DNA of 64,000 nt. Source: Cyanobacteria bacterium UBA6446 (GTDB lineage: Bacteria > Cyanobacteriota > Vampirovibrionia > Gastranaerophilales > Gastranaerophilaceae). The stretch is taken from assembly GCA_002438405.1 (NCBI GenBank), contig DJOE01000004.1, positions 4,492 through 68,491 on the forward strand, in the 5' to 3' direction. Below the pieces are notes generated by a model. The model saw only the letters and a list, made by a program, of their open reading frames with translations, had not been told where the DNA came from and searched no databases. Of this stretch, positions 1 through 64,000 are shown one piece after another. A program made the position numbers and the translations under genes. Within the stretch, counting starts at the first letter, position 1. Each line of letters starts with the position of its first letter.

Positions 1-60
1 AATTACTTCCATAGTTTTATTATATCCTAAAAAAACAACTTGTAAAAATTGTAAAAAAAG

Positions 61-1344
61 TTAATTAAATATAATTCCAACAATAGCCGCTGACATATAG
101 CAAGTTAAAGTTCCACAAATCAATGCTCTAACACCTAACCTTGCTAAATTCTTTCTTTGGTTAGGAGCAAGTTCGCCAATACCACCTAACAAAATAGCAA
201 TTGAACCTAAATTTCCAAAACTGCAGAGAGCAAAACTTGCAATTAAGAATGACTTAGCAGACAAGTGAACTGCCGGATTTGTTAAATCCATATAAGCAAC
301 CATTTCATTTAGAACGAGTTTTGTGCCCATCAAACCTCCAACAGTTGTTGCTTCTTTTAGTGGTACGCCCATTAGAGCTGCAAAAATTGCGAATATTTTA
401 CCTAAAATCATATTCAATGATAAATGAGATAAATCCATTCCAATACAAGTAAGATTGAAATGCAAATATTTAACAACCAAACTGCCAAAACCAGCCAAGA
501 ACCAATCAATCATTGCAACAAGAGCAACTAAAGCCAAAATCATTGCAACAACATTTATTGCAACTTTCATACCTTCAGATGCCCCAGATGAAATAGCATC
601 AAAAACATTGATATGAGTTCTATGACGTTTACTTACAGATATTTTAAAATCTTTACTAGTTTCAGGTACATTTACCTCCGGATAAACAATTTTAGAAATT
701 ACCAAAGCCCCCGGAGCTGCCATGATTGAAGAGGCTAACAAATACTGAGCTGGAATTCCCATTGCAATATAAATAGGCATTGTAGCACCAGAAATACAGG
801 CCAAACTTCCTGCCATTGATGCCAAAAGTTCAGATCGAGTTAAATTTGCCAAATATGGCTTAATCATGATTTGAGCAACGATTTGCCCAACAAATGCACT
901 AGCTACATTTGATAAAGCCTCCGCACCAGACACATCTAATAATTTATTCATGCCTTTACCCAAAACAGCAACAACTCTTTGCATAATTCCGTAATAGTAA
1001 AGCATGTTTACAAGTATCATCATAAATACCATTGAACAGATTAACTGCAATGCAAAAACAGAACCACCTTGGGTAAAGAATTCTCCGAATTTATCACTCA
1101 TCAATCCGCCAAAAACGAATTGTCCGCCTTGTTTTGCAAATACAAGTAGCTTTTGGATAAACAAGCCAATTGCCATAAATAATTTTTGCCCTATTGGTAC
1201 TTTAAAAACAAAAACAGCAAATAAAACTTGAAGTAAAAAGCCCATGCCAACTGTTTTATAATTGATTGCTTTTCTATTATTAGACATCAAATACGCAAGT
1301 CCAAAAATAAAAATTATTCCAAGAATTCCAATAAATCTACTCAT
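61..1344 (-). CDS. nupC: NupC/CNT-family concentrative nucleoside transporter (multi-pass membrane protein)
   Basis: The 427-aa ORF is hydrophobic throughout. Its N-terminal region and the 'FAKQGGQFVFGG' segment resemble the NupC pattern I remember ('FANEGTNFVFG'). Confidence 0.8.
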   Translation of the reverse strand: MSRFIGILGIIFIFGLAYLMSNNRKAINYKTVGMGFLLQVLFAVFVFKVPIGQKLFMAIGLFIQKLLVFAKQGGQFVFGGLMSDKFGEFFTQGGSVFALQLICSMVFMMILVNMLYYYGIMQRVVAVLGKGMNKLLDVSGAEALSNVASAFVGQIVAQIMIKPYLANLTRSELLASMAGSLACISGATMPIYIAMGIPAQYLLASSIMAAPGALVISKIVYPEVNVPETSKDFKISVSKRHRTHINVFDAISSGASEGMKVAINVVAMILALVALVAMIDWFLAGFGSLVVKYLHFNLTCIGMDLSHLSLNMILGKIFAIFAALMGVPLKEATTVGGLMGTKLVLNEMVAYMDLTNPAVHLSAKSFLIASFALCSFGNLGSIAILLGGIGELAPNQRKNLARLGVRALICGTLTCYMSAAIVGIIFN

Positions 1345-1441
1345 TTTACCCCTACCATTACTATACTATTTTATAATTATACAAAAAAAAGAAGCCTTAA
1401 CGACCTCTTTTTTAATAAAATGTGATAAAAGTTAATGTAAA

Positions 1442-2857
1442 TTACATTCCACTTTTCTTAAAAAATCCAATTATCTTATCTAACAATCCTTCAGAATCTT
1501 CTGACTCTCCGGAAACAGAAGCATCAAGCTTGTCTAATCTTGCTTTTGCCATTTTATAATCAACCGGATCTTTTACTAGTTCCAAGTATTCGTTATAAAC
1601 TTCAATTGCCTTGGAATTAGCTCTGATTTTTTCATAAGCTTTTGCAAGATTTTTCAAAGCGTTCAAGTCTTTTGGATCAACATCAACAATCTTTTCTAAA
1701 TAAGCTACTTGCATTTTATAATCACCAATTCCCTCACGGAATTGAGCTAACTTTGCAAGAGCTTCTTTATTTTTAGGATCAAGTTTGATAATTTTTTCAT
1801 AATATTCTGCCGCATGATTAACTTCGCCATTATCAGTCAACAACCCAGCTAAAGTAAACAATAAATCAATATCGTCATCTTTCAACTGAATAGCATTCAA
1901 AAATTCATTAATCGCAATATCAATATTTTTACGAGTTATATTATATCTACCCCAGTTAACGTGGGCATTATATTCATCACCCATTTCCTCATAAACCAAA
2001 GCTCTCATTTGGAATGTCAATGGAGAATTTGGTTGAATCTTATTGTATTCATCAATATACATTAATGCTTTTTCAAAATCCTTAGCGGAATAGCAATACT
2101 GAGCCATCAACGTAAAGTATTTTGGAGAAGTTTTTAAATCTTCAGGCAAAGATTTTAATTTTGTAAATGCTTCTTCAACGTCACCGATTTCTAACATACA
2201 TTGAATTTTTAATAATTCATCTTTTGTATATTCAATAGCTTTTTTCGCATCTCCACTTTTCAAATATACAGCTGCAAGAGCTTCATGAATTCTATCGGTA
2301 TCAAAACCTTTTTTAATTGCACGATTAAGAGCATCAATTGCACTGGAATAAGCTTCATCTTGCAAATACAAATCAGCAAGCTGTAAGAAAATTTCTTCAT
2401 GCAAATTATCGTATTCAAGAATTACATTATATTCATCAATAGCTTTGAGAGTTTGACCTGTTTGACGATATAAATTAGCAAGAGTTAAACGAGTCATAAC
2501 AATTTGAGTTTCTTCGGTTGCAACATGCAAAGCTTTTTTGAAATCGCTTATCGCAAAATCTAATTTTCCCTCAATTGAATTTTTATTTCCTCTATAAATA
2601 TAATATTTATATTTATCCGTATTTTCGTAAATAGTCATCAATTGCTCATAAGCTAAGGTATTTGTAACATCATGTTTAATGATTTCGTTATAATAGCCTG
2701 CAGCTTCTTCCGGCTTATCCAATATCAAAGACAAGTGACCAAGTCTTTCTAACAAACCTACATCATCTGGATTTTGTTCATAAACTTTTTTATATTCACG
2801 ATATGCATCTTCATATTGTTCGTTAGCTTCAAATTGTTCTGCTAATTGTAAACTCAT
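1442..2857 (-). CDS. TPR-repeat protein
   Basis: The 471-aa ORF contains many ~34-aa repeats with the A/Y/L spacing typical of tetratricopeptide repeats (e.g. 'YEDAYREYKKVYEQNPDD', 'AAEYYEKIIKLDPKN'). Confidence 0.75.
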   Translation of the reverse strand: MSLQLAEQFEANEQYEDAYREYKKVYEQNPDDVGLLERLGHLSLILDKPEEAAGYYNEIIKHDVTNTLAYEQLMTIYENTDKYKYYIYRGNKNSIEGKLDFAISDFKKALHVATEETQIVMTRLTLANLYRQTGQTLKAIDEYNVILEYDNLHEEIFLQLADLYLQDEAYSSAIDALNRAIKKGFDTDRIHEALAAVYLKSGDAKKAIEYTKDELLKIQCMLEIGDVEEAFTKLKSLPEDLKTSPKYFTLMAQYCYSAKDFEKALMYIDEYNKIQPNSPLTFQMRALVYEEMGDEYNAHVNWGRYNITRKNIDIAINEFLNAIQLKDDDIDLLFTLAGLLTDNGEVNHAAEYYEKIIKLDPKNKEALAKLAQFREGIGDYKMQVAYLEKIVDVDPKDLNALKNLAKAYEKIRANSKAIEVYNEYLELVKDPVDYKMAKARLDKLDASVSGESEDSEGLLDKIIGFFKKSGM

Positions 2858-2920
2858 TTACTCACTCCTTTAATATATTATGCTTATATTATTATATCAT
2901 TAAACCTAAGATTATTCAAT

Positions 2921-3478
2921 CTAGTTAAATTGATTTTGAGTTTTTTGCATGCCATTATCAAAATAATACTCCAATCCAGCAATAGCATTTTTTAAAACCG
3001 GTTTCAAAGATTCTAACTGGTCTTTATAGAAGTTCTGTAAAACAAAAGTTTCTGCAGGTACAGGAGGTTGAGGACCGATACCAATCTTCAATCTTGGAAT
3101 TTTAGAAGTTCCAACACATTTTATTACAGATTTAATACCGTTATGACCTCCATCAGAACCGTCAGGGCGAAATCTTATCTTGCCAAGTTCTAAAGATAAA
3201 TCATCATAAACAACAATAACATCTTCGACATCAATTTTGTAATAATTCATGACAGCAATAACAGCTTCTCCTGATAAATTCATAAAAGTTGTAGGCTTGA
3301 TTAACAAAATATCTTCCATACCTCTTTTGAATTTAGTCATAAAACATTTGAACTTTTTTTCTTCTTTAAAAGTCAAATCATTCATTATCGCCCACTTATC
3401 AATCACCATAAAACCGGTGTTATGACGAGTAAAACAATATTTGTCACCAACATTACCCAAACCGACTACTAATTTCAT
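2921..3478 (-). CDS. pth: peptidyl-tRNA hydrolase
   Basis: 'KLVVGLGNVGDKY..TRHNTGFMVID' and 'GHNGIKS' are canonical Pth motifs. The start is placed at the second Met (MKLVVGLGN), which matches Pth N-termini and has a GAGG upstream. The ORF track extends to 3496. Confidence 0.9.
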   Translation of the reverse strand: MKLVVGLGNVGDKYCFTRHNTGFMVIDKWAIMNDLTFKEEKKFKCFMTKFKRGMEDILLIKPTTFMNLSGEAVIAVMNYYKIDVEDVIVVYDDLSLELGKIRFRPDGSDGGHNGIKSVIKCVGTSKIPRLKIGIGPQPPVPAETFVLQNFYKDQLESLKPVLKNAIAGLEYYFDNGMQKTQNQFN

Positions 3479-3621
3479 TTTATAAAAACCTCTCATAATC
3501 TAAATAATACTTATATTTAGTATTTTAACGTAAATAAATATTACCGTAATGGTATAGCAAGATTAAGCTTAACAAAAAGATAAATAATTACTAAATTAAG
3601 AAAAAACAAAAGAGGTAAACA

Positions 3622-4182
3622 ATGAAAAATAAAATTACAAAAGAAAAAAGTTCTCAAAAAGTTGCAAAATTTTTAGAAAAAAACAATTTGCACAAAAAAG
3701 ATTTTGCAGAAATGATTGGAGTTACACTATCTTATGTTTACAATCTTATTGATGAAACAATTCCATTTTCAACAAGAAGTACAACACTAGAGAGAATTGC
3801 AACAGTCATGGATATTAAACCTGAGGAATTCGAAGAATATAAAATTCCACAAGAACCGATACTACAAGATGATACAATTGAATTGTTAAAAAGCATGCTA
3901 CATGACAAAAAAATGAGTATAGTAACATTTTTAAAATCTTTCCCGAGGAAAAAGAGAGTTGATATTGTTGACATGCTTCGAGGAGCTTATCCTATTCCCA
4001 TTGATTTTAAAGAGTTGAACATGATTGGACAGATTTTGGAACTTGATAAAAATGATATTTATAATATTTGGGAAGAGAGGGTTAAACAAGTCCTTGAAAC
4101 CAATGGAATGAACCTAAATAACAATGCCGCATTAATAAATTCAATGTTTGAATGTGCAAGAAAACATATCGATGTTGATTAA
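3622..4182 (+). CDS. XRE-type helix-turn-helix protein with an uncharacterised C-terminal domain
   Basis: The 186-aa ORF has an N-terminal 'KKDFAEMIGVTLSYVYNLI', a typical XRE/Cro HTH. An AGAGG RBS lies 6 nt upstream of the ATG. Confidence 0.6.
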   Translation: MKNKITKEKSSQKVAKFLEKNNLHKKDFAEMIGVTLSYVYNLIDETIPFSTRSTTLERIATVMDIKPEEFEEYKIPQEPILQDDTIELLKSMLHDKKMSIVTFLKSFPRKKRVDIVDMLRGAYPIPIDFKELNMIGQILELDKNDIYNIWEERVKQVLETNGMNLNNNAALINSMFECARKHIDVD

Positions 4183-4183
4183 G

Positions 4184-4210
4184 AATCCGCAAATTGCGGA
4201 TTCTTTTTGA
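4184..4210 (+). terminator. rho-independent terminator after the HTH gene
   Basis: Perfect hairpin GAATCCGCAA/TTGCGGATTC followed by a TTTTT run immediately after the stop codon. Confidence 0.6.
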
Positions 4211-4279
4211 TTTTTAGAGCTATTTATATTGAGATATAGAAGAATTTTGGTTTATTTTTCAAATTTTATAAAAAAACTG

Positions 4280-4308
4280 TTGACTTTTAAAAATGTTCTT
4301 GTTACTAT
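4280..4308 (+). promoter_or_regulatory. sigma70-like promoter for tRNA-Lys
   Basis: TTGACT, 17-nt spacer, TACTAT, about 50 nt upstream of the tRNA 5' end. Confidence 0.45.
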
Positions 4309-4361
4309 GAGTACACACGGTGAGTTCACCGATAGCTAAAGGAAATATGAATAGACAATAT

Positions 4362-4434
4362 GCGCTTGTAGCTCAGCAGGTAGAGCACTCCCCTTTTAAG
4401 GGATAGGTCACGCGTTCGAATCGCGTCAAGCGCA
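4362..4434 (+). tRNA. tRNA-Lys (anticodon UUU)
   Basis: Folded by hand into a cloverleaf: acceptor GCGCTTG/CAAGCGC, D arm GCTC..GAGC, anticodon loop CTTTTAA, T arm ACGCG-TTCGAAT-CGCGT, discriminator A. CCA is not encoded. Confidence 0.9.
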
Positions 4435-4505
4435 AATTTTTTATTATAAAAGGGGGCTGATACCCTTTTTATTTTTGTCATTTTTACTAAAAGCAATTCG
4501 CAATC

Positions 4506-4534
4506 TTGAAACCTTTCCAAAAATTTGTTATACT
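4506..4534 (+). promoter_or_regulatory. sigma70-like promoter reading into the pilin-leader remnant and repeat element
   Basis: TTGAAA, 17-nt spacer, TATACT. Confidence 0.4.
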
Positions 4535-4574
4535 CTTTAGGGAAATGAAAATTTAATGAAAGAAATTAAGAATA

Positions 4575-4685
4575 TGCCAAAACGCAGATATAACAAGCAT
4601 TTTAGGGAGAGTAGCCCGTAATAGTCTTGTAGCAAAGGTTTTAACCGATAAAAAAATAGATTTAACCGTATATTTGATAAAAAAT
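4575..4685 (+). pseudogene. truncated remnant of a pilin-like gene 5' leader
   Basis: 'atgccaaaacgcagatataac...cttgtagcaaaggttttaaccg...aaaaaaatagatttaacc' aligns by eye with the 5' end of the pilin-like gene at 59018 ('atgtcaaaacgcagtcatagaac...cttgtagagaggttttcagcgg...aaaaaatttgctttcacc'). The ORF stops after 15 codons, and no pilin body follows. Confidence 0.35.
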
Positions 4686-4735
4686 CAAATTCTAATACTT
4701 TACACGGTTATAAAAAAGAACATTATAACATCTCC

Positions 4736-5004
4736 TCGTGTTATGGATTGTTACGTCACTCTCCTTATAATGCCTCGCATAAAACGTGCCTCCGAGCCTG
4801 CCGACTAGTCCTGCAGACAGCCAATCGATTCGGCAGGCTACTCCGCACTCCGCTCGGCTTACACAATGACATGACTTTTTTACATGTCATTACGAGGAAA
4901 CAAGCCGAGCAAATTTTAGAGCAGTCTATACGGAGTGACGTAGTAATCTTGAACACTGAATAAAGACATTACCCACCCTAGCGCTCAGCCATAAATGGGC
5001 GAGG
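4736..5004. repeat. GC-rich composite inverted-repeat element (copy A of a mosaic repeat family)
   Basis: It has imperfect 24-nt terminal inverted repeats (4738-4761 vs 4933-4956, 19/24). An 89-nt module (4772-4860) is 82/89 identical to 59075-59163. An 80-nt module (4882-4961) is 74/80 identical to the reverse complement of 57601-57680. The 'ccataaatgggcgagg' tail is shared with 57715-57732. Confidence 0.7.
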
Positions 5005-5012
5005 AAAAAATT

Positions 5013-5642
5013 TTAATCTGAATTTACAAAGGTTTCTGAATCATTTTCTATTACAATTGCAGTCAATGGAGCATTTTTATATTTGCCACAACCGGTATCT
5101 ATACAAATTTTATCATCTTGTACTTGCGGTTCATCAAATTCGGTATGTCCAAAAATAATTTTATATGGGAAAGAATGCTTTTTATTATAAAATTCTGAAC
5201 GAATATAAACCATGTCTTCTTCGTTCTGTTCTTCAATTGGAATTCCGTTACGTAATCCAGCATGGACAAACAAATATTTTCCCTCTATATGATAGAATTT
5301 TAAATTCCTAAAAAATTCACCATGAATTTTCATTATATTTTCAAAACTTCCGTAACTTTTAACTGTAGAATCCCCGCCATAATTCCAAAACAAATAATTG
5401 TAATAGTCATCAGTTTTGGCATGCATCATTGCATATTCGTGAGAACCGATTAAATAAACACAATGACATACATCACCAAGCTCAATCAATTTATCTACAA
5501 CATCTCGAGATTTCAAACCCCTGTCAATATAATCACCCATGAAGACAATTTTATCTTCTTTTTGAGGTGATATTTTATCAATAACAGCACAAAGTTTGTC
5601 ATACTCGCCATGTATATCCGATATTCCAATTAATCTTGCCAT
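5013..5642 (-). CDS. metallophosphoesterase (PPP-family Ser/Thr phosphatase / ApaH-like)
   Basis: 'ISDIHGEYD', 'GDYIDRG' and 'GSHE' match the DxH / GDxxDRG / GNHE calcineurin-like phosphoesterase motifs. Confidence 0.8.
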   Translation of the reverse strand: MARLIGISDIHGEYDKLCAVIDKISPQKEDKIVFMGDYIDRGLKSRDVVDKLIELGDVCHCVYLIGSHEYAMMHAKTDDYYNYLFWNYGGDSTVKSYGSFENIMKIHGEFFRNLKFYHIEGKYLFVHAGLRNGIPIEEQNEEDMVYIRSEFYNKKHSFPYKIIFGHTEFDEPQVQDDKICIDTGCGKYKNAPLTAIVIENDSETFVNSD

Positions 5643-5723
5643 ACTTATAACGTATAATAAAAAAATTTACAATACAAATGTAAATAATTGCACTTATAAA
5701 AAATTTTGGTTATAATCAAGTTG

Positions 5724-6107
5724 ATGAAAAATCTAATGAAACTATTCTTAATTGTATTTATGTTTTTTGCAACTCTCGGCGCAAATGCTGGAGAGCTAAA
5801 TGTCAATCATTTGACAAATCATATAAATACAATTCAAACAGAAAGTTCGCAAAAACCGTATATTGAGGGTAAGACAGCTACTCCAAAGTATTATGCTCCG
5901 GCTAATCAAAATACGGTTGCAGTATTATTTTCATCTATCAAAAATGACTCAAATACTAATTTTACAAATTATAAAAATGGTGTAAGTCCTGAAAATAACC
6001 AATTTTCACTTCTAATTTCTTACATTTATAACAAGTCATATTTATTGACTGAAACTTTCAGGACAAAAAACTTTCCATTGACTGAAATTAACCGGAATGC
6101 TCCGTAA
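5724..6107 (+). CDS. hypothetical secreted protein
   Basis: The start is placed at the ATG giving 'MKNLMKLFLIVFMFFATLGANA', a signal-peptide-like N-terminus. The ORF track starts at an upstream TTG (5706). No family was recognised. Confidence 0.5.
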   Translation: MKNLMKLFLIVFMFFATLGANAGELNVNHLTNHINTIQTESSQKPYIEGKTATPKYYAPANQNTVAVLFSSIKNDSNTNFTNYKNGVSPENNQFSLLISYIYNKSYLLTETFRTKNFPLTEINRNAP

Positions 6108-6195
6108 TAACTTATTATTTATATTTCTTATGTATTGATTATTTTTATAATCAATTGGTTTTGTTACGAAAAATTAAATAATAAGGAGAATTACT

Positions 6196-6342
6196 ATGTC
6201 TGAAATCGAAAACACAAACGTAGAACAAAAACTTGATAAAAAACACTTTGATGAATCAAGTGGAACCGGTGTATTAGGTTCAATAATATTTATGGGTGTT
6301 ATGATTGTATTTATGATTGTTTTGGCGAATTTTGTACACTAA
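6196..6342 (+). CDS. small (48 aa) single-pass membrane protein, not in the ORF track
   Basis: An AAGGAGA RBS lies 6 nt before the ATG. The product is MSEIENTNVEQKLDKKHFDESSGTGVLGSIIFMGVMIVFMIVLANFVH, with one C-terminal TM helix. A hairpin follows the ORF. Confidence 0.5.
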   Translation: MSEIENTNVEQKLDKKHFDESSGTGVLGSIIFMGVMIVFMIVLANFVH

Positions 6343-6389
6343 TAAAAACATATAAATAATTCATTCATTTTTATTTACGCCAAATTAGT

Positions 6390-6418
6390 GGGCGAAGTTT
6401 AGATATAAACTTCGCCCA
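6390..6418. terminator. hairpin between convergent genes (probable bidirectional terminator)
   Basis: GGGCGAAGTTT / AAACTTCGCCC stem with a 7-nt loop, located between the small ORF (+) and the 866-aa gene (-). Confidence 0.5.
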
Positions 6419-6439
6419 TTCTTTATAATATTAAAAGAG

Positions 6440-9040
6440 TTATGCAGCTTTTTTATTATCTATTGCTGCAGCGACCTTTTGTCTTGATTGGTGCATATAC
6501 ATGTAAATACCACCTGCAATAGCCAATGTTCCAACTGCAATAGCAAGAATCATTTTAACCGGTCTAGATTTAGATTGTTTTAGAACTTTTTCTAAATCTT
6601 CCTTATATTCTCCAATTACACCCATTACACGGTTCATAGGCTTTTTATTTCTAGCTTCCCATCCTTTATCTGTTTCTAAAATCGTATCTAAGTAAACCCT
6701 GTTTGCAGATTTGCCGAAATTGTATTCGCCGTTATTGTGCCAATCCACAAGCTCTTCAATATTTTTCTTAGATTTTGCAATATATAAATCTTTATGATTA
6801 GTATATTCATCAATCATTTGCTTGAAAATATCAGCAACTTGCGGAGCTTGGTGGTTAACACGAGCATCATCAATTTCTTTTGCAGAATTTGCCCAACTCA
6901 AACCGTAACGTTCAGGTCTTCCCTCAACAACATCTTTAGTCAAAAATCCGTTTTTAGGATTTGTATAATCTACCGGACCACCAGTCTTAGTTGAACCATA
7001 AGGAGTTCCGGCGATTTTACATTCAATAGGTGTAATTCCGTACATTTCACGTCTTGAAGTAAATAACCCATAATGAGAACAACCTGTAAGTCTATTGGGA
7101 GTAAATCCATCAACATACATAATATTGTTTTTATATTTGCCACCGTCTAAAGCCCAAATAGTTTCTAAATCTTTTTTAACAGCTTTGTAATCGTCTGCAT
7201 CTTTATTCCAAGGACCTGCACCTAGCAAAACTTTTACTTTTTTCTTGGTATCTTCCGGAATATCTTTTCTCGTTAAGAAATCCAAATACCCCTTAGTGGT
7301 TATAGGGAAACCTTTTTGCTCATCTGGACGACCAAAACCAAAGACTAAAATTTCACCATCTTTGATTGGAGATAAATAGCCCATTACATTGTGACCGTCT
7401 TGAATTTGACCTTTATTAAAGAACAATTCATTCAATGCATCTTGTCCTTTTTCACCCGCTTTCCAGATTAAATCAGTTAACCAACGAGCATTTTTCTCTT
7501 TAGCGGCAATAACTTCTTCAATATTTTGAGCCTTAAAATCATATTTGAAAGGAGTATAACCAGTTGCAGCTTCTTTTGTTAAGCCATTACCACCACGGCC
7601 AAAGTTTGCATCTTGAACATCAAATGCCATATTTGCAGGAGTAACACCATTACCAACGGATTTTGTCTTGATTTTGGCAAAATCTTCCGTCAAGAATTTA
7701 GCTGCATCTGGAGTTTCCGGAGATTTCATTTCTTTATCAAAAGTATGAGAAACTGTACCAACAGAAATATTGTCCGGATTTACTCGAGAAGATGAAATCC
7801 CAACTTTCAAGATGTTATAAGTCCCAGCACCATCTCTAAATGGAGCTACCATAGGATCAATTACAGAGTGTGCGATAGCTCTTTCTCTTGGAGTTAAAGC
7901 TTCTGAATCAAGTCCATGTTGTTTTGCTTTTTGCAAGATATCAAAATATGGAGAATTTTTTAATGCAACGGCATCACTTTCATCTCCAACAACAGCCAAA
8001 AACTTCATCGGGTCAGAAGTCATACCTTGATAATTTCTTCCGGTATTGTGGTCAATAATATGAGCCTTAACACCATTTACCGCTGAATCACCGGCTGCAG
8101 ACATATTTGCAATATGATTTCCATAAGTGTTTGCAACTCTATCGTGGCACAACACACTTGCAGGATCAAAGAAACCAAATTCTTCAGTATTCATCTGTTT
8201 ATGAATAGAATTTGCCAAGGCTTTCATACCATCAGAATTGACAATTTCTGCTTCAAAAGGAACATTTCCCCAACAATCATATGAATAAGGTTTTGAAGCT
8301 CTTGCTAATTGAGGTGTATAAATAAAGTAGTTAGGTTGTCCTACCAATCTGTTATATGACGGATTTTTATCGGCAATTTTAAACAAACGATAAGGAATTT
8401 TATCAACTTCACCTAATTTTGAATCGGACAAATGAGAAATTTCACCCTTGACACTAGTTGGTTCAATTACACAATATCTTGACATTGCATCTGGTCCACT
8501 TCCATTTGGACGACTTTGAATTACATAACTTATTTCATCTAAAGAAACATTATTTTTCTTGGCAACAGATTCAATATCTTCACCTAATTCTGCGCTATAA
8601 AAATATTTCGCAGGCATGGTGTCATTAGCCTTAGTTGCATTTAATTCAGAAGATGGAATTCCCTTGTGAATTAAGAATTTATAACCACCTTTTGGATTAT
8701 TATATTCCCAAAAAGTCATAAAGCTTCGTGCATCTACACTTTTCTCTGCTCTTTCTCCGTTTGGCATTTTTACATTAACTTTTTCGTGCTTTCTTAAACT
8801 TGTAGGAAGTTCATAACCAACAACACCTTCACCGCCTTGAGATGCCTCCGGAAGTCCTAACCCCGAATTTTCAGGAGTAATTGAAGCAACTTGCCACATA
8901 TTTTTTCCTGTAAAAGACAATCGAACAAAATTTGACCTTGACATTGATTGAACTTGATTTGATGAATTAACCCCACTAGAATGATATCCACGTTTTGCAC
9001 CCCTTGCAATAGGATAATTTTGAACTAAATCTACACGCAT
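6440..9040 (-). CDS. large glycogen/starch-synthase-like (GT5-type) glycosyltransferase with a C-terminal membrane anchor
   Basis: The layout matches glycogen synthase as I remember it. There is an N-terminal 'ITPENSGLGLPEASQGGEGVVGYELPTSL' (compare 'EV.P..KTGGLADVVGALP.AL'). Further along come 'CHDRVAN', 'IIDHN', 'NILKVGI', 'GFGRPDEQKGF' and 'KVLLGAGPW'. The C-terminal core is 'FTSRREMYGITPIECKIAGTPYGSTKTGGPVDY'. The last ~30 aa form a TM helix (MILAIAVGTLAIAGGIYMYM). An AGGA RBS precedes the ATG. Confidence 0.65.
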   Translation of the reverse strand: MRVDLVQNYPIARGAKRGYHSSGVNSSNQVQSMSRSNFVRLSFTGKNMWQVASITPENSGLGLPEASQGGEGVVGYELPTSLRKHEKVNVKMPNGERAEKSVDARSFMTFWEYNNPKGGYKFLIHKGIPSSELNATKANDTMPAKYFYSAELGEDIESVAKKNNVSLDEISYVIQSRPNGSGPDAMSRYCVIEPTSVKGEISHLSDSKLGEVDKIPYRLFKIADKNPSYNRLVGQPNYFIYTPQLARASKPYSYDCWGNVPFEAEIVNSDGMKALANSIHKQMNTEEFGFFDPASVLCHDRVANTYGNHIANMSAAGDSAVNGVKAHIIDHNTGRNYQGMTSDPMKFLAVVGDESDAVALKNSPYFDILQKAKQHGLDSEALTPRERAIAHSVIDPMVAPFRDGAGTYNILKVGISSSRVNPDNISVGTVSHTFDKEMKSPETPDAAKFLTEDFAKIKTKSVGNGVTPANMAFDVQDANFGRGGNGLTKEAATGYTPFKYDFKAQNIEEVIAAKEKNARWLTDLIWKAGEKGQDALNELFFNKGQIQDGHNVMGYLSPIKDGEILVFGFGRPDEQKGFPITTKGYLDFLTRKDIPEDTKKKVKVLLGAGPWNKDADDYKAVKKDLETIWALDGGKYKNNIMYVDGFTPNRLTGCSHYGLFTSRREMYGITPIECKIAGTPYGSTKTGGPVDYTNPKNGFLTKDVVEGRPERYGLSWANSAKEIDDARVNHQAPQVADIFKQMIDEYTNHKDLYIAKSKKNIEELVDWHNNGEYNFGKSANRVYLDTILETDKGWEARNKKPMNRVMGVIGEYKEDLEKVLKQSKSRPVKMILAIAVGTLAIAGGIYMYMHQSRQKVAAAIDNKKAA

Positions 9041-9182
9041 AATTTCCTACCTTTATTTAATTAATATAAACATGCCCTATTTTTAATAATAAAAACGATA
9101 AAAATAAAATTTAATACTTGATACAGAAAATATTAAGAATTATTACGGGAACAGAATAAATCCATTCCCGTAATTAACTTAT

Positions 9183-11693
9183 CTAATTTGCAGCAGGTTC
9201 TTCAACCTGATCAGCTTTTTTAGTTTTCTTTGGCTTAGTAGCTTTTTCAAAGGAAATTTTACCATCTACAAGAGTGACTTTAATAGTATCACCTTTTGTA
9301 TATTTACCTGATAGAATTTCTTCTGCCAAACTATCTTCCATTTTTCTTTGGATTAAACGTCTTAATGGTCTTGCACCATAAGCTTCAGAATAACCACATT
9401 CAGCCAAATGATCTTTAACTTCATCAGATACTTCAATGTTAAGTTCTTTTTCAGCTAAACGTTTGAACAAGTCTTTCAACATCAAATCAACAATTTGTCT
9501 GATTTCTTCTTTTGACAAGTGAGAGAATACAATTGTTTCATCGATTCTGTTCAAGAATTCCGGTCTGAATGCCTTCTTCATCTCTTCAGAAACAGTTTCT
9601 TTAAGTTTTTCGTACTTGCTCTTAGATTCATCTTCTGCTGTTGTAAATCCAAGTTTTGAAGTATTTGTAATCATACTTGCACCAACATTAGATGTCATAA
9701 TAATAACAGTATTCTTAAAGCTGATATGACGGCCTTTTGAATCAGTTAATCTACCATCATCTAAGATTTGTAACATGATATTGAATACATCTGGGTGAGC
9801 TTTCTCAATTTCATCAAAAAGAACAACAGAATAAGGTTTCTTTCTAACAAGTTCTGACAAATGTCCACCATCATCATATCCAACATATCCAGGAGGTGAA
9901 CCGATAAGTTTTGCAGTTGAATGTTTTTCCATAAATTCTGACATATCAACTCTTATCATATTATCTTCAGAACCAAACATTGCTTCAGCTAAAGCTTTTG
10001 CAAGTTCAGTTTTACCAACACCGGTTGGACCACAGAAGATGAAACTACCGATTGGTCTATTTGGAGCTTTCAAACCAACTCTTGCACGTCTAATTGCTTT
10101 AGAAATAGCAACAATAGCATCATTTTGACCAATTACACGTTTGTGTAAAGTCTCTTCCAATTTAAGAAGTCTTTCACTTTCGCCCTCTGTCAACTTAGTA
10201 ACAGGAACACCTGTCATCATTGCAACTACTTCTGCAACATTTTCAGCTGTAACAGTTGGCTTATTAGCTTCGTGTTCATCTCTCCATTTTGCTGAAACTT
10301 CTCTGATTTTATCTCTCAAATCAGCTTCATCATCTCTTAATTGAGATGCGGTTTCAAATTCTTGATTTCTAATTGCATCTTCTTTTTCTTTAATTAAAGA
10401 TTTCAATTGTTTTTCAAGTTCTTTGGCTTCCGGACATAAATTGGAAGCTTTCAATCTAACTTTTGAACTTGCTTCATCGATTACGTCAATTGCTTTATCT
10501 GGTAAAAATCTATCATTAATATATTTGCTAGACATTTTAACAGCAGCAACTATTGCATCATCTGAAATAATCAACTTATGGTGTTCTTCATATTTTGGTT
10601 TCAAACCTTTGATAATTTCGATTGATTCTTCAATTGATGGTTCATCAATCATTACAGGTTGGAAACGTCTTTCTAATGCAGGGTCTTTTTCAATATATTT
10701 TCTATATTCATCAGATGTTGTAGCACCAATAACTTGAATTTCGCCTCTAGATAAAGCAGGTTTCAAAATATTAGCAGCATCAATAGCACCTTCTGCAGCA
10801 CCCGCACCAATCAATGTATGCATTTCGTCAATTACAAGAATAATATTTCCGGCTTGACGAATTTCGTCCATGATTTTTTTCAATCTTTCTTCAAATTCAC
10901 CACGGTATTTAGTACCGGCAACTAAAAGCCCCATATCTAATTGAATAACTTTTTTGCCGTCCAAAATATCTGGAACTTCAGCATTAACAATTCTAATTGC
11001 AAGACCCTCTGCTACTGCAGTTTTACCAACCCCAGGTTCTCCCAAAAGAACAGGGTTATTTTTTGTACGTCTTGCAAGAATTTGAATAACACGCTCAATT
11101 TCTTTTTCTCTACCGACAACAGGATCTAAACGCAACTCTTGAGCAGCAAGAGTTAAATCTCTACCAAATTCATCTAAGCTTGGAGTTTTTGTTTTTCCAC
11201 CTGTTGAAGATGATGATGTTGAAGATGAACTACTACCACCTGCAGTTGCTTGTGGCTTTGATTCACCTAACATTTTAATTACATTACTTCTTACTTTATT
11301 AAGGTCAACACCCAAATTTTCAAGAACTCTAGCTGCAACGCCTTCACCCTCACGGATTAAACCCAACAAAAGGTGTTCTGTTCCTATATAGTTATGACCT
11401 AATTGTCTTGCTTCGTCCCAAGATAATTCAAGAACTCGTTTTGCACGAGGAGTGAAAGGAATTTCTACTGCAACAAACCCAGATCCTCGACCGATAATCT
11501 TTTCAACTTCGGCCCTAGCATCTTTTAGGTTTACTCCCATAGATTTAAGAGTTTTTGCAGCAACTCCGGTACCTTCACCAATTAAGCCAAGTAAAACTTG
11601 TTCTGTTCCAACAAAGTTATGACCTAATCTTCGAGCTTCTTCTTGAGCAAGCATAATTACTTTTATTGCTTTTTCTGTAAAACGTTCGAACAT
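9183..11693 (-). CDS. clpC: ATP-dependent Clp protease ATP-binding subunit ClpC
   Basis: The N-terminus '[47 protein letters not shown]' is the cyanobacterial/plastid ClpC signature. The ORF has two Clp_N repeats and two AAA+ modules ([16 protein letters not shown]) plus a UVR-like middle region. Confidence 0.95.
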
Positions 11694-11810
11694 TTTTTAC
11701 TCCTATCTCTTCTTATAGAAAGATTATATACAAAAAACGAAAAAGTTTCAAGATGCTTAACAAAGAGAACTTCTAAGAAAAGAAAGAATAAATAAAAAAT
11801 GGAATTATTT

Positions 11811-12137
11811 TTATTTCAAACCCAAATCACGTAAAAAGCGTTCATTATCAGACAAATCAAAAATAGCGTCTTCTGAAAATGGATCAACAACACCTTTGCT
11901 AAACAATTTGTCAACAATAGCCTCATGAGATTTATTTTCGGGGTTAGAAAGCGCAAGTTGTGTAAAATTGTTTATATCCGTTTTTCTTTCATACAAATTA
12001 AGGGCATGCTTAGATAAACTTTTTAGAAAAGTTTTTTTAGCTTGTTCTTGCATTGCTTCCATTGGCGAACTCATTGGGAAACAAGAATTTGAGTCATTTT
12101 CAGCCTTCAATTGTTTCGCTAATTTTTTGAACATCAC
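11811..12137 (-). CDS. hypothetical protein
   Basis: 108-aa ORF in the intergenic slot between clpC and serS. No motif was recognised. Confidence 0.4.
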   Translation of the reverse strand: MMFKKLAKQLKAENDSNSCFPMSSPMEAMQEQAKKTFLKSLSKHALNLYERKTDINNFTQLALSNPENKSHEAIVDKLFSKGVVDPFSEDAIFDLSDNERFLRDLGLK

Positions 12138-12221
12138 ATCTCCCTTTGTTAATGATATTATACATTATTTTCAAATTATTGCAAATTTTCACCCTGCAAT
12201 AGGCTAATTTTATACACAAAC

Positions 12222-12250
12222 TTGATAAAAAAATGTCTTTAAATTAGAAT
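12222..12250 (+). promoter_or_regulatory. sigma70-like promoter for serS
   Basis: TTGATA, 17-nt spacer, TAGAAT, about 35 nt upstream of the serS ATG. Confidence 0.4.
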
Positions 12251-12285
12251 AAATATACTGATTAGGAAAAAGAAAAGAGGGAAAA

Positions 12286-13551
12286 ATGCTTGATATTAAA
12301 TTAATTAGAGAAAATCCTGATAAAATTAATGAACTTTTGAAAAGAAGAAATCCTGCTTTATCTATTGATGAAGTTCTTGTTATAGATGAAGAAAGAAGAA
12401 AAATTCAAACAAAAGCTGATGAATTAAGAGCTAGAAGAAAATCTGAATCTCAAAAAATCGGACAAATGAAAAAGAACGGTGAAAATACCGATGAAATTCA
12501 AGAAGATGTTCGTGTTTTGGGTGATGAAATAAAAGATTTAGAAGAAAAACAAACTGAATTAGATGCAAAACAAAGAAATATTTTACTTCACATTCCAAAT
12601 ATTCCAGATGAAACAACTCCAATCGGAGCATCTGACGCTGACAACGTTGAAGTTTACAAATGGGGCGAACCAAGAAAATTCGATTTTGAATTCAAAGCTC
12701 ACTGGGATTTGTGCGAAGAAAAAAATCTTGTAGATTTTGAGCGTGGTGTTAAGTTATCTCAAAGCAGATTTACATTGTACAGAGGTAAAGGTTCAAGATT
12801 AGAAAGAGCTATTATCAATTTCTTCCTTGATTACCACACTGAACAACAAGGCTACGAAGAAATTCTTCCTCCATTTATGGCAAATTCTGCAACTATGACA
12901 GGTACAGGTCAATTGCCAAAATTTGCAGAAGATATGTACAAATGCGAAAACGAAGATTTATATCTTATTCCGACAGCAGAAGTTCCTGTTACAAATATCT
13001 ATTCCGGTGAAATTTTATCGGAAGATGATTTACCAAAATACATGACAGCTTATACTCCATGTTTTAGACGTGAAGCAGGTTCTGCTGGTAAAGATACAAG
13101 AGGTTTAATCAGAGTTCACCAATTCAACAAAGTTGAACTTGTAAAACTTTGTACTCCGGAATCAAGCAAAGACGAACACGAAAAACTTACAGAAGATGCT
13201 GAAAAAATGTTGCAACTTCTTGAACTTCCTTATAGACGTGAAGCGTTATCAACAGGTGATATCGGATTCTCAGCTAACAAATGTTGGGATTTAGAAGTTT
13301 GGATGCCATCATACAATGCTTACAAAGAAATCTCTAGTTGTTCAAACTACGGAGATTACCAAGCAAGAAGAGCAAATATCCGATACAAAGAAAAAGCTAC
13401 TGGTAAAACAAGATTTGTTCACACAATCAATGGTTCAGGTCTTGCAGTTGGCAGAACATTTGCTGCAATTGTTGAAAATTATCAACAAGCAGACGGAACA
13501 ATTATCATTCCAGAAGTATTAAGAAAATACACTGGATTTGATAAAATCTAA
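12286..13551 (+). CDS. serS: seryl-tRNA synthetase
   Basis: '[12 protein letters not shown]' N-terminal coiled-coil arm, and class II core motifs ('[25 protein letters not shown]', '[18 protein letters not shown]'). Confidence 0.95.
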
Positions 13552-13572
13552 TAAAAAACTAACTATAAAAAT

Positions 13573-13607
13573 AACCCAAGCAACATTGCTCGGGTTATTT
13601 TTTTTTT
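13573..13607 (+). terminator. rho-independent terminator after serS
   Basis: AACCCAAGCAA/TTGCTCGGGTT hairpin followed by a T10 run. Confidence 0.7.
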
Positions 13608-13624
13608 GAATATTAAAATTATAA

Positions 13625-14014
13625 TTATAATTTATCAATCATATCATTTTTAGCTATTTCTGAATTAACCTTACTTGCAATATTATTTGCATTTTTACAA
13701 ACTGATTCAATAAATTTTACAGGTTTATTCAAAATATAGGATAAAAATTCTTTTTTAGTTTGTTTTTGAAAACTGCTCCTTGGATATTTTGATTTTATAT
13801 CTGCAGCAAGTCTATTAGATTTATCTAAGGAATACAAAGAAATATCAACTTCTTTATTCCTTTTTTGTTCACTAAATAATTTTTGTAATTTTTCAACATC
13901 ATCACAAGTTTTAATTCGCTTTTTCAAAACATTTTTAGCGCCATCAGACAGATTAACAGCACCAAAGCTTTGTTGGTTTGATTGTGGGGTAATATTATAA
14001 TAAACTTTCATCAT
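13625..14014 (-). CDS. hypothetical protein with an N-terminal 'SFGA' motif
   Basis: 129-aa ORF. The N-terminus 'MMKVYYNITPQSNQQSFGAVN' resembles the recurrent N-terminal motif described in the findings. Confidence 0.45.
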   Translation of the reverse strand: MMKVYYNITPQSNQQSFGAVNLSDGAKNVLKKRIKTCDDVEKLQKLFSEQKRNKEVDISLYSLDKSNRLAADIKSKYPRSSFQKQTKKEFLSYILNKPVKFIESVCKNANNIASKVNSEIAKNDMIDKL

Positions 14015-14165
14015 ATCTCCTTATCCTTATAAAGTATTATAAATCGCTAAAAAATATATGGTATCAAAACTCAGAAAAATTTTAAAATATCTTTAAAATA
14101 TAGCTTTAATTATAATTTACAATATGTTATAATATTAATAAGAATAGCTTTATAAAGGACAGACA

Positions 14166-16454
14166 ATGAGTGAATTTCCATTTGAGTTGGACGATTTTCA
14201 AAAAGAGGCGTGTGAGATTATTGATAAAGGAGAAAGTGTTGTAGTTTGTGCCCCAACAGGAGCAGGTAAAACTGTAATTGCCGAACATGCAATAAATCGA
14301 GCATTAGAGCAAGGTTGTAGGATTTTTTATACAACGCCTTTAAAAGCTCTTTCTAACCAAAAATTTTATGATTTTTGTGAAAAATACGGCTCAGATAAAG
14401 TTGGAGTTTTAACAGGGGACACTTCCATCAATAGAAATGCACAAATTGTAATTATGACAACAGAAGTTTTCCGAAATATGTTATATGGAACAAATTTTGG
14501 AGCAGTTGCAGATAATTTAAAAGACGTTCGATATGTCGTGTTAGATGAAGTTCACTATATGAACGATGAGCAAAGAGGGACGGTTTGGGAAGAAAGTATA
14601 ATCTACTGCCCAACAAATATTCAAATTATTGCCTTATCAGCAACAGTCGCAAACTGTGAAGAATTAACAAATTGGATAAACACGGTTCACTCCAAAACAA
14701 AACTCGTTAACACAGATTTTAGACCTGTTCCGCTTAAATTTTTCTATTTTGACAGTTCTCAACCATATAAACTATTACCTCTTCTAACTCCAGACGGTAA
14801 ACTTAATAAAAAAATCAAACCTGAAAAACCTCAATGGGTTAAAGGAAGAGATAAACGTAAAAAAACATACGTAAAACAAATTATTCAAAATTTAGCTGAC
14901 AATGATATGTTACCTGCAATTTATTTCACTTTTTCCAGAAAAAAATGTGATGAACAAATGGAAAAATGTGCAGGTCTTGGTTTGAATACAAGAAAAGAAC
15001 AAGAAGAAATTAAAGCATTTATAGATGAATTTATTGCAGAAAATCCTCATTTATATGGGAATAAACATATTGAATATTTAATCCAAGGTGTTGCATCACA
15101 CCACGCAGGGCTTTTACCGGCATGGAAAAATTTAGTTGAAAAATTATTTCAAAAAGGACTTATCAAAGTTGTTTTCGCAACAGAAACACTTGCGGCAGGA
15201 ATTAATATGCCCGCAAGATCAACCGTTATAAGTTCAACAAGCAAAAGAACTGATTCCGGACATAGAATACTCACGGCTAACGAATTTCTTCAAATGTCAG
15301 GGAGGGCAGGACGGCGAGGAATGGACGAAGTCGGTTATGTAACAATTGTTGGCACTTCTTTCCAAACACCAGATGAAGTCGCTGAACTTGTATTAAGTGA
15401 TTCAAATCCTCTTGAAAGTAGATTTTCCCCAAGCTATTCTATGGTTTTGAACTTGTTACAGCGATTTAATCTTGAAGAATCAAAAGAACTTATTCTAAAA
15501 AGTTTTGGTTATTATTCTTCTGATTTTAGACTTAAACCAATTTTAAACCAAATTGAACAATACGAAAATGAAATTAAAGAACGTAGCTTTGTTTGTCCAT
15601 ATCATTTGAATGATGAAAAAATGCACGAATATGACAAATTAAGATTTTTATACGTTCAAAATAGACAAACTTATAAAAAAATTCTTAAACAAGAGAAATC
15701 AAAACACAGACCTCTTACACCAGAAATTATTGAATTCGGAAAACGAAATAAGGCTGAATTACAAAAACTTCAAAGTTATGCCTGTGATATGTGCAAACAT
15801 TACAAAAAACACTCTAAAAATCTTGAAGTTATTGAACGACTTTTAAATAAAAAGAAAAAATTAAACAAAGAAATTGAAAAACAAAAAGATATTTACTGGA
15901 ATAAATTCCTAGCTCATCGTGCTGCGTTAAAGGATTACGGATATCTTGTAAACGATTACCCGACAGATAAAGGTAAAACAACATCACAAATTCGTTCTGA
16001 AAATGAATTGTTCTTAGCTGAAATTATTTTCTCCGGAATACTAGAAAATCTAACCCCATCACAACTTGCAGGGGTAATTTGCGCTTTAACAACAGAAGAT
16101 TTGAGAATCGAAATTCCATATATTCCATTCTCAGAACCGGTTAGGAAAACTCTTAACCAAATAAGAAATATCAAGCGAAAACTTGAAAAAACTCAAAACA
16201 AATATGATATAGAAGCGCCTTTATATATAAATCCATACTTTAGTTCACTAATTGAACTATGGGTTGAGGGTGCTGAATGGGAAACCGTTTCTGAACAAAT
16301 TGAAATCGGAGAGGGTGATATTGTTAGAGCTTTCAAACGAGTAGTTGATGTCTTAAGGCAATTAACAACAATTGATAATGTACCGGAAAGCTTAGTTTTC
16401 ACGGCAAGAGAAGCAATTGAAAAAATCCAACGGCCTCCGGTTGATGTTGATTAA
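14166..16454 (+). CDS. Ski2-like DEAD/DEAH-box helicase (HelY-type, with a DSHCT-like C-terminus)
   Basis: Helicase motifs are present: 'CAPTGAGKT' (I), 'LDEVHYM' (II), 'LSAT' (III), 'HHAGL', 'FATETLAAGINMPA' and 'QMSGRAGRRG' (VI). The long C-terminal extension is typical of Ski2/HelY proteins. Confidence 0.85.
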   Translation: MSEFPFELDDFQKEACEIIDKGESVVVCAPTGAGKTVIAEHAINRALEQGCRIFYTTPLKALSNQKFYDFCEKYGSDKVGVLTGDTSINRNAQIVIMTTEVFRNMLYGTNFGAVADNLKDVRYVVLDEVHYMNDEQRGTVWEESIIYCPTNIQIIALSATVANCEELTNWINTVHSKTKLVNTDFRPVPLKFFYFDSSQPYKLLPLLTPDGKLNKKIKPEKPQWVKGRDKRKKTYVKQIIQNLADNDMLPAIYFTFSRKKCDEQMEKCAGLGLNTRKEQEEIKAFIDEFIAENPHLYGNKHIEYLIQGVASHHAGLLPAWKNLVEKLFQKGLIKVVFATETLAAGINMPARSTVISSTSKRTDSGHRILTANEFLQMSGRAGRRGMDEVGYVTIVGTSFQTPDEVAELVLSDSNPLESRFSPSYSMVLNLLQRFNLEESKELILKSFGYYSSDFRLKPILNQIEQYENEIKERSFVCPYHLNDEKMHEYDKLRFLYVQNRQTYKKILKQEKSKHRPLTPEIIEFGKRNKAELQKLQSYACDMCKHYKKHSKNLEVIERLLNKKKKLNKEIEKQKDIYWNKFLAHRAALKDYGYLVNDYPTDKGKTTSQIRSENELFLAEIIFSGILENLTPSQLAGVICALTTEDLRIEIPYIPFSEPVRKTLNQIRNIKRKLEKTQNKYDIEAPLYINPYFSSLIELWVEGAEWETVSEQIEIGEGDIVRAFKRVVDVLRQLTTIDNVPESLVFTAREAIEKIQRPPVDVD

Positions 16455-16458
16455 AAAT

Positions 16459-17400
16459 CTAAAATCGAATTTTTCTATTACTAGGATAATCAGGGGCAAC
16501 ACGCCAACCATCATATTTTATTAAAGCAGCACAAGAAAAACCATAGTTGGAACAATCACTACGAAGTTTTGCACGAGAAGGAAGTTCATTATCATAATAA
16601 AATGGTTGGAATCCAAAAGGTTGTTGCTTTTCTTTTAACCCTAATCGTAAGGTAAAACTAAATCTACATCTTCCACCTTGTGGGTCTGCAAAAGTATTAT
16701 TTGTATATCCACATCTATCTGAATTTCCTGGAAAATACATCCAATTATAACATTTTGTGGTTGGATAATCTGGTCCTGGAGATAAAGCTGAACCATCAGG
16801 GAAATACACTACAAATGAACCATTAGAAAGATGTTTTACATGTGATATTTTAAGATATGGGGCAAAAAATTTGTTGAAAAATTTTTCAGTTTGAGATTCA
16901 CCTATGACAGGATTGCCATTCATATCATATTCTACAAGAGAAGGTAAAATATAATCACAACCATGATGATCATCTAACCAATCTTTTTTATCTCCATAAT
17001 CATTTTCCGCCATACGAATTACTTGATTCATAGTGGAATAAAACTTTTGAAGTTTTGTTGCTGCTGCTTGATTTTTATAAGTTTGATTTAAGCCTGGGAT
17101 TGTCAGCGCTGCGACTACTCCTATAATACCGAGGGTAATTAGAACCTCGGGAAGTGTGAACGCAAGTTTCCTTTTAGGCAATAGGGCATTAAGGCAATAA
17201 GAAAATAAGTTCTTTACGTCTTTATTCCTCTCTCTTTGTGATACAAAGCAAACCACTGAGCTGTGGCGAAGTGTGTGAGTCTGTATGCGGTAGCTGAGGG
17301 CAGAATTAGTTCGTGAACTCAAGTGAACGTTACAAATTCGAGTGAGGGTCGTTCCAGTGTTTGGGATTACGACGTCACTTTGTTTTAATTCTTTATTCAT
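16459..17400 (-). CDS. type IV pilin-like (prepilin N-terminal cleavage/methylation domain) protein with an unusually long leader
   Basis: 'KLAFTLPEVLITLGIIGVVAALTIPGL' is a class III signal plus hydrophobic helix. The ATG at 17400 has an AAGGAG RBS 6 nt upstream, but it sits ~78 codons before the pilin signal. The true start is therefore uncertain; a TTG at 'LPKRKLAFTL' is possible. Confidence 0.75.
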   Translation of the reverse strand: MNKELKQSDVVIPNTGTTLTRICNVHLSSRTNSALSYRIQTHTLRHSSVVCFVSQRERNKDVKNLFSYCLNALLPKRKLAFTLPEVLITLGIIGVVAALTIPGLNQTYKNQAAATKLQKFYSTMNQVIRMAENDYGDKKDWLDDHHGCDYILPSLVEYDMNGNPVIGESQTEKFFNKFFAPYLKISHVKHLSNGSFVVYFPDGSALSPGPDYPTTKCYNWMYFPGNSDRCGYTNNTFADPQGGRCRFSFTLRLGLKEKQQPFGFQPFYYDNELPSRAKLRSDCSNYGFSCAALIKYDGWRVAPDYPSNRKIRF

Positions 17401-17530
17401 TTAATACTCCTTATCAATATCACAATAATGTCAGCAACTATCAATATCATATTATAAAATATCAATATAATGATACTACATGTCATTATATTCACTTATT
17501 TATTTTTAGTCAAGGTTATATAATTAACAA

Positions 17531-17764
17531 ATGGAGAAAGATTTTAGATATATAATCGGACGAAATATCAAAGCAGAACGGTTAAGAAAAGATATTACAC
17601 AAGAAGAATTCGCTGAACAAATCAACATGAGTTTGAGTTATGTCAGCAAACTTGAACAAGGCTTAACTTCGCCAACTGCAATTGCATTATTCAAAATGTC
17701 TTATATTCTAAAAATTCCGATGGAAGAGTTTTTTAAAGGTATCGATATTAAATCTTCCCTATGA
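17531..17764 (+). CDS. XRE-family HTH transcriptional regulator
   Basis: 77 aa. 'ITQEEFAEQINMSLSYVSKLEQG' is a canonical Cro/C1 HTH. Confidence 0.7.
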   Translation: MEKDFRYIIGRNIKAERLRKDITQEEFAEQINMSLSYVSKLEQGLTSPTAIALFKMSYILKIPMEEFFKGIDIKSSL

Positions 17765-19054
17765 TGCATTTTTAATTTTATAAATATCGTTAATCAATTC
17801 ATCAATATTATTACTTGGTTTTATCGATTTTGCCTGTTTCGCATAATTTAGGGCATTGTTATAATCTTGTTTGTTATAGTAAATTATCGCTCTATTATAT
17901 GCAATCATATAATTTTCATCTTCATTTTGAGCTAAGTTAGATGCAGAATTTAAAGCTTTTAGCGCTAAATCAAAATCACCCATATCAACATAAATTGAAG
18001 CTATATTTATATATCCTGCAGCAAAATTAGGATATTTTTGAATATATTTTTGATATTCTTCAAGCTTTTTAAGAAGTCTTGCATCTTCACTACCCATAAT
18101 TAGTGGTGGATAATAAAAATTTTCGCTGTGCAAACCTTTAACATTTGAAATCGTTGGTTCTAAGCGATACAAAAGAGCTAATGTTTTTAAATCCCGAGGA
18201 GTCAAATACTGAAAGTCAGAACGAAATAAAGCATACATGTTTTTGCTATTATCGTTAGATGCATACATCAAATCCTCTGGATTATCGCTATGCCCCATAA
18301 GCCCCAAAGTATGCCCAATTTCATGCAAAGCGGTATTATAAACTTCTAAAGGAGAAAACAACTCGTGCCGAGGATTTGTCTTAAAAAAAGTTAAATTCAT
18401 TCTTTCAAGAATACCTTTTGATGAAATCACGGGATCAGTGTATGCAATTGCAAATTTGCAATTTTCCCCTTGACAAGAACTATCAGATATATCGCTAAAT
18501 TTGATAACAATATTGGCATCTTTTTCATCTTTTGTTTGCACAAATTTCACAAAATTAGTTCTTTGAGTCCATTGAGATAAAGCTTTATCTATATTTTCAT
18601 AGTAATAAGCAGGTACAGATTCAACATTTTTATAATAAATCTTTAGAGGAAAAGAATTTATATCCCAACGTATAATATCATTACCGGCAACTGCATTAAA
18701 AATATAGTTGTTTTCTACACCTACAAGTAAATTATGTCTTAGCGAAACAGCTTGATAACGAGCATATTTCTTCGCTTCATCGTTAATTTTAGAATTGCCC
18801 ATTTCATAAAGTTTCTTTTGAACAGAGTATGTCGGCTCGGATTTTGAAAGAGCTAAAACATAATAAAACCGTGTCAAAATATTTTTCGGGTCAGAAAATA
18901 ATGATTTTTCAAATAAAGGCAATGACTGTTCATACTGACCTGCAGAATATAAAGCCTTTGCTTTATTATAATAATAAGATGCACTTAGTGGTGATTTATA
19001 AAACATATAAACCACGAGAACTACAAATAGAATAAATAATAAAACTTTACGCAT
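17759..19054 (-). CDS. metzincin (matrixin-like) zinc metalloprotease with a signal anchor and flanking TPR repeats
   Basis: 'HEIGHTLGLMGHSD' matches HExxHxxGxxH. The N-terminus is hydrophobic. TPR-like repeats occur near both ends (e.g. 'YNNALNYAKQAKSIKPSN'). Confidence 0.75.
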   Translation of the reverse strand: MRKVLLFILFVVLVVYMFYKSPLSASYYYNKAKALYSAGQYEQSLPLFEKSLFSDPKNILTRFYYVLALSKSEPTYSVQKKLYEMGNSKINDEAKKYARYQAVSLRHNLLVGVENNYIFNAVAGNDIIRWDINSFPLKIYYKNVESVPAYYYENIDKALSQWTQRTNFVKFVQTKDEKDANIVIKFSDISDSSCQGENCKFAIAYTDPVISSKGILERMNLTFFKTNPRHELFSPLEVYNTALHEIGHTLGLMGHSDNPEDLMYASNDNSKNMYALFRSDFQYLTPRDLKTLALLYRLEPTISNVKGLHSENFYYPPLIMGSEDARLLKKLEEYQKYIQKYPNFAAGYINIASIYVDMGDFDLALKALNSASNLAQNEDENYMIAYNRAIIYYNKQDYNNALNYAKQAKSIKPSNNIDELINDIYKIKNAS

Positions 19055-19571
19055 TATTTTTCTTTTCTGCTAAATCCTGTTCAAGTTTTTGAGCCAAAGC
19101 TCTTGTATCGCCTTTTAATTTAAAGTATTCCGCAAACTTTGGAGTTGTTTTAATATTAATACTTCTACCGTTTTTATCCTTATGTTTTGATACAAGCCCT
19201 TTTTCAACAAGTTCTGCAACATGTTCATAAGCAGCAGAACGAAGTTTGACAAGTTCAGTTTGTCTAATTGGTTCTTTTAACGCAATTACAAGTAATGTTC
19301 TCAATACTGCAGGCTTCAAATCAATTGGACAAATTTTTTCAACAATATCTGAATATTCCTCCCTAACTTGAAGAATATAACCGTTCTCATCATCAATTTC
19401 CAAAGCGCCATCTCTCGAAGCATAGTCCATAATCAAATCAAGTAGAGCTTGTTCAACTTCTTCAGGCTCTTTATCTAAATAAGTTGCAATTTCTTCCAAG
19501 GTCAAAGCCTTTGCGGTAACAAATAACACCGCTTCAATTCTAGACTTCAGTTGCTGCATCTTTATTTCCAC
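19047..19571 (-). CDS. scpB: segregation and condensation protein B
   Basis: 'IEAVLFVTAKALTLEEIATYL' and a tandem winged-helix layout. The gene lies directly downstream of scpA and smc, with overlapping ends. Confidence 0.85.
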   Translation of the reverse strand: MEIKMQQLKSRIEAVLFVTAKALTLEEIATYLDKEPEEVEQALLDLIMDYASRDGALEIDDENGYILQVREEYSDIVEKICPIDLKPAVLRTLLVIALKEPIRQTELVKLRSAAYEHVAELVEKGLVSKHKDKNGRSINIKTTPKFAEYFKLKGDTRALAQKLEQDLAEKKNNA

Positions 19572-20370
19572 CTTTAACTACATATAAATCAGAATAAAAT
19601 TCTTTTTGTTCCAATTCATAATCTGTATCTCTACACAAGAACAACAATGCAATATATGCACTGATTTTATCCATACCAAGCATTGTTAATTCTTTTAATT
19701 CAATTTTTTCTTCTCGTGCAAAAATTTGTTCAAGATTGTCTTTCAACTTCAAAACAGCTTCTTCAATATACTCTTCATGAGCCATTGAAACAATTTCTTC
19801 CGGAGTTAATCTTGAATAATTTCTAACGTGACGTTTTGCTCTTTCGTGCGCACTTTTCATTGAAGCTCTTTTTTCTAATTTTTCATAGAACTCCAATTGC
19901 TTAATCAAATCTTTCAAAGTAACAACACGATTACGGTTAAGTCTAATACTTGTTCTTCTTTGCAATGCTTCATCAAAACTTACAACATTACTTGTAGGAA
20001 TAAACTCTTGATCTTCTGGATATTCAACAATAAATCCGTCATCATCATAAATTGTATTATCCTGTTCTTCGTCTTGAAAATCTTCCAACGACAAACCGGC
20101 TAAAACATTTGATTGCAAACGACAAAGTATCGATGCAAAAAGGAGAGTTCTTGATGCCACTCTAAGATTTAGGGATTTCAATTCAATCATTCTTTGAAGA
20201 TATTTTTCTGTTACATCTAAAATATCAATGTTCCAAGGATCAATTTTACCTTGTTTTGCCATATCAACAAGAATTCCAATACCATCATTAGCATCAAATT
20301 CACCTGTTTTACCATATATAGAAGATTCTAAATCTTCAGCATTTAAAAGATTATTGTTCATTTTCGTCAT
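19540..20370 (-). CDS. scpA: segregation and condensation protein A (kleisin)
   Basis: 'DPWNIDILDVTEKYLQ' is a ScpA-type N-terminal motif. The gene overlaps the smc stop and the scpB start. Confidence 0.85.
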   Translation of the reverse strand: MTKMNNNLLNAEDLESSIYGKTGEFDANDGIGILVDMAKQGKIDPWNIDILDVTEKYLQRMIELKSLNLRVASRTLLFASILCRLQSNVLAGLSLEDFQDEEQDNTIYDDDGFIVEYPEDQEFIPTSNVVSFDEALQRRTSIRLNRNRVVTLKDLIKQLEFYEKLEKRASMKSAHERAKRHVRNYSRLTPEEIVSMAHEEYIEEAVLKLKDNLEQIFAREEKIELKELTMLGMDKISAYIALLFLCRDTDYELEQKEFYSDLYVVKGGNKDAATEV

Positions 20371-23300
20371 CTCTTATTTTAACTCCAGTAACTTTTGTTT
20401 TACCTTTTTCTTTTTGGGTAACACCAATAGTTCTATGAGCAGCTTCAATCATTGGTCGTCTGTGACTTACAACGACAAATTGAGTATTCGCTGATTGTTT
20501 TTGAATCATATCAGCAATTCTTTCAACATTCATTGTATCTAAACTTGCATCAACCTCATCAAGGGCATAGAAAGGAGCAGGTAAGTATTTTTGGATAGAG
20601 AATACTAAAGCTAAAGCTGTTAGAGCTTTTTCTCCACCTGATAAAGCTCCGAGTTTGTTATTTGTAATTTTATCTCTTGGTTTTGCTTCAATCGTCATGC
20701 CGGCAGATAGAGGGTCTTTTTCATTTTCTAAAATCAATTTACCATCACCTTCTGACAATTGATGATAAATATCTTTGAAATTTTCATTTATGGCAGTAAA
20801 TGTCGTCATAAATGCTTCTTTTTTCTGTTGTTCAAATCCATTCATCTTATCTAAAATTGATTGACGTTCAGTCGATAATGTATTGATTTGAGTGTCTAAT
20901 TCTTGTTTTCTTGCAGATTTCTCTTCATAAGAAACAATTGCACGCATATTAACATCACCCAACTCTTGCATTCTCTTATCAAGTCTTTGAATCTTAGCAT
21001 TTAATTCGTCAATTGATATTTGAACGGGTTCAAGTTTATCAACATCAACTCCAGAATCAGACAAAACATCTGCAGCCTCTTTCAATTGAGGCTCAAGTTC
21101 TCTTCTTCTTGCCTTGAATGATTCAATTGATTCATTAATTCTATCAATATCAGATGCTTTTACAGCGCTATTTGTTTGAAGTCCAACAAGGCTCTTATGA
21201 ATTTCTTCTTTTTGTTTCACAAGTTCTCCGATTTTTTCATCAATTACCGCAATTTTATCAGATAGGGTATTTAATTGTTCCTCTAATTGAACGATTTCTG
21301 ACTTATATGTTTCTTTGTCTTTTTCAAGAGTTTCATTATTTTTTATAGTGTTTTTAATATCTTCTTCTTTAGAAGTAATTAATTGTTCATTAAATTTTAT
21401 TGTATTCTCAAAACCTTGAATTTCATTGTTTACATTCATTAAATTGTTATTCAAGCGACGAATTTCATCTTCTATACCTTGAGTTTTTTCTTTCAAATCT
21501 TTCAAGTCTTTATCATTTAGCAAATTATCAAGTTCTGCTAACTTGTCTTGTGCCTGTTGAATAAAATCGGCCAATTCAACCCTTTTCAATTCAATTTTGT
21601 CTAATTCTTTGTTTAAGATTTCAATTTTTGGTTCGTTTTCAGCTACAAAAGTTTTCTTTGTTTCTAATAATGACTGACTATTTTCAAATTGAGATGTCAT
21701 ATTAGAAAGCTCTAATTTTGCTTTAGCATATTCAGTTGATGAAGCAGAATAAGCCGAACGGATTTTGTCTAATTTGTCCTCTAATTCTCGTTTCTTAATT
21801 ACAGAAGTATCATATTTCTTTTGTAATTCATCTAATTTTGCTTTTGCTCTTTCTAAATCTTTGTCATCATTTTTTCCAAATCCAAACATTGATTTTTTAA
21901 CATACCCACCTGTAATGGCAGAAGATTTTTCGTATAATTTTCCATCTAAGGTTACCATACGATATTTACCCATTAGAGGTTCAGCTGATTCAGCATCTTC
22001 AACAATCAATGTATCTCCAACAGCATAGAAAAATGCATCTAGATAAATATCATCAAAATCAACAAGATTGATAGCAAAATCTATTACACCTTTATTCTTT
22101 GGTAATTGAAGTCGAGTTGGAGCTTTTTTAATTTTGTTTAACGGAATGAAAGTAGCTCGACCGGAACGAGAAGAATTTAACAACTCCATTGCAACGTAAG
22201 CTGCATGCGGATCATCTACAACTATATGGGTTAATCTTCCCCCAAATGCAATATCAAGAGCTAAATTGAATTCTTCATCAACCCTACCTAATTGCATCAA
22301 AGGAGCATGTACACCCTCTAAATGAGCATTCATTACTGTATTTATTGGTAATGTAGCTCCTGCAGTTGAAGACATTGCCTTTTTCTGGGTTTCCATTTCT
22401 GTGAATTTACGATAAGCAGCTCTTACATCATGGTCATAATCGTCAATTGATGTTTTTATATCATCAAGGTCTTTCATTGTTTTTGTTTGGATTTCTTTTA
22501 ACTCGTCCATTTCTTTTTTCAAATCAGACACTTGCATCTCTTTTAAAGATTTATTATCAGAGAAATTAGCTTTTGCGTTTTCAGCTTGTTCAATAAAAGC
22601 TCTTGCTTCATCTAGATCCTTTTTCAAATTTTTTAATTCGTTTTCTTTTGGTAAAGACTGTTTTAATAGTTCATTATCTTTATCTTTCAAAGAATCTAAG
22701 GAGCGAGAAACATCATTTCTTTCTTGAATATATTTATCAGCTGTTGAACTCAAACCCGAAATATCTTCAAGCTTTTTAGCAAGTTCAGCCTTTTTTTCTT
22801 TTAATTGAGTTTCAATAATTCCTACTTTGTCATGAGCAAGTTTTATATTCAATCTTTCATCTTCAATTTTCTTTTTATATGATTGAATACCGTTTTTTGC
22901 ATTTTCAATTGATTGCAAACCTTTATGAATCTGAGTATCAGAATAATCAATTGCATTCTTTTTAGTTTGAATTCGTGCTGATAAATCACTCTGAGCATCT
23001 TTTAATTTGTTACGCTCATCTTCGCCTTGTTCTTTAAGTTTTGCATCAAGTTCAGTATATTTTTGGTTTATAAGCTTGATTTTTTCATCAATATCTTTTT
23101 TATTGATTTGCTCTTCTTTTAATTTTTTATTTGCTTGAAGAATATTATCGTGAGCAATTTCTAAATTTCTTTTTAAATCAAAGAATTTAACCGTACTAAC
23201 TTGTGATTCAAGCCCATTTTTTTCTTCTTGAAGTTTTTTGTATTTTAGTGCAACTTCTCTTTCTGATTTCAATTGTTCAAGAGTCTTTTCTACTTCTGTT

Positions 23301-23866
23301 AGAATTAACATTGCAGATTCAACCCTTTGTTCAACAGTTTTTAATTCATTTGTAGCTTGGTCTATTCGTCTATCAAAATCCGCAACACCTGCAATTTCAT
23401 CGATAATACCTCGGCGAACTTTTGATGAACACATAACAATACTTGTTACGTCGTTTTGCATCATAACATTGTAACTATTTGGAGTAATATTATATTTTTC
23501 TAAAATAGAACGAATATTAGTTAATGTATCAATTTTGTCGTTTAGATAATATGTACTTGCATATCCTTGGTTAGTTTTGCGAATTCTACGCATTACTGAA
23601 AGCTCATTATTTCCGTCAACTTCACCAAAAATAACTTTAACCGATGCTTCATTTTTATTGTTGAAAGTAGTAATGAAATCTGACAAATTTTCAATACGCA
23701 AAGCAGAACCTGTTCTAAGCCCCAAAGCAAACATAATACTATCAATGATATTACTTTTACCAGAGCCATTTGGTCCTGAAACTGTCGTAAAACCTTTTAA
23801 CAGGGGAATATCTGACTTATTTGCAAATGATTTAAAATTATCGATTTCAAGTTGTTTTATGTACAT
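20351..23866 (-). CDS. smc: chromosome partition protein SMC
   Basis: 'MYIKQLEIDNFKSF...VSGPNGSGKSNIIDS' is the Walker A head. Long coiled coils and a hinge follow, and the C-terminus carries 'LSGGEKALTALALVFSIQ...YALDEVDASLD'. The start is placed at the ATG giving MYIKQLEI; the ORF track extends to a TTG at 23923. Confidence 0.95.
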   Translation of the reverse strand: MYIKQLEIDNFKSFANKSDIPLLKGFTTVSGPNGSGKSNIIDSIMFALGLRTGSALRIENLSDFITTFNNKNEASVKVIFGEVDGNNELSVMRRIRKTNQGYASTYYLNDKIDTLTNIRSILEKYNITPNSYNVMMQNDVTSIVMCSSKVRRGIIDEIAGVADFDRRIDQATNELKTVEQRVESAMLILTEVEKTLEQLKSEREVALKYKKLQEEKNGLESQVSTVKFFDLKRNLEIAHDNILQANKKLKEEQINKKDIDEKIKLINQKYTELDAKLKEQGEDERNKLKDAQSDLSARIQTKKNAIDYSDTQIHKGLQSIENAKNGIQSYKKKIEDERLNIKLAHDKVGIIETQLKEKKAELAKKLEDISGLSSTADKYIQERNDVSRSLDSLKDKDNELLKQSLPKENELKNLKKDLDEARAFIEQAENAKANFSDNKSLKEMQVSDLKKEMDELKEIQTKTMKDLDDIKTSIDDYDHDVRAAYRKFTEMETQKKAMSSTAGATLPINTVMNAHLEGVHAPLMQLGRVDEEFNLALDIAFGGRLTHIVVDDPHAAYVAMELLNSSRSGRATFIPLNKIKKAPTRLQLPKNKGVIDFAINLVDFDDIYLDAFFYAVGDTLIVEDAESAEPLMGKYRMVTLDGKLYEKSSAITGGYVKKSMFGFGKNDDKDLERAKAKLDELQKKYDTSVIKKRELEDKLDKIRSAYSASSTEYAKAKLELSNMTSQFENSQSLLETKKTFVAENEPKIEILNKELDKIELKRVELADFIQQAQDKLAELDNLLNDKDLKDLKEKTQGIEDEIRRLNNNLMNVNNEIQGFENTIKFNEQLITSKEEDIKNTIKNNETLEKDKETYKSEIVQLEEQLNTLSDKIAVIDEKIGELVKQKEEIHKSLVGLQTNSAVKASDIDRINESIESFKARRRELEPQLKEAADVLSDSGVDVDKLEPVQISIDELNAKIQRLDKRMQELGDVNMRAIVSYEEKSARKQELDTQINTLSTERQSILDKMNGFEQQKKEAFMTTFTAINENFKDIYHQLSEGDGKLILENEKDPLSAGMTIEAKPRDKITNNKLGALSGGEKALTALALVFSIQKYLPAPFYALDEVDASLDTMNVERIADMIQKQSANTQFVVVSHRRPMIEAAHRTIGVTQKEKGKTKVTGVKIRDDENEQ

Positions 23867-24012
23867 AAATCTACCCAAGTATAGTCTTTTACTATTATGA
23901 CAGGATAATAGCAGGCATGTCAAACTTGTGTAGGATTATTTACATTTTGAAATCATAATTTTATGCAAATAAGAATACACTTTTAGCAATTCTTGCAAAG
24001 GTTTTGATTAAT

Positions 24013-25275
24013 TTAGTTTGTAGATTTTTTAGAAATAACAAGAGCATTAGATAAAGCAATACCTCCAGGTTGATGCGGGTGATTAACAATTTGCCCCTTT
24101 ACGTACATTACAGTTGAACCTCCTCCATCAAGGTTAATTGCATTTGTACACCCTAATGACTTCATGAATTTTGCAAGTTCAACTAACGTAAGACCGACAG
24201 AACTTCCTTCCCGTCCGTCAACTGCCACTAAAATAAGATCATTATCCTCGGTGTAACCGATTGCAGTTCTTGGGTTTCTCCCCCCGATAGATTGAAGTTT
24301 TTGTGCTGTCATGTCTATAAATATTTGGTTATCTTTTAATAAATATGGACCTCCACTTATAATATGTTGAACATTTTCCCACTTTGGATTGGTTTTAATT
24401 TCAATGTCAACATAATCTGCACCAAAGAGTTTGCCTAATTTTGATTTCGGACCAACAAGAACATAACCATTCTCCGGAATGGAAAGGGGATTGGCAGAAG
24501 CAGCCGTAATTTTATTTCCAACAATTTGAAGTTGGACACCGTATTGTGGTGATGCAGGGGCATATTTTCCCCAATCCCGAGTATAAGCTAAAATATATGA
24601 GGATAACATTCTTGGCTGATTAATATTATCAATTTTTATTTCTTGGTTATTTCCGATAATTTTTCCATCAAGTTGAACTCGTCCAACATCATAACCATCT
24701 TTAAAGATTCCAAGAGCAACTCTGTCATATATTGGACCTGTATAAATTTTTTGGTTAATCATAAGAGTTCCTAAAGGAACACCTGTTTGAGGTTTGAAAA
24801 AACCTCCATTGATTGCAACAATAGAATTTGTTCGTTGTGCAATATTTCGAACGGTTCTTTTGTTTGGAAGGGTTACAGATGCAATTGCAGGTTTAACTTC
24901 ATAGTTTGAAGCTACTTTGTTATTCATTTCAACAACATTGATTTTAACCGGCTTACCGTTGTAGTATTTAACCATCTTGATATGTTTAATTCCGGTATCA
25001 ACATTGTTGATTACATACCCTTTATATTTAGATTTAATTCTATTCTCAAATTTTTCTTGTCTAATTTGAGGATTCATTTCCTCTTTAATATATTGGCTCA
25101 TTTCCTTTAATGTAGAAGTTGTTATAGAATTATTCGCAATTAAATCATTCGCAAAAAGTGGAGGTATAAAAATTGTGTGTGTCAGAACTAATGTTACAAA
25201 AAGCGAAAGAGTTAAGACATATTCGCAAGTCCTGAACGGTAAATGTATTTGTTTGTTTTCGAGTAGTGTATCCAT
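24013..25275 (-). CDS. phosphodiester glycosidase family (DUF2233/NAGPA-like) protein, membrane anchored
   Basis: 'AINGGFF', 'PRTAIGYT' and 'AINLDGGGSTVM' are the motifs I associate with the phosphodiester glycosidase domain. The N-terminus contains a TM segment. Confidence 0.7.
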   Translation of the reverse strand: MDTLLENKQIHLPFRTCEYVLTLSLFVTLVLTHTIFIPPLFANDLIANNSITTSTLKEMSQYIKEEMNPQIRQEKFENRIKSKYKGYVINNVDTGIKHIKMVKYYNGKPVKINVVEMNNKVASNYEVKPAIASVTLPNKRTVRNIAQRTNSIVAINGGFFKPQTGVPLGTLMINQKIYTGPIYDRVALGIFKDGYDVGRVQLDGKIIGNNQEIKIDNINQPRMLSSYILAYTRDWGKYAPASPQYGVQLQIVGNKITAASANPLSIPENGYVLVGPKSKLGKLFGADYVDIEIKTNPKWENVQHIISGGPYLLKDNQIFIDMTAQKLQSIGGRNPRTAIGYTEDNDLILVAVDGREGSSVGLTLVELAKFMKSLGCTNAINLDGGGSTVMYVKGQIVNHPHQPGGIALSNALVISKKSTN

Positions 25276-25385
25276 AATATCACCTTAGGGTGTAAATTAC
25301 TTCGGATACCTTTTTGTTTTTAGAGTGGGGTGGGGAATAACACTCATCAGAGACCTATAAGGGCTAATAGGGTGTTCCTACTATT

Positions 25386-25414
25386 ATTGTAACATATTTT
25401 TACAAATACTTCAA
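25386..25414 (-). promoter_or_regulatory. sigma70-like promoter upstream of the phosphodiester glycosidase gene
   Basis: On the minus strand: TTGAAG, 17-nt spacer, TACAAT. It implies a ~100-nt 5' leader. Confidence 0.35.
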
Positions 25415-25539
25415 TCCTTTTAACATCAAGGCTTTTACAAATCTAAATAGTGGTATTTGTACACTATTTAATAATAATTTTGAATACAAAAAGGACGTCA
25501 AATTAATTTCTGACGTCTTTTCAATATAGAAGTTATTTG

Positions 25540-25956
25540 TTATTTATTTGAAATAAATCTTTGAACAATTTTGACCAATTCCGGAGAATTATTTTTATCT
25601 AGAGATTCTTCAATTTTTACCGGAGTATTATTTAATCTAAAAATATCAAAAGTTGCGTGTTTGTCATTTCTAATTATATCTAATTCTGCTTGTTTACCGA
25701 ATTTAATTTCTCTAATACTATAATTTGTTTTGCCAATTGTACCTACAATAAGTCCTAAACCATTATTTTTTCTGGTTTTAGATATATTTTGAAATGCATT
25801 ATTTACAAGTTTTTCAACATCTGGAGTTTTTGAAGTAAATGTTATAGAATCTCCGGTATTTGCATCTCTATATATCGGTGTAGATTTCTTTTTACCACAA
25901 CAATTTATACTAAATAAATTAGAATATACAGGGGTATTTGTAATTTTTGTAATCAT
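25540..25956 (-). CDS. hypothetical protein with an N-terminal 'ITFTS' motif
   Basis: 138-aa ORF with N-terminus 'MITKITNTPVYSN...GDSITFTSKT'. No family was recognised. Confidence 0.45.
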   Translation of the reverse strand: MITKITNTPVYSNLFSINCCGKKKSTPIYRDANTGDSITFTSKTPDVEKLVNNAFQNISKTRKNNGLGLIVGTIGKTNYSIREIKFGKQAELDIIRNDKHATFDIFRLNNTPVKIEESLDKNNSPELVKIVQRFISNK

Positions 25957-26102
25957 TGTAAATCCTTTCTCTCATTGTTAGATTTAATAAATGTATATTT
26001 TACACTTATTAAACGGCAAAATGTTTTTAGTGTCAACGGAATATTGCAATTCTTGAACTTTTATTAAATCTATAACGAGATGAAAGATTTTACACAAAAT
26101 CA

Positions 26103-27278
26103 TTAATTATTAGCTTCTTCGTACATTTTTGCATATTGAGGATTTACAGCAAGCCATTTGAATGTTTGAGCTTCAACTTCTGGTATATCTATTACAAAAG
26201 TTCCACCGTAACGACCTCTTGAAAATACAAGATAACCTTCTTTTGCTAAGTTATGAAAGGCCTTTCTAATTGTATTTGGGCTTAAATCCAATGATTTTGA
26301 CAATTCCATAATAGATGGAAGTTTATCCCCGATTTCATAATCCTGTGCAATCATTCGTTTTATATGATTTTGCGTTTTTTCATAGTGATAAAATGCGGTA
26401 TCTTGTGCAGATGCAAAAATAGATGTTTCTGGTTTTTGAGAATAGTTACCACTCTGAGGAAGTTTAATTACAGATGTTCCATAACGACCTCTTCTTGCAA
26501 GTAATATTCCTCTATCAATTAAAACCTTTAATGCATCGTGAACGGTTTTAATACTTGCTTTTAAGCCTTTTGATAACACGGAGTGAGATGGAATTTTATC
26601 GCCGACTTTTAAATTTTTTGAAATATATGCTTCCAAATCTTTAACAACCATATCAACTAAAGTTTCAGAACTTTGTTTAGGCGCAGAATTTTTAACATCA
26701 AAATCTAAACTTTCTAGAACCCAACCATATTCATTTGAGTTTTTAAATTTATGTCTGATTATTTTTTGAGTTGCCAAATATTCAAGAGCAAGCCTTGTTG
26801 TATTTGCAGAAAAACCGATAATCGTTGCAATTGTACGAGATGACGGTAATTGTGAACCGATTTTAAAACCGTCAGTTAAAATATATCGTTTAATCTCTTC
26901 AACAGCAAGTTCTCGCTTTGAAGTTAATTTACGAATTGTAGAAGATTTATTTTCTGCATTTTTTACCAATGTTCCAATGCACTGTTTTGATTCTACATAG
27001 CCTAAATCTTCAATATAACGGAAAGAATTTTGCATTGTTCCTATACTTACACCCAAAAGATAAGCAAATTCTGCTTTAGATGGCAATACATTGTTTACAG
27101 AAATCTTTCCACAAGATAAATCATGTTCAAGCCATGACATTAACCATTTTGCAATAACAACAGATTTAGATTCAAAAATATTTTTCAAATCAGGCAAATC
27201 TATATCTATGCTTGAAATATCAATCTTTGTTAAAGATGATTTTTGCGGAAAAATATATTCATTATCTTTTGAGTTCAT
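26103..27278 (-). CDS. protein composed of four tandem GntR-type winged-helix DNA-binding domains
   Basis: There are four repeats of the GntR wHTH signature. These are 'LPSKAEFAYLLGVSIGTMQNSFRYIEDLGYV', 'LPSSRTIATIIGFSANTTRLALEYLATQKII', 'IPSHSVLSKGLKASIKTVHDALKVLIDRGILLARRGRYGTSV' and 'LPSIMELSKSLDLSPNTIRKAFHNLAKEGYLVFSRGRYGGTFV'. Confidence 0.7.
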   Translation of the reverse strand: MNSKDNEYIFPQKSSLTKIDISSIDIDLPDLKNIFESKSVVIAKWLMSWLEHDLSCGKISVNNVLPSKAEFAYLLGVSIGTMQNSFRYIEDLGYVESKQCIGTLVKNAENKSSTIRKLTSKRELAVEEIKRYILTDGFKIGSQLPSSRTIATIIGFSANTTRLALEYLATQKIIRHKFKNSNEYGWVLESLDFDVKNSAPKQSSETLVDMVVKDLEAYISKNLKVGDKIPSHSVLSKGLKASIKTVHDALKVLIDRGILLARRGRYGTSVIKLPQSGNYSQKPETSIFASAQDTAFYHYEKTQNHIKRMIAQDYEIGDKLPSIMELSKSLDLSPNTIRKAFHNLAKEGYLVFSRGRYGGTFVIDIPEVEAQTFKWLAVNPQYAKMYEEANN

Positions 27279-27402
27279 AAAATTCTACCTACTTTCACGT
27301 TCTAATAATATACTATGTGTAAAAAAACATCAAGATATTTTTTGCTATTTTATTTACTTATATTACAAAGATTTAATTAAAATTGACTTGAAATGCTTTG
27401 TG

Positions 27403-28614
27403 ATGAATACTTATATTGTTATGGTTAAACAAAAATATATAGCTTTAGTTGATTGTGACTCTTTTTTCGTATCATGTGAACAAAAAAGGAACACAAATCT
27501 AAAAGGTCAACCGGTTTGTGTGCTTTCAAATAATGATGGCTGTGTTATTTCTCGATCAAGAGAAGCTAAAAAAATGGGAGTAAAAATGGGTGAACCATTT
27601 TTTATGGCAAAAAAGGAACACCCCAAAGCTATTTACATAACAGCAGACCATGAATATTATAAAAATGTGTCAAATCAAGTTATGGCATTATTAAAAGATT
27701 TTAGCCCATTTGTTCAAATTTATTCTATTGACGAAGCATTTATTGATTTAACAGGACTTACAAGACTTTATAAGAGAAATTACTACAAACTTGCTAAACA
27801 TTTACGTTCTAAAATTCTTGAAGAAGTTGACATTCCGGTATCAATCGGAGTGAGTTCAACTAAAACCCTCTCAAAATTAGCTTCAGATAAAGCAAAAAAT
27901 ATCAGTGGAGGAATTTACTTAATTGGCAAACGGAAAATCAAAAAAGAACTTCAACATACCAATATTGAAGAAATTTGGGGAATTGGCAGAAGATTAACAA
28001 AAAATTTAAAAAGACATGGAGTTCTAACAGCAGAAGAATTAGTAGAAAAAACAGACAAATGGCTTGATTCTAAAATTGGAATTCACGGAATTGAAATGCG
28101 CCACGAACTGTTAGGAGAAATGGTTTCTCAAGTCACAAATGAAGTTAAAGCTCCTAAATCTATTCAAAATACACGAGCTTTCGGAATTTTTACAAATAAT
28201 TTTAATTTTATAAAAAACGAATTGAATAAACATATCCACACCTCATGCCGGAAACTTCGAAAATATGAAACTAAGTGCTTGCAAATTGGAGTAATGTTGA
28301 GAACAAAAGATTTCAGAGTTTGTTATACAAAACAAGACCTTATTACACCAACAGATTTTGAACTCGAGATTTCAAATATCGCAATTAATCTTTTAAAAGA
28401 AATTTATAATCCCAATATTTTATATAGAAGTACGGGTGTTATTCTAGATAAAATTGGGGAACAAGGCTCTGAACAACTTTCACTATATTCAGATAACACC
28501 ATTGAAACAAAAAAGAAAAATCTTGCAAAATGCTTTGATAAACTGGAATCAAAATTTGGCAAAAATATTGTACAAACAGGATTTACAGTAAAAAACAATA
28601 CATCAAAGACATAA
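27403..28614 (+). CDS. Y-family DNA polymerase (UmuC/DinB-like translesion polymerase)
   Basis: 'YIALVDCDSFFVSCEQ', 'SIDEAFIDLT' and 'IGVSSTKTLSKLASD' are Y-family palm and finger motifs. The start is either the ATG at 27403 (MNTYIV) or 27421 (MVKQKY). The ORF-track extension to 27091 overlaps the divergent GntR gene and is rejected. Confidence 0.85.
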   Translation: MNTYIVMVKQKYIALVDCDSFFVSCEQKRNTNLKGQPVCVLSNNDGCVISRSREAKKMGVKMGEPFFMAKKEHPKAIYITADHEYYKNVSNQVMALLKDFSPFVQIYSIDEAFIDLTGLTRLYKRNYYKLAKHLRSKILEEVDIPVSIGVSSTKTLSKLASDKAKNISGGIYLIGKRKIKKELQHTNIEEIWGIGRRLTKNLKRHGVLTAEELVEKTDKWLDSKIGIHGIEMRHELLGEMVSQVTNEVKAPKSIQNTRAFGIFTNNFNFIKNELNKHIHTSCRKLRKYETKCLQIGVMLRTKDFRVCYTKQDLITPTDFELEISNIAINLLKEIYNPNILYRSTGVILDKIGEQGSEQLSLYSDNTIETKKKNLAKCFDKLESKFGKNIVQTGFTVKNNTSKT

Positions 28615-28675
28615 AGCTTAACATAGTAGCAAATTTTATTTTCTCGGGTTTTAAATCAGTATCAAAGGAGTTGTT

Positions 28676-29098
28676 ATGCCATTAAATACCAATTCAATAC
28701 AAGTAGATAGATTTAAAGCAATTAGAACTAGAGCAGAAAGAGCCATAACCGCTCTTGATACCCCTCTTAGTCCAGATGAAGACAGTACAAAATATTTAGC
28801 TGACCATCTTAAAGATTGCTTAAAACACCCAACAACAGGATTAATGGCTTATAATGACGCATTTATTAGTCGAGGTCAAGAATATCCGGTATATTATAGA
28901 AAAAACTTGGAAATGGCTAAAAAATTTCCAGATATTAAAAATTTAATGAATGCTCTTAATGATAAATTAAAAGAACTTTACCCTAAGACAAGAAAAGCAA
29001 GGGACTTCATTATAGAAACAAATAGAATTCATTTTGATGTAACAGAAGAAACAAGACACAATTTTAGACGATTATTATTCAAATCTACAGGACTATAA
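28676..29098 (+). CDS. hypothetical protein (paralog 1 of a tandem pair)
   Basis: 140 aa. The C-terminal half 'KELYPKTRKARDFIIETNRIHFDVTEETRHNFRRLLFKSTGL' parallels the next ORF. A GGAG RBS lies upstream. Confidence 0.5.
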   Translation: MPLNTNSIQVDRFKAIRTRAERAITALDTPLSPDEDSTKYLADHLKDCLKHPTTGLMAYNDAFISRGQEYPVYYRKNLEMAKKFPDIKNLMNALNDKLKELYPKTRKARDFIIETNRIHFDVTEETRHNFRRLLFKSTGL

Positions 29099-29506
29099 AT
29101 GGTTATAAAAACACATTGTTTTGATATAAACTCACTTAGAAAAGAAGCATATCTTACCACGGTTGCTTTGAATTCATCTAAAGCAAAGGCAAGCCGTGAA
29201 CATATTACAAACTATATGGTAGGAAGCATTGTTAATCCTACAAGAGGAATGATTGCATACAAAGAAAATATCAACACTTCCCCTATAAATAGCTCACTTG
29301 ATTACCATAGGAATATGAGTTTTATAATGGAACTTAATGACATCAAAAAATTATTTAAGATGTTTACATTAAGAGTCAATAAATTATACCCAAAAACAAT
29401 GGAAGCTCGCAAATTCCTTATTGAATCAGAAAGAGTTACTTTTGACAATGTGTCAAAAGTAAAACACAACCCAAGAAGAACCATATTTAAACTATTTGGA
29501 ATATAA
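29099..29506 (+). CDS. hypothetical protein (paralog 2 of a tandem pair)
   Basis: 135 aa. The ATG directly abuts the preceding TAA. 'NKLYPKTMEARKFLIESERVTFDNVSKVKHNPRRTIFKLFGI' parallels the preceding ORF. Confidence 0.5.
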   Translation: MVIKTHCFDINSLRKEAYLTTVALNSSKAKASREHITNYMVGSIVNPTRGMIAYKENINTSPINSSLDYHRNMSFIMELNDIKKLFKMFTLRVNKLYPKTMEARKFLIESERVTFDNVSKVKHNPRRTIFKLFGI

Positions 29507-29519
29507 AGGATTATGATAA

Positions 29520-29849
29520 ATGAGAATTACTAAAATAAGCCCCAATTTCACAGCAGAACAAATTAATAAAAAGAATCAAACAGATTATCTAAGCTTGTTT
29601 CACGAAAAGACAAAAAATTCTGCAGATATGACAGACACAATAGTTGTTCCTAGAACCATATTTAAAGGTTATTTAGGAATTATGACAGGAACAACATTAG
29701 TAACTCTCGGCTCTATTGCAAGCAAACACCCAAAACTAGGAAAAACATTAACAACAGCTGGATTATTAACGTCATTATACGGAACTTGGGCTTTTGTAAG
29801 ACCATACATTATCAGAGAGAGCAAAGGTGTTGAAACATCTAAAAAATAA
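29520..29849 (+). CDS. small membrane protein with an N-terminal 'MRITKISPNFTA' motif
   Basis: 109 aa with two predicted TM segments ('YLGIMTGTTLVTLGSIA', 'LTTAGLLTSLYGTWAFV'). It begins 13 nt after the paralog pair. Confidence 0.5.
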   Translation: MRITKISPNFTAEQINKKNQTDYLSLFHEKTKNSADMTDTIVVPRTIFKGYLGIMTGTTLVTLGSIASKHPKLGKTLTTAGLLTSLYGTWAFVRPYIIRESKGVETSKK

Positions 29850-29938
29850 AGATTTTAGAGAATATTCAAGTTGACAATATTCGCCAATTATACAATAATA
29901 CCAACAGAAGAGATTATTTTTAGAAAGGTGTGGATAGA

Positions 29939-30982
29939 ATGGGAAAGATAATTTTGACAGGTGACCGTCCAACAGGAAGATTACATGTCGGACACTATGT
30001 AGGTTCATTGAGAAGACGTGTAGAACTTCAAAATCAAGGTGGTTTTGACAAAATATATATTATGATTGCAGATGCACAAGCATTAACAGACAATGCAGAA
30101 CACCCAGAAAAAGTTAGAGATAATATTATAGAAGTTGCTCTTGATTATCTTGCTTGTGGTCTTGACCCAGAAAAATCTACAATCTTTATTCAATCTATGA
30201 TTCCGGAATTAACCGAATTAACATTCTACTATATGAATTTGGTTACAGTTTCAAGATTGCAAAGAAATCCTACCGTTAAAACAGAAATCAAAATGAGAAA
30301 CTTTGAAACAAGTATTCCTGTGGGATTTTTCACATATCCAATCAGCCAAGCTGCGGATATTACAGCATTTAAAGCAACAAGTGTACCTGTTGGCGAAGAC
30401 CAAAAACCAATGATTGAACAATGCAGAGAAATCGTTCACAAGTTTAATAATATTTATGGTGAAACTCTTGTTGAACCGAATATTATTCTACCTGAAAACA
30501 GTGCTTGTTTAAGACTTCCGGGGATTGATGGCAAAGCTAAAATGAGCAAATCTCTCGGTAATTGCATCTATTTATCAGATGAACCGGAAGACATTAAAAA
30601 GAAAATTATGTCAATGTTCACAGACCCTAATCACTTGAGAGTGGAAGATCCTGGAGAAACTGAAAATAATCCGGTATTTATCTATCTTGATGCATTTAGT
30701 AAGCCGGAGCACTTCAAAGAATTTTTACCAGATTATGCAAATCTTGACGAATTAAAAGCTCACTATCAAAGAGGTGGACTTGGAGATGTTAAGGTCAAGA
30801 AATTCTTAAATAATGTAATTCAAACCGAGTTAGCCCCAATTCGAGAGAGAAGAAAAGAATGGGAAAAGAGAACACCTGAAGTTTATGAAATCCTTAAACA
30901 GGGTAGTATTGTTGCAAAACAAGCTGCAGCAGAAACGCTCCATGATGTTCGAAAAGCAATGAAAATAAACTATTTTGAATAA
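29939..30982 (+). CDS. trpS: tryptophanyl-tRNA synthetase
   Basis: '[15 protein letters not shown]' (HIGH-type motif) and 'KMSKS'. The start is set at MGKIILTG; the ORF track starts 9 nt upstream. Confidence 0.95.
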
Positions 30983-30989
30983 TTTAGAA

Positions 30990-31022
30990 AAAGCCTTGCA
31001 AATAAAAGCAAGGCTTTTTTAT
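30990..31022 (+). terminator. rho-independent terminator after trpS
   Basis: AAGCCTTGC/GCAAGGCTT hairpin followed by a T7 run. Confidence 0.8.
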
Positions 31023-31076
31023 TAGCCAAATGGCGAAGTGTTTTATTCTATTAAACTTAGTAAAATTGTTAAAATG

Positions 31077-31448
31077 AAGTATGGAATAATTCTTTTAGCA
31101 TTTTTAATATCGACACTTCCTGTGCAAGCCAAACATTTGCATTTAGAAAAAGAGTATCAAACTTGCTGGTGCAATGCACATAACGGCGTTATGGAATACA
31201 AACTTTCTGATTACACCAGAGTTGATTGCCTAACATCGACTCATGCCATCGAATTTGACTTTGCACCAAAAGTATATGAAAGCATTGGCCAAGCTCTTTA
31301 CTACGGATTAGAAACCTGTAAAAAAGCTGGAATTGTTCTCATTTTAGAAAACCCACAATCAGAACAAAAATATGTCAAACGACTTGAAAAAGTAGTAAAA
31401 CAATACAACATTGACTATTGGCTTATGTATCCAAGTGATTTGGAATAA
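31077..31448 (+). CDS. hypothetical secreted protein
   Basis: The start is set at 'MKYGIILLAFLISTLPVQA', a signal peptide. No family was confidently recognised. Confidence 0.5.
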   Translation, partial: KYGIILLAFLISTLPVQAKHLHLEKEYQTCWCNAHNGVMEYKLSDYTRVDCLTSTHAIEFDFAPKVYESIGQALYYGLETCKKAGIVLILENPQSEQKYVKRLEKVVKQYNIDYWLMYPSDLE

Positions 31449-31564
31449 CAAATATTACGTCTTAAAAAGAGAAAAATTATTATTTAAAGAATTAATAATC
31501 AAAAAAAATATTTTTGCTATATAATAAATTTGCCTCTATTAAAAAAAATTATAAAGGATAAATT

Positions 31565-31999
31565 ATGATTATTAATTTTTATACATACCCCAATAATTCA
31601 TTAACTTTTATTGCTAATGAAAAAACATTTATGATGCTTAAACCAGATGCTTACAAAAGGCACTTAGATAAAACGATACTTAATGCCCTTACCCAAGATA
31701 AAGATTTAAAAATTACAAAAGAATGGGAGGGAATTGCCCCTAGAGAAAAGGTAGAAAAGAATTGGGAAGACAAAAAAGGGAAAAACTTTTTTAAATCGTG
31801 GATGGATTTTATGACATCAGGAAAAATCAAAGCAATGATTGTTGAAGGCGATAATGCGATCAGCAAAGTTCTAGAATTCAAAAAGAAAATTCGTGCGAAA
31901 TTTGCACCAAATGAAAAGAGAGAAAACCTAGTTCACAGCTCAGACGACCTCCAATCTGCAAATAAAGAAATCCATAATTTCTTTGACACAAAAATATAA
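31565..31999 (+). CDS. divergent nucleoside-diphosphate-kinase-like protein
   Basis: 'EKTFMMLKPDAYKR' matches the NDK 'ERTF.MIKPD' motif. 'NLVHSSD' aligns with the catalytic-His motif 'N.IHGSD', and 'SGKIKAMIVEGDNAI' with 'SGPVVAMVWEG.N'. An AAGGA RBS is present. Confidence 0.6.
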   Translation: MIINFYTYPNNSLTFIANEKTFMMLKPDAYKRHLDKTILNALTQDKDLKITKEWEGIAPREKVEKNWEDKKGKNFFKSWMDFMTSGKIKAMIVEGDNAISKVLEFKKKIRAKFAPNEKRENLVHSSDDLQSANKEIHNFFDTKI

Positions 32000-32038
32000 A
32001 TTTGACTTGATTTTAAGGTTTATAGATAAAAATAAAAT

Positions 32039-32572
32039 CTATAAAGATACTCCTTCTCGAAATCTCAAATTCATATTTTCATCAACATCAATATAATTTA
32101 ATGTTTGTTCTACTGTTGACTGGTTAAATAACCATTGCAAATAAGACAAATCTTTGTACCTTTGATAATAGTGGTAGGCAAATGTTTTGCGCCAAGATGC
32201 AACCGAATACTTATCCTGCACCCCTAATTGAATACAAATAGATTTAAAAGCATTAAACACAAAAATTCTATCTAATATATGACCTGCTTTACTTTTAAAA
32301 AGATATTCTTCATCATTAGTAATATCTTTAGCAATATTATTAATTAGTTCACAGATTTCTTCATGAAGAGGAATTATTTTATTTTTACCGAGATTTAGAT
32401 ATCTTTTATTTTTTACATCTTTTACTTTTAAATTTAATAAATCTTTTAATTTCATTCCTGTATTAATAGAAAGTATAAATAATAAATAAACAAGATCTTG
32501 CTCTTTCTTTATCAACAAACCTTTCATTTTGTTTATCATCACTATATCTTTTATTGGGAAATTTGCATACAC
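32039..32572 (-). CDS. short tyrosine-recombinase-like protein (catalytic-domain-only, degenerate active site)
   Basis: 'LSINTGMKLKDLLNLKVKDV', 'SWRKTFAYHYY' and 'LFNQSTVEQTLNYI' align with the integrase boxes 'TGLRISELL.L...DI', 'H.LRHTFA' and 'LGH.S...T..Y'. The catalytic Arg, His and His positions are replaced (K, S, N). The start codon is uncertain (GTG in the ORF track). Confidence 0.5.
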   Translation of the reverse strand: MYANFPIKDIVMINKMKGLLIKKEQDLVYLLFILSINTGMKLKDLLNLKVKDVKNKRYLNLGKNKIIPLHEEICELINNIAKDITNDEEYLFKSKAGHILDRIFVFNAFKSICIQLGVQDKYSVASWRKTFAYHYYQRYKDLSYLQWLFNQSTVEQTLNYIDVDENMNLRFREGVSL

Positions 32573-32838
32573 AATGAATTCAGCTTTCTAAAATACCTAC
32601 TTCCATCATTCACAACAAATAATAATTTCGTCATAAATAGAACTTAAGTTTTTAGATATTATAGATGATACAATACAATTAAAAAATTACCCAAATGGCT
32701 AATAGAGATAGCATTGCGTTAGTTTCAAATTCAATAAAAGACAATAATATCAATTTTTTGCTAAAAGTTCAAATACAGCAAAATAAAAATTTTGTTGTAT
32801 TTATTCTTAGTATAATTTTTAGCATCAATGACTAAAAA

Positions 32839-33483
32839 TTATTTGAAAACAACAATTAAACCCATGATAGCAGTAAGAATAATTATTATTGGAAGTAAAA
32901 ATTTCTCTAGCTTTTCTTTACTAAATTTTGCTAAAAGGAATGGAGCTAAAAAGGCCCCAACAGAAGTACCTAATGAAAGCATAATCACCAGTCACCAATT
33001 GACATTACCCAATCCTAAATGCATTAAAAAGCCAACCGTTGAAATACCAATTAAAACAAAAACAGAAGTACCAACAATTTCTAAAGCTTCACAACCTAAC
33101 GCAATTAATCCGGCGACTACCGGAGTTGTACCACTAATACCAACTAATCCGGACATAACCCCACCTAGCAAGCCATAAAACATTGCTTTACAGAAGTAAG
33201 CAAAATTATATTTCTTATTAATAACTTCTTTTGTTTGTTTTTTAATTCTTTTATTTTTTATATGAGCAACAACCATTTGAACAGACAAAATAAGAAGTAA
33301 AGAGCCGGTTATTTTATTATAAAGATTTTCAGGAACAAAATCTGAACACAATGAACCAATAACTGCACCAATAATTGCACTAATCATCATAACAAATCCG
33401 ACTTTAAAATTAATATTGCCAGATTTCCAATGACTAACCATGCCAATTGTAGTTGCTGGAATAATTTTTACCCAAGAAGTCTA
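32839..33483 (-). pseudogene. disrupted TSUP/TauE-SafE family membrane transporter gene
   Basis: TauE-like TM segments are present ('GLLGGVMSGLVGISGTTPVVAGLIALG'). An in-frame TGA at 32992-32994 is followed in the same frame by 50 more codons of typical C-terminal TM sequence ('LVIMLSLGTSVGAFLAPFLL...'). The 5' part of the gene is missing: an in-frame stop lies just upstream of 33483. Confidence 0.6.
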
Positions 33484-33542
33484 TAAAAAATCATATAATT
33501 GGTAATAATATTAATGAAATAAAACTTTCCTCATATAAAACT

Positions 33543-33569
33543 AAAAAAGAACCTTGATAGGTTCTTTTA
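33543..33569 (-). terminator. rho-independent terminator after tRNA-Phe
   Basis: Minus strand: AGAACC-tatcaa-GGTTCT followed by TTTTT. Confidence 0.6.
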
Positions 33570-33573
33570 AAAA

Positions 33574-33649
33574 TGGTGCCGCAACTCGGAATTGAACCAA
33601 GGACACAGGGATTTTCAGTCCCTTGCTCTACCAACTGAGCTATTGCGGC
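33574..33649 (-). tRNA. tRNA-Phe (anticodon GAA), CCA encoded
   Basis: The reverse complement is GCCGCAATAGCTCAGTTGGTAGAGCAAGGGACTGAAAATCCCTGTGTCCTTGGTTCAATTCCGAGTTGCGGCACCA. It folds as a cloverleaf with anticodon loop CTGAAAA. Confidence 0.9.
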
Positions 33650-33746
33650 TAATCTATTTAATTTTCAAACCGATATCGGCTACGTCTTTTATTGTACTTG
33701 CTAAAGATTTAAAGTCAACAACTTTTTCTTATTTTAACAAAATACC

Positions 33747-33935
33747 TTACCAATGATGTTCAAATACCAACCAAAAGATTATAAGATAGGCAAACCCACA
33801 GAATATCAATTCTGACCTGCGAATTTTTCTATGAGTTGAATGAATATGAAATGTATGTTCACCTGCAAAACATAAAATGGTGAACAATACACACACACCA
33901 ACAAAAGCCATGCATTTTATTAAAAAGATATACAT
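33747..33935 (-). CDS. possible small membrane protein downstream of infC
   Basis: 62-aa hydrophobic ORF with no recognised family. It could be spurious. Confidence 0.2.
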   Translation of the reverse strand: MYIFLIKCMAFVGVCVLFTILCFAGEHTFHIHSTHRKIRRSELIFCGFAYLIIFWLVFEHHW

Positions 33936-33944
33936 AACAAAAAT

Positions 33945-34484
33945 CTACGATTGAGCTGACAAATACAAAGTTACGTTTCTACCCTCTAATTGAGGTTTCT
34001 TTTCTATTTGAACAGAATCATTTTCTAAATCTTTAATAAATCTGTTCGCTAATTCAAATGCTAAATTTGAATGTTGCATTTCACGACCTCTCAACATAAC
34101 AACAATTTTAACTTTGTTACCTTGAGAAATAAATTTTCTAACACTCTTCAAACGAACTTCATAATCATGAGTATCAATTTTATATCTAACTTTTACTTCT
34201 TTAACTTCAACGATATGTTGTTTTTTCTTAGCTTCTTTTGCTTTTTTAGCTAATTCGTATTTATACTTTCCATAATCTAAGATTTTAGCTACTGGAGGAG
34301 CTTGATTTGGACTAATCAATACTAAATCTAAATCTGCATCTTCTGCCATTTGTAGGGCTTGTGATGTTGGAACTATTCCATGATTTTCACCATTATGGTC
34401 AATTAATCTTACTTCTTTTGAACGAATACGTTCATTCATTATTGTTTTATCCCTATCCCTTGAGGATCTAGTATCGTTAGCTAT
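33945..34484 (-). CDS. infC: translation initiation factor IF-3 (probable non-AUG start)
   Basis: 'NERIRSKEVRLIDHNGENHGIV...DLDLVLISPNQAPPVAKILDYGKYKYE' is canonical IF-3. The ORF-track ATG is at 34439. The frame stays open upstream, and an ATA at 34482-34484 sits 8 nt after a GGAG. That start gives an N-terminal '..SRDRDKTIMNERIR', similar in length and composition to cyanobacterial IF-3. Confidence 0.85.
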   Translation of the reverse strand: MANDTRSSRDRDKTIMNERIRSKEVRLIDHNGENHGIVPTSQALQMAEDADLDLVLISPNQAPPVAKILDYGKYKYELAKKAKEAKKKQHIVEVKEVKVRYKIDTHDYEVRLKSVRKFISQGNKVKIVVMLRGREMQHSNLAFELANRFIKDLENDSVQIEKKPQLEGRNVTLYLSAQS

Positions 34485-34737
34485 TGTTTTATCTCCTATA
34501 TTAAAGTACTACTACGAGTCTTATATTATCACAAAAATGAAAAATATACCATAGCCTGAATCTATTCCTTTATTAAGAATTGTAACATGGTAAAAACACC
34601 TAAAAATCGGACTTTTAGATTTTTATATAAAAAAAAGCAAAAAGAATTTTAAAGTTTTCAAAAAATAAACCGATATAAAATTTGTCAAGGATAAAGAAAC
34701 TAAATAGCAAAACAGATTAAATAAGGAGTATTAAAGT

Positions 34738-34878
34738 ATGGAAACAAAACAGGCTGAAGAAATGATGAACACTATGGATATTGAAGACCAATATTCAAAG
34801 GTTGATGTATCCATTCCACTTCAAAACCTATTTGACGAATGTTTGAATTTTATTTCTATAGAAAATTTTAATATTTAA
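34738..34878 (+). CDS. small acidic protein (46 aa), not in the ORF track
   Basis: An AAGGAG RBS lies 8 nt before the ATG. The product is METKQAEEMMNTMDIEDQYSKVDVSIPLQNLFDECLNFISIENFNI. A strong terminator follows. Confidence 0.5.
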   Translation: METKQAEEMMNTMDIEDQYSKVDVSIPLQNLFDECLNFISIENFNI

Positions 34879-34906
34879 ACATAGCCTGAAAGATTTTTTC
34901 ATTGTA

Positions 34907-34940
34907 AAGAGTAAGATGATTATCTTACTCTTTTTGTTTT
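34907..34940 (+). terminator. rho-independent terminator
   Basis: AAAGAGTAAGAT/ATCTTACTCTTT hairpin followed by a T-rich run. Confidence 0.8.
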
Positions 34941-35025
34941 ATATAACAGATTTTAACAATTAACCGCTCGTGTATATACACAAAACAAATATTGTAATAA
35001 AATATGTTCTGAGAAGGGAGCAAAC

Positions 35026-37179
35026 ATGAAGAAATCATTAGCAATGATTGCAAAACTTTCATTGATACTTTGCCTATTAAACGGTTGTGCATTTGCAGAT
35101 TTTAGAGAGCATTACGATCTTGGTCAAAATTATTTATCTAATTATCAATACTCTAGTGCGATAACAGAATTCAGAAGCGCAATGAGAATAAATTATCTTG
35201 ATACCTCTGCAAGAATCGGTTTAATAAATTCATACCTTTCAAGAGGTACAGATTATGCAAACAAAGATAAAAATTGGAGTAAAGCAGCTGATGATTATAG
35301 AAGTGCATTATTTTATTTAATGTACTATCCCAATGTAAGCTCTGTTCAAAATTCAGCCCAAGCAATTAACCAAGTAACAAATAACTTAGAACGTTGCTTA
35401 GATGAAATTAAATATGATAGAACACCGCAACACAGATTTGACACAGCTAAAAGGCTAAGAGCAGAGGGAAATTTTCCGGCTGCTGCTTACGAATTCAACC
35501 AAGCATTAGGAAGCAAAAACTTGCAAAAAAGCAGTTTTGAACAAATTGGTGATATCATGAAACTTTTAGGGAATGAACCAAAGGCTGCAGACTATTATAA
35601 AAAAGCCGTTGCTGTTGGTCCTACGGACTTAAATTTAAGATTAACCTATGCAAAAATTCTTGATAATACAGGACAAAGTGATGATGCTCTAAAAGAATAT
35701 AGCTATGTTCTTGATAAATCAACTTCCGACAACAAAGATATTTTATATACTCTAGAAAGAACATTTAAGAAAAAGTTACAAGATTCTCCAAATAACGGGA
35801 ATTTAAATGCAAATTTAGGAGCTGTTCTTCAAAAAGAAGGAAACCTCGACGAAGCTTTAACATACTACAAACAAGCCGAAACACTAGACCCAACAAATAT
35901 CAATACTAGAATTAATGTTGGAACTTTGTATCAACAAAAAGAAGATTACAGAACGGCTATCAAAGCTTATGAATCAGTGTTGATATTATATCCTGATAAT
36001 ATCAATGCTAACTTATATAGAGCGCAATGCTATGACAAATTAGGGGAAGCTAAAACTGCACAAGAGGGTTATAAGAAAGTCTTAGCACTTGATCCCAATA
36101 ATAGTTACATAAAAGCACAAATGGTTGACAATGTTAAGAAAACAATGACACCTCAACAATTTGTCGATTATGTAAATACAAATCTTGCTAATTCAAACCC
36201 ATCAGATATTTTATATGATTATGCAATAGAATTACACAAAGACGGAAAAATCGACAATGCCGTATATATGTATAAAGAAGCAATCAAAGCATCTAATAGC
36301 AATAATGCGGAAATGTTTGTTAACCTAGCTTTAGCCCAAGCTCAAGGAAATGATTTTGACAGTGCTATTTCAACACTTCAAACCGCTCAAACAAAATTTC
36401 CAAAAGATACATCTATCACAACAACAGCCAAAAATATTGCAGATATGAAATCAGACAACTTAATGGCTAAAGCATCAGAATTTTATAAAAACAAGGATTA
36501 CCAAAAAGCCGCAGATACCTATATTTCTGTAATCCCTGCCACCGCAGATTCTATGATTGGGGCTGCAACATCTTTTGAAGAACTTGGAGATAAAGACAAA
36601 GCCTTAGTATATTATCAAAAAGCTTTTGAATTAAAACCAACAGATTCTGATATTGCATACTATATCGCATCTATCTATGGAGAAAAAGAAGATTTTGATA
36701 ATGCGAAAGTATATTTACAAAAATCAATTGCTTTAAACAAAAATAATACTCAAGCACAAGAATTCTTGGCTTCAATTGAAGAATCAGATAGAGCAAACCT
36801 CTTAAATGATGCAATTTCTCTATATGATGAAAATAAAATGGACGAAAGTTTTGCAAAATTCAATGAACTTTTGACACAAGACCCGCAAAATTCATACGCA
36901 CTTTATTATCGTGGTATGATATATGATACAAAGGAAAAAAGAAACGAAGCAATTGCAGATTTGAAAAAAGCATACAGCTTGAACAAAGATTTTACTATTT
37001 GTAATTATTTAATTGCATCAGACTATGATGCTTTAGGCAAATACAAAGATGCATATAACTATTACACCTCTTATGCAAACTCACAAGCTGAAGATGATGA
37101 ATATAAACAATATGCAAAAGCTCGTGCAGAAGAATTAAAACAATATGCAACAACAACCACTTCAACAACAAAAAAATAA
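35026..37179 (+). CDS. TPR-repeat lipoprotein
   Basis: The signal peptide carries the lipobox 'LLNGC'. Many TPR units follow (e.g. 'ALTYYKQAETLDPTN', 'AIKAYESVLILYPDN'). Confidence 0.75.
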   Translation: MKKSLAMIAKLSLILCLLNGCAFADFREHYDLGQNYLSNYQYSSAITEFRSAMRINYLDTSARIGLINSYLSRGTDYANKDKNWSKAADDYRSALFYLMYYPNVSSVQNSAQAINQVTNNLERCLDEIKYDRTPQHRFDTAKRLRAEGNFPAAAYEFNQALGSKNLQKSSFEQIGDIMKLLGNEPKAADYYKKAVAVGPTDLNLRLTYAKILDNTGQSDDALKEYSYVLDKSTSDNKDILYTLERTFKKKLQDSPNNGNLNANLGAVLQKEGNLDEALTYYKQAETLDPTNINTRINVGTLYQQKEDYRTAIKAYESVLILYPDNINANLYRAQCYDKLGEAKTAQEGYKKVLALDPNNSYIKAQMVDNVKKTMTPQQFVDYVNTNLANSNPSDILYDYAIELHKDGKIDNAVYMYKEAIKASNSNNAEMFVNLALAQAQGNDFDSAISTLQTAQTKFPKDTSITTTAKNIADMKSDNLMAKASEFYKNKDYQKAADTYISVIPATADSMIGAATSFEELGDKDKALVYYQKAFELKPTDSDIAYYIASIYGEKEDFDNAKVYLQKSIALNKNNTQAQEFLASIEESDRANLLNDAISLYDENKMDESFAKFNELLTQDPQNSYALYYRGMIYDTKEKRNEAIADLKKAYSLNKDFTICNYLIASDYDALGKYKDAYNYYTSYANSQAEDDEYKQYAKARAEELKQYATTTTSTTKK

Positions 37180-38140
37180 AGTAGCAGAATTGATAAAAAG
37201 CAAGGTTTCACTTGCTCCAATGGCTGGAATTACAGATTACGTTTTAAGATCACTCGTTCGAAAATATTCGAAAGAGTGTCTTTTAACAACCGAAATGATT
37301 AGTTCTGAATTTTTAGCACAAAATGTTGAAACCGAAATAACAAAACTTGATGAAAATCATCACCCGATTGTATATCAAATTTGCGGACATAAACCACATT
37401 TAATGAAATATTCTGCTGAAATTCTAACACAATTTGCAGATATGATTGACATAAATATGGGTTGTCCGGTTAATAAGGTTGTTAAAGGACAAGACGGTTC
37501 AGCATTGATGAGAAATCCAAGACTTGCAATGGATTTAGTAAGAGCGGTTAAAGAAGGAACGAATAAACCTGTTAGTGTAAAATTTAGGCTCGGATATACC
37601 GCTGACGAGATAAATTATGTTGAATTTGGACAACAAATGCAAGAAGCAGGAGCGGAATTCATAACACTTCATGCCAGAACTCGCTCCCAGTTTTATGCAG
37701 GACATGCAGATTGGAAAAAAATTAAAGAACTTAAACATAATGTTGATATTCCGGTATTTGCGAACGGCGATATCATATCCATTGAAACGGCTGAAGAAGC
37801 CCTTACCCAAAGTGAAGCTGACGGAGTTGCAATCGGACGAGGAGTTTTAGGCGACCCAACTTTAATTCATAGAGTCGCTCATTATTTTAAAACAGGTGAA
37901 AAAATTCCAACTCCAACTCTTGAAGAAAAACTTGATATGATGAAAACACACCTTGATGAAGAAATTAAACTCAGAGGAGAAAAGGTTGCAATTAAATTCT
38001 TCCGCAAATTTTATCCTTACTATATTGCAGGGATAAGAAATGCATCAAAAATTCGTGGAGTTCTTGTACTTGAAGAAGATTACAATAAAATTCTTGAATA
38101 CATTAATTATATAAAGAAAGAAAATGAAATTTGCGTGTAA
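37145..38140 (+). CDS. dus: tRNA-dihydrouridine synthase (Dus family)
   Basis: 'LAPMAGITDYVLR', 'DINMGCP..KV' and 'TLHARTR' are Dus/FMN TIM-barrel motifs. The ATG overlaps the preceding gene by 35 nt. Confidence 0.85.
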   Translation: MQQQPLQQQKNKVAELIKSKVSLAPMAGITDYVLRSLVRKYSKECLLTTEMISSEFLAQNVETEITKLDENHHPIVYQICGHKPHLMKYSAEILTQFADMIDINMGCPVNKVVKGQDGSALMRNPRLAMDLVRAVKEGTNKPVSVKFRLGYTADEINYVEFGQQMQEAGAEFITLHARTRSQFYAGHADWKKIKELKHNVDIPVFANGDIISIETAEEALTQSEADGVAIGRGVLGDPTLIHRVAHYFKTGEKIPTPTLEEKLDMMKTHLDEEIKLRGEKVAIKFFRKFYPYYIAGIRNASKIRGVLVLEEDYNKILEYINYIKKENEICV

Positions 38141-38179
38141 GCTCTTGAATTCTCTGAAAAAATTGTTATAATAACACGT

Positions 38180-38800
38180 ATGAGAATAATGCTTGCAATA
38201 CTTTCAATAATTTTTACCCTTGTAACAGTTCAACTGCCGAACTTTGCAGAAGAAACTCTTCAAAATGTTCAGTTAAATATGAGAGGTTATGACGAAATAA
38301 CATTACCACAAGGGACTTTTATTCCGGTATTAAATACTCAAGAGATTTCAACAGAAACTTGTCCTGAGGGATATAAAGTTAAATTCATTGCAACAAATGA
38401 TTTGTTTATGTATGAAACCAATATTATTCCTCGAGATACAGAATTTTACGGATATATCGAAAAAATAAACGAACCAATTATCGGAACAAATGCATCTATG
38501 CGAATTAAAATTACAAAACTCGTAATGAAAGATGGTTTTGAAATACCAATAAAAGGTTATATTTATTCTTCAAATGGAAACTTAATCGGAGGAGAACTAA
38601 CCCCGCCATCTGAATGGGTTAAAATGCCTCATTATCAAAGTAAATATCAAGGAATATCTTGGAATCACAGAGCTGCAACACTTCAAGTTCGCCCTGGAGG
38701 GAAACGATCTATGGGACAAGCAACCAAAATTCCGGCAGGCGATCAACAGATTATTATATTAACTGCTCCTGCATCTATTACACATACCTTAACAGATTAG
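38180..38800 (+). CDS. secreted protein, paralog of the next ORF (possible TrbI/VirB10-like beta domain)
   Basis: It has a signal peptide. 'LPQGTFIPVLNTQEIS...IIPRDTEFYGYIEKI....MRIKITKLVMKDGFEIPIKG' parallels 38881..39618. Confidence 0.5.
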   Translation: MRIMLAILSIIFTLVTVQLPNFAEETLQNVQLNMRGYDEITLPQGTFIPVLNTQEISTETCPEGYKVKFIATNDLFMYETNIIPRDTEFYGYIEKINEPIIGTNASMRIKITKLVMKDGFEIPIKGYIYSSNGNLIGGELTPPSEWVKMPHYQSKYQGISWNHRAATLQVRPGGKRSMGQATKIPAGDQQIIILTAPASITHTLTD

Positions 38801-38880
38801 CCATTAATAAATTGACAAAATATTTAAATGAGATAAAATAGTTAAATAGAAGAATTATGTTTTAGGGAGGAGAGTATCCA

Positions 38881-39618
38881 ATGAGAAGAATTTTAATAGT
38901 TTCAGCTTTATTAGTTTTTTCCGGTAGTGCATTTGCCGCAGGGAATTACAGCTATCAACAAAATTCTACTCAACCGGAATATAATTCTAACTACTATGCA
39001 CCAGAAACTTTTAACGTAAATAACAATACATTAAAAGGTAGTGTTGTTACTGTTCCGGCAGGTCAAACTTTTAGAGCTGCATTAATGGCTCCAATAAGTT
39101 CTGAAACAGCTTACCAAGGACAAACTATCACACTAGCATTAAGTTCTGACTTTTACTATAAAGGAAACAGAATTGCTCCAGCAGGAAGCTCCGTAACTGG
39201 TACAGTTATTGAAGTTTCAAAAGCAAAACACGGAACTATGAATGGGAAATTAACACTTAGATTTACATCAATAATCACTCCGAGCGGATTAAATATTCCA
39301 ATCTCTGCATTAATTAAAACAGATGATAATACCGGAGCCTTAATCGGTGGAACAAAATTTGAAACAACCACTGAGTATGCAAAAGATATTGCAATCGGAG
39401 CAGGAGCCGGTGCAGTATTAGGAACAATCGCAGGACCTCTTTCTGGTGGTAGTGTAGGACGAGGTGCAGCACTTATGACCGCTGTTGGAGCAGGTGGCGG
39501 ACTTGTAAAATCTATTTGGGATAAAGGTTCAGATGTAGAAATTCCAGCAAATGCATCTGTTGAACTAATTCTTACCCAACCGATTACAGTAAATCCGTCA
39601 AGCTCTCAAAATCAGTAA
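38881..39618 (+). CDS. secreted protein with a TrbI/VirB10-like core and a C-terminal glycine-zipper segment
   Basis: It has the signal peptide 'LLVFSGSAFA'. The segment 'VPAGQTFRAALMAPISSE..GQTITLAL..D...G..IAPAGSSVTGTVIEV....GKLTLRFTSIITPSGLNIPI' follows the TrbI-family pattern as I remember it. 'GAGAGAVLGTIAGPLSGGSVGRGAALMTAVGAGGG' is a glycine zipper. Confidence 0.5.
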   Translation: MRRILIVSALLVFSGSAFAAGNYSYQQNSTQPEYNSNYYAPETFNVNNNTLKGSVVTVPAGQTFRAALMAPISSETAYQGQTITLALSSDFYYKGNRIAPAGSSVTGTVIEVSKAKHGTMNGKLTLRFTSIITPSGLNIPISALIKTDDNTGALIGGTKFETTTEYAKDIAIGAGAGAVLGTIAGPLSGGSVGRGAALMTAVGAGGGLVKSIWDKGSDVEIPANASVELILTQPITVNPSSSQNQ

Positions 39619-39701
39619 ATCGGGCAATAATTTTATTTTTACTTTAAAATAGAATTATTAATAGAAATAGAAAATTAAATTATTTGTTGTTAGGGAATAA
39701 A

Positions 39702-40961
39702 ATGTCAATATTAGGGAAATACACTGAAAATGTAAATAACAGAAGAGAATACAATGAAAACTCTTCAAGAAACAAATCCGATTTTGTAATGCCAGCTGTT
39801 ACAAGAGAAGAAGATGATGATTCAATTTCATTAAAACAAGGGGTTGTAATTTCTACAATTTTACACCCTGCAACCTTACTTACAATATGGCTTATTGTAA
39901 CAATACTTGCTATTTTTGGAATTAATCTTTCAATATTTAATAAGCCCCAACCTAAAACAAAAGATATTGAATTTGTTCTTGTTGATAAAGAACAAACACC
40001 AAAGAATAAAAACACAAAATTTAGAGCAGACAAAAATTCAAGAACAGGCGGAATTAATAACCCTAAACTTCCTGTTTCTATGCCATCATCTGCTCCATCT
40101 GCAGCTCCAAAAGCTGCATCTCCGGCACCGGCTCCTGCTCCGGCCCCTAAAAAACAATCAATAATAAACAAAATATCTCAAAGTGTTGCACCTAAAAAGG
40201 CGCCAAGCCCAGCGCAACCTAAAATGACGACTCAACAAAAGAATGTTAAACCATCACCAACAGTTGAAAAAGCAATACCAAAACCAACTGTTGCAAGACC
40301 TCAACCACCAACAGCTAGACCGTCTGTCAAACCGCCAATGACACCAAAAACGGTTTCAAGACCAAGTTCTTCACCGTTTAAAGTTCCAGTTCCTGCAGGT
40401 GGGACAAAAGCAGGACAATATGCAACAGGACCTATCAGTGGTTCTGGTTCATCTAGAAACGGCGGATCAAGAGGTAGTGGAACTTATGCACCAAATCCGT
40501 CACTAGCTCCAGTAGGAAGTGGTTCAGGTTCAAGAATTGCATCATCTGGTTCTGGAACGGGTAGAAGTGGTTCAGGCACAGGTTCCGGTTACGGAAGAGG
40601 CTCTGGCTCTGGCGGAGGAAACCCAGGAGGTGGCGGAGGTCGTCCTGGAATTGACGCAATCAGAGAACCGGATTTTGGTCCATATATGAGAGAACTTCAA
40701 AGAAGAATCAAAATGAACTGGGATCCTCCAAAAGGAAATGAAAGTAAACGTGTAGTTCTTTTATTCAAAATTGCGAAAGACGGAAGATTACTTTCATGTA
40801 GTGTATTCAAATCATCTGGTCTTCCAAATGCAGATAAAGCAGCTATAAATGCAGTTCATTTATCCGCACCATTCAGACCTTTACCACCTGAATACAAAAA
40901 CTCAAGCATCGATATTCAATTTACATTTGACTACAATGTATTTGGAGCTTCAAAATACTAA
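39702..40961 (+). CDS. tonB: TonB-family energy transducer with Pro-rich and Gly/Ser-rich linkers
   Basis: The layout is an N-terminal TM anchor, Pro/Ala/Lys-rich and G/S-rich low-complexity regions, and a C-terminal 'LQRRIKMNWDPP...VLLFKIAKDGRLLSCSVFKSSGLPNADKAAINAV' TonB_C-like domain. exbB-exbD-exbD follow immediately. The start is set at the ATG at 39702; the ORF track uses a TTG at 39684. Confidence 0.75.
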   Translation: MSILGKYTENVNNRREYNENSSRNKSDFVMPAVTREEDDDSISLKQGVVISTILHPATLLTIWLIVTILAIFGINLSIFNKPQPKTKDIEFVLVDKEQTPKNKNTKFRADKNSRTGGINNPKLPVSMPSSAPSAAPKAASPAPAPAPAPKKQSIINKISQSVAPKKAPSPAQPKMTTQQKNVKPSPTVEKAIPKPTVARPQPPTARPSVKPPMTPKTVSRPSSSPFKVPVPAGGTKAGQYATGPISGSGSSRNGGSRGSGTYAPNPSLAPVGSGSGSRIASSGSGTGRSGSGTGSGYGRGSGSGGGNPGGGGGRPGIDAIREPDFGPYMRELQRRIKMNWDPPKGNESKRVVLLFKIAKDGRLLSCSVFKSSGLPNADKAAINAVHLSAPFRPLPPEYKNSSIDIQFTFDYNVFGASKY

Positions 40962-41000
40962 TCAGAAAATAAGTTATTACATAAAAAGAGGATAGAAACT

Positions 41001-41660
41001 ATGAATTTATTATTAGAATCAATTAAAATGGACTGGCCGGTATTATTACCGATTTTCCTATGTTCAATTTTAGTTGTAGGTGTTGTTATCAGCAAATGGT
41101 CATTCTACTCAAAGAACCAACGTGATATCACTATCTACATGAGAGAATTAAACAGAGAACTTTCTAAAAATGATTTGTCTGCAGCACAAAACATCGCAAT
41201 CAGATGCGGTGGTGTTATTGGAGAAGTTATTGAAGAAGCTGTAAGAATTTTTTCAGAACAGAAGAAAGGATTTTCTCGATCATTTGATATTTCAGCAGCA
41301 TTAGCATCTAGAAAATTAGAAAGCCATTTAACAATCTTAGGTACTATTGGTGGTGTTGCACCGTTCCTAGGTCTGTTTGGTACAGTTGTAAGAATTTTGC
41401 TTATCTTTGTTGATATGCCAAACTTGGGTGCTAACTCTGGAGCTATCGCATCAGGTATCGGTTCAGCATTGATTGCTACAGCATTCGGTCTTGGTGTTGC
41501 GATTGTTGCAGTAGTATTTTACAACTCATTCCAATCAATTGTTAAACATTACGAAGATGATTTCCAATTAATCAAATTGTTATTCTTGAGCTTTGTAGAT
41601 TCTGATGACAACGAACCTCAACCAACTTCAAAATACTCATCTTCAAAAATCAATTTATAG
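41001..41660 (+). CDS. exbB: MotA/TolQ/ExbB proton-channel family protein
   Basis: Three-TM topology, and 'LGTIGGVAPFLGLFGTV..I' is the family signature. Confidence 0.85.
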   Translation: MNLLLESIKMDWPVLLPIFLCSILVVGVVISKWSFYSKNQRDITIYMRELNRELSKNDLSAAQNIAIRCGGVIGEVIEEAVRIFSEQKKGFSRSFDISAALASRKLESHLTILGTIGGVAPFLGLFGTVVRILLIFVDMPNLGANSGAIASGIGSALIATAFGLGVAIVAVVFYNSFQSIVKHYEDDFQLIKLLFLSFVDSDDNEPQPTSKYSSSKINL

Positions 41661-41672
41661 TAAGGTATAAAA

Positions 41673-42140
41673 ATGGCATTTTCATCAAATAAAAAACAAA
41701 AACTTTTTACAGAAATAAATATCACACCATTAACAGATATTTTCTTAGTTCTGTTGATTATCATGATGGTTATAGCTCCATCATTCAAATCAATGGAAGA
41801 AACAGTTGATGTTCCTGAGGTTAACAACGGAGCAACTATTGAAGATGCAAAAGTTACTGTTTCAATTACTAAAGATGGAAATATGTATGTTAACGATGAA
41901 CCAATACAAGCAGATGCTTTAACGGATAAATTATTAGCTGCAAAAGGTAATAATGAAAAAGCTGAAGTTGTTGTTAAGGCTGATAAAAATGTGAAAAGTG
42001 CAACAATAATGAATGTTATGAATTCGGCACAAGATGCTGAGTATAAAAAACTCGTTGTTGCAGGTGAACCATTAAGTGCAAAAGCACAACAAGACCTTAA
42101 CAATAAAAACAAAGTAAATGTGCCGGAGGGTGAAGAATAA
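41673..42140 (+). CDS. exbD: ExbD/TolR family protein
   Basis: 'EINITPLTDIFLVLLIIMMV' is the canonical ExbD/TolR N-terminal TM motif. Confidence 0.85.
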   Translation: MAFSSNKKQKLFTEINITPLTDIFLVLLIIMMVIAPSFKSMEETVDVPEVNNGATIEDAKVTVSITKDGNMYVNDEPIQADALTDKLLAAKGNNEKAEVVVKADKNVKSATIMNVMNSAQDAEYKKLVVAGEPLSAKAQQDLNNKNKVNVPEGEE

Positions 42141-42520
42141 TGAAAAAAACATTCAACGAAATCAATATTACACCATTAACAGATATCTTTCTGGTACTTT
42201 TAATCATTATGATGGTTGTAGCACCAATGCTTGACCAACAAGGTATTGGTTTGACAGTTCCAGAGAATGTTGAACAAACTAAAATGAACAAAGAATCAAA
42301 AATTTTAACGGTTACAGTTACAAGCAACAACAAATATTATATTCACAATGTTGAAGTTCCTGCTGATAATCTTGGTAATGTTCTAAGTCAAGAAATCAAG
42401 AATTATCCGGACGGTTTACTCATTGAAACAGATGGAAATTCTAACCACGGAACAGTTGTAAAATTGATGGATAAAGCAAGAGAAGTTGGGGTTAACGCAA
42501 TTTCTTTGGATCAAATTTAA
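42140..42520 (+). CDS. exbD: ExbD/TolR family protein (second copy)
   Basis: 'EINITPLTDIFLVLLIIMMV' is repeated. The ATG overlaps the previous stop (TAATG). Confidence 0.85.
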   Translation: MKKTFNEINITPLTDIFLVLLIIMMVVAPMLDQQGIGLTVPENVEQTKMNKESKILTVTVTSNNKYYIHNVEVPADNLGNVLSQEIKNYPDGLLIETDGNSNHGTVVKLMDKAREVGVNAISLDQI

Positions 42521-42547
42521 AATAATAAATACATAGTTAAAAATATA

Positions 42548-42577
42548 ACCCTCAATAAAATATTTTATTGAGGGTTT
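42548..42577. terminator. hairpin terminator between convergent operons
   Basis: AACCCTCAATAAAATA/TATTTTATTGAGGGTT long perfect hairpin followed by a T-rich run on the plus strand. Confidence 0.75.
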
Positions 42578-42603
42578 TGATTTTGATTATTTATAACTTT
42601 TAA

Positions 42604-43731
42604 CTACTTAATTTTAACCCTTGGAACAACAGACATTCCGGGAACAATATTATATTTTGTATAATCTTCATCAAACATAATTTTAACGGGAACTCTTTGA
42701 ACTATTTTTACGTAACTACCAACAGCATTTTCCGGAGGGAATAAACTTGATTTAGCACCTGTAGCTCTTTGGATACTATCAACATGAGCTTTGAATTTTT
42801 TCCCTGGGTAAGTATCAACAGAAATCCAAGCCCTTTGTCCAGGGTGCATGTGAGTCAATTGACCCTCTTTGTAGTTTGCTACAACCCAAATTTGTTCAGG
42901 AACAACTGACAATAGAGGTTGTCCAACCTGAACATAGTTACCTTGTTCAACACTTCTTGCAGAAATCTTTCCGTTTGATGGAGCATATATTTTTGTATAG
43001 CTTAAATTTAATTTAGCTTGTTCAACTTCGGCTTCCAATCTTTGGATTTCAGCTTGAACTGATTGAGTTTTAGCAATTGAGGATTCAAGTTCTGATTTCA
43101 TAGCTTTTGAACGATTTGAAGCAGATTGATAATTTGCGTTTGAAACATCTAAATCTTTAGAACTTCTATCATAGTCTTGTTTAGATACAACACCTGTTTT
43201 ATACATTTCGTTATATCTTTTGTAATCTTTTTGAGCAAAATCAAGCTTTGACATTGCAGAAGTTGTATCATCAACAGACTGACTAACATTTGATGCATTT
43301 TTAGAAACATCATGAGTTGAAACATTCAATCTGGCTTTAGCTTCTGCCAATTTAGCTTCTGCCTGCTGCAATTTTACTTTATAATCATTAGGATCAATTT
43401 CCAAAAGAAGTTCACCCTTTTTAACTTGTTGGTTATCATCAACCAGTAAATGAATTACTGGACCAGAGACCCTTGGAGCAACAGAAATTATTCTACCTTC
43501 AACAAAAGCATCATCGGTTGATTGATAATGTGTTGCCATGATTGCGGCATAAACACCTAACAATATCAAAATACCGGCAGCAATAGCGGGTAAAAAGACT
43601 CTTTTTTTAGTTAATTTCGGACGACGCTTTTTTAGTTTTGCCTTTGCCAAAATTTCTAAGTCTTCTCGACTTCTTCTCCATTTTCCTACGGGGTGGGAAT
43701 CTTCACTAAAATTTTTCTTAAAATTTGTCAT
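42604..43731 (-). CDS. HlyD/EmrA-family membrane fusion (periplasmic adaptor) protein
   Basis: The layout is an N-terminal TM, 'TDDAFVEGRIISVAPRVSGPV' (lipoyl/barrel-sandwich domain), a long coiled coil, then 'YTKIYAPSNGKIS' and a C-terminal beta domain. Confidence 0.85.
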   Translation of the reverse strand: MTNFKKNFSEDSHPVGKWRRSREDLEILAKAKLKKRRPKLTKKRVFLPAIAAGILILLGVYAAIMATHYQSTDDAFVEGRIISVAPRVSGPVIHLLVDDNQQVKKGELLLEIDPNDYKVKLQQAEAKLAEAKARLNVSTHDVSKNASNVSQSVDDTTSAMSKLDFAQKDYKRYNEMYKTGVVSKQDYDRSSKDLDVSNANYQSASNRSKAMKSELESSIAKTQSVQAEIQRLEAEVEQAKLNLSYTKIYAPSNGKISARSVEQGNYVQVGQPLLSVVPEQIWVVANYKEGQLTHMHPGQRAWISVDTYPGKKFKAHVDSIQRATGAKSSLFPPENAVGSYVKIVQRVPVKIMFDEDYTKYNIVPGMSVVPRVKIK

Positions 43732-43745
43732 ATTTTCCTCTTATC

Positions 43746-44204
43746 TTATATTTGTATATTTACTTTTGCTAATAAATTTTTCTTAATTTCAGAAAGAATT
43801 TCAAAAAACGCATCGACTTTTTCTTCTGGAATATCTTTACAAGTGTAAGCCCAAAGTCTTAAAATAGTTGGTTTAACTTGCTCATAAACGTTTCGCCCCT
43901 CATCAGTTATTGAAATTTTGAAAGTTTTTCGACCTGAAACACTTTCTGTTTTGGTAATATAACCTTTATTTTCTAATATCGAAACAATTCTTGAAACATT
44001 TGCTCTATCTTTTAGAGTTAAGGCTGAAATTTGTCTTTGATAAAGTTCTTCATTTTCAATCAAAACAGATAAAACTGAAAATTGTTCTGGAGTAACATCG
44101 TATTGAAGATTCGAAAATGTTTGTATAGCAAGCATTTTTGACAAGTTTCCAACACCTGTCAATTCCAAACCTATTTTATGTTTCATTTTCTGTTCGTTGT
44201 CCAT
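43746..44204 (-). CDS. MarR-family transcriptional regulator
   Basis: 'ISALTLKDRANVSRIVSILENKGYI' is a MarR wHTH. The start is set at MDNEQK, which has an AAGGAA RBS. The ORF track extends to 44255. Confidence 0.8.
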   Translation of the reverse strand: MDNEQKMKHKIGLELTGVGNLSKMLAIQTFSNLQYDVTPEQFSVLSVLIENEELYQRQISALTLKDRANVSRIVSILENKGYITKTESVSGRKTFKISITDEGRNVYEQVKPTILRLWAYTCKDIPEEKVDAFFEILSEIKKNLLAKVNIQI

Positions 44205-44253
44205 GATTTCCTTTTGTGTTATCATAATAACATAAAAAAGGATAAAAAATAGC

Positions 44254-45624
44254 ATGAAAAAACTTAAATTAATAATTTTACTTATATGTTTAACCCTAAT
44301 TCCGACACAAACATTGGCAAAAACAAAGAATATTCAGGATAACAACGATTTACAATACATGAATTTAACTTGGTGGCAAAAATTCAACGACCAAAAGTTG
44401 AATGATTATTTAATGACAATATACAAAAATAATCCTGATTTAAAAATTGCAACCATTAAAAATAAACAATCTCAACAGGTAATGAAACAAGCTTTTGCAA
44501 ATCAACTACCTCAATTGTACTTTAATGGCACAATGCAAAGAGAATTCACCGGAAGTACACAAAGATTTGGTGATGTTGTTATTCCTGATTACAACCAAGC
44601 ACATTATATCTTGCCTCTTACTATGTCTTATGAAGTTGATTTGTGGGGAGAAAATTATTTAAAAACTAAAAGTTTGAAAAAACAAATTGAAATGACAACC
44701 CAAGATGAAAGAGCATCATATATTTCAATTTCATCAAATTTTGCATCAAATTATTACACCTTGATTGGAATTGACAAGCTTATCCAAAATCAAAAAGATT
44801 TGTTAAAAATCGAGCAAGATATTGTAAATTTGGAAGAACAAAAATATAACAGTGGTTTATGCCCCATTGCAGAAGTTTTATCCGAAAAACAATCTTTAAC
44901 ACAAATGCAAGAAAGGTTGAACTCATTAGCTGAAAGACAAGATATTGTAGTAAACCAACTAATTACTCAACTTGGTGATAGAATGCTTACAAAAATAGAC
45001 CGAAGCAATTATGATTCAATATCAACAATTTCAACACCAAATGACATTTCAACAGAATACATTGGGAATAGACCTGATGTTCAGAAAGCAGAATTATACA
45101 TTCAAAAAACCGGAATTGATGTAAAAGTCGCAAGAAGAGATTTTTTACCAAAATTCAGAGTTTATGGTCAAGTAGGATTTAACTCTTACGATTGGTGCAG
45201 AATGTTTGCACCTCATACATTCCTATCAACTGCCGGTGTTGCACCATCACTTGATTTATTCACAGGTGGATACAAAAAAGCGGTTTTAAGATACAACAAA
45301 CTTGAATACGAAAAAGCTCTACAAATATATGAAAAAGCAATTCTATCTTCAATTCAAGAGTTGAATGATGCAATGATGAGTATTAAAACAGCTAATTCAA
45401 ATTACGAAAAAAGCAAAGAACGTTACAATCTTGAAAAAGAAAAACTTGATTTGTCTAACAATCAATACAAAATTGGTGGAAGAGCTAAACTCGACAACAT
45501 GAAAGACCAACAAAATATTTTGATTGTTGAAGAAGATATGGTTACAAATAATATTAATAGAGTAATTTCAACTATTAATTTGTACAAAGCTACCGGCGGT
45601 AAAGATTTTACCCAAGATTTATAA
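44254..45624 (+). CDS. TolC/OprM-family outer-membrane efflux protein
   Basis: It has a signal peptide and two repeated OEP halves with coiled-coil-rich sequence ('RPDVQKAELYIQKTGIDVKVARRDFLPKF'). It is divergent from the MarR-HlyD genes. Confidence 0.8.
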   Translation: MKKLKLIILLICLTLIPTQTLAKTKNIQDNNDLQYMNLTWWQKFNDQKLNDYLMTIYKNNPDLKIATIKNKQSQQVMKQAFANQLPQLYFNGTMQREFTGSTQRFGDVVIPDYNQAHYILPLTMSYEVDLWGENYLKTKSLKKQIEMTTQDERASYISISSNFASNYYTLIGIDKLIQNQKDLLKIEQDIVNLEEQKYNSGLCPIAEVLSEKQSLTQMQERLNSLAERQDIVVNQLITQLGDRMLTKIDRSNYDSISTISTPNDISTEYIGNRPDVQKAELYIQKTGIDVKVARRDFLPKFRVYGQVGFNSYDWCRMFAPHTFLSTAGVAPSLDLFTGGYKKAVLRYNKLEYEKALQIYEKAILSSIQELNDAMMSIKTANSNYEKSKERYNLEKEKLDLSNNQYKIGGRAKLDNMKDQQNILIVEEDMVTNNINRVISTINLYKATGGKDFTQDL

Positions 45625-45628
45625 TAAA

Positions 45629-47428
45629 TTAAATTGTTGCCGGAACTTTAACCGAATAATTATGAGAGAAAGTTTCAATAGGAATAACAAAACCAAAAGT
45701 GTTATAATCTTTGGTAGAACTTTCCGCAATAACTCGTCCTCCGTGGGCTTCAATAATTTTTTTTGTTAAATACATTCCAATTTCAACTCCAACTTTATCA
45801 AATTTTTGTCCAGAAGTTGAATATTTTGAGAATAAAAAATCCATACTCTCTGGTGGAATATATTTACTTGAATTTTTTACTCTAAATTCAAAAGAATGTT
45901 TTCTTTGGTGCATACTAATTTCAACTTTTGAACCACAATAGGCATAAGAAATACCATTCCTAATAAAAATTGACATAACCCGACCAAGTTCCATTTTATC
46001 ACCCGATATTTTTAAATCAGCAACAGATGGCGAGATATTAATTTTTAAAGAATTGTCACTTATTGTTTTTGATAATTTTTCTAAACAAGAATGAATTATA
46101 GGCATTACGTCAAAGTTTGTATAATTCAACACTGCTTCTCCGTTTTCAAACTTGTATGTTGCAAGAAGAGTGTAAAGCATTTCATACATATATTTACAAG
46201 AATCTAATGTCAAGGCAATCATCTCTGATTGAGCTTCATTGAATTCTCCAAACTGACCGCTAAGCAATAATTCAAGAGAACGAATTTGTGCAAGTGTAGG
46301 AGTTTTCAAATCGTGACTTAATGTTGCAATATAAGTTTCTCTTTGATCGTTAATCCGTTTTTCACTTTCAATATTTTTGGCAAATGACATTACATATTCT
46401 GGAATTTCATTTTCATCTCTTAATAGTACAACACTCACATCGTAAGTATATTTATCCCCATTTGCAGCAACACAAATTTTTTCAAAATGATTTGATTTAT
46501 TTTGCTCCAAAACCTCATTATGGGTTGCTACAACAAGCTTTTTTAAATCATTAACATCATATTTGATATTTAATCCCTCAACAGTTGCATCAATTCCATT
46601 GAGCAAAAAATCTTTAGCTTTTTCATTACCAAAAACAAAATTTCCTTGAGTATCTAAAATAAATGCCATTAATGGTAAATGATTTAGCAATAAACATAAG
46701 CGAGAATTCGAAAATTCTAAAGTTTTTTTCAAATTAGCAGAATCAGTAATATTACGAGTAAGAGTCAACACTCCAACAACAATACCATTACTAATAATAG
46801 GAGATGAAATCCTTTCATAAATTTGTTCTCGGCCATCTCGAAAAAACTTCATGTTATAAGTAATTGGGGTTCGTTGCGTCATCGCAAGAGCATCATACCC
46901 CGCAATCTTATCTGCATCTTTTTTATCAAACAATTCCTCAGGGGTTTTACCAATAACACTTTCTGATGGAAGACCAATAAATTTTAAAAATACATTTGAG
47001 CACATTGTATAACGCATTTTGGTATCTTTACAAACAACAATTTCTGTTGACATGTCAAAAACATTACCCAAAAGTCTTGCCATGTCACAATCACAATCGT
47101 TCAATACATTACAACATTTATACTTTAAAAATTCATCATTATTTATATTTAATTTTTTGTTGATAACATAATTGTCAAAAATATATTCTATTGTCAAAAA
47201 GATAATAGTTGCGCAAACAGTAGCTTTAGTCGGAATTAAAACAAATTCATCTAAAACAGAACAACTGAAAAATAAAATTATGAAAAAAAACAAAACTCCA
47301 TGAGTTAAAAACATTCGGACTTTCAAATTAAATATATCTTTCAATTTTGTTTTCAAATTCATTTCATTCCTATTATAATTACATATATCTTTTTCTTTGC
47401 TAATATATTTAACTACAATATTAGACAT
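45629..47428 (-). CDS. membrane sensor histidine kinase with PAS domains
   Basis: The H-box is 'ATLSHDLKTPT'. The C-terminal HATPase has N/G boxes ('IRNGISYA', 'GVEIGMYLTKKIIEAHGG'). N-terminal TM segments and two PAS-like regions are present. No response regulator is adjacent. Confidence 0.85.
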   Translation of the reverse strand: MSNIVVKYISKEKDICNYNRNEMNLKTKLKDIFNLKVRMFLTHGVLFFFIILFFSCSVLDEFVLIPTKATVCATIIFLTIEYIFDNYVINKKLNINNDEFLKYKCCNVLNDCDCDMARLLGNVFDMSTEIVVCKDTKMRYTMCSNVFLKFIGLPSESVIGKTPEELFDKKDADKIAGYDALAMTQRTPITYNMKFFRDGREQIYERISSPIISNGIVVGVLTLTRNITDSANLKKTLEFSNSRLCLLLNHLPLMAFILDTQGNFVFGNEKAKDFLLNGIDATVEGLNIKYDVNDLKKLVVATHNEVLEQNKSNHFEKICVAANGDKYTYDVSVVLLRDENEIPEYVMSFAKNIESEKRINDQRETYIATLSHDLKTPTLAQIRSLELLLSGQFGEFNEAQSEMIALTLDSCKYMYEMLYTLLATYKFENGEAVLNYTNFDVMPIIHSCLEKLSKTISDNSLKINISPSVADLKISGDKMELGRVMSIFIRNGISYAYCGSKVEISMHQRKHSFEFRVKNSSKYIPPESMDFLFSKYSTSGQKFDKVGVEIGMYLTKKIIEAHGGRVIAESSTKDYNTFGFVIPIETFSHNYSVKVPATI

Positions 47429-47534
47429 AATAACATTGCCACAGTGGGTAATTTATTAATATTATTTTTGAACAAATAAAAAGATAATCACGCAAAACGC
47501 ATGATTATCTTTAAAAGGTCTTATTTTTAGAAAA

Positions 47535-47927
47535 TTATTTTTGTTCTTTTGGAGCAACAGGAGGTTGAGGGGGAGTCATATCATTAGGTTTCCCAAAATC
47601 TCTTGGAGCAGGTCCTTCTGGTCTGAATTCTCGATGCTTTTTATGATGTCTTAACATCTTGTGTTCAGGGGCTCTAAAACCTTCACCAGGTCCACCAAAT
47701 TCGCTACGATAACCGTGATTAATCATAGGAGCCGGAGGCATTGGTTGCATTATACCTTGATGAATTGGGCAAGGTGCAGGGCAATTGCATTTTGGTTTCA
47801 AGATATTAGCACTTAACAAAATAGCTAATGTTCCACCAACAAAGACTGCACCTGCAATAAATGTAAACTCTTTCAACTTTTTAATAGCCTTTTCCTTACA
47901 ATCACACTTTTTAGTTTCTTCTGTCAT
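47535..47927 (-). CDS. hypothetical single-pass membrane protein, Cys- and Pro-rich
   Basis: 130 aa, with a TM segment 'FIAGAVFVGGTLAILL' followed by 'CNCPAPCP' and a Pro/His-rich tail. No family was recognised. Confidence 0.45.
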   Translation of the reverse strand: MTEETKKCDCKEKAIKKLKEFTFIAGAVFVGGTLAILLSANILKPKCNCPAPCPIHQGIMQPMPPAPMINHGYRSEFGGPGEGFRAPEHKMLRHHKKHREFRPEGPAPRDFGKPNDMTPPQPPVAPKEQK

Positions 47928-48000
47928 CTATGACCTCCTTATTTTACAAGTTACATTTATATAACGATGTAAAATTTTAAAAGTTCAAAACGAACTAAAT

Positions 48001-49071
48001 TTAATCTATTTCTATCTTACATTTGAAATCTGGGTGTTGTTCAAGTCTTTTGATTATCTCTTCAAAAGTCAATAAACCTTGAGTTGCTCCGAATTCAGAA
48101 ACAACCCCCGCAGAATTTATTGAAGCAACTTTCAATGCTGTTTCAATATCTTTATCAAATTTCATTAAAGAAGCACAGAATGTAGAGGCAAAAGCATCAC
48201 CAGCACCTAACGTTGAAGCTACTGGACCATCAAAACAAGGACAATAATAGTATTTTTTACCATCATAGGCATAAGCACCACTTCCTCCATCTGTTATAAC
48301 AATAATTTGATATTCTGAAACTTTTAACTTTCTAAACATTTCCTTTAAATCAGGGTGAATAAGCATTTCAGAAAATTTTTCATCTTTTGTATCTGAACGC
48401 AATTGAATACCTGTAGCCATAGAAGCTTCTTCTTTATTCATAACAACAATTTGTGCAGATTCAAGAATTTTTTTCAAATAATTGAAACCTTTTTTCAATC
48501 CTGTAGTACCTGCATTAAAGCAAATTGCTGTATTATTTTCTTTAGCAAATTTTACAATATCATCTAAAGCTTTATTACTATCACCATTTAATGGCGCAAT
48601 ATAAAGGAGTTTAGCATTTTTTATTGCATCAAAATTAATTTCACTCTTTTTGATATGAGCATTAGCACCTCTGTGAGCAAGAACTGTTCTATCGCCTTCA
48701 AAACTTGTAAGAATAATTGAAAAACCAGTAGATTCATTTTTATTTTGAATTACATAAGATAAATCAATATTTCTAGTTTTAAAAAATTCAAACAAACCTT
48801 TTGAATAAATATCATCACCAACTTTAAAAATTGCACCAGTAGAAAAACCTAAATTGGCAAAGTTTGTAGCAGTATTAACACCACCACCGCCAACTTGTGA
48901 TGCAAAATCCGTAATTTCAATTTTTGCACCATAAGAATAACTCATAAATTCTGATTTCTTTTTCAATGAACGAACAGACACAATATTTGCATCATCACAT
49001 TCTACAAAAACATCCATTGTTGCACTACCAATTGTAATTATATCTACCATATTAATCTCTCCAATTTCCAT
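48001..49071 (-). CDS. PfkB-family carbohydrate kinase
   Basis: 'GGGGVNTATNFANLG' and the C-terminal 'GAGDAFASTF' are ribokinase/PfkB signatures. An alternative start at MVDIITIG (49050) is possible. Confidence 0.8.
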   Translation of the reverse strand: MEIGEINMVDIITIGSATMDVFVECDDANIVSVRSLKKKSEFMSYSYGAKIEITDFASQVGGGGVNTATNFANLGFSTGAIFKVGDDIYSKGLFEFFKTRNIDLSYVIQNKNESTGFSIILTSFEGDRTVLAHRGANAHIKKSEINFDAIKNAKLLYIAPLNGDSNKALDDIVKFAKENNTAICFNAGTTGLKKGFNYLKKILESAQIVVMNKEEASMATGIQLRSDTKDEKFSEMLIHPDLKEMFRKLKVSEYQIIVITDGGSGAYAYDGKKYYYCPCFDGPVASTLGAGDAFASTFCASLMKFDKDIETALKVASINSAGVVSEFGATQGLLTFEEIIKRLEQHPDFKCKIEID

Positions 49072-49225
49072 TTATCCTATATTCAAAATATACCACAATA
49101 AAAAACTATTAAAAAGAGTAAAAAAAGATAAAAAAGTGTAAAGTTTATGCCCTTTTCTAGCAAATTTAATTTTTATCTGCTTTAAAATAGAATAATTGAT
49201 AAATACAGAAATAAAAGGATATGAT

Positions 49226-51568
49226 ATGAAAATTACAGCAACCCAACATTTAACCCCGATAAATACTTATTTTTATAATAATAAAAAAATCCACAATAAA
49301 ACTAATCAAAATGCTACAAATCCACAAATAAGTTATACAAACGTACATGCTTATCAAGATTTTGGAATTTCATTTACAGGTAGAACTCCAGAAAATTTCT
49401 ATGAACAAGACTTTAATAGAAACAACATGCCTCAATCAATGAAAGAATATTTAGACTATGATTACGAAACAAGACAACATATACCACCAGAACAAATGAT
49501 GAAAGAAGTTTTTAAATATATCGACTTGGCAGACAATTTTGAAGACGTAAAAAATGTTTACCCCAATGAAGATTTATTCAAAAACTTACACGAAAATAAA
49601 TCAAGAAATATCTCCAGTGTTTTGTACGAAATTAAAACAGCTAAAGAAATGTCAGATGAACCATTATTCAAAGATGGTAGTGATAATTTCGGAATGTATT
49701 TACTAAAGAAAATTTACACTGAGGGTAAAACAATTAAAGAAATAAACAAAGATTTCTACACAAAAGACTTAAATAATGAATACAAAGGAATTATTACAAA
49801 ACCAATTACAGATAAAACAACTGCAAACTATGGTATTAAATTTCCAAAACAAGCTTTTTGGAATTCATTCATCGCAACAAGAGATGAATATAGAAAGTTC
49901 TTCGTAACTCTTCCTAAAAATACAACAAATCCTGCCGTTCATTTACCGAAATCAAATAAAGCAGAACAAACTGAAAATAAAGCTCCAATTGAAAGAATAA
50001 AAGCACCTAGAAAATATACAATTCCAGCATATAAAAAGAAACAATTGACAGATGACATCAAGTCTTCTGCAATGTCAAACACAGATGTTGAGAAAAAAAT
50101 CAGAAAAAGATTTGCAAAAGACGACCCTGAAGCTTCATTTATTGTGAAATATTTAAGCCCGATAATGACAGTTGCAGCAGAAAGAGCCCATTTGTCAGAA
50201 GATTTAAAATTCTTCGCTGAAGCAGAACGAATTAATGGTCACAAAGGCGATGAAGAATTTATGCTAAAACGTTATTGGAACAGAAACCCAATAATGAAAA
50301 ATATTTATGCTCATGCTATTACAGATACAATTGATATGTTTGAAGATATTTATGGAGCAGGGGGAAATCTTCCAATAAACACAGATTTAGAAGTCGTTAC
50401 TCCAGACACTCCAAACAAAAAAATTGTTGACCACGTAAATTCAGAATATGCGCACCTACTTGATTATACTCAAACAATCTTTCCTGAAAGAGAAGTAAAA
50501 TATGCCGAGCACTACAAAAATCAAGAAAAATGGGAAAAATATTTCAATGAAAAATATGGTGATATAGAACAAGATCAAGTTGAAGAAATTAAAACTCCAA
50601 CTCCGATAGAAAAAGAAGAAGAAACATCACCTCTTATAGAAGATAAAGAATTTGACGAAGACAGTTTTTCTATAGACAAAGTTAATGAGGCTTTTGACGA
50701 AAAAATTAAAGAGGGAACAGATTATCTTCCAAGTTCTCTTTCAAAAAAATATTTTCAATTTATGAATGAGAATGCGGATTTGGCTTTCAAATTGAAAGTT
50801 GCTAATCTTCCAGAAGATTGCTCTGCAGAAGATATTAGAGAAATATATCGTACTGACGGATCTCCTGATTATATAGATGATCTCAATATTAGGTTCTATG
50901 CTGAATATAGCAATGAAATAGGAGCTAATAATTGTGCTTTAGATGAACTTTTAACAACTTATAATAAAAATCATTTAAAATATCTTGATGAAGGAAAAAT
51001 CTATCAATATGGACCAGAACTTAAAGAGTTTGCTATACGCCACAAAAAAGAACATGATTCTTTATACTCAAAATACCTAAAGCCAATGACAGATAGAGAA
51101 CGAAATCTTACATCTCTTGCTTTTATGAATGAGATTGATAATTATAAAAATGATAAAAATGTTGATAGAGCTACAAATGCAATAATTTTGATGTTCCAAG
51201 ATGTTGCGAAATTAAATCATAACCAAAGACGAAAAATAAAAGATTTTATAAGAGAAGTAATCCCAGATTCTACCAAAATAATGTTGGATAAAAAAGCAGA
51301 TAAAAAAGATAAATATGACAGATTCGTATATTTTATGCCGGGATTAATAAATGAATGCATATTTAATCAAGGTTATTTACCATTCCTTGTTAATAAAGAA
51401 ATAGTTGATAAATATACTCCTCTTATGAATCAGTTTGATATTGAAAAAATAAAAAGAATGGAATCTCAACTACCTCCAGCAGGAAGAGAATTTTACAATG
51501 CATCAAATGAAAAAATCAAAACAGGATATTACTGCGAAACAGTTGAACTTCCAACATTAAAGAAATAA
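49226..51568 (+). CDS. large hypothetical protein with an N-terminal 'ISFTG' motif
   Basis: 780 aa from the ATG (AAGGA RBS upstream); the ORF track starts at a TTG at 49196. It has no TM segment and no recognised domain. The N-terminus is 'MKITATQHLTPIN...DFGISFTGRT'. Confidence 0.55.
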   Translation: MKITATQHLTPINTYFYNNKKIHNKTNQNATNPQISYTNVHAYQDFGISFTGRTPENFYEQDFNRNNMPQSMKEYLDYDYETRQHIPPEQMMKEVFKYIDLADNFEDVKNVYPNEDLFKNLHENKSRNISSVLYEIKTAKEMSDEPLFKDGSDNFGMYLLKKIYTEGKTIKEINKDFYTKDLNNEYKGIITKPITDKTTANYGIKFPKQAFWNSFIATRDEYRKFFVTLPKNTTNPAVHLPKSNKAEQTENKAPIERIKAPRKYTIPAYKKKQLTDDIKSSAMSNTDVEKKIRKRFAKDDPEASFIVKYLSPIMTVAAERAHLSEDLKFFAEAERINGHKGDEEFMLKRYWNRNPIMKNIYAHAITDTIDMFEDIYGAGGNLPINTDLEVVTPDTPNKKIVDHVNSEYAHLLDYTQTIFPEREVKYAEHYKNQEKWEKYFNEKYGDIEQDQVEEIKTPTPIEKEEETSPLIEDKEFDEDSFSIDKVNEAFDEKIKEGTDYLPSSLSKKYFQFMNENADLAFKLKVANLPEDCSAEDIREIYRTDGSPDYIDDLNIRFYAEYSNEIGANNCALDELLTTYNKNHLKYLDEGKIYQYGPELKEFAIRHKKEHDSLYSKYLKPMTDRERNLTSLAFMNEIDNYKNDKNVDRATNAIILMFQDVAKLNHNQRRKIKDFIREVIPDSTKIMLDKKADKKDKYDRFVYFMPGLINECIFNQGYLPFLVNKEIVDKYTPLMNQFDIEKIKRMESQLPPAGREFYNASNEKIKTGYYCETVELPTLKK

Positions 51569-51590
51569 AAAAATTCTAATACAAGAAATA

Positions 51591-51622
51591 AAACCCTTGA
51601 ACGATAATTCATTCAAGGGTTT
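51591..51622. terminator. hairpin terminator between convergent genes
   Basis: AAACCCTTGAA/TTCAAGGGTTT stem between the 780-aa gene (+) and pnp (-). Confidence 0.65.
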
Positions 51623-51649
51623 TAAGTATTTAAAAGTCGTTTTATTCAA

Positions 51650-53791
51650 CTATTGAATAACTTTAGCCTTATCTTCTTCAGTTACACCTTTGATTGTAAG
51701 GTTTACTCGACCTTTTTCATCAATTTTAATAACTTTTACGATAACTTCTTGACCAATAGTCAAATGTGGTTCGATTGATTCAATTCTTTCGTTGCAAACT
51801 TGAGAAATGTGAACCATACCGTCTTTGCCACCGCCTAATTCAACGAAAGCGCCAATAGGGATAATTCTCACAACCTTACCTTTAATAACCATACCAACTT
51901 CTGGTTTGAATGTAAGATCTCTAATCATTTTCATAGCAATCTTAGCACCCTCTTGGTCATTAGAAGTAATAGTTACAACACCTGAATCTTGGATATCAAT
52001 TTCAGCACCTGAAGCATCAATTATTGAACGAATTTGTTTTCCTCCAGGTCCGATAACTGTTCCTATATCTTCTGTTGGAATAGTCATTGTTGTAATACTT
52101 GGTGCAAATGGTGACATTGGACCAGGTTCAGTGATTGCTTCTCTCATTTTGCCTAAGATATGCAATCTACCCTCTTTTGCTTGAGCTAAAGCTTTGCGTA
52201 ATGTTTCATTAGCAATACCCTTAGCTTTCATATCCATTTGAAGAGCTGTGATACCGGTATCATTACCTGTAACTTTAAAGTCCATATCACCTAAAAAGTC
52301 TTCAATACCTTGAATATCAGTTAATACAACAGGTTCTTTTCCCTCTTCGGTAATCATACCCATTGCAACACCACCAATCATACATTTAACAGGAACACCT
52401 GCATTCATCAAAGCCATTGAAGAACCACAAGTAGAAGCCATTGAAGTAGAACCGTTTGATTCTAATACATCAGATGTAACTCTGATTGTATAACCAAATT
52501 CTTCTTGAGATGGTAATGCAGGAACGTTAGCTCTTTCAGCCAAGTGTCCATGACCAACTTCTCTTCTACCAGGACCTCTTAGAGGTTTAACTTCTCCAAC
52601 TGAAAATCCTGGGAATATGTATTTGTGCATATAAGTTTTTTCAGTTTCTGGATCAACACCATCAAGTTCTTGTTTCATAGCAGGACCTGCAAGAGTTGCA
52701 ACTGATAATACTTGAGTTTGACCTCTTGTAAATACAGCTGAACCATGAGCTCTAGGAATTACACCAACTTCACACCAGATTGGGCGAACTTCGGTAGGCT
52801 TTCTGCCATCTGCTCTAACACCTTCATCTAGAATCATTGTACGCATAATATGTTTTTCTGCGTTTTTAAATTCTTCTGCAACGAAGTCAATACCAGTTTC
52901 TTCAATAATTTTCTTGATATAATCGTCATCTGGAAGAGCATCAATTTTTTCTTTAACTAATTTTTTAGCTTCTTCCAATTTTGTCTGTCTGTATTCTCTA
53001 TCAAAGTGGTGGTAAGCATCAAAAATCATATCGTGAGCAGTTTCTTCAATAATCTTTTTGATTTCTGTTGTATCGTATGGATTTACGAATTCTTCTTTTA
53101 CAACACCGCAAGCCTTAGCAAATTCAACTTGAGCCTCGCATTGTTTTTTGATTTCACCTTGAGCAAATTCAACAGCAGCCATAATATCGTCTTCTGAAAC
53201 AAATTTACAACCAGCTTCAACCATAATAACTGAATCGTGAGTACCTGCAACAACGATATCAAGGTCTGATGCTTTTGCTTGTTGGTGAGTTGGATTAGCA
53301 ATCAAGTTACCATTTTCATCACGAGAAACTCTAACAGCTCCGATTGGACCTTCAAAAGGAGCTTCTGACAACATCAATGCACAAGATGCACCTAACATTG
53401 CCAATGTATCAGGTTGATTTTCTTGGTCGTAGCTGAATAATTGGGCTACGATTTGAATATCATTTCTATATCCTTTAGGAAATAAAGGTCTGATTGGTCT
53501 ATCAATCAATCTTGAAACAAGAATAGCTTTATCACTTGCTTTACCCTCTGAACGGTTGTAACCACCAGGGATACGACCAATTGATGACATTCTTTCTTCA
53601 TAATCAATCAACAATGGGAAGAAATCTATCCCAACACGAGGTTCTTTAGAAACAACACAGTGTACAAATAACATTGTATCACCACATCTAACAGTAACTG
53701 AACCATTTGTTGATTGTGCATACTTTCCGGTTTCAATGGTTACGGTTTTTCCACCGATTTCCAATTGAAAGCTTTTTGTTTCAGGTTTCAT
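51650..53791 (-). CDS. pnp: polyribonucleotide nucleotidyltransferase (PNPase)
   Basis: Two RNase PH domains ('RPLFP', 'REVGHGHLAERA'), a KH domain ('IGPGGKQIRSI') and a C-terminal S1 domain ('GKVVRIIPIGAFVEL..GKDGMVHISQ'). Confidence 0.95.
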   Translation of the reverse strand: MKPETKSFQLEIGGKTVTIETGKYAQSTNGSVTVRCGDTMLFVHCVVSKEPRVGIDFFPLLIDYEERMSSIGRIPGGYNRSEGKASDKAILVSRLIDRPIRPLFPKGYRNDIQIVAQLFSYDQENQPDTLAMLGASCALMLSEAPFEGPIGAVRVSRDENGNLIANPTHQQAKASDLDIVVAGTHDSVIMVEAGCKFVSEDDIMAAVEFAQGEIKKQCEAQVEFAKACGVVKEEFVNPYDTTEIKKIIEETAHDMIFDAYHHFDREYRQTKLEEAKKLVKEKIDALPDDDYIKKIIEETGIDFVAEEFKNAEKHIMRTMILDEGVRADGRKPTEVRPIWCEVGVIPRAHGSAVFTRGQTQVLSVATLAGPAMKQELDGVDPETEKTYMHKYIFPGFSVGEVKPLRGPGRREVGHGHLAERANVPALPSQEEFGYTIRVTSDVLESNGSTSMASTCGSSMALMNAGVPVKCMIGGVAMGMITEEGKEPVVLTDIQGIEDFLGDMDFKVTGNDTGITALQMDMKAKGIANETLRKALAQAKEGRLHILGKMREAITEPGPMSPFAPSITTMTIPTEDIGTVIGPGGKQIRSIIDASGAEIDIQDSGVVTITSNDQEGAKIAMKMIRDLTFKPEVGMVIKGKVVRIIPIGAFVELGGGKDGMVHISQVCNERIESIEPHLTIGQEVIVKVIKIDEKGRVNLTIKGVTEEDKAKVIQ

Positions 53792-53958
53792 AAAATTACC
53801 TTTTCTTTCTGCGTTCTATCTAACGCCTTTAAGTTATACACTTCCATTTACGTTTCAATTATACCCCAAAAACACCAATATTAAAATTATAAAGAAAAAT
53901 TAAGTTATCAAAATTTTACAGAACGAACATTTAATTTCAAAAAACAGGATTGTAATAA

Positions 53959-54443
53959 TTACAATCCTGTTTTCTCGTCAAGTTTTAATTGTTTAATAAT
54001 TAATATAATTGAAATAATTTCATCAAAAAATTGCTTCATTTGTTTTGGTTTAAATATTGCAAATAGGTTTCCTATTTCAAAAAGATTTTTACCTGTAGTA
54101 ATACTAATAATGACATTATCTTCATAAAATGAAACTTGAATCCTTTCTGATTCATAAGCTACCTGTAAAAATTCTAATCTTTCCATAAATGATGGAGTTA
54201 CCAAATATCTTGATTCGACTTCATCATCAGATTTAACCTCAAATTTTTCATTGAATGACTCGGATTCCATTTTATTTACATTAACCAGCATAATATAATA
54301 CCTAATTCTATTGCAATCATTATATTAAAATTTCTTCTTCTTTCTTTTTCAAAATCATTAATATGCATTAAAATTTTATCATTATATATTTTATTAAAAC
54401 GACATCTCAAATCTCTTATCTCGCCATGCAAATCCGATTTCAT
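53959..54443 (-). pseudogene. DUF3137-like gene split into two overlapping frames
   Basis: An N-terminal 55-aa ORF (54276-54443, AAGGAGA RBS, 'MKSDLHGEIRDLRCRFNKIYNDKILMHINDFEKERRR..' plus a TM) overlaps by ~16 nt a 110-aa ORF in another frame (53959-54291). The C-terminal part ('SFNEKFEVKSDDEVESRYLVTPSFMERL') resembles the C-terminal half of the DUF3137-like protein at 56298-57215. Together the two pieces are much shorter than that intact copy. Confidence 0.5.
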
Positions 54444-54527
54444 TATTCTCTCCTTAATTGAAATAAACGAACTAATAAATCATACACTAATAATCAGCAA
54501 TGTTGCAAATATATAAAATATAAGATA

Positions 54528-54557
54528 TTGACCTTTTAGAACATTATATGTCATAAT
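54528..54557 (+). promoter_or_regulatory. sigma70-like promoter for tRNA-Arg(CCU)
   Basis: TTGACC, 18-nt spacer, CATAAT, ending ~27 nt before the tRNA. Confidence 0.35.
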
Positions 54558-54584
54558 AATAAGAAGAAGTTATATATATAATAA

Positions 54585-54658
54585 GGCCTCGTAGCTCAGT
54601 AGGATAGAGCAGTGGTTTCCTAAACCAAAGATCACGCGTTCGACTCGCGTCGGGGCCA
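54585..54658 (+). tRNA. tRNA-Arg (anticodon CCU)
   Basis: Hand fold: acceptor GGCCTCG/CGGGGCC, D arm GCTC..GAGC, anticodon stem GTGGT/ACCAA with loop TTCCTAA, T arm ACGCG-TTCGACT-CGCGT, discriminator A. Confidence 0.9.
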
Positions 54659-54818
54659 ATTATTTTATCCGACAAGCACGGAATTTAAAATAAACTAACA
54701 AAAAAAACAATTGCCCCAAGGAAATATCTTTTTTTGTTAACATTCTGTTACATTTTAAAAATATAAAGCAATTATTAATCATATATCAACTTTATATATA
54801 TAAGGGGATAAAAGAGAT

Positions 54819-55460
54819 ATGATTAGATGGTGTTTACCAACCAATATATTTTCTAATACTTTTGCTTACAATGCACTACCAAAAGTTAGCGCATCTAATC
54901 CATTTAGCACAAGTATTTTTAACTCTTTTGTTCCTACAAACTTTGCATCAATGTCTTTGATGAGTTTTCCAGTATTTCCAAGTTTCAACTTTGGGAAGTT
55001 ACTACTAAGCACTCCGTCTTATTTGTCAAAAGGAACTTCAATCTTAGGTCGAAACCAAAACGCATCATTATGGAAAAGACTAGGATATTCAGCCCAAAAA
55101 GGCTGGGAACTAGCAAAAAAAGCAGTATCCAGTGTTGTTGGATTTACAGGCAAATGCGCAAGATATGTAAAAAATGCAATCGCAAAAACAGGTTTAGGCA
55201 AATACGAATATGGAAACGCTTGCGATATGGTTTCAATAATGAGAAGAAATAAAAACTTCAAAGAAATCAATCCAAATGGGGTAGATTTGAAAAAACTTCC
55301 TGCAGGTTGTGTTCTAGTTTATGGAAAAGGTGTTGCAGGATATAGCAAAAAATACGGTCACACTGAAATTACAACAGGAAGCGGTAAAGCAGTATCTGAT
55401 GGTGTAACTCAAAACTTACACAGAAGACCAACAGCAATATTTATGCCGGTTGCCGCATAA
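54819..55460 (+). CDS. hypothetical protein with a C-terminal CHAP/NlpC-P60-like Cys-His domain
   Basis: 'GFTGKCARYVKNAI' (catalytic Cys context) and 'PAGCVLVYG......YGHTEI' (His context) follow the CHAP-domain pattern. The N-terminal ~70 aa are Ser/Phe/Pro-rich without a classical signal peptide. An AAGGGGA RBS lies upstream. Confidence 0.55.
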   Translation: MIRWCLPTNIFSNTFAYNALPKVSASNPFSTSIFNSFVPTNFASMSLMSFPVFPSFNFGKLLLSTPSYLSKGTSILGRNQNASLWKRLGYSAQKGWELAKKAVSSVVGFTGKCARYVKNAIAKTGLGKYEYGNACDMVSIMRRNKNFKEINPNGVDLKKLPAGCVLVYGKGVAGYSKKYGHTEITTGSGKAVSDGVTQNLHRRPTAIFMPVAA

Positions 55461-55462
55461 TT

Positions 55463-55536
55463 CGTGCCTGGGGGGAATCAAACCCCCGACCTTGAGCTTC
55501 GGAAACTCACGCTCTATTCTCCTGAGCTACAGACAC
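55463..55536 (-). tRNA. tRNA-Arg (anticodon CCG)
   Basis: The reverse complement is GTGTCTGTAGCTCAGGAGAATAGAGCGTGAGTTTCCGAAGCTCAAGGTCGGGGGTTTGATTCCCCCCAGGCACG. It has acceptor GTGTCTG/CAGGCAC, anticodon loop TTCCGAA and T arm GGGGG/CCCCC. Confidence 0.85.
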
Positions 55537-55567
55537 GTAGTATTCTTATCTATAATATTAACAATAA

Positions 55568-55594
55568 AAAAGGACAGATATAAATCTGTCCTTT
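55568..55594 (-). terminator. rho-independent terminator after lemA
   Basis: Minus strand: AAAGGACAGAT-ttat-ATCTGTCCTTT followed by a TTTTTT run. Confidence 0.8.
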
Positions 55595-55615
55595 CATTAT
55601 AGCATAAAAATTTAA

Positions 55616-56209
55616 CTATTTTTTATAGAAGTAATCACTTGCATTAACGGAATTTCTAGCAGCTTCTTCTGCTTCAAAGAATGGATAAGCAGTAATTCCA
55701 AGCATTCCAGCAAACATTGAACTTGGGAAGATTTCAACTGCGTTATTTAAATCATTAACAGCACTGTTGTAAAATCTTCTGGCAGCAGCAATATGTTCCT
55801 CTACTTCAGAGTATGTTTGCATAGCTTGAACCATTGTTTGATCAGATTTCAATTGTGGGTAATTTTCAACATTAACCATCAATTGACCCATTTTATTTGC
55901 AATTTGATTATCTAAATTCATCTTTTCAGAAATAGTATTAGCATCAAATCTGATAGATGCAGCTTGCGTACGAAGTTTTGTAATATCTTCAATCAAGCCT
56001 CTTTCATGTTCCATAAATTTATTTGCAATAGTCAAAATATTCGGAATTAAGTCATAACGTTTTTTCAACTGAACATCAACTCCGCCCATTGCTTCTTTAA
56101 CTTTGTTTTTCTTTTGTATAACTTTAACGTAAATATTATACAAAACCCCAATAACAATAATTGCAACAACTAAAACAATAATTGTACCTAAAGATAACAT
56201 CTCAAACAT
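55616..56209 (-). CDS. lemA: LemA family protein
   Basis: N-terminal TM, and 'VDVQLKKRYDLIPNILTIANKF' matches the LemA signature 'V..QL.RR.DLIPNLV'. 'AARRFYNSAVNDLNN' also matches. Confidence 0.85.
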   Translation of the reverse strand: MFEMLSLGTIIVLVVAIIVIGVLYNIYVKVIQKKNKVKEAMGGVDVQLKKRYDLIPNILTIANKFMEHERGLIEDITKLRTQAASIRFDANTISEKMNLDNQIANKMGQLMVNVENYPQLKSDQTMVQAMQTYSEVEEHIAAARRFYNSAVNDLNNAVEIFPSSMFAGMLGITAYPFFEAEEAARNSVNASDYFYKK

Positions 56210-56297
56210 AATAATCCTTTCTTTAAACTTATGTATATAATTATAACATATTTTTTATACCATTACAAGATACTAGCCACAAAGGCAACAAATCAGA

Positions 56298-57215
56298 TTA
56301 TGACGGAGTATTAGACTCATCTTCAACTACATATAAGCCATTTACAACATCAATCAAAGCTGAAAAAGTATTATAAATTGTAGAAAAAGCTTGTTCATCT
56401 TTTACGCTCTTGAAAATATTAGAGAATGAAAAACCGGCATCAACAGTTAATGCCATATACATATAATTTCCACAAAATGCACAGTATGAAATTGGGGATT
56501 TTACCCGTTTTACAAATGAAGAAAAACATTTTATAAATTTTTTGTTAACCAATTGCTTTGCTTCCGCTTGATTGTTAGAATAAATTGCATACTGAGAGAT
56601 AAACACCATATCCGGTACGTTAACTTTTTCAAAATTATCATTAACCAAATCAGACAAGTTGAAGTATTTTGAATTTCTTGGTCTTAAAACTGTTATACCT
56701 TGTGCAAAATCTTTCGTTCTTATTCTGATTACAATTCCGGAAAACACACAAAGTGCTGATGAACGTTGTAAATAAGAATAAACAAACTTTGAAATATCAA
56801 CATTAACCCTATTTATTGCACCGGTAAACGAGTCAAAGAAATGAAAACTCAACAGACTATTTGTTGCAAGTGTTTTAGGAAATATTCTTGAATATGTCAA
56901 ATCTTCCAACTTCAATACAGAAATATCAAAATATGAAAAGAATGGAACCAATTGTACAAGAACTGGAATATATTTCTTCGCTTGCATCTCATAAAAATAA
57001 ATAACACCTGTCCAGTATAGAATAATCAATATAACAGGAATAACAACTGGAATTTTTACAGCTAAAAGCAACAATACTAAGCTTAAAAATATGCCAAGGT
57101 GAATTTTCGACAATCTGGCATTATCAAATTCTTCCATTCGAGGTTGGACATCTTGGTCTAAAATTCGGCGGAAATCAGCCGAAAAATTATTCACAGTGTA
57201 GATGTTATACGCCAT
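56298..57215 (-). CDS. DUF3137-like membrane protein (usual LemA neighbour)
   Basis: 305 aa with two central TM helices after an N-terminal cytosolic segment. It lies immediately upstream of lemA in the same orientation, the gene pairing I remember for DUF3137. Confidence 0.6.
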   Translation of the reverse strand: MAYNIYTVNNFSADFRRILDQDVQPRMEEFDNARLSKIHLGIFLSLVLLLLAVKIPVVIPVILIILYWTGVIYFYEMQAKKYIPVLVQLVPFFSYFDISVLKLEDLTYSRIFPKTLATNSLLSFHFFDSFTGAINRVNVDISKFVYSYLQRSSALCVFSGIVIRIRTKDFAQGITVLRPRNSKYFNLSDLVNDNFEKVNVPDMVFISQYAIYSNNQAEAKQLVNKKFIKCFSSFVKRVKSPISYCAFCGNYMYMALTVDAGFSFSNIFKSVKDEQAFSTIYNTFSALIDVVNGLYVVEDESNTPS

Positions 57216-57369
57216 TCATAACCAAACTTTCCCAAAAACTAAATAATAAACTTCCCATTATTATATAATCTTCGTATTTACATTATAACATATATGAATT
57301 AGCTTTACAATCCTAAGGTAAGTATTTTAGTGAGAAGTTAATAGTAATAGGTGAATAGCCCGTTACATT

Positions 57370-57880
57370 TTAATTATTTTTCCCGTAAATGTGCCTCCAC
57401 TTGTTGGAGGACCGAAATCTTTGATTTCGAGGAGGGGTAAAAAACCATGTCATTACGAACGGGTATAAAGTCATTTGTTGTTGATAATTAAAGATATCTG
57501 CTAGTGTCGTAATCCACAACACAGGGATAATTACAAATGTAGGGGTACACTTCAAGTAAATCCTACTTACATAACTGATACAAGTTAGGTGTTCAATGGT
57601 ATTCCGTGTTCAAGATTACTACGTCACTCCGTATAGACTGCTCTGAGATTTGTTCAGCTTGTTTCCTCGTAATGACATGCTTTTAAGAAAAAAGAAAAGC
57701 TCATTACATTTTCTCCCTCGCCCATTTATGGGAGAGGGTTGGGGTGAGGGTTTATTTTACCATGTCATTACGAACGGGTATAAAGTCATTTGTTGTTGAA
57801 ATCAAAAATATTTGCTAGTGTCGTAATCCATAACACAGGGATGATTACAAATAGAGGTTAGCATTACTATGCGAACACGA
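57370..57880. repeat. composite GC-rich repeat block (copy B of the mosaic family) with an internal ~96-nt direct repeat
   Basis: Direct repeats at 57444-57540 and 57759-57853 share an identical first 41 nt and are roughly 85-90% identical overall by eye. 57601-57680 is the reverse complement of 4882-4961 (74/80). 57715-57732 shares 'cctcgcccatttatgg' with 4989-5004 in the inverted orientation. Confidence 0.7.
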
Positions 57881-57890
57881 TAAATTCTAC

Positions 57891-59018
57891 TTATTTCCCA
57901 ACACAAATACCATAAGTCCCACCCATTACTGTACTCTTAATATTATCCAGTTCCTCATCGTCATATACAACTTTTGCCATAAAAGGCTTAGAACCTTTTG
58001 TAGATGACCAATACATCAATTGAGGAATATCTAAATTCTCTTTTTTAGCTTTTGAGAGTATAGATTTTAAAGTCGCAGCATCTGGCATGGACATATCAAG
58101 TCCATCACAGGCTTTTTTTGCTCCAGCCCACTTATTCGGAGATCCAGTAAAAAAAGATGGCAGTGTTGACCAACCTGGATCATATTTTTCAATATCAGGG
58201 TCATCTAATGTTAGACCATCAAATGATGGTAAAACATATACACAACCAATACCAGAAACCTCAACACCTGCACAACCTTTACTGAATTTTGCTACTTTAA
58301 AACTTCTTATATCATATTGTTTACCATTACGTGCTTCGCTATTTGGACCTTTAAACCCATTCACGTCCATTACAAAGTCAATTGGCGCAGTTACACTTGT
58401 TGTGTATGCAAATTTCTTAGTTCTACCAAAACCAATTGGTAAATCTGCAAAGCTTGGGGTTACTGTATCACCATCACCTATTATTCCTGCATTTGGATTG
58501 TAAGTCATAATTAGTGTTGCACCATCAGCTAAAATTATACCAACATTATCACTTTTGTTGTCTTTTAAATTTAGGTTCTTTCCTGTTTTTGCTTTTGATA
58601 CGTCATAGGTTTCACCATCTGTTGTGGTTACTGTTTTTGTCGGCCAACAATCTGCAATATGCGCTGCATCACATCGTGTACTTATTTTTATATATTTTGA
58701 AAATTCATCTACAAATTCATCTGTACTTGCATAAGTTCTTTCTAGTCCTCCATCTGCTCTCATTAAATCCATGGATTTTGTAATCTTTTGAGCTAAGTTT
58801 GCTTGTGCTTCTGAATTACTACGTTCTGCAATATTTTTTAGCAATGTTGGCATTGTTAGTGCTGCTACCACTCCAATTACTCCGAGGGTGATTAGAACTT
58901 CGGCAAGGGTGAAAGCAAATTTTTTATTCGGAGTTACACCGCTGAAAACCTCTCTACAAGCGGGTTTTAGATTACCCCCCCCCCCCTTGAAAACCGTTCT
59001 ATGACTGCGTTTTGACAT
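57891..59018 (-). CDS. type IV pilin-like protein with a large C-terminal domain (DUF1566/Lcl-like end)
   Basis: 'KFAFTLAEVLITLGVIGVVAALTMPTL' is the prepilin signal plus helix. The ATG at 59018 has an AGGAAG RBS 8 nt upstream. The C-terminus 'KWAGAKKACDGLDMSMPDAATLKSIL....LMYWSST....F.AKVVY.......K....GGTYGICV' resembles the DUF1566 pattern. Confidence 0.75.
   Translation of the reverse strand: MSKRSHRTVFKGGGGNLKPACREVFSGVTPNKKFAFTLAEVLITLGVIGVVAALTMPTLLKNIAERSNSEAQANLAQKITKSMDLMRADGGLERTYASTDEFVDEFSKYIKISTRCDAAHIADCWPTKTVTTTDGETYDVSKAKTGKNLNLKDNKSDNVGIILADGATLIMTYNPNAGIIGDGDTVTPSFADLPIGFGRTKKFAYTTSVTAPIDFVMDVNGFKGPNSEARNGKQYDIRSFKVAKFSKGCAGVEVSGIGCVYVLPSFDGLTLDDPDIEKYDPGWSTLPSFFTGSPNKWAGAKKACDGLDMSMPDAATLKSILSKAKKENLDIPQLMYWSSTKGSKPFMAKVVYDDEELDNIKSTVMGGTYGICVGK
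58975..58986 (-). repeat. G12 homopolymer (C12 on the plus strand) within the pilin-like ORF leader
   Basis: Direct count: 'attaCCCCCC CCCCCCttga'. On the coding strand it encodes K-G-G-G-G-N at codons 11-16. Confidence 0.95.
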
Positions 59019-59074
59019 TTTTCATGCTTCCTTTCTTTTGTTATGCTTAACACACTGACTTTTGTGTTTACTGC

Positions 59075-59163
59075 GCCTCGCATTAAACGTGTCTCCGAGC
59101 CTGCCGACTAGTCCTGCAGACAGCCTATCATTTCGGCAGGCTGCTCCGCACTCTGCTCGGCTT
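59075..59163. repeat. 89-nt GC-rich nested-hairpin module (copy C), in the predicted 5' leader of the pilin-like gene
   Basis: 82/89 identical to 4772-4860. It contains the nested inverted repeats CCGAGC...GCTCGG and GCCTGCCGA...TCGGCAGGC. Confidence 0.8.
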
Positions 59164-59169
59164 GTTTTT

Positions 59170-59198
59170 ATTATACAAGATTTTTTGAACATGCGCAA
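59170..59198 (-). promoter_or_regulatory. sigma70-like promoter upstream of the pilin-like gene
   Basis: Minus strand: TTGCGC, 17-nt spacer, TATAAT. The predicted start site falls at the edge of the 89-nt module, about 145 nt before the ATG. Confidence 0.4.
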
Positions 59199-59220
59199 GA
59201 TGGAGGTTAAACATTAACCA

Positions 59221-59853
59221 CTAAACAAAAGATACAACTTCATCAAAAGATTTTCTTAATTTTTTAGTCACACGAGGTTTATCTTCATAACCAAGAGTCA
59301 AAATATCTATCAAAACTTGTTTATCATTTAAGTCCAAAGCTTCTTTCACTTTATGTGTCAATGCTGCATCTGTTTTTGTAACTTCATTTGCAAATGCACC
59401 AACAACGCAAGCTCCAACACCTAATTCTTGTGCTTCTAGTGTCATATAAGACACTGCATAAGTAACACCCTCAACACTTCTCAACAAGACTTCGTACTCA
59501 CCAACATTTGACGGATTCAAGACTTTAGAATCCAAATAAGCCTGCATTGAAGCTTTATCTAAGCCTTTTTCTGCCAAGATTTTACCAAATTTTGTATGCG
59601 ACCAAGAATCTAAATCTGCCACAGCACAAATTAAAACTTTTGCATTCCTTACTTGAGCTTGACCACCAGATGCTTCACACAACAAGTCTTTAATTGCTTG
59701 AGTTTTTACTACAACAAATTTCCACGGCTGAACATTGCACCAAGAGGGAGCTAATCTACCAGCTTCAAGAATTTTATTCAAAACTTCATCAGTAATAGGT
59801 TTATCTGAATATTTTCTAACACTTTTTCTTGAAGTAATTGCATTCATTACCAT
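59221..59853 (-). CDS. nitroreductase family protein
   Basis: 'RKSVRKYSDKPI..E.L.KILEAGRLAPSWCNVQPWKFVVV' is the classic NAD(P)H-flavin nitroreductase N-terminal motif. Confidence 0.85.
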   Translation of the reverse strand: MVMNAITSRKSVRKYSDKPITDEVLNKILEAGRLAPSWCNVQPWKFVVVKTQAIKDLLCEASGGQAQVRNAKVLICAVADLDSWSHTKFGKILAEKGLDKASMQAYLDSKVLNPSNVGEYEVLLRSVEGVTYAVSYMTLEAQELGVGACVVGAFANEVTKTDAALTHKVKEALDLNDKQVLIDILTLGYEDKPRVTKKLRKSFDEVVSFV

Positions 59854-59871
59854 AGAATAAATCTCCTTAAA

Positions 59872-61269
59872 TTATTTGTTATCACGAGCAACAACCACAG
59901 TGAAATCTGTATTTGCACAACGGTAATTCATTGGGTCATACACGAACTGTCTTGATTTAACTTCTGGAACTTGTTTTTTCAAGTTTGCATAATAATCAAT
60001 TGTAACATATTTTGAATGTGCAATAAATTGTGAATGTGTTGAATTTGAAGTTCCTGTACACATAACATTTATACCATCAGCTTCAAGAGCTTTTTTCAAT
60101 CTTTTAGCTTCGTCAGCTTTATCAGCAGAACTCATAATACTTGCAGTATAAGTTTCTTTTACACCGTCCGGTTTTTCACGGTAAATAAGTCTATCCACAA
60201 CTTCTTGAGTTTTTTCCGGATCTAAAATCCAATAACTGATATATCCATGTTTATTTGGAGAACCTGGAAGCATTGAAATTTCAATATTATCCATATCAAA
60301 ATGTTTTGCAAGAGCTGCATATTGAGTCATTTCGTAAGGTGACATATCCGTTTTCACATATTTATTTGCAACAGAAACGATTTCAGGAATTTTTACAATT
60401 GTTTCAGGTTTTTGCAAATCTGCCAACAAACCACGTAAGAACCATTGTTGACGTTGAGTCCTACCGATATCACCCATTGCATCGTGTCTAAATCTCAAAT
60501 ATTCGACAGCATCTTTATCTGTCAAATGGTGCTTACCTTTTGTGAAGTTGATGTGTAAATGTCCGGCATTATCGTTGTAGTGCATATTTTTTTCAACATA
60601 AATATCAACACCGCCTAAAGCCTTAACAATAGCTCTAACCCCCTCATCGTGGAACATTATGTATTTATCAACATGAACACCTAGAGTATCTTCAACAGTT
60701 TTAATCGTCATACCCACACCACCGATAGCATGAGCTGCATTAATCTTTTGAATTCCCATACCTTTAGGCAAATAAACTTTACTATCTCGAGGAATAGAAA
60801 TCGCATTTACCGTTTTAGTTTTTGGGTCTATATTTAATAAAATCATTGTATCAGTTCTTGTACCAACCCACAAATCAGAATCTGCACCATTTGAATCAAC
60901 ACCTAAAAGCAATATATTTTGACGTTTTGGTCCAAATGGAAGATTAAATTCAGGCTTATCCTTTGAATTATTGCCAAGAGATAATTTAGCAAACAACTTA
61001 GAAATAAAGGAATTTTGACCTAATTTACTATCAATAAATGATTGATTATTTGCAAATAACAAAATTCCTGCAATTGCCATAAAGAAGACAATTGTCATCA
61101 CTGTTAATACTTTTCTAAAAGAAGTATCATTTTTAGGTGGATAACTCTCAAAAGGGTTATCAGCTGCACCATTTGAATATCTTCGAGGCTTTCTTGCTCG
61201 TCTTTGACTATTATTTGGTCTTCTACGTTCTCTATTATTATCTCTTTCTCTCATTCTATTCATTCTCAA
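59872..61269 (-). CDS. LytR-CpsA-Psr (LCP) family protein
   Basis: It has a basic N-terminus and a TM anchor. 'NILLLGVDS......RTDTMILLNIDPKTKTVNAISIPRDSKVYLP' and 'KINAAHAIGG' are LCP core motifs. Confidence 0.85.
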   Translation of the reverse strand: MRMNRMRERDNNRERRRPNNSQRRARKPRRYSNGAADNPFESYPPKNDTSFRKVLTVMTIVFFMAIAGILLFANNQSFIDSKLGQNSFISKLFAKLSLGNNSKDKPEFNLPFGPKRQNILLLGVDSNGADSDLWVGTRTDTMILLNIDPKTKTVNAISIPRDSKVYLPKGMGIQKINAAHAIGGVGMTIKTVEDTLGVHVDKYIMFHDEGVRAIVKALGGVDIYVEKNMHYNDNAGHLHINFTKGKHHLTDKDAVEYLRFRHDAMGDIGRTQRQQWFLRGLLADLQKPETIVKIPEIVSVANKYVKTDMSPYEMTQYAALAKHFDMDNIEISMLPGSPNKHGYISYWILDPEKTQEVVDRLIYREKPDGVKETYTASIMSSADKADEAKRLKKALEADGINVMCTGTSNSTHSQFIAHSKYVTIDYYANLKKQVPEVKSRQFVYDPMNYRCANTDFTVVVARDNK

Positions 61270-61717
61270 ATTTTCTTTTACTACTCTCTCAATACATTAA
61301 TACTATAAAGGAAGTTAAAAAATATACAATAAAAAATGTATTTTATTATTTCCATTCATAATAATTTTGTCATGAAAAAAGTAAAATCTACATATTAACT
61401 TTACGATTATGAATTAAAAATGAAGATATTTTCAAAAACTTAACAAAATTTTACAAAAATTTTTCATTAAAAAAAACAAGAATTTTGCAAATTTTTATTC
61501 ATATTTGAGTGTATTTTAGACATTTTTCTCAAAAAATTGATAAAAAGAGTTCTATTTTTATAAAATTATGCAAAAATTCATCTTTACATTAATTTTACAT
61601 TTGAACCTATGGGGGCAATTTTTAAAATTCAGGACTTTTCATATACATGTGTCTTGGTTATAATGTAGGAACATTCGGCAGACAAATAGCAAGTGTATTT
61701 AGTTAGAAAATATTATT

Positions 61718-63424
61718 ATGATTAATAAAGTTGAATTAGGTAGTGTAAAAAATAATAGAACCCCGAAATATGTCAGTAAAATTAACAAGGGGCAAACCAG
61801 TTTCACAGGACTTGGAAGTCTTGCGCTTAAAGGTATTCAAAAGTGTGAAGAAAGTCCAATGATTAACGTTGCCGTTTTGGATTTATCTACAGCAATTTTG
61901 CCTAGAACATTCTTTGAAACATTTATTGGATCTAAGAAAAAAGACGAAAACGGAAACGAAACTCATGAAAGAAAATTAAACATCATGGGTGGTTTTGAAG
62001 CCTTTAGAAGAGAAGGTTCAGGACTACTTATCAACTGTATGATTCCAAGTTTCATCGTAATGGGTGCAGCAAAATTATTGAACAAACCTATTATGGGAGC
62101 TTTCAACAAATCGAACCTTACAAAATCTTGGGCAAATAGTGACACAATTAACTGTGTAAGCAAATATTATAAAAATGCGCAAGGAACTTCTAAAGAAGAC
62201 CGTGTATTTGAAACGTTAAAATCAATGTTTGATGACATTGAAGGCGTAGATGGTGATATCGGCAAAGGTGGTTTGAAAAGATTTAAAGAAATCTTTGCAA
62301 ATGATGAAGAATATACTAATCATTTAAGAAAAATGGCTAAAAACATTGTCAGTGAAAAACCTGAAAAGGGTTATACCACTGAAATGTACAAATACTTGGT
62401 CGGAAAATCCGGCATAGCTGAAAATATTAAATTTTCAAAAGATTCAGGATTTTTCTCTAGCTCTTTAGGTCATTTATGTGATAGTGTCGGAGATGTTTTG
62501 CATGGTGCATCTAAAGAAGGCATTCTTGCTCCAAATGCAAACATTGCAGCAACTGAAAGTCGTTTTGCAAAATATTTATCAAAAGCAAATCATTTAGTTA
62601 ATGCTAAGAGTATTGCTGGTTTGGGAATAATTATACCTCTAGCTGTTGCTGCTCAACCGATTAACAGATGGATTACCCACAAATTATCTGGTAAAAAAGG
62701 AGCTCCAATCTACAACGATGATAAAGATAGAATCTTAACACCAGAAGAGAAAAAGCAATTAACCGCAAGAAAATTCATTGACGTTCCTTTAATGTGGGGA
62801 GTTGCAGCATTATCAATGCTTATGGATAGACCAAGCTTGAAAATGTTCCAATTTAAAAACATCTTCCCTACAATGGATCAAGCAAGAATTATTTCAGCAG
62901 CAACATTCTCTAGTCGTTTAGCGGCTGCTGAAGATAAAAACGAATTAAATGAAAATACAATCAGAGATATTGCAACATTCTCTAGTTTCTATTTCTTAGG
63001 AGATTATGCAGCAAAAGGAATTGCAACATTCTTAGAAAAACATAACAAAGATGGAATTAAATTAATTAACAGATTAAAAGATGCAGATCCAAATGATAAT
63101 ATAATGAAAAAATTCTGGAACTGGGCAAAACATACCAAAATGAAATCAACAGATGAATTAAGTGCTATTGGTAATGAAACTTTAAGAGCAAAAGCTAAAA
63201 ACCTTAGAGCAATTTGTCAAGCAGGGAACTTAGCATTCTCTTTATTGTCACTTGGTATATTCATTCCTCTTTATACAAGAACCCAAACAAACAAAAAAGA
63301 AAAGATTAAAAAAGAACAAGCTATAAATACCCCAGCTCAAAGTTCAACAACAGGTACAACCACATCATTTACCCAAAACTTGATGAAAGATAAAACAAAA
63401 GCATTTAAAGCATTTTTAGGTTAA
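61718..63424 (+). CDS. hypothetical multi-pass membrane protein with an N-terminal 'TSFTG' motif (paralog 1)
   Basis: 568 aa with about 5-6 hydrophobic segments. 'SFTGLGSLALKG...VAVLDLSTAILPRT....FRREGSG' parallels the next ORF. Confidence 0.55.
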   Translation: MINKVELGSVKNNRTPKYVSKINKGQTSFTGLGSLALKGIQKCEESPMINVAVLDLSTAILPRTFFETFIGSKKKDENGNETHERKLNIMGGFEAFRREGSGLLINCMIPSFIVMGAAKLLNKPIMGAFNKSNLTKSWANSDTINCVSKYYKNAQGTSKEDRVFETLKSMFDDIEGVDGDIGKGGLKRFKEIFANDEEYTNHLRKMAKNIVSEKPEKGYTTEMYKYLVGKSGIAENIKFSKDSGFFSSSLGHLCDSVGDVLHGASKEGILAPNANIAATESRFAKYLSKANHLVNAKSIAGLGIIIPLAVAAQPINRWITHKLSGKKGAPIYNDDKDRILTPEEKKQLTARKFIDVPLMWGVAALSMLMDRPSLKMFQFKNIFPTMDQARIISAATFSSRLAAAEDKNELNENTIRDIATFSSFYFLGDYAAKGIATFLEKHNKDGIKLINRLKDADPNDNIMKKFWNWAKHTKMKSTDELSAIGNETLRAKAKNLRAICQAGNLAFSLLSLGIFIPLYTRTQTNKKEKIKKEQAINTPAQSSTTGTTTSFTQNLMKDKTKAFKAFLG

Positions 63425-63454
63425 AAATAACAAAGCAAAGGCAAATCATATAAT

Positions 63455-64000
63455 ATGAAAATTGAACAAAACGTCGGACAGTTAAAACAAATACCAACAG
63501 GATTCACAAACAATAAAATAAAAAAACAAAATCCAAACTTCACAGGTGGAGTTGATATGGCTCTAAGATTTTTGGATACAAACCAAGCATGGGGCGCTTG
63601 CGCCGTTGACTTAGGGTGTATGGTTCTGCCAAGAACAATTACAGACTTTAGTCGTGGAAAAGATGCAGGTATGGAAACTGCAAGACGTGAAGGAACAGGT
63701 ACAGTTAACCACTCATTAGTTGGTGCTTATGGTTCTTTAGCTGGTTTAGCCCTAGCTGCCGGAATTAACAAAGCATACAACCTTGCAGATAACGATATCA
63801 AAGCTAGTTCAATCTTTGCAGATTCAGAAACTCTTGATTTGCACGGAAAAATTTATGATGCAAAACTAAAAGCATCTAAAATAGATTCTTCAATCAATCC
63901 ATTAAAAGAATATTTGAAAGAAACTCTTAAAAACTATGAAGTTCTAAATCCTAATGACAACGGCAAATGGGTAGTTTTAAAAGATGAAAAAATTGAAAAG
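63455..64000 (+). CDS. hypothetical protein, paralog 2 (5' part; runs off the window end)
   Basis: This ORF is not in the ORF track. It is open from the ATG at 63455 to the window end (182 codons). 'NPNFTGGVDMALRF...CAVDLGCMVLPRT....ARREGTG' parallels 61718-63424. Confidence 0.5.
   Translation, partial: MKIEQNVGQLKQIPTGFTNNKIKKQNPNFTGGVDMALRFLDTNQAWGACAVDLGCMVLPRTITDFSRGKDAGMETARREGTGTVNHSLVGAYGSLAGLALAAGINKAYNLADNDIKASSIFADSETLDLHGKIYDAKLKASKIDSSINPLKEYLKETLKNYEVLNPNDNGKWVVLKDEKIEK

What the first reader, a model, noticed from the sequence alone, without database searches (positions are those of the whole stretch)
49226..51568. Recurrent N-terminal '[S/N/T]-F-[T/G]-[G/A/S]' motif shared by at least seven otherwise unrelated hypothetical proteins
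Reading the N-termini of the unassigned ORFs reveals a common pattern. There is no hydrophobic signal peptide. The sequence often begins 'M(K/R)I..I.P', and a short invariant-looking F-T-G-type motif follows 9-50 residues in.

The seven clearer cases are:
- 780-aa protein (49226, +): 'MKITATQHLTPIN...DFGISFTGRT', motif at nt 49370-49381.
- 866-aa GT5-like enzyme (9040, -): '...SNFVRLSFTGKN', nt 8906-8917.
- 568-aa membrane protein (61718, +): '...NKGQTSFTGLG', nt 61799-61810.
- Its downstream paralog (63455, +): '...KKQNPNFTGGV', nt 63536-63547.
- 109-aa membrane protein (29520, +): 'MRITKISPNFTAEQ'.
- 138-aa protein (25956, -): 'MITKITNTPV...GDSITFTSKT'.
- 129-aa protein (14014, -): 'MMKVYYNITPQSNQQSFGAV'.

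A weaker case is the NDK-like protein: 'YPNNSLTFIANE'.

The downstream parts have nothing in common; they include an enzyme, polytopic membrane proteins, and small and large soluble proteins. The motif therefore behaves like a portable N-terminal tag. It could be a sorting, secretion, processing or modification signal. I do not recognise it as any described signal type (Sec, Tat, lipobox, prepilin, T9SS or sortase).
Basis: seen in the sequence. Interest (0 to 1): 0.7.

Follow-up and report, generated by a model that had tools for sequence, protein, structure and literature searches.

The report
Shared N-terminal tag in gut Melainabacteria
Many unrelated proteins of a non-photosynthetic gut cyanobacterial lineage (Gastranaerophilales) start with the same short, disordered two-part leader, which looks like an undescribed address label for sorting or exporting proteins, though nothing here shows what reads it.

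Summary
All eight quoted N-termini are at the stated coordinates, behind Shine-Dalgarno-like sites, with no hydrophobic signal peptide.

The window comes from a Gastranaerophilales (Melainabacteria) genome. The tag is M-[KR]-[IV]-x-x-[IV], then a variable spacer of 0-90 aa, then [IVLT]-[STN]-F-x-[GAS]. The spacer is rich in N/Q/T and poor in acidic residues.

- **Conserved in relatives:** the motif persists in relatives of the 780-aa protein, the GT5-like enzyme, the 568-aa membrane protein and its paralog, and the NDK-like protein. The motif Phe is invariant in the first two alignments. The 138-aa protein has one homolog that keeps it.
- **Disordered:** AlphaFold2 places the tag in a low-confidence region that ends where the fold begins.
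- **More than chance, modestly:** a scoring matrix built from three families finds the motif 2.4-3 times more often at N-termini of other families than inside them.
- **Portable:** about 17 further families carry it, including an adenylate kinase and a PqqL-like M16 peptidase.

It matches no Sec, Tat, lipobox, prepilin or double-glycine signal. My best guess (about 0.4) is a Sec-independent sorting or export leader, possibly read by the flagellar-type export gate this order is reported to retain. A cytoplasmic docking motif is a serious rival. Function is untested.

The parts
49226..51568 (+). 780-aa protein of unknown function, the gene at the finding's coordinates. It is all-alpha with no detectable relative of known structure.
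   Evidence: More than 400 homologs, none annotated. AlphaFold2 gives mean pLDDT 77.5 with the fold starting at residue 53. Foldseek against PDB finds nothing below E=1. A profile search against PDB sequences finds nothing meaningful. No convincing Pfam match (only a sub-threshold HSM3_N hit) and no NCBIfam or PADLOC match.
49226..49381 (+). Tag of the 780-aa protein: MKITATQ start, 40-aa N/Q/T/K-rich spacer, core ISFTG (aa 48-52).
   Evidence: In a 22-sequence alignment reaching down to 37% identity, M1, Y43, F50 and R53 are invariant and D45 and G52 are at least 90% conserved. pLDDT is below 50 for residues 1-52. Synonymous codon variation is seen at the motif.
6440..9040 (-). 866-aa GT5-like (starch/glycogen-synthase fold) enzyme with a C-terminal hydrophobic helix.
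   Evidence: AlphaFold2 gives pLDDT 88. The best Foldseek matches are granule-bound starch synthases and GlgA (E about 1e-17, target TM-score 0.75-0.78). There is a weak Pfam Glycogen_syn hit. It lies directly downstream of clpC in the window and in L081, L084, L087 and L088.
8906..9040 (-). Tag of the GT5-like enzyme: MRVDLVQ start, spacer, core LSFTG (aa 41-45), two residues before beta-strand 1.
   Evidence: F43 is invariant and R2 at least 90% conserved in 55 sequences. pLDDT is below 50 for residues 1-43 and strand 1 starts at residue 47. Most full-length distant homologs, down to E about 1e-15, keep the same architecture.
61718..61810 (+). Tag of the 568-aa membrane protein (gene 61718-63424): MINKVEL start, spacer, core TSFTG.
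   Evidence: Relatives in L008, L009, L013, L016, L021 and L048 keep [TSPIK][SK]F[TQ]G[LM]G.
63455..63547 (+). Tag of the downstream paralog (the gene runs off the window end): MKIEQNV start, spacer, core PNFTG.
   Evidence: It is a paralog of the 568-aa protein (E=1e-7). Relatives in L009 and L021 keep P[SN]FTG.
29520..29555 (+). Tag of the 109-aa protein with a hydrophobic hairpin (gene 29520-29849): MRITKIS then core PNFTA, with almost no spacer.
   Evidence: Read from the sequence. Only marginally similar to the 568-aa protein. No relatives were recovered in the loci.
25831..25956 (-). Tag of the 138-aa protein (gene 25540-25956): MITKITN start, spacer, core ITFTS.
   Evidence: The homolog found in L081 (L082 is a duplicate copy of the same locus; 38% identity) keeps MITRITN...VTFTSK.
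13958..14014 (-). Tag of the 129-aa protein (gene 13625-14014): MMKVYYNI start, then core QSFGA.
   Evidence: The gene at the same position in L081, between the helicase and serS, begins MNIQITPISFSGG. It is too diverged for tblastn to link the two.
31565..31615 (+). Tag of the NDK-like protein (gene 31565-31999): MIINFYTY start, then core LTFIA, directly before the canonical NDK start (EKTFMMLKPDA).
   Evidence: Pfam NDK E=1.8e-25 with the match starting at residue 19. All nine close homologs carry an extension of about 15-45 aa; eight end [STNV]F.[GAS] and one ends NFTR. The canonical-type NDK P0250 has no extension.

Best explanation
The first 10-55 residues of these proteins (up to about 95 in distant GT5-like homologs) form a lineage-specific, intrinsically disordered leader with two short recognition elements.
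- The first sits at the extreme N-terminus: M-[KR]-[IV]-x-x-[IV], often M-K-I-N-x-I-N.
- The second is [IVLT]-[STN]-F-x-[GAS], placed 0-8 residues before the folded domain.
- A spacer of free length joins them. It is rich in N/Q/T and almost free of Asp and Glu.

I propose that this is a targeting (sorting) peptide. A shared receptor reads it in the cytoplasm and routes the protein into a Sec-independent pathway.

The most specific candidate is the flagellar-type III export gate (FlhB/FlhA/FliPQR with FliI). Gastranaerophilales are reported to keep parts of it even where a full flagellum is lacking. In that model the Phe motif docks like the 'gate recognition motif' of early flagellar subunits, and the hydrophobic N-terminus then engages the gate.

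**Shown here:** the tag exists, it is conserved, it is disordered, it is portable, and it fits no classical signal.

**Inferred:** that it is a sorting signal.

For: 1. **Conservation of two islands around a free spacer.** This holds in four families that could be examined in depth, with protein-level selection.

2. **Disorder.** AlphaFold2 gives pLDDT below 50 up to the motif in both models. This is typical of a linear recognition motif, not of a structural element.

3. **Composition of the pre-motif segment in 25 hand-curated tags.** Glu is at 0.11 times background, Asp at 0.37, Asn at 2.9 and Gln at 2.1. In 17 of 21 tagged families there is an aliphatic residue or Pro at position 3 or 4 and no acidic residue in positions 1-12. 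The figure is 12% for other families without a signal peptide. That comparison is partly circular, because the tagged set was curated by eye. From my own knowledge, these are the classical empirical rules for type III N-terminal signals and resemble organelle presequences.

4. **The features go together.** The core motif associates with an M[KRNQ][ILV] start (odds ratio 6, P=0.0014). It also associates with an acid-poor, N/Q-rich upstream segment: 21% of N-terminal core hits, 1% of internal ones and 8.4% of all N-termini.

5. **Tagged versions of housekeeping enzymes beside untagged ones.** Examples are adenylate kinase, NDK and a GT5-like enzyme with canonical GlgA on the same contig. In a PqqL-like M16 peptidase, similarity to the PqqL structure starts at residue 58. 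From my own knowledge, E. coli PqqL carries a signal peptide at that end.

6. **Most tagged families are lineage-specific and have no Pfam match**.

7. **A Sec-independent route seems to be needed anyway.** CHAP and M23 cell-wall hydrolases in the same genomes lack Sec signals but have acid-poor, low-complexity N-termini.

8. **Literature.** Early flagellar subunits carry a two-part signal: extreme N-terminal small hydrophobic residues plus a Phe-based gate recognition motif that binds FlhB(C) (PMC8983047). About 25% of Gastranaerophilales genomes have a full flagellar gene set. The rest retain flhB, fliI and flgG, which the authors postulate act in secretion (bioRxiv 10.64898/2026.04.24.720558; PMC4040986).
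Against: - There is no direct evidence of export, cleavage or any receptor.
- The tag sits on polytopic membrane proteins (the 568-aa protein, cluster 138). It also sits on a GT-B glycosyltransferase with a C-terminal hydrophobic helix, whose catalytic domain should need cytoplasmic NDP-sugar. These are odd cargo for a type III channel and fit a cytoplasmic role.
- In FlgD the two signals need at least 19 residues between them. In 15 of 25 curated tags the spacer is shorter, and in clusters 33 and 67, the 109-aa protein and the NDK-like protein it is close to zero.
- The hydrophobic residue at +4 of the F-x-x-x-hydrophobic motif is present in only about half of the tags (read from sequences).
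- No flagellar gene was seen in the window or in 1.7 Mb of related loci by motif search. I could not inspect whole genomes.
- The enrichment over chance is modest, at 2.4-3 fold. Part of the 'tagged' list was picked by eye.
Confidence: 0.4

Rival explanations
1. The tag is a cytoplasmic docking or regulatory short linear motif. It tethers diverse soluble and membrane proteins, through a flexible N-terminal arm, to a shared cytoplasmic hub. Candidates are a scaffold, a cytoskeletal or polar organiser, a chaperone or unfoldase such as ClpC, a condensate or a storage granule. No membrane is crossed.
For: - The tag occurs on N-terminal, net-basic ends of polytopic and single-pass membrane proteins, and on a GT-B enzyme with a C-terminal hydrophobic helix that should work in the cytoplasm.
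- The motif sits in a disordered arm of free length, as docking motifs do.
- The motif is sometimes repeated in one tag. Examples are P0285/P0286 and the L092 GT5-like protein. Repeats suggest avidity.
- N/Q-rich, acid-poor spacers with aromatic residues resemble cohesive low-complexity domains.
- The GT5-like gene is adjacent to clpC in several species.
Against: - It does not explain why the extreme N-terminus (residues 2-6) is also conserved.
- It does not explain why extra tagged copies of adenylate kinase, NDK and a glycogen-synthase-like enzyme exist beside canonical ones.
- It does not explain why a PqqL-like peptidase has the tag at the end where the solved PqqL homologue starts.
- The clpC adjacency breaks in the more distant locus L090.
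- No hub candidate was identified.
Confidence: 0.3
2. The tag is a propeptide or degron. A dedicated endopeptidase cuts at or next to the Phe motif, either after F-x-G or before F. The cut activates the protein, or it exposes an N-terminal Phe for ClpS/Clp-dependent turnover.
For: - The motif lies 0-8 residues before the first structural element of the mature-looking domain in NDK, adenylate kinase and the GT5-like enzyme.
- It is often followed by K/R-x-P (FTGRTP, FSGKIP, FTSKTP).
- From my own knowledge there is a precedent. The Prp protease removes a short N-terminal extension ending in Phe-Phe|Ala from ribosomal protein L27 and from phage proteins.
Against: - No peptidase candidate was found, and L27/Prp could not be checked.
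- Residues after the motif vary widely between families.
- Removing the tag from membrane proteins has no obvious purpose.
- This reading overlaps with the sorting hypothesis, since leaders are often cleaved.
Confidence: 0.12
3. There is no common function. N-terminal disordered extensions in an AT-rich genome drift towards Asn/Lys/Ile-rich sequence, 'MKI' starts are favoured for translation, and a short F-x-G next to the domain boundary recurs by chance or for family-specific structural reasons.
For: - The genome is 31% G+C.
- Bare regexes (F.G, FTG) are not enriched at N-termini when each family counts once.
- A loose regex exceeds shuffles by only about 1.7 standard deviations.
- An unsupervised three-residue pattern search did not bring the motif to the top.
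- 8.4% of all N-termini are acid-poor and N/Q-rich anyway.
Against: - The Phe is invariant across deep divergence in two families.
- The non-circular matrix test shows 2.4-3 fold enrichment, P about 0.001-0.02.
- The enrichment is specific to F over Y or L and to the forward orientation.
- Core, start and composition are associated with one another.
- GAA (Glu) and GAT (Asp) are AT-rich codons, so mutation bias does not explain the 9-fold Glu depletion.
Confidence: 0.1

Closest known systems
Two-part export signal of early (rod/hook) flagellar type III substrates: an extreme N-terminal hydrophobic signal plus a gate recognition motif (F-x-x-x-hydrophobic) that binds FlhB(C) (PMC8983047)
   Same: - It has two short elements in a disordered N-terminus with a spacer between them.
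- The first element lies within residues 2-6 and is hydrophobic.
- The second is centred on a Phe that is often preceded by Ser (FlgD SSFLTLL).
- There is no cleavage and no h-region.
- The lineage is reported to keep flhB, fliI and flgG.
   Different: - The core here is F-x-[GAS], with Gly or a small residue at +2. A hydrophobic residue at +4 occurs in only about half of the tags.
- The spacer is often far below the 19-residue minimum.
- The cargo includes large enzymes and polytopic membrane proteins.
- No flagellar protein of this lineage could be compared.
N-terminal secretion signals of type III effectors (empirical rules from Pseudomonas syringae effectors; from my own knowledge)
   Same: There is an aliphatic residue or Pro at position 3 or 4 and no acidic residue in the first 12. 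The region is polar, rich in hydroxylated residues and disordered.
   Different: Type III signals have no conserved sequence motif. Here a sharply conserved Phe motif follows the signal-like region.
Double-glycine (GG) leader peptides cut by C39-peptidase ABC exporters, common in cyanobacteria (from my own knowledge)
   Same: It is an N-terminal leader without an h-region that ends in a small residue (G, A or S) just before the mature part. It is found on many unrelated cargo proteins.
   Different: - The position before the final small residue is T, S, K, Q or R, not Gly.
- There is no acidic residue at -8 and no hydrophobic ladder at -4, -7 and -12.
- Cargo of 100-900 aa, including membrane proteins, is unlike typical peptide cargo.
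- No exporter was examined.
Organelle presequences and plastid transit peptides, including the semi-conserved FGLK motif and the N-terminal Phe of glaucophyte and red-algal transit peptides (from my own knowledge)
   Same: The leader is acid-poor, rich in hydroxylated and amide residues, disordered and of variable length, with a Phe-Gly-type element. It marks extra copies of housekeeping enzymes. An M16 peptidase is among the tagged proteins.
   Different: This is a bacterium with no known internal compartment. No import machinery is known. The resemblance is in composition only.
Prp-processed N-terminal extension of ribosomal protein L27 and of phage 80-alpha capsid and scaffold proteins (from my own knowledge)
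   Same: It is a short N-terminal extension that starts M-[LK]-hydrophobic and ends at a conserved Phe next to a small residue. It is shared by unrelated proteins in one host.
   Different: The consensus is different (LNLQFF|A). That extension is about 9 aa with no variable spacer. Neither Prp nor L27 could be checked here.
Sec, Tat, lipoprotein and prepilin signal peptides
   Same: All sit at the N-terminus.
   Different: The tag has no hydrophobic core, no twin arginine, no lipobox Cys, and no G|FTLxE followed by a transmembrane helix. Genuine examples of these signals occur on other proteins of the same window: the Sec-type start at 44254 and the pilin-type protein at 57891-59018.

Membership tests
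Sec (type I) signal peptide | Positively charged n-region followed by a hydrophobic h-region of 7-15 residues | tested here: not met
   No pre-motif segment of the tags listed reaches 9 hydrophobic residues in any 12-residue window (filter; sequences). Normal Sec signals exist on other window proteins.
Tat signal peptide | S/T-R-R-x-F-L-K motif followed by an h-region | tested here: not met
   None of the eight window tags has a twin arginine before the Phe or an h-region after it.
Lipoprotein signal (lipobox) | L-x-x-C with an invariant Cys after an h-region | tested here: not met
   There is no conserved Cys. The tags of the 780-aa, GT5-like and 568-aa families contain no conserved Cys.
Prepilin (class III) signal | [KR]-[GA]|F-T-L-x-E followed by a hydrophobic helix of about 20 aa | tested here: not met
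   The tags have [STN]-F-x-[GAS] with no following hydrophobic helix. True pilin-type N-termini are present elsewhere (window 57891-59018 and 14 in the related loci).
Double-glycine leader with a C39-peptidase ABC exporter | Gly at -2 and G/A/S at -1, with hydrophobic residues at -4, -7 and -12 and usually Glu at -8 | tested here: not met
   In 25 curated tags the residue before the final small residue is T (10), K (4), G (3), S, N, Q and others, and Glu is almost absent upstream.
Double-glycine leader with a C39-peptidase ABC exporter | A cognate exporter with an N-terminal C39 peptidase domain in the genome | not tested
   Whole genomes could not be scanned. No such gene was noted among the window ORFs, but most were not run against domain libraries.
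Early flagellar type III substrate signal | Small hydrophobic residues at the extreme N-terminus (residues 2-10) | tested here: met
   Ile at position 3 in 16 of 25 and at position 6 in 11 of 25 curated tags. The family-level rule holds in 20 of 21 tagged families.
Early flagellar type III substrate signal | Gate recognition motif F-x-x-x-hydrophobic | tested here: inconclusive
   The Phe is invariant, but a hydrophobic residue at +4 is present in only about half of the tags (sequences). The conserved +2 Gly is not part of the known motif.
Early flagellar type III substrate signal | At least 19 residues between the two signals (about 24 is optimal) | tested here: not met
   Only 10 of 25 curated tags have a long enough spacer. 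The NDK-like protein, the 109-aa protein and clusters 33, 67 and 275 have 0-9 residues.
Early flagellar type III substrate signal | Export gate genes (flhA, flhB, fliPQR, fliI) present in the same genome | not testable with these tools
   Motif searches found no flagellin or rod-protein (FlgB/C/F/G) signatures in the window or in 1.7 Mb of loci; gate genes themselves were not searched for. The literature reports retention of flhB, fliI and flgG across the order.
GT5 glycogen/starch synthase (the 866-aa tagged enzyme) | GT-B fold closest to GlgA and granule-bound starch synthase | tested here: met
   Top Foldseek hits are 3vue, 6gnf and 6gng, and 3d1j is also listed (E=2e-17 to 1e-14, target TM-score 0.71-0.78). 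The distant homolog P0340 hits Pfam Glyco_transf_5.
GT5 glycogen/starch synthase (the 866-aa tagged enzyme) | Passing the curated sequence model, and the N-terminal K-T-G-G-L nucleotide-sugar motif | tested here: not met
   Pfam Glycogen_syn scores only 16 bits against a cut-off of 27. The motif position reads Q-G-G-E-G. The protein has the GT5 fold, but membership and activity are unproven.
Nucleoside diphosphate kinase (the 144-aa tagged protein) | Pfam NDK domain above the curated cut-off | tested here: met
   PF00334 scores 89.8 bits against a cut-off of 27, covering residues 19-142. It falls below the NCBIfam equivalog cut-offs, so it is a divergent subfamily.

The most novel reading that the evidence does not exclude
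Gastranaerophilales, and possibly wider Vampirovibrionia, have a previously undescribed protein-sorting system.
- Its address label is this two-part N-terminal leader.
- The leader is carried by roughly 5-15% of protein families.
- Cargo includes dedicated extra copies of adenylate kinase, NDK, a starch-synthase-like enzyme and an M16 peptidase.

The tagged set would then define the proteome of a distinct destination. That could be the cell exterior reached through a repurposed flagellar export gate. It could also be an unrecognised intracellular compartment or condensate, in the closest non-photosynthetic relatives of the ancestor of plastids.
Probability: 0.3. Interest if true: 0.85.

Novelty: new variant of a known kind. 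Interest (0 to 1): 0.65.

Why it matters
Gastranaerophilales are widespread human and animal gut bacteria. To my knowledge they have no cultured gut representative, and most of their lineage-specific proteins have no annotation.

A conserved leader shared by 5-15% of their protein families would help in three ways:
- It gives a handle for classifying dozens of 'hypothetical' proteins at once.
- It predicts a sorting or secretion route that current signal-peptide predictors miss.
- It makes the reported retention of a partial flagellar gene set directly testable, by asking whether tag load follows flhB/fliI.

These bacteria are the sister group of photosynthetic cyanobacteria. An acid-poor, Phe-containing N-terminal targeting peptide in them would therefore also interest people who study how plastid transit peptides arose.

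If the tag proves to be a cytoplasmic docking motif, it would still mark a large, unknown interaction hub.

Tried and rejected
- **Bare regex statistics.** With one vote per family, F.G, FTG and FSG show no clear N-terminal excess. A loose [ILVFCT][STNKQH]F.[GA] regex gives 19.2 hits against 14.0 +/- 3.1 in shuffles. I dropped these in favour of a matrix trained on seed families and tested on the others.
- **Unsupervised pattern search.** Enumerating all three-residue gapped patterns, N-terminal against internal, was dominated by signal-peptide and transmembrane patterns and by spurious small ORFs. It was not informative.
- **Domain libraries.** Pfam, NCBIfam and PADLOC scans gave nothing for the tags, and nothing for most tagged proteins.
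- **The 780-aa protein.** A PDB fold search and a profile search found no relative. Cluster 147 has no PDB sequence match either.
- **Literature.** Four searches for a described motif or signal in this lineage found none. Only the flagellar-retention reports were useful.
- **Prp/L27 idea.** No L27 gene lies in the sampled DNA.
- **Flagellar genes.** Motif searches found none in the sampled DNA.
- **Taxonomy of distant GT5-like homologs.** The sources give no organism names.
- **RNA-level explanation.** I rejected it. The spacer is free in length and sequence, motif codons vary synonymously, and Rfam finds only tRNAs in the window.
- **Mis-called start codons.** I rejected this too. Ribosome-binding sites precede the ATGs. 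In the NDK-like protein and the adenylate kinase no internal Met precedes the first core strand, and the Met after the GT5-like motif is not conserved.

Full report
**1. What the window is.**
The window is 31% G+C and holds about 55 genes. Homologs of the 780-aa protein at 49226-51568 were found in 128 stretches of the one-genome-per-species GTDB collection. The 80 best were fetched with flanks of up to 10 kb (L001-L080). Most of the informative record titles read Candidatus Gastranaerophilales, Melainabacteria or 'Cyanobacteria bacterium'; many others are just 'uncultured bacterium' and a few carry discordant names. The organism is therefore a non-photosynthetic gut cyanobacterial relative.

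**2. Checking the observation.**
All eight N-termini read as quoted and the motif coordinates are correct. Six of the eight genes have an AAGGA-type ribosome-binding site 6-10 nt before the ATG.

In the NDK-like protein, and in a tagged adenylate kinase from related loci, no internal Met precedes the first core strand. The extension must therefore be translated. In the GT5-like family the Met that follows the motif in the window protein is not conserved.

None of the tags has a hydrophobic core. Genuine Sec-type and pilin-type N-termini occur on other proteins of the window.

The 568-aa protein and its neighbour are paralogs (E=1e-7). The 109-aa protein is only marginally similar to them (E=0.015). 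The window therefore holds six or seven independent tagged families.

**3. Is it more than chance?**
That is 10-fold (P=6e-4), but the motif was defined on the same data.

For an independent test I called 1428 ORFs in the 80 related loci plus the window and clustered them into 469 families. Each family counted once, and the families of the finding were left out.
- Bare patterns such as F.G or FTG are not clearly enriched.
- A loose regex exceeds shuffles by only about 1.7 standard deviations.
Versions with Y or L in place of F, and the reversed motif, are not enriched.
- A position-specific scoring matrix built only from the 780-aa, GT5-like and 568-aa families was scored on the other 334 credible families. 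It reaches 8 bits or more in 5.7% of N-termini and in 2.4% of internal 70-aa windows. At 10 bits or more the figures are 3.2% and 1.1%. The statistics are Poisson P about 0.001 and Fisher P 0.01-0.02.
- The core motif goes with an M[KRNQ][ILV] start (odds ratio 6, P=0.0014).
- It also goes with an acid-poor, N/Q-rich upstream segment: 21% of N-terminal core hits, 1% of internal hits and 8.4% of all N-termini.

The signature is real. Its statistical weight is moderate, and it rests on the combination of features.

**4. Conservation in relatives.**
- **780-aa family.** The 120 homologs listed all start M-[KRNQ]-[IV]. A spacer differing in length and sequence follows, then AY[QR]D[FY]N[IV][SN]F.GRTPE[ND]FY. 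In a 22-sequence alignment reaching 37% identity, M1, Y43, F50 and R53 are invariant.
- **GT5-like family.** The 120 homologs listed start MRV[ND]S[VI], and [IVL].[IL][ST]F[TG]G lies just before the first strand. F43 is invariant in 55 sequences. A profile search of 1.84 billion representative proteins found 208 relatives. Most full-length ones, down to E about 1e-15, keep the start, a spacer of 20-90 aa and [IVL][ST]F.[GS]..KN..Q. One subfamily with a different C-terminus lacks the motif.
- **NDK-like protein.** It has only nine close homologs. All carry an extension of about 15-45 aa directly before the canonical NDK start. Eight end [STNV]F.[GAS] and one ends NFTR. A canonical-type NDK has no extension.
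- **Others.** Relatives of the 568-aa protein, its paralog and the 138-aa protein keep the motif.
- **Codons.** Across 61 homologs of the 780-aa protein, codons at the motif vary synonymously (F: TTT 45, TTC 16; G: GGC 23, GGA 22, GGT 9; Ser in both codon families). Selection therefore acts on the protein.

**5. Anatomy.**
I curated 25 tags by eye.
- **Start.** Position 3 is Ile in 16 and position 6 is Ile in 11. Position 2 is mostly Lys, and position 5 is most often Pro (5 of 25).
- **Core.** The core is [ITVPL]-[SNT]-F-[TKGSNQ]-[GAS].
- **Length.** The segment before the core is 2-47 residues long.
- **Composition.** That segment has Asn at 2.9 times background, Gln at 2.1, Asp at 0.37 and Glu at 0.11. 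GAA and GAT are AT-rich codons, so mutation bias does not explain the acid depletion.
- **Disorder.** AlphaFold2 gives pLDDT below 50 for residues 1-52 of the 780-aa protein (motif at 48-52, fold from 53). It gives the same for residues 1-43 of the GT5-like enzyme (motif at 41-45, strand 1 from 47).

The tag is therefore a disordered leader that ends exactly where the fold begins.

**6. Who carries it.**
Besides the window families, tag-like N-termini appear in about 17 further families in the related loci. Most are Pfam-less.
- A PqqL-like double M16 peptidase. Similarity to solved PqqL starts at residue 58.
- An adenylate kinase with a full P-loop. Untagged adenylate kinases fall in the same cluster.
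- An HNH-like family with tandem copies.
- Several small soluble proteins.
- Single-pass and polytopic membrane proteins.

The tagged 866-aa enzyme has a starch/glycogen-synthase fold (Foldseek E about 1e-17 to granule-bound starch synthases). A canonical untagged 482-aa GT5 enzyme lies on the same contig (L088).

The 780-aa protein itself is all-alpha, with no structural or sequence relative of known function.

By rough count, 8 of about 55 window genes and about 7% of credible families in the loci are tagged.

**7. What it is not.**
It has no h-region (Sec), no twin arginine (Tat), no lipobox Cys, no G|FTLxE plus helix (prepilin) and no Gly at -2 or acidic -8 (double-glycine leader). It is not a C-terminal signal. 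No Pfam, NCBIfam or PADLOC model matches it. Four literature searches found no description.

**8. How it most likely works.**
*Shown:* a conserved, disordered, portable, two-element N-terminal leader.

*Inferred:* it is an address label read in the cytoplasm. The arguments for sorting or export are these.
- The acid-poor, polar composition, with an aliphatic residue at position 3 or 4 and no acidic residue in the first 12. That comparison is partly circular, because the tagged set was curated by eye. The rules are known to me for type III signals.
- Extra tagged versions of housekeeping enzymes exist beside untagged ones.
- The tag sits at the end where the solved PqqL homologue begins. From my own knowledge, E. 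coli PqqL has a signal peptide there.
- Most tagged proteins are lineage-specific.
- CHAP and M23 cell-wall hydrolases in these genomes have no Sec signal, so some Sec-independent route is needed anyway.

The closest mechanistic model is the two-part signal of early flagellar subunits. An extreme N-terminal hydrophobic signal is combined with a Phe-based gate recognition motif that docks at FlhB(C) (PMC8983047).

This order is reported to keep flhB, fliI and flgG even in the roughly 75% of genomes without a full flagellar gene set. The authors postulate a secretory role for them (bioRxiv 10.64898/2026.04.24.720558; see also PMC4040986).

*Against that specific route:*
- The spacer is below the 19-residue minimum in 15 of 25 tags.
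- The +4 hydrophobic residue is present in only about half of them.
- Large enzymes and polytopic membrane proteins are unusual cargo.
- I saw no flagellar gene in the sampled DNA.

A cytoplasmic docking motif explains the membrane-protein cases and the GT-B enzyme with its C-terminal hydrophobic helix better, and it is a serious rival. A cleavage or degron reading, and a no-common-function reading, are less likely.

**9. Verdict.**
The finding is real and undescribed as far as I can tell. It concerns a sizeable part of the proteome of a poorly known gut lineage. Its function is open.

I rate it a new variant of a known kind (N-terminal targeting leaders). I give about a 0.3 chance that it marks a new sorting system.

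Noticed in passing
window 6440-6560 (C-terminus of the GT5-like enzyme) and homologs P0121-P0240: The GT5-like enzymes end in a predicted hydrophobic helix followed by a conserved final peptide, ...[LIM][DN][KT][AV]A ('LDKAA'). A distant subfamily that lacks the N-terminal motif ends instead in '...GNSKIYF'. This may be a second, C-terminal signal.
   Followed up: partly
window 9183-11693 / 6440-9040; L081, L084, L087, L088: The GT5-like gene lies immediately downstream of clpC in the window and in four related loci. In the more distant L090, clpC is about 6 kb away on the other strand.
   Followed up: partly
window 54819-55460 (flanked by tRNA-Arg genes at 54585-54658 and 55462-55537); cluster 19 in the related loci; L062 18217-18912: CHAP-type (and, in L062, M23-type) cell-wall hydrolases have no Sec signal peptide. 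They have an F/N/S/P/Y-rich, acid-poor, low-complexity N-terminus instead, in L062 with repeated SF.G-like units. In L040 and L043 two such genes lie on either side of the tagged adenylate kinase.
   Followed up: partly
L064 1-2494 (PqqL-like M16 peptidase): Besides its N-terminal tag (..TVFKG), the protein has an internal 'KNVSFTGTKK' later in the sequence, roughly two-thirds of the way along the fetched part. It could be a second copy of the motif or chance.
   Followed up: no
L004 10001-12334 and 12336-14831: The 780-aa family is tandemly duplicated in one species, and both copies keep the tag. In the window and in many of the related loci the gene sits between a PfkB-type sugar kinase and polynucleotide phosphorylase.
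   Followed up: no
window 57891-59018 (-): A pilin-like protein has an unusually long leader of about 34 aa (MSKRSHRTVFKGGGGNL...KKFA|FTLAEVLITLG). Fourteen more FTLAEVLITLG-type proteins occur in 1.6 Mb of related loci, often with Ala rather than Gly at the expected cleavage position.
   Followed up: partly
window 59872-61269 (-) and cluster 24: A membrane protein has an Arg-rich N-terminus and a conserved 'SSFRK' directly before its transmembrane helix. It resembles the tag core but lacks the small residue at +2, and I did not count it as tagged.
   Followed up: no
L034 15136-16074 and 16090-16968; L064 16016-17377 and 17398-18738: Tagged genes sometimes come in adjacent pairs: two coiled-coil-like proteins in L034 and two HNH-like paralogs in L064. 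This suggests local duplication of tagged cassettes.
   Followed up: no

Follow-up and report, generated by a model that had tools for sequence, protein, structure and literature searches.

A poly-G tract in the prepilin leader as a probable phase-variation switch of a pilin-like adhesin gene in gut Gastranaerophilales

A long homopolymer of G, located close to the 5' end of a pilin-like gene in AT-rich DNA, raises the question of whether its length controls the expression of that gene. The DNA analyzed here, referred to as the window, is a stretch of 64,000 bases with a GC content of 32% (G 0.147, C 0.172). Direct reading of the sequence places the homopolymer at 58975..58986, as C12 on the + strand and G12 on the coding - strand. 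No other G/C run in the window exceeds 6 nt, the longest of the remaining ones being one G6 and one C6, and the number of 12-nt G/C runs expected by chance from the base composition is about 5e-5. A preliminary description of this DNA had reported the tract, its AT-rich surroundings and the lack of any comparable run in the 64 kb, all of which are borne out.

The tract (- strand) encodes K-GGGG at codons 11-15 of an ORF of 375 aa (57891..59018, - strand) composed of a leader, a pilin-like N-terminus, a conserved body of about 210 aa and a variable C-terminal domain. The ATG start codon (59016..59018, - strand) opens a leader beginning with MSKRSHR and is preceded, 8 nt upstream, by the Shine-Dalgarno sequence AGGAAG (59027..59032, - strand). 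The tract is visibly located inside the ORF opened by this ATG, 3' of the start codon, and is of a length regarded as hypermutable for G/C homopolymers (about 8 nt or more). Its codons, AAG GGG GGG GGG GGT AAT, are translated as K-GGGG-N, upstream of a prepilin motif at residues 32-46. The G12 length sets the ATG at 59018 in frame with the pilin body (ON). In silico, G12 yields the product of 375 aa, G13 yields MSKRSHRTVFKGGGG with a stop 0 codons after the tract, and G11 yields ...GGGVI with a stop 2 codons after it; a change of one G separates the full-length from a truncated product. The TAA stop of both OFF frames is provided by TAATCTAA (58967..58974, - strand), which adjoins the 3' end of the tract. 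The claims made previously about the Shine-Dalgarno sequence, the encoded K-GGGG-N and the frameshift caused ahead of the pilin domain by gain or loss of one G all agree with this reading. The distance of 30 nt given between the ATG and the tract was roughly right: 29 nt separate the two and the tract begins 32 nt past the A of the ATG.

The interpretation that we favor, with a probability of roughly 0.7, is that a translational contingency (phase-variation) switch acts on a type-IV-pilin-like adhesin of a human-gut Gastranaerophilales (Melainabacteria) bacterium, with the G12 tract as its hypermutable element. The switch would operate in the following manner. Transcription would start at a sigma-70-like promoter and translation at the ATG at 59018 preceded by the Shine-Dalgarno sequence, proceeding through 10 codons, then the tract, and on through the 35-aa leader, which prepilin peptidase would cut between A35 and F36 as expected from the family motif. 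Slipped-strand mispairing at replication would add or remove one G. A tract of G12, or of G12 plus or minus 3, would keep the ATG in frame (ON) and the other two frames would halt in TAATCTAA right after the tract (OFF). The tract-encoded glycines are predicted to be absent from the mature protein because the tract lies in the cleaved-off leader, and for the same reason changes in glycine number should leave that protein unaltered.

The proposed promoter (59170..59198, - strand) consists of TTGCGC at 59198-59193, a 17-nt spacer and TATAAT at 59175-59170, with a predicted 5' UTR of about 145 nt. This assignment was made from the sequence because of the conservation seen among paralogues, which keep a counterpart of the form TTGCAA-17-TATAAT. 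A consensus promoter/terminator scan, in which no terminator was found, missed the proposed promoter because its -35 hexamer matches at 3/6 bases only.

The length of the tract would be without effect on the frame if translation started downstream, with the tract lying in the 5' UTR, and the preliminary description had named such a start as grounds for abandoning the switch. A few paralogues do carry a GTG before TPNKKFA, gene callers giving an 8-aa leader MTPNKKFA (P0051, P0066, P0067, P0091), and short leaders, for instance MKKGFTLAEV, occur in many family members devoid of a tract. In the window, however, the codon equivalent to this GTG is GTA, and the interval from the tract to the cleavage motif at F36 contains no in-frame ATG, GTG, TTG, CTG or ATH codon, nor any suitably spaced Shine-Dalgarno sequence. 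The first in-frame start codons past the tract are V50 (GTG) and M56 (ATG), both of which fall within the transmembrane helix. In addition, the cassette shared with the paralogues is best conserved in the unit formed by the Shine-Dalgarno sequence, the ATG and MSKRSHRASF, 5' of the tract. A downstream start is regarded as highly improbable.

The 35-aa leader (58914..59018, - strand) is a predicted substrate of prepilin peptidase, judging from the position of the motif and from the family rule G/A↓FTLxE, where the arrow marks cleavage. The motif KKFA↓FTLAEVLITLG at residues 32-46 is invariant in 53 homologues. Following KKFA, the cleavage/N-methylation motif and hydrophobic alpha-1 segment F36-T55, FTLAEVLITLGVIGVVAALT (58854..58913, - strand), displays the hydrophobic stretch of about 20 residues and the Glu at +5 of a type IV pilin-like N-terminus. 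It is matched by TIGR02532 (score 16.8, cut-off 16.3) and by PF07963, the latter slightly below its cut-off (20.2 against 21.2). The AF2 model contains a tentative helix at residues 39-88, with pLDDT values below 50 for residues 1-72 and 126-247.

High pLDDT values (about 85-92) are reached in the C-terminal domain alone (approximately residues 250-375; 57894..58271, - strand). The best Foldseek PDB matches of this domain are all C-type lectin-like (TC14, intimin, the Lcl C-terminal domain, Bd2740 and InvE), with E values of 0.02-0.9 and modest TM-scores. Among the 53 homologues, 22 match Pfam InvE_AD (PF05689) and 20 match Lcl_C (PF07603), with a best E value of about 1e-5; the window protein itself matches neither at E <=0.01. 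The model and the matches of the homologues suggest that the C-terminus is a putative variable, C-type-lectin-like adhesion domain, which may serve as a receptor-binding module. Domains of the Lcl_C/DUF1566 type are known targets of diversity-generating retroelements. The action of such a retroelement on the lectin-like C-terminus was considered and rejected, no sign of its activity being apparent at this locus because the C-terminal region is identical among same-locus strains. The 64-kb window contains no further prepilin motif and the 13 neighboring ORFs that were scanned are unrelated genes; the pilin-like gene is solitary and stands here outside any pilus operon. A Gastranaerophilales genome has been reported to encode pilA, pilB, pilC, pilT and pilD (PMC5877343).

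The presence of G tracts in related pilin-like genes, a check proposed in the preliminary description, could be established: a pure tract of G7-G13 is located at most 260 nt upstream of the cleavage motif in 40 of the 90 family loci holding the motif, and farther upstream in 5 more. Conversely, 504 kb of related loci contain 49 G runs of at least 8 nt, of which 40 lie at most 260 nt upstream of a pilin motif and 5 farther upstream, after the same kind of leader start, so that 45/49 belong to one family. Alignment of 17 copies reveals a 5' cassette (Shine-Dalgarno sequence, ATG, MSKRSHRASF and tract) nearly invariant in nucleotides. The Shine-Dalgarno region AAAGAAAGGAAG is invariant in all 17, paralogues hardly differ in the ATG and first 10 codons, and the main variable is the tract length, followed by a post-tract leader which exists in a few conserved versions. 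The sequence TAATCTAA is kept in paralogues with the NLKPACRE type of leader. Short products of the OFF frames, MSKRSHRASFGGG or ...GGGVI followed by a stop, are found among the family loci, and one copy (L075) has a G12 tract but is out of frame, being annotated as a truncated ORF of 320 aa.

At least 15 family copies are present on a single contig of 1.41 Mb (VOFC01002229.1), 12 of them with the cassette and 9 of those with a pure G9-G11 tract. Cassette-headed paralogues span Gastranaerophilales from human, yak and deer. More distant species possess other leader peptides in the same layout, namely an ATG, about 8-12 codons and G8-G12 (L008, L022, L025, L032, L035, L037). Interrupted or deleted tracts also occur, such as GGGGGGTGGGG in L084 and the deletions in L129 and L112, with SGEGN or FWRIGN in the proteins; fixed alleles of known contingency loci look similar, e.g. 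pgtA GGGAGCGGG (PMC5320596). The family resembles opa: a genome holds numerous paralogues, each of which has a putative promoter, a Shine-Dalgarno sequence and a start codon of its own, as well as a repeat in the leader-coding region. The initial account of the tract understated the finding, as the comparison indicates that it is one copy of a conserved, putative switch cassette borne by a large paralogous family. In a family of 15 or more members per genome, with the 5' cassette present in a majority and with C-type-lectin-like C-terminal domains that differ, independent switching of the copies would offer each cell a different choice of pilus-borne adhesins, heritable yet reversible.

The state of the family members was deduced from the tract-bearing copies with an ATG preceded by a Shine-Dalgarno sequence (n=42). 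Only 3 of these are ON and 39 are OFF, an ON fraction of 7% versus 1/3 expected for random frames (P about 7e-5); the 5' part of about 850 nt is near-identical among paralogues and may cause chimeric short-read assemblies, and these calls are therefore uncertain outside the window's own locus. The low ON fraction requires an added assumption: selection could favor cells with few ON copies, or slippage could be biased toward contraction.

The locus of the window could be recognized in other gut assemblies by its synteny (LytR / nitroreductase / pilin / DUF3137 / LemA). The flanks of its tract, ACGGTTTTCAA-Gn-TAATCTAAAACCCGC, are locus-specific, and the samples in which it occurs include ERZ26859192, ERZ26859168, ERZ808241, ERZ27300195, ERZ27300222, SRR29834440 and SRR29834454. 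G12 is present in L154 and 4 similar places and in L160 and 3 others, G13 in L155, L158 and 1 other, G14 in L159, G11AG in L156 and G11 in L157, these lengths being taken from metagenome consensus assemblies, several of low coverage (5.8x, 13x). The tract length is the sole real indel difference in 5.6 kb among same-locus contigs, the scaffold gap in L157 set aside, and a T8 run within the same 5.6 kb is constant. The length thus varies between samples at one locus whose flanks are otherwise almost identical. The heterogeneity that had been suggested for verification was therefore found, and together with the G tracts heading the paralogues it supports the slipped-strand interpretation of the preliminary description. 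A look-up of the 326-aa truncated call with a window-type body returned only the gap-containing L157, without revealing additional OFF alleles.

PCR and sequencing tend to slip on long G runs, and a single true tract length could exist, the G11-G14 and out-of-frame copies representing sequencing, PCR or assembly homopolymer errors. The low coverage of some contigs is in keeping with this explanation, as are the position of the L157 scaffold gap exactly at the tract, the fact that L156 and L158 differ by a G to A inside the tract and by nothing else, and the possible long-read origin of the 1.41-Mb VOFC01002229.1, whose homopolymer calls would then be less reliable. On the other hand, nine window-type contigs agree on G12, the other homopolymers are constant among the same contigs, and independent Illumina/SPAdes contigs with a coverage of 21-66x also display mostly out-of-frame G9-G12 (L076, L079, L083, L089, L094, L100, L118). 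Errors on genes that are always in frame would moreover not produce the observed excess of out-of-frame copies. A purely technical origin is considered very unlikely.

The same excess would be explained under purifying selection by continued expression, if slippage of RNA polymerase on the G run, or frameshifting by the ribosome, let every copy yield some full-length protein, the tract setting a fixed low level of expression instead of a heritable ON/OFF state. Long homopolymers are well established as sites of transcriptional slippage, the best-documented cases being A/U runs and the efficiency being lower on G/C runs. Such a decoding bypass does not account for a DNA tract length that itself varies between samples at one locus, and the stops located 0-2 codons past the tract in both OFF frames leave little room for recoding signals. 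We consider it quite unlikely. In the study of the Bifidobacterium breve pilus, a replication mechanism also had to be told apart from a transcriptional/decoding one (PMC9187656).

The tract could finally vary without any switching role, with out-of-frame copies kept as silent donors (pilS-like cassettes) or decaying as pseudogenes, and diversity being generated by recombination into few expressed loci. Two of the same-locus contigs (L155 and L159) carry a 165-nt patch of about 20 clustered SNPs, at approximately 58518-58681 of the window, which resembles gene conversion from a paralogue, and the near-identical 850 nt of the 5' part would be an ideal substrate for recombination. However, a Shine-Dalgarno sequence and an ATG are kept in every aligned copy and a recognizable promoter in most, unlike the promoterless pilS cassettes, and the tract is a pure homopolymer even across species with diverged flanks. 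The body is intact (290-354 aa, about 340) in 33 of 37 OFF copies, and the dN/dS ratio among OFF copies, calculated on the first 215 mature codons, is about 0.04; OFF copies should therefore be viewed as genes in use rather than as pseudogenes. This alternative is judged unlikely. Recombination and phase variation are compatible processes, and silent donors would not exclude a switch. Returning to the phase-variation switch, we infer from the assembled sequences that the tract would change length within populations, reversibly, and with an ON/OFF effect on the protein.

The design of the proposed switch resembles, by analogy, those of Neisseria pilC and opa. The pilC1 and pilC2 genes of Neisseria gonorrhoeae/meningitidis encode a pilus-associated adhesin and contain a poly-G tract in the 5' part of their coding region (Jonsson et al. 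1991, summarized in PMC5320596); the tract length across strains is G9-G13 for pilC2 and G11-G15 for pilC1 (PMC5320596 Table 2). On/off switching by frameshift, as proposed in the present case, and strain-to-strain differences in tract length are common to both systems. PilC is not a prepilin, whereas the protein switched here has a class III (prepilin) leader with the tract inside it; Neisseria has 2 pilC copies versus at least 15 family copies on one contig, and the pilC lineage and protein sequence are unrelated to the Melainabacteria gene. The opa genes form a multigene family of surface adhesins with one promoter per copy; at a given moment most copies are OFF, and receptors are bound by the variable parts. 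Their hypermutable repeat, as here, is located in the region encoding the cleaved leader (PMC5320596): it is made of CTTCT pentamers, in 11-12 paralogues, in contrast to the present homopolymer. Opa proteins are outer-membrane beta-barrels rather than pilin-like proteins, and independent switching has been demonstrated for opa and is only deduced here.

Campylobacter jejuni and Helicobacter share an AT-rich genome (GC about 30%), with G/C runs of at least 8 nt being rare and concentrated in surface-structure genes. In C. jejuni NCTC11168, poly-G/C tracts that are 7 nt or longer occur at 29 loci (PMC4965091). The Campylobacter tracts are distributed over diverse genes (capsule, LOS, flagellar glycosylation), whereas nearly all of those described above (45/49) are gathered in one cassette-sharing family. 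The sortase-dependent pilus of B. breve, also a human-gut commensal, is switched by replication slippage of an intragenic G tract, as proven by maximum-depth sequencing (PMC9187656), and tract equivalents are conserved across the genus Bifidobacterium. That system differs by its Gram-positive, sortase-dependent pili, its high-GC genome and its two loci versus a large paralogous family, and by a slippage proven by sequencing, where ours is proposed from assembled consensus sequences.

The phase-variation mechanism itself is not new. Contingency loci are textbook material in host-adapted pathogens such as Neisseria, Haemophilus, Campylobacter and Helicobacter and, to our knowledge, have been little explored in uncultured commensals. 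No description of such a switch was found in the literature searched on Melainabacteria/Gastranaerophilales/Vampirovibrionia, an absence which is no proof of novelty. If the interpretation is correct, a widespread uncultured lineage of the human gut would reserve a large share of its small genome for a single family of lectin-like adhesins carried on pili, switched stochastically by a conserved poly-G cassette. This would provide a clue to pressures for fast adaptation (attachment targets, IgA or phage), and the tract-length phasotype could serve as a metagenomic read-out of within-host dynamics. It would also constitute a warning for annotation, most family members appearing frameshifted or truncated in assemblies yet not being pseudogenes.

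A broader hypothesis, to which we would give slightly less than even odds, is that of an opa-like combinatorial surface variation on the type IV pili of gut Melainabacteria. At least 15 pilin-adhesin paralogues per genome of about 1.4-2 Mb, a majority of them gated by the poly-G cassette in the cleaved prepilin leader, would each present a different C-type-lectin-like tip, and the near-identical 5' 850 nt would act as the gene-conversion substrate reshuffling these tips. Such an organization would amount to a dedicated system of phase and antigenic variation in uncultured commensals from a lineage akin to Cyanobacteria, and would imply strong fluctuating selection by host IgA, phage or changing glycan targets.

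The 5' UTR of the window gene contains a GC-rich palindromic block (59067..59163, - strand) which BLAST identified as a dispersed repeat belonging to the upstream cassette common to many paralogues. A second copy is present at 4772-4860 of the window (92% identity) and others occur in either orientation at other loci. Rfam in gathering mode detected 4 tRNAs only in the whole window and, in E-value mode on 58850-59300, nothing credible near the tract or the GC-rich 5' UTR, so that a riboswitch or other known RNA was rejected at this position. A locus-specific RNA structure was discarded as well, the block being a dispersed repeat and its fold not significantly more stable than that of shuffled sequences (z = -1.3). 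The same region includes an upstream ATG (59081..59083, - strand; MRGAVNTK...), from which the 397-aa product of the gene callers starts and which a G13 tract, as in P0001 and L074/L155, brings into frame with the pilin body. A GGAG is located 9 nt upstream of this ATG, yet within the stem of the repeat, and at the window locus the combination of this start with G13 may provide a weak second ON state, i.e. a third state of the switch.

The homopolymer was confirmed at positions 58975-58986 of the window (C12 on the forward strand, G12 on the coding strand), in the 5' end of a minus-strand pilin-like ORF of 375 aa (57891..59018). The features claimed for it in the preliminary description are borne out. 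A good Shine-Dalgarno sequence (SD), AGGAAG, is located at 59032-59027 (minus strand) with a spacing of 8 nt to the ATG at 59018, and the first tract base lies 32 nt from the A of this ATG. The codons AAG GGG GGG GGG GGT AAT encode K-GGGG-N ahead of the prepilin signal KKFA-FTLAEVLITLGVIGVVAALT (residues 32-55), which matches the prepilin cleavage/methylation domain; the protein scores slightly above the cut-off of TIGR02532 and slightly below that of PF07963. No similar run exists elsewhere in the AT-rich 64 kb (32% G+C), where the remaining G/C runs of at least 6 nt are one G6 and one C6, and base composition predicts about 5e-5 runs of 12. The gene is surrounded by LytR_cpsA_psr, nitroreductase, DUF3137 and LemA genes and is solitary, a search for a second prepilin motif across the 64-kb window having found none.

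The same locus was searched for in related assemblies, with the adjacent nitroreductase gene serving as anchor. Of 23 contigs found, ten with the syntenic locus were examined, and seven of these ten span the tract. The length heterogeneity anticipated from the single sequence was observed between samples: G12 (L154 and four similar places, L160 and three similar places), G13 (L155, and L158 with one similar place), G14 (L159), G11-A-G (L156) and G11 adjoining a scaffold gap that falls at the tract (L157), all of these being assembly consensus values, some from contigs at low coverage. The tract is the sole real indel in the 5.6-kb alignment of the seven contigs, in which a T8 run is constant and only two SNPs fall outside the pilin gene. 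Tract lengths could not be borrowed from paralogues, because the flank ACGGTTTTCAA is unique to this locus, and both body haplotypes include length variants, a point in favour of recurrent change. The window copy is G12, the most frequent state at its locus, and is ON, that is, with its ATG in frame with the prepilin body. In the G13 state an upstream ATG at 59083, a candidate alternative start, comes into frame and a 397-aa product (P0001) is predicted by gene callers. A patch of about 20 SNPs clustered in 165 nt of the N-terminal body, which is invariant elsewhere (window about 58518-58681; L154 3673-3836), is common to L155 and L159 only, the remaining 5.6 kb being nearly identical, and looks like gene conversion from a paralogue.

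The arrangement is shared by a family of loci from MAGs named Candidatus Gastranaerophilales or Melainabacteria (human gut, yak, roe deer). The expectation that related pilin-like genes might also carry G tracts proved correct: a pure G7-G13 run lies at most 260 nt upstream of FTLAEVLITLG in 40 of 90 motif-bearing loci, and five more have it farther upstream, with repeat elements inserted between tract and motif. Conversely, 45 of the 49 G runs of at least 8 nt in 504 kb of related DNA are found in a pilin-leader context. Alignment of 17 copies reveals a shared 5' cassette (SD, ATG, leader start, G tract) in which GAGTTAAGCATAACAAAAGAAAGGAAGTAC-AAACATGTCAAAACGCAGTCATAGAGCGAGTTTC-(G)n is near-invariant in nucleotides across paralogues and assemblies, the post-tract leader exists in a few conserved versions, and the main variable is tract length. 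In the commonest version, TAATCTAA directly follows the tract and supplies both OFF (out-of-frame) frames with a TAA. In distant species the leader peptides differ (for example MKLLRNVN-, MQKLLSDVKS-, MFERKVLLAEES-) and the layout of ATG, about 8-12 codons and G8-G12 is constant. That the homopolymer has stayed pure at 32% GC while its flanks diverged is difficult to account for unless the tract itself is selected. Some paralogues have a further homopolymer beside the promoter, this one a run of C in the coding strand (C10 immediately upstream of the -35 hexamer in L078; in L095 C8, some 45 nt ahead of the promoter), which could add transcriptional phase variation.

Reading frames were counted in the 42 tract-bearing copies whose SD-preceded ATG reads into the tract. 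The conserved ATG is in frame in 3 and out of frame in 39, the modal lengths being G9 and G10. G runs are prone to error in library PCR and sequencing, and the paralogues are near-identical over their 5' 850 nt, so that short-read contigs may be chimeric; the same pattern is nevertheless seen in independent Illumina/SPAdes contigs at 21-66x coverage, and artefact would not be expected to yield an excess of 39:3. Many family copies are located at contig ends, a sign that assemblies break within these conserved 850 nt. The 1.41-Mb contig VOFC01002229.1, which may be long-read based, carries at least 15 copies, twelve of them with the cassette: nine pure G9-G11 tracts, one G6 remnant, one interrupted and one deleted tract, with an in-frame ATG only in L078 (G11) and L129 (tract deleted). 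Two of the other three have different tract-less leaders and the third, L112, has lost start and tract. Interrupted (GGGGGGTGGGG; SGEGN; FWRIGN) or deleted tracts, observed in L084, L112 and L129 of this contig and in proteins P0010, P0025 and P0029, would keep a copy in one state, ON or OFF, as do the fixed alleles of known contingency loci.

An intact body of 290-354 aa is retained in 33 of 37 OFF copies, whose pairwise dN/dS is 0.04 across the first 215 mature codons and 0.57 across the variable C-terminal domain. Judged by these figures, the OFF copies are under purifying selection and are not decaying; they must therefore be functional genes, expressed at times, and the counts fit a situation in which only a few copies would be ON per cell. 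OFF copies are annotated as truncated (e.g. P0002, 320 aa) or N-terminally extended (P0001, P0016), and automatic annotation therefore systematically misrepresents the family.

The comparative evidence thus supports the phase-variation reading and widens it beyond the single tract to a multigene family; we place the probability that the tract is a true slippage-driven ON/OFF switch at about 0.7. Slipped-strand mispairing during replication would bring the conserved start, downstream of a putative promoter, into the prepilin frame or take it out of that frame, presumably reversibly and with heterogeneity within populations. The leader, tract-encoded glycines included, would be removed by prepilin peptidase; since the tract lies within this predicted cleaved leader, a change of three Gs would alter only the glycine count of the discarded peptide and should leave the mature adhesin unchanged. 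Less probably, transcriptional slippage or ribosomal frameshifting bypasses the tract frame. As to initiation beyond the tract, no in-frame ATG, GTG, TTG, CTG or ATH was found between tract and F36 in the window copy; the next candidates, V50 (GTG) and M56 (ATG), are both within the hydrophobic helix and would lose the cleavage motif. A few paralogues have a GTG just before TPNKKFA, from which gene callers predict an 8-aa leader; the window copy has GTA there and no suitably placed SD.

The protein family is very large (at least 4315 proteins at E <= 0.001 among the 8000 candidates scored). In 53 close homologues residues 35-250 are near-invariant and the last ~125 variable. This C-terminal part is the sole region with a confident structure model (pLDDT 85-92), and its top PDB matches are all C-type-lectin-like, if weak (E 0.02-0.9): TC14, intimin, the Legionella Lcl C-terminal domain, Bdellovibrio Bd2740 and InvE. 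Pfam InvE_AD matches 22 and Lcl_C 20 of the 53. The protein is interpreted as a pilin-like subunit bearing a variable lectin-like head, with a probable adhesin function, the fold assignment being suggestive.

In mechanism, the proposed switch would be a translational contingency locus of the standard type. Its nearest counterparts are the pilus adhesin genes pilC1/pilC2 of Neisseria, whose 5' coding region contains a poly-G tract (G9-G15), and the 11-12 opa paralogues of Neisseria, which have a repeat where the leader is encoded (PMC5320596); the poly-G loci of the AT-rich Campylobacter genome (PMC4965091); and the pilus G-tract switch of the gut commensal B. breve (PMC9187656). Unlike these, the carrier here is a prepilin with the tract in its own class III leader; the size of the one-cassette family and the lineage differ as well. 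Among the papers searched, none was found to tie Melainabacteria, Gastranaerophilales or Vampirovibrionia to phase variation, simple sequence repeats or homopolymers.

Several repeats accompany these genes. The 5' UTR of the pilin-like gene contains a palindromic, GC-rich element of ~90-100 nt (59067-59163, minus strand), with a second window copy at 4772-4860 (92% identity). Related loci contain it in either orientation, at sites that include the downstream side of genes and the leader ORF (L115, L129, P0092), and three contigs (L161-L163) terminate at or inside it. The element matches no Rfam family and resembles a dispersed repeat of the MITE/REP kind. Other GC-rich repeats, which if translated read GEGWGEG, GRGVGRGG or GRGLGRGG, are found downstream of the window's pilin gene (57650-57799, plus-strand ORF '...FMGEGWGEGLF...') and inserted in leader regions of tract-less members (P0056, P0087, L023-L047); in this family, the leader region looks like a hotspot of repeat insertion.

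Follow-up and report, generated by a model that had tools for sequence, protein, structure and literature searches.

The 89-nt GC-rich module that occurs twice in the window, as we call the whole 64,000-nt stretch of DNA analysed here, is a many-copy, tightly folded non-coding repeat confined to the Gastranaerophilaceae. We found that it behaves as inserted DNA. What the analysis shows is the repeat family, the conservation of its structure, the contrast between an insertion and an empty site, and an architecture built around the T loop of tRNAs. Stems that turn over completely yet pair strictly, two unpaired strands that do not vary and a home in duplicated tRNA T arms rarely occur in one family. 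The explanation that we prefer, with a confidence slightly above even, is that of a non-autonomous hairpin-forming insertion element, the folded strand of which would be read by some factor, with the tRNA T loop as its natural home and the window copies as solo insertions. The features concerned, in window coordinates, are the following.

59070–59166; sense strand taken as minus, covariance-model match on plus; module copy A (models R1 and R2)
4767–4863; sense strand minus, same orientation as copy A; module copy B (models R1 and R2)
59075–59077; plus; 5′ strand of helix P1, GCC, pairing with GGC at 59159–59161
59078–59089; plus; invariant 5′ loop strand TCGCATTAAACG, kept in almost every one of about 115 distinct members (about 100 loci)
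59080–59082; core helix strand GCA, pairing with TGC at 59154–59156 (3 bp)
59089–59092; plus; 5′ strand of helix P2, GTG(T), pairing with GCAC at 59148–59151
59097–59144; plus; P3 hairpin, in which 59097–59107 pairs with 59133–59144, G59143 is bulged and 59108–59132 forms the tip
59151–59159; plus; invariant 3′ loop strand CTCTGCTCG, the anchor of the pattern scan
57891–59018; minus; pilin-like gene from the list of open reading frames, with a prepilin-type FTLAEVLITLG motif and the module in its 5′ untranslated region
59170–59198; minus; putative promoter of the pilin-like gene, TTGCGC-17-TATAAT, as read from the sequence

Fold and spread of the repeat family

Both copies were confirmed on the plus strand at the limits given in the initial annotation, 59075–59163 for copy A and 4772–4860 for copy B, as was their identity at 82 of 89 positions, the substitutions falling at 59084, 59092, 59126, 59130, 59131, 59143 and 59154. 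The covariance models R1, built from five copies of the genome of the window (G000) with a hand-drawn structure, and R2, built from 77 diverse members, gave the same matches, which on contig C15 of that genome ran from 63561 to 63657 for copy A (window 59070–59166) and from 9258 to 9354 for copy B. The G+C content of copy A was 53/89; the 55/89 previously assigned to it is the value of copy B. The described contrast of a GC-rich module with AT-rich flanks held for both copies, the 1-kb flanks having 36% G+C.

Elements of the family are 57–125 nt long and consist, in order, of helix P1, a core bubble, helix P2, a small loop and hairpin P3. Read along the plus strand, the order is P1, (C)TCGCRTTAAACG, P2, NCTNCG, the P3 hairpin, CYYCG, P2′, CTCTGCTCG and P1′. 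Within the core, the GCA/TGC helix is flanked by a 2×2 loop (TC/TC) and a 6×2 loop (TTAAAC/TC), and its pairs were G–C in 74 of 74 sequences, C–G in 74 of 74, and A–U or G–U in 52 and 22. The loop strands TCGCRTTAAACG and CTCTGCTCG were nearly invariant and mutually non-complementary, and the sequences of P1 (3–8 bp), P2 (3–4 bp) and P3 (4–15 bp) were free with pairing kept. P1 was 6–8 bp long and wholly different in sequence in other subfamilies (examples of P1 are GACACAC/GTGTGTC, GGTTGC/GCAATCC, GACTTGT/ACAAGTC and CCTGC/GCAGG), with three of three modelled pairs changed on both sides; P2 covaried as GTG/CAC, GGG/CCC, GAA/TTC and GGC/GCC; and P3, variable in sequence and length across the family, had ten of ten pairs changed on both sides. 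Even within the genome of the window, the C10 copy had CTGA/TCAG in P3 against CCGA/TCGG in the others. The initial annotation had described two nested inverted repeats as intact in both copies. Both are present, and the inner one, GCCTGCCGA/TCGGCAGGC, corresponds to P3 and is supported by compensatory changes in relatives; the outer pairing, CCGAGC/GCTCGG, is lost in other members, for example as CTACGC...GCTCGG, and overlaps both conserved unpaired strands.

Covariation, which had been named among the checks, was strong. In alignments fitted to the model, a procedure that somewhat inflates the figures, 93–95% of cells paired against 65–67% after shuffling (94.9% against 67% in A4, with 41 distinct sequences, and 93.5% against 65% in A5, with 74), and the raw sequences showed the same pattern. 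Cells changed on both sides numbered 206 against 56 expected in A4 and 360 against 108 in A5, and sliding the partners by 1–3 columns reduced pairing to 29–50% in both. The structure used was hand-drawn, with alignments guided by the covariance models; RNAalifold on a MAFFT alignment returned a meaningless structure because bulge shifts the register. A candidate outer helix, P0 (GGG...CCC), was rejected, as it paired no better than shuffled sequence and proved to be the copy of a tRNA T stem and acceptor. The genome of the window holds three subfamilies with different P1 and P3 and identical loops, which argues for a trans-acting reader of the loops in that genome.

Three lines of evidence agree that the sense strand is the reverse complement of the plus strand. 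This strand, which has purine-rich loops including a tandem GA/GA, had the more stable predicted fold in 104 of 108 members (by 6.3 kcal/mol on average); it was co-directional with flanking genes at about 65:36, about a third of copies being antisense; and it coincided with the tRNA sense strand in 26 of 31 copies next to a tRNA, every one of the 24 in the canonical arrangement among them. At copy A it is the strand of the pilin mRNA. Counts of G–U against A–C pairs were rejected as a guide to the folding strand, since the raw ratio of 98:22 was due to two loop-adjacent columns and became 26:19 without them.

The genome of the window (2.02 Mb, 24 contigs, about 32% G+C) contains six close copies and two 3′ fragments, and R2 added four more diverged copies to give at least ten. 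Two copies lay less than 500 nt from contig ends, as is expected of assembly-breaking repeats. A BLAST-level search of 100 related genomes revealed the module in three only, with evident compensating changes. R1, which recovered the six copies of the genome of the window, matched in 71 of 151 Gastranaerophilaceae genomes, and R2 in 122 of the 151 and in 55 of 60 genera, copy number ranging from 0 to at least 30 per genome; the search for further copies proposed in the initial annotation was thus borne out in the genome and in its relatives. Within the same genus, R1 found at least 27 near-identical copies on both strands of genome G138, and R2 found none in G108, which is 99% complete; some other high-quality genomes were likewise empty. 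When the phylum was sampled, 35 of 50 genomes of the family matched, and about 100 genomes from 28 other families gave one weak match. Furthermore, an exact-pattern scan of one genome per species over 185,579 species, anchored on the 3′ loop strand, yielded at least 120 stretches, and the 80 matches listed all came from Gastranaerophilales, Melainabacteria or gut and rumen metagenome-assembled records.

Copies were also found in prophages and in 13 IMG/VR viral contigs. By eye, one phage-borne copy lies at the end of an ORF resembling a DNA methyltransferase and lies beside an ORF resembling a Mu F-type head protein. Head-to-tail tandem arrays occur with 0–2 nt between units, and the G138 copies are nested within a composite of about 330 bp that has inverted ends of its own, CATGTCATTGYGAGG and CCTCGTAATGACATG. 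The burst of copies in G138 moved this composite with its terminal inverted repeats, and not demonstrably the module alone. The Rfam scan recommended earlier was run against Rfam 15, which covers hammerhead, twister, pistol, hatchet, HEARO and tRNA-like families: neither copy credibly matched a described RNA family at gathering scores or at E≤10, and the only matches in the window were tRNAs. A literature search found nothing on such elements in Melainabacteria. The family, whose copies break assemblies and fill out intergenic regions in most genomes of the Gastranaerophilaceae, now has a covariance model, and a tempting but false annotation as 'riboswitch or leader RNA' is removed.

Insertion at the pilin-like gene

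Copy A is an insertion of about 100 bp that separates the −10 box of a phase-variable pilin-like gene from its ribosome-binding site. The −10 hexamer TATAAT lies at 59170–59175 and TTGCGC at 59193–59198, and the module starts about 7 nt past the −10 box. Both hexamers and the 17-nt spacer of the promoter proposed in the initial annotation exist; its −35 hexamer agrees with the consensus at three of six positions, and a consensus scanner did not call the promoter. In the closest relative sampled, G159 (90–92% identity in the flanking genes), the module was absent from both window sites. The site of copy A was contiguous there (...TATAATAGATATACAAG|TCAAAG...), with the pilin promoter TTGAAA-17-TATAAT and then about 50 nt of unbroken leader; by comparison, the genome of the window has about 100 extra bases directly after the −10 box, and both junctions show CAAG-like microhomology. 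At the site of copy B, G159 had another composite repeat without the module. The site of copy A provides the one clean filled/empty pair, in which the ends and target duplication are not defined to the base. No such pair was obtained for the other copies of the genome of the window, where synteny was broken, and G032 was too diverged from G082.

Copy A was identical in all eight strain contigs spanning the site, with two further contigs ending inside it, and copy B was identical in the five strain contigs that reach it. Neither the two window copies nor the tRNA-Asp unit of locus L157, which belongs to another species, showed within-species presence/absence polymorphism, and fixation of the three sites in all strain contigs reaching them suggests that movement is rare or old. 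Copies were distributed among intergenic regions with co-directional, convergent and divergent flanking genes in the ratio 44:21:21, which is the random expectation. Random scatter had been put forward as the mark of a plain REP-type element; the strong covariation with invariant loops, together with the link to tRNA T loops described below, makes the module more than a plain REP.

These observations bear on two earlier interpretations. Because copy A sits between the −10 box and the Shine–Dalgarno sequence, the pilin mRNA should begin with the module, in line with the proposed structured leader; a dedicated role does not hold, since the orthologous leader in G159 lacks the module. The view of the module as a riboswitch-like or attenuator-type cis-regulatory leader of the pilin-like gene is, apart from this position at the mRNA 5′ end, further contradicted by the presence of copies in every type of intergenic region and in both orientations, and by the fact that only two of the six close copies in the genome of the window adjoin any of its 70 pilin-like genes. 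A dedicated pilin leader function is effectively refuted, and we give it hardly any weight; the module landed in a pilin leader and did not evolve as a pilin regulator. The competing suggestion of a REP- or MITE-like DNA element was better supported, by dispersal, random distribution among types of intergenic region, occurrence in prophages and viruses, nesting and absence from both window sites in G159, with two hallmarks of REP–RAYT systems lacking, as set out below. The argument offered for it from opposite orientation relative to local transcription is weak, as both copies are on the plus strand and the nearest protein-coding genes of both on the minus strand.

Transcripts of the pilin-like gene should now begin with a stable stem-loop of about 90 nt, and a side effect on their stability or translation, as opposed to a dedicated switch, would be possible. 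With the insertion lying between its promoter and its ribosome-binding site, this phase-variable, adhesin-type gene offers a simple test case for the effects of such repeats on expression. A run of 12 C/G at 58975–58986, at the 5′ end of the pilin-like gene, has 11 to 14 G in contigs of other strains.

Association with tRNA T loops

Among 119 copies at 107 loci, 31 lay within 600 nt of a tRNA gene, and 24 (about a fifth) lay 69–115 nt downstream of a complete tRNA gene in one fixed orientation, a position in which well under 1% of copies are expected by chance. The tRNAs of the linked copies represent 14 specificities (Gln, Arg, Leu, Glu, Lys, Tyr, Met, Ala, Ser, Val, His, Asp, Thr and Gly). 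Among the best-scoring copies per genome (L017–L045), 13 of 29 were tRNA-linked, indicating that such copies are over-represented among the best-kept members.

Each of these loci contains a unit of about 180 bp with the module at its far end. Along the sense strand of the tRNA, the locus reads as tRNA, terminator-like hairpin, S-AYGAGAAC-s′, small hairpin, s*-GTTCGAG, module, AAGAC, AAT, T-stem 3′ strand and 3′ strand of the acceptor as far as the discriminator base, with or without CCA. The module is thus flanked by the T-stem 5′ strand and TTCGA of the local tRNA on one side and by the sequence from its T loop through the discriminator base on the other. As the flanks copy even odd T loops of the local tRNA (TTTG in a tRNA-Gly, TTCA in tRNA-Leu and tRNA-Glu), the module splits a copy of the T arm at about position 58/59. 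At no fewer than nine loci the repeat ended exactly at the last base of the tRNA, with unrelated sequence beyond. The displaced copy carried CCA and the working gene did not at three loci, and the reverse was seen at one. At L157, the displaced copy of the tRNA-Asp end and its downstream terminator were 98% identical over 54 nt to the native tRNA-Asp end in the genome of the window, which indicates insertion into the T loop of a unit of about 187 bp that brought a replacement 3′ end and a terminator and displaced the native end.

Variants of this arrangement were also found: tandem units at L029, a 4.2-kb gene-bearing island between tRNA-Leu and the module-bearing repeat at L148, and the same T-arm platform with a different hairpin module at L102. 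The platform was never seen with an intact T loop. The genome of the window has no tRNA-linked unit, and its two classical tRNA islands occupy anticodon-loop sites and lack the module. Copy B lies 340 nt from a tRNA-Lys gene in an arrangement that is not of the canonical tRNA-linked type, and both window copies are solo modules at non-tRNA sites; a direct repeat with a displaced native end, which marks tRNA-integrating elements, was found only in the tRNA-linked relatives. At E≤1, Rfam searches of ten tRNA-linked loci matched tRNAs only. A hammerhead-like reading of the GAUGA-stem-GAG junction upstream of the tRNA-linked copies was rejected, as it fails at C3, U4 and A14 and had no Rfam match. 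The tRNA-linked placement hints at a new way of moving.

Candidate movers, alternative readings and known systems

If the preferred reading holds, the element would be a gene-less hairpin insertion unit specific to the Gastranaerophilaceae that spread as a discrete unit through a trans-acting enzyme. This enzyme would recognise the folded single strand, chiefly by the loop strands TCGCRTTAAACG and CTCTGCTCG, and the stems would need to pair in any sequence. The best-kept copies lie in the T loop of the T arm, where, in the one case tested, the unit gives the tRNA a new 3′ end and a terminator and pushes the native end downstream.

No convincing mover was recovered in the high-copy genomes with profiles for Y1, TnpB and IS110, which were dropped as candidates. 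Y1 (PF01797) had no match in G000, G138, G082 and the closed genome G139 and one in G074; IS110 (PF01548) had none in these five genomes; and the sole TnpB match (PF07282) among the five, in G139, was below the Pfam cut-off, controls being matched for all three families. Y2 (PF04986) had no match in the five genomes, and the control genomes gave none either. Thus, no hairpin- or guide-using transposase family that was searched turned up convincingly in the genomes tested, and the mover, if found, could represent a new DNA- or RNA-handling activity. The genome of the window contained no multi-copy transposase ORF, its multi-copy proteins being pilin-like, and a look at 184 5′ motifs gave no autonomous, ORF-bearing version in which the two loop motifs are widely separated. 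No recombinase recurred near 153 loci, the only recurrent neighbours being pilin-like genes, a response regulator and, by eye, Mu-type A/B-like genes, the last of which recurred because of one orthologous prophage site. The tRNA-linked units of about 180 bp hold no ORF, and no recombinase was recognised on reading the translations of the 4.2-kb island at L148. In the enzymes searched no mover appeared, and invariant loops with free stems would equally fit a functional RNA.

A more specific proposal, which we consider possible yet doubtful, is that the module serves as the recognition core for gene-less mobile elements of an undescribed class, which would insert in tRNA T loops or T-arm copies and hand the tRNA a 3′ end and a terminator; its mover would lie outside the Y1/Y2 HUH, TnpB and IS110 families, and the window copies would be off-target insertions of the core. 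It is somewhat less probable, in our estimate, that the module is a functional structured RNA with the sense strand deduced above, carrying CGAGCAGAG...CGUUUAAUGCGA and serving as a protein-binding scaffold, a guide-RNA-like scaffold with its guide in the 3′ flank or a ribozyme of a kind not yet recognised, which would be multi-copy as a useful RNA or as cargo of a selfish RNA-guided system and, at the tRNA-linked copies, co-transcribed with the tRNAs. This possibility keeps its place owing to the invariant loop strands beside stems that vary and covary, the purine-rich and more stably folding sense strand, and the orientation bias towards flanking genes and, in every canonical copy, tRNAs; in addition, the scaffold is followed by 16–19 nt identical to the neighbouring target, a layout that by analogy resembles TnpB omega-RNA. 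However, Rfam gave no match even at E≤10, the five genomes had no TnpB above cut-off and no IS110 partner, and a terminator hairpin separates tRNA and unit in most of the tRNA-linked loci displayed (among them L018–L028, L030, L104 and L157). The element brings no promoter along, one copy in three is antisense to its neighbours, the G–U against A–C counts pick no strand once the two columns are removed, and copy number ranges from none in the 99% complete G108 to at least 30.

Less probable again, and rather improbable in itself, is a folded-strand recombination site of gene-less tRNA-T-loop integrative elements, similar to attC or CTX attP, an idea that overlaps with our preferred explanation. 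The extruded hairpin would join its flanks (T-stem 5′ strand with TTCGA, AAT with T-stem 3′ strand) into a T-arm-like core for a host or phage recombinase, and solo copies would be insertions at secondary sites. Consistent with this, the canonical copies shown in detail split the T-arm copy at about 58/59, at least nine loci end at the last tRNA base in the classical signature of tRNA integration, L157 has a displaced native 3′ end, both tandem accretion at a single tRNA and the island at tRNA-Leu occur, and the same platform can carry a different hairpin module. It is harder to reconcile with the pattern of conservation, as recombinase arms are normally double-stranded and conserved whereas here the helices vary and the unpaired strands are kept. 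No integrase was linked to any copy, fourteen tRNA targets, each with its cognate 3′ end, would be hard to achieve by site-specific integration, and the classical islands of the genome of the window use anticodon-loop sites without the module.

We compared the hairpin insertion element that we favour with known systems. With REP/BIME and REPIN-RAYT sequences it shares the form of short GC-rich extragenic palindromes, many copies in clusters and arrays, copy number that varies between related genomes, and a fold kept by compensating changes. However, its arms are not inverted copies of one sequence, it has conserved asymmetric unpaired strands, its units are head-to-tail and not alternating, and no Y1 gene was found in G000, G138, G082 and G139. 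In comparison with a classical MITE, the module is wholly a hairpin with P1 as variable 'TIRs', and the CAAG-like junction microhomology comes from one filled/empty pair. It resembles integron attC and CTX attP sites in that structure is conserved above stem sequence, the terminal part varies in length, insertion is as a unit, and asymmetric unpaired features could mark one strand. Unlike attC, it has neither R″/R′ boxes (RYYYAAC...GTTRRRY) nor cassettes, its flanks are ordinary chromosomal genes and not the setting of an integron integrase, and its conserved sequence is in loops and not at helix ends. Rickettsia palindromic elements, ERIC, Correia and BOX are likewise lineage-specific hairpin repeats of about 100 nt in untranslated regions and sometimes gene ends, which can change either end of an mRNA and for which no mobilising enzyme is known. 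None of them is known to have a regular place in the T loop of duplicated tRNA 3′ ends, and loop invariance with complete stem turnover across about 55 genera is unusual by their standard.

Integrative elements that target tRNA genes through tyrosine integrases were reportedly classified by Williams in 2002. Like these, the tRNA-linked units have a direct repeat that starts within the T loop and stops exactly at the tRNA 3′ end, a replacement 3′ end, a displaced native end and tandem accretion; they differ in being gene-less, about 180 bp long and spread over 14 tRNA specificities, with the core T arm interrupted by a hairpin. From cis-regulatory leaders and riboswitches the module differs in that its position and orientation are not constant upstream of one gene class. 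For IS91/ISCR/Helitron elements, a CTTG motif abuts P1 of the module, where a CTTG/GTTC target is expected, and the PF04986 search is read with its control genomes also lacking a match. With IS200/IS605 PATEs, TnpB/IscB omega-RNA and IS110 bridge RNA the module has in common a non-autonomous hairpin near a short motif, the absence of classical inverted ends and, by analogy only, a structured scaffold abutting target-derived sequence. It had no HEARO or other Rfam match and is far shorter than known omega- and bridge-RNA scaffolds. In bridge RNA the loops are variable and the stems conserved, and the module is the reverse.

Repeats at tRNA 3' flanks

The modules linked to tRNA genes (69-115 nt downstream of the tRNA gene, inside the T loop of a duplicated tRNA 3' end) are elsewhere preceded by a platform, AYGAGAAC...GTTCGRG. 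We found that in L102, a locus of another genome, this platform precedes a different hairpin module (CGGATTTT...), at the following places:

L102, about 2127, minus strand: platform with the other hairpin module
L102, about 4255, minus strand: platform with the other hairpin module
L102, about 5323, minus strand: platform with the other hairpin module

Because the platform carries a different hairpin module here, the T-loop position seems to be open to several repeat families. In G000, the genome of the assembly studied, the tRNA-Asp T arm is partially copied once more (GCGAGTTCGAACCT) behind the native terminator, about 45 nt downstream of it (C5, outside the window), and L157, a tRNA-Asp locus of another species, has a comparable older T-arm copy followed by another module type. 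Such partial-copy scars seem to accrete at tRNA 3' flanks. As regards window 4362-4434 and the tRNA set of G000, roughly 16 genes out of 39 encode CCA and the others lack it; this mixture is why the comparison of CCA at tRNA-linked units was informative.

G000 also has two classical genomic islands outside the window. Each is bounded by repeats of a tRNA that begin in its anticodon loop and reach its 3' end, and the module was absent from both:

C5:198887: island of about 16 kb, bounded by 41-nt tRNA-Gly(GCC) repeats
C5:406269: island of about 15 kb, bounded by 45-nt tRNA-Met repeats

Module copies in a composite repeat and beside probable prophage genes

A composite repeat that encloses the module recurs at least 20 times, in near-identical form, in G138, a genome of the same genus (L046-L065). 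It is about 330 bp long, is bounded by the inverted sequences CATGTCATTGYGAGG / CCTCGTAATGACATG and contains an internal GCGACGTAACAATCCC...GGGATTACTACGTCAC hairpin. Pieces of this composite's modules also lie on either side of copy B, at window 4737-4770 and 4866-4950.

GGTTGC-type copies lie directly upstream of an ORF resembling phage Mu B, whose neighbour resembles Mu A (both by eye), at L109, L116, L128 and about six other loci, ending no more than about 15 nt from the Shine-Dalgarno sequence of the Mu B-like ORF. They probably represent a single orthologous insertion shared by a family of prophages.

Prepilin-type genes and a variable homopolymer run

No multi-copy transposase was seen in the whole genome G000. 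Its only large multi-copy protein families were ORFs with the prepilin motif FTL(A/P)EVL, which number about 70 when a length of 120 aa or more is required. The pilin-like gene with module copy A in its 5' UTR has the following feature:

Window 58975-58986: run of 12 C/G bases within the 5' end of the ORF

Among the strains' contigs the run comprised 11, 12, 13 or 14 G, plus one G11AG. The surrounding 700 bases were otherwise nearly identical, except for a single base change in one contig and an N-gapped duplication in another. These differences are compatible with slipped-strand phase variation.
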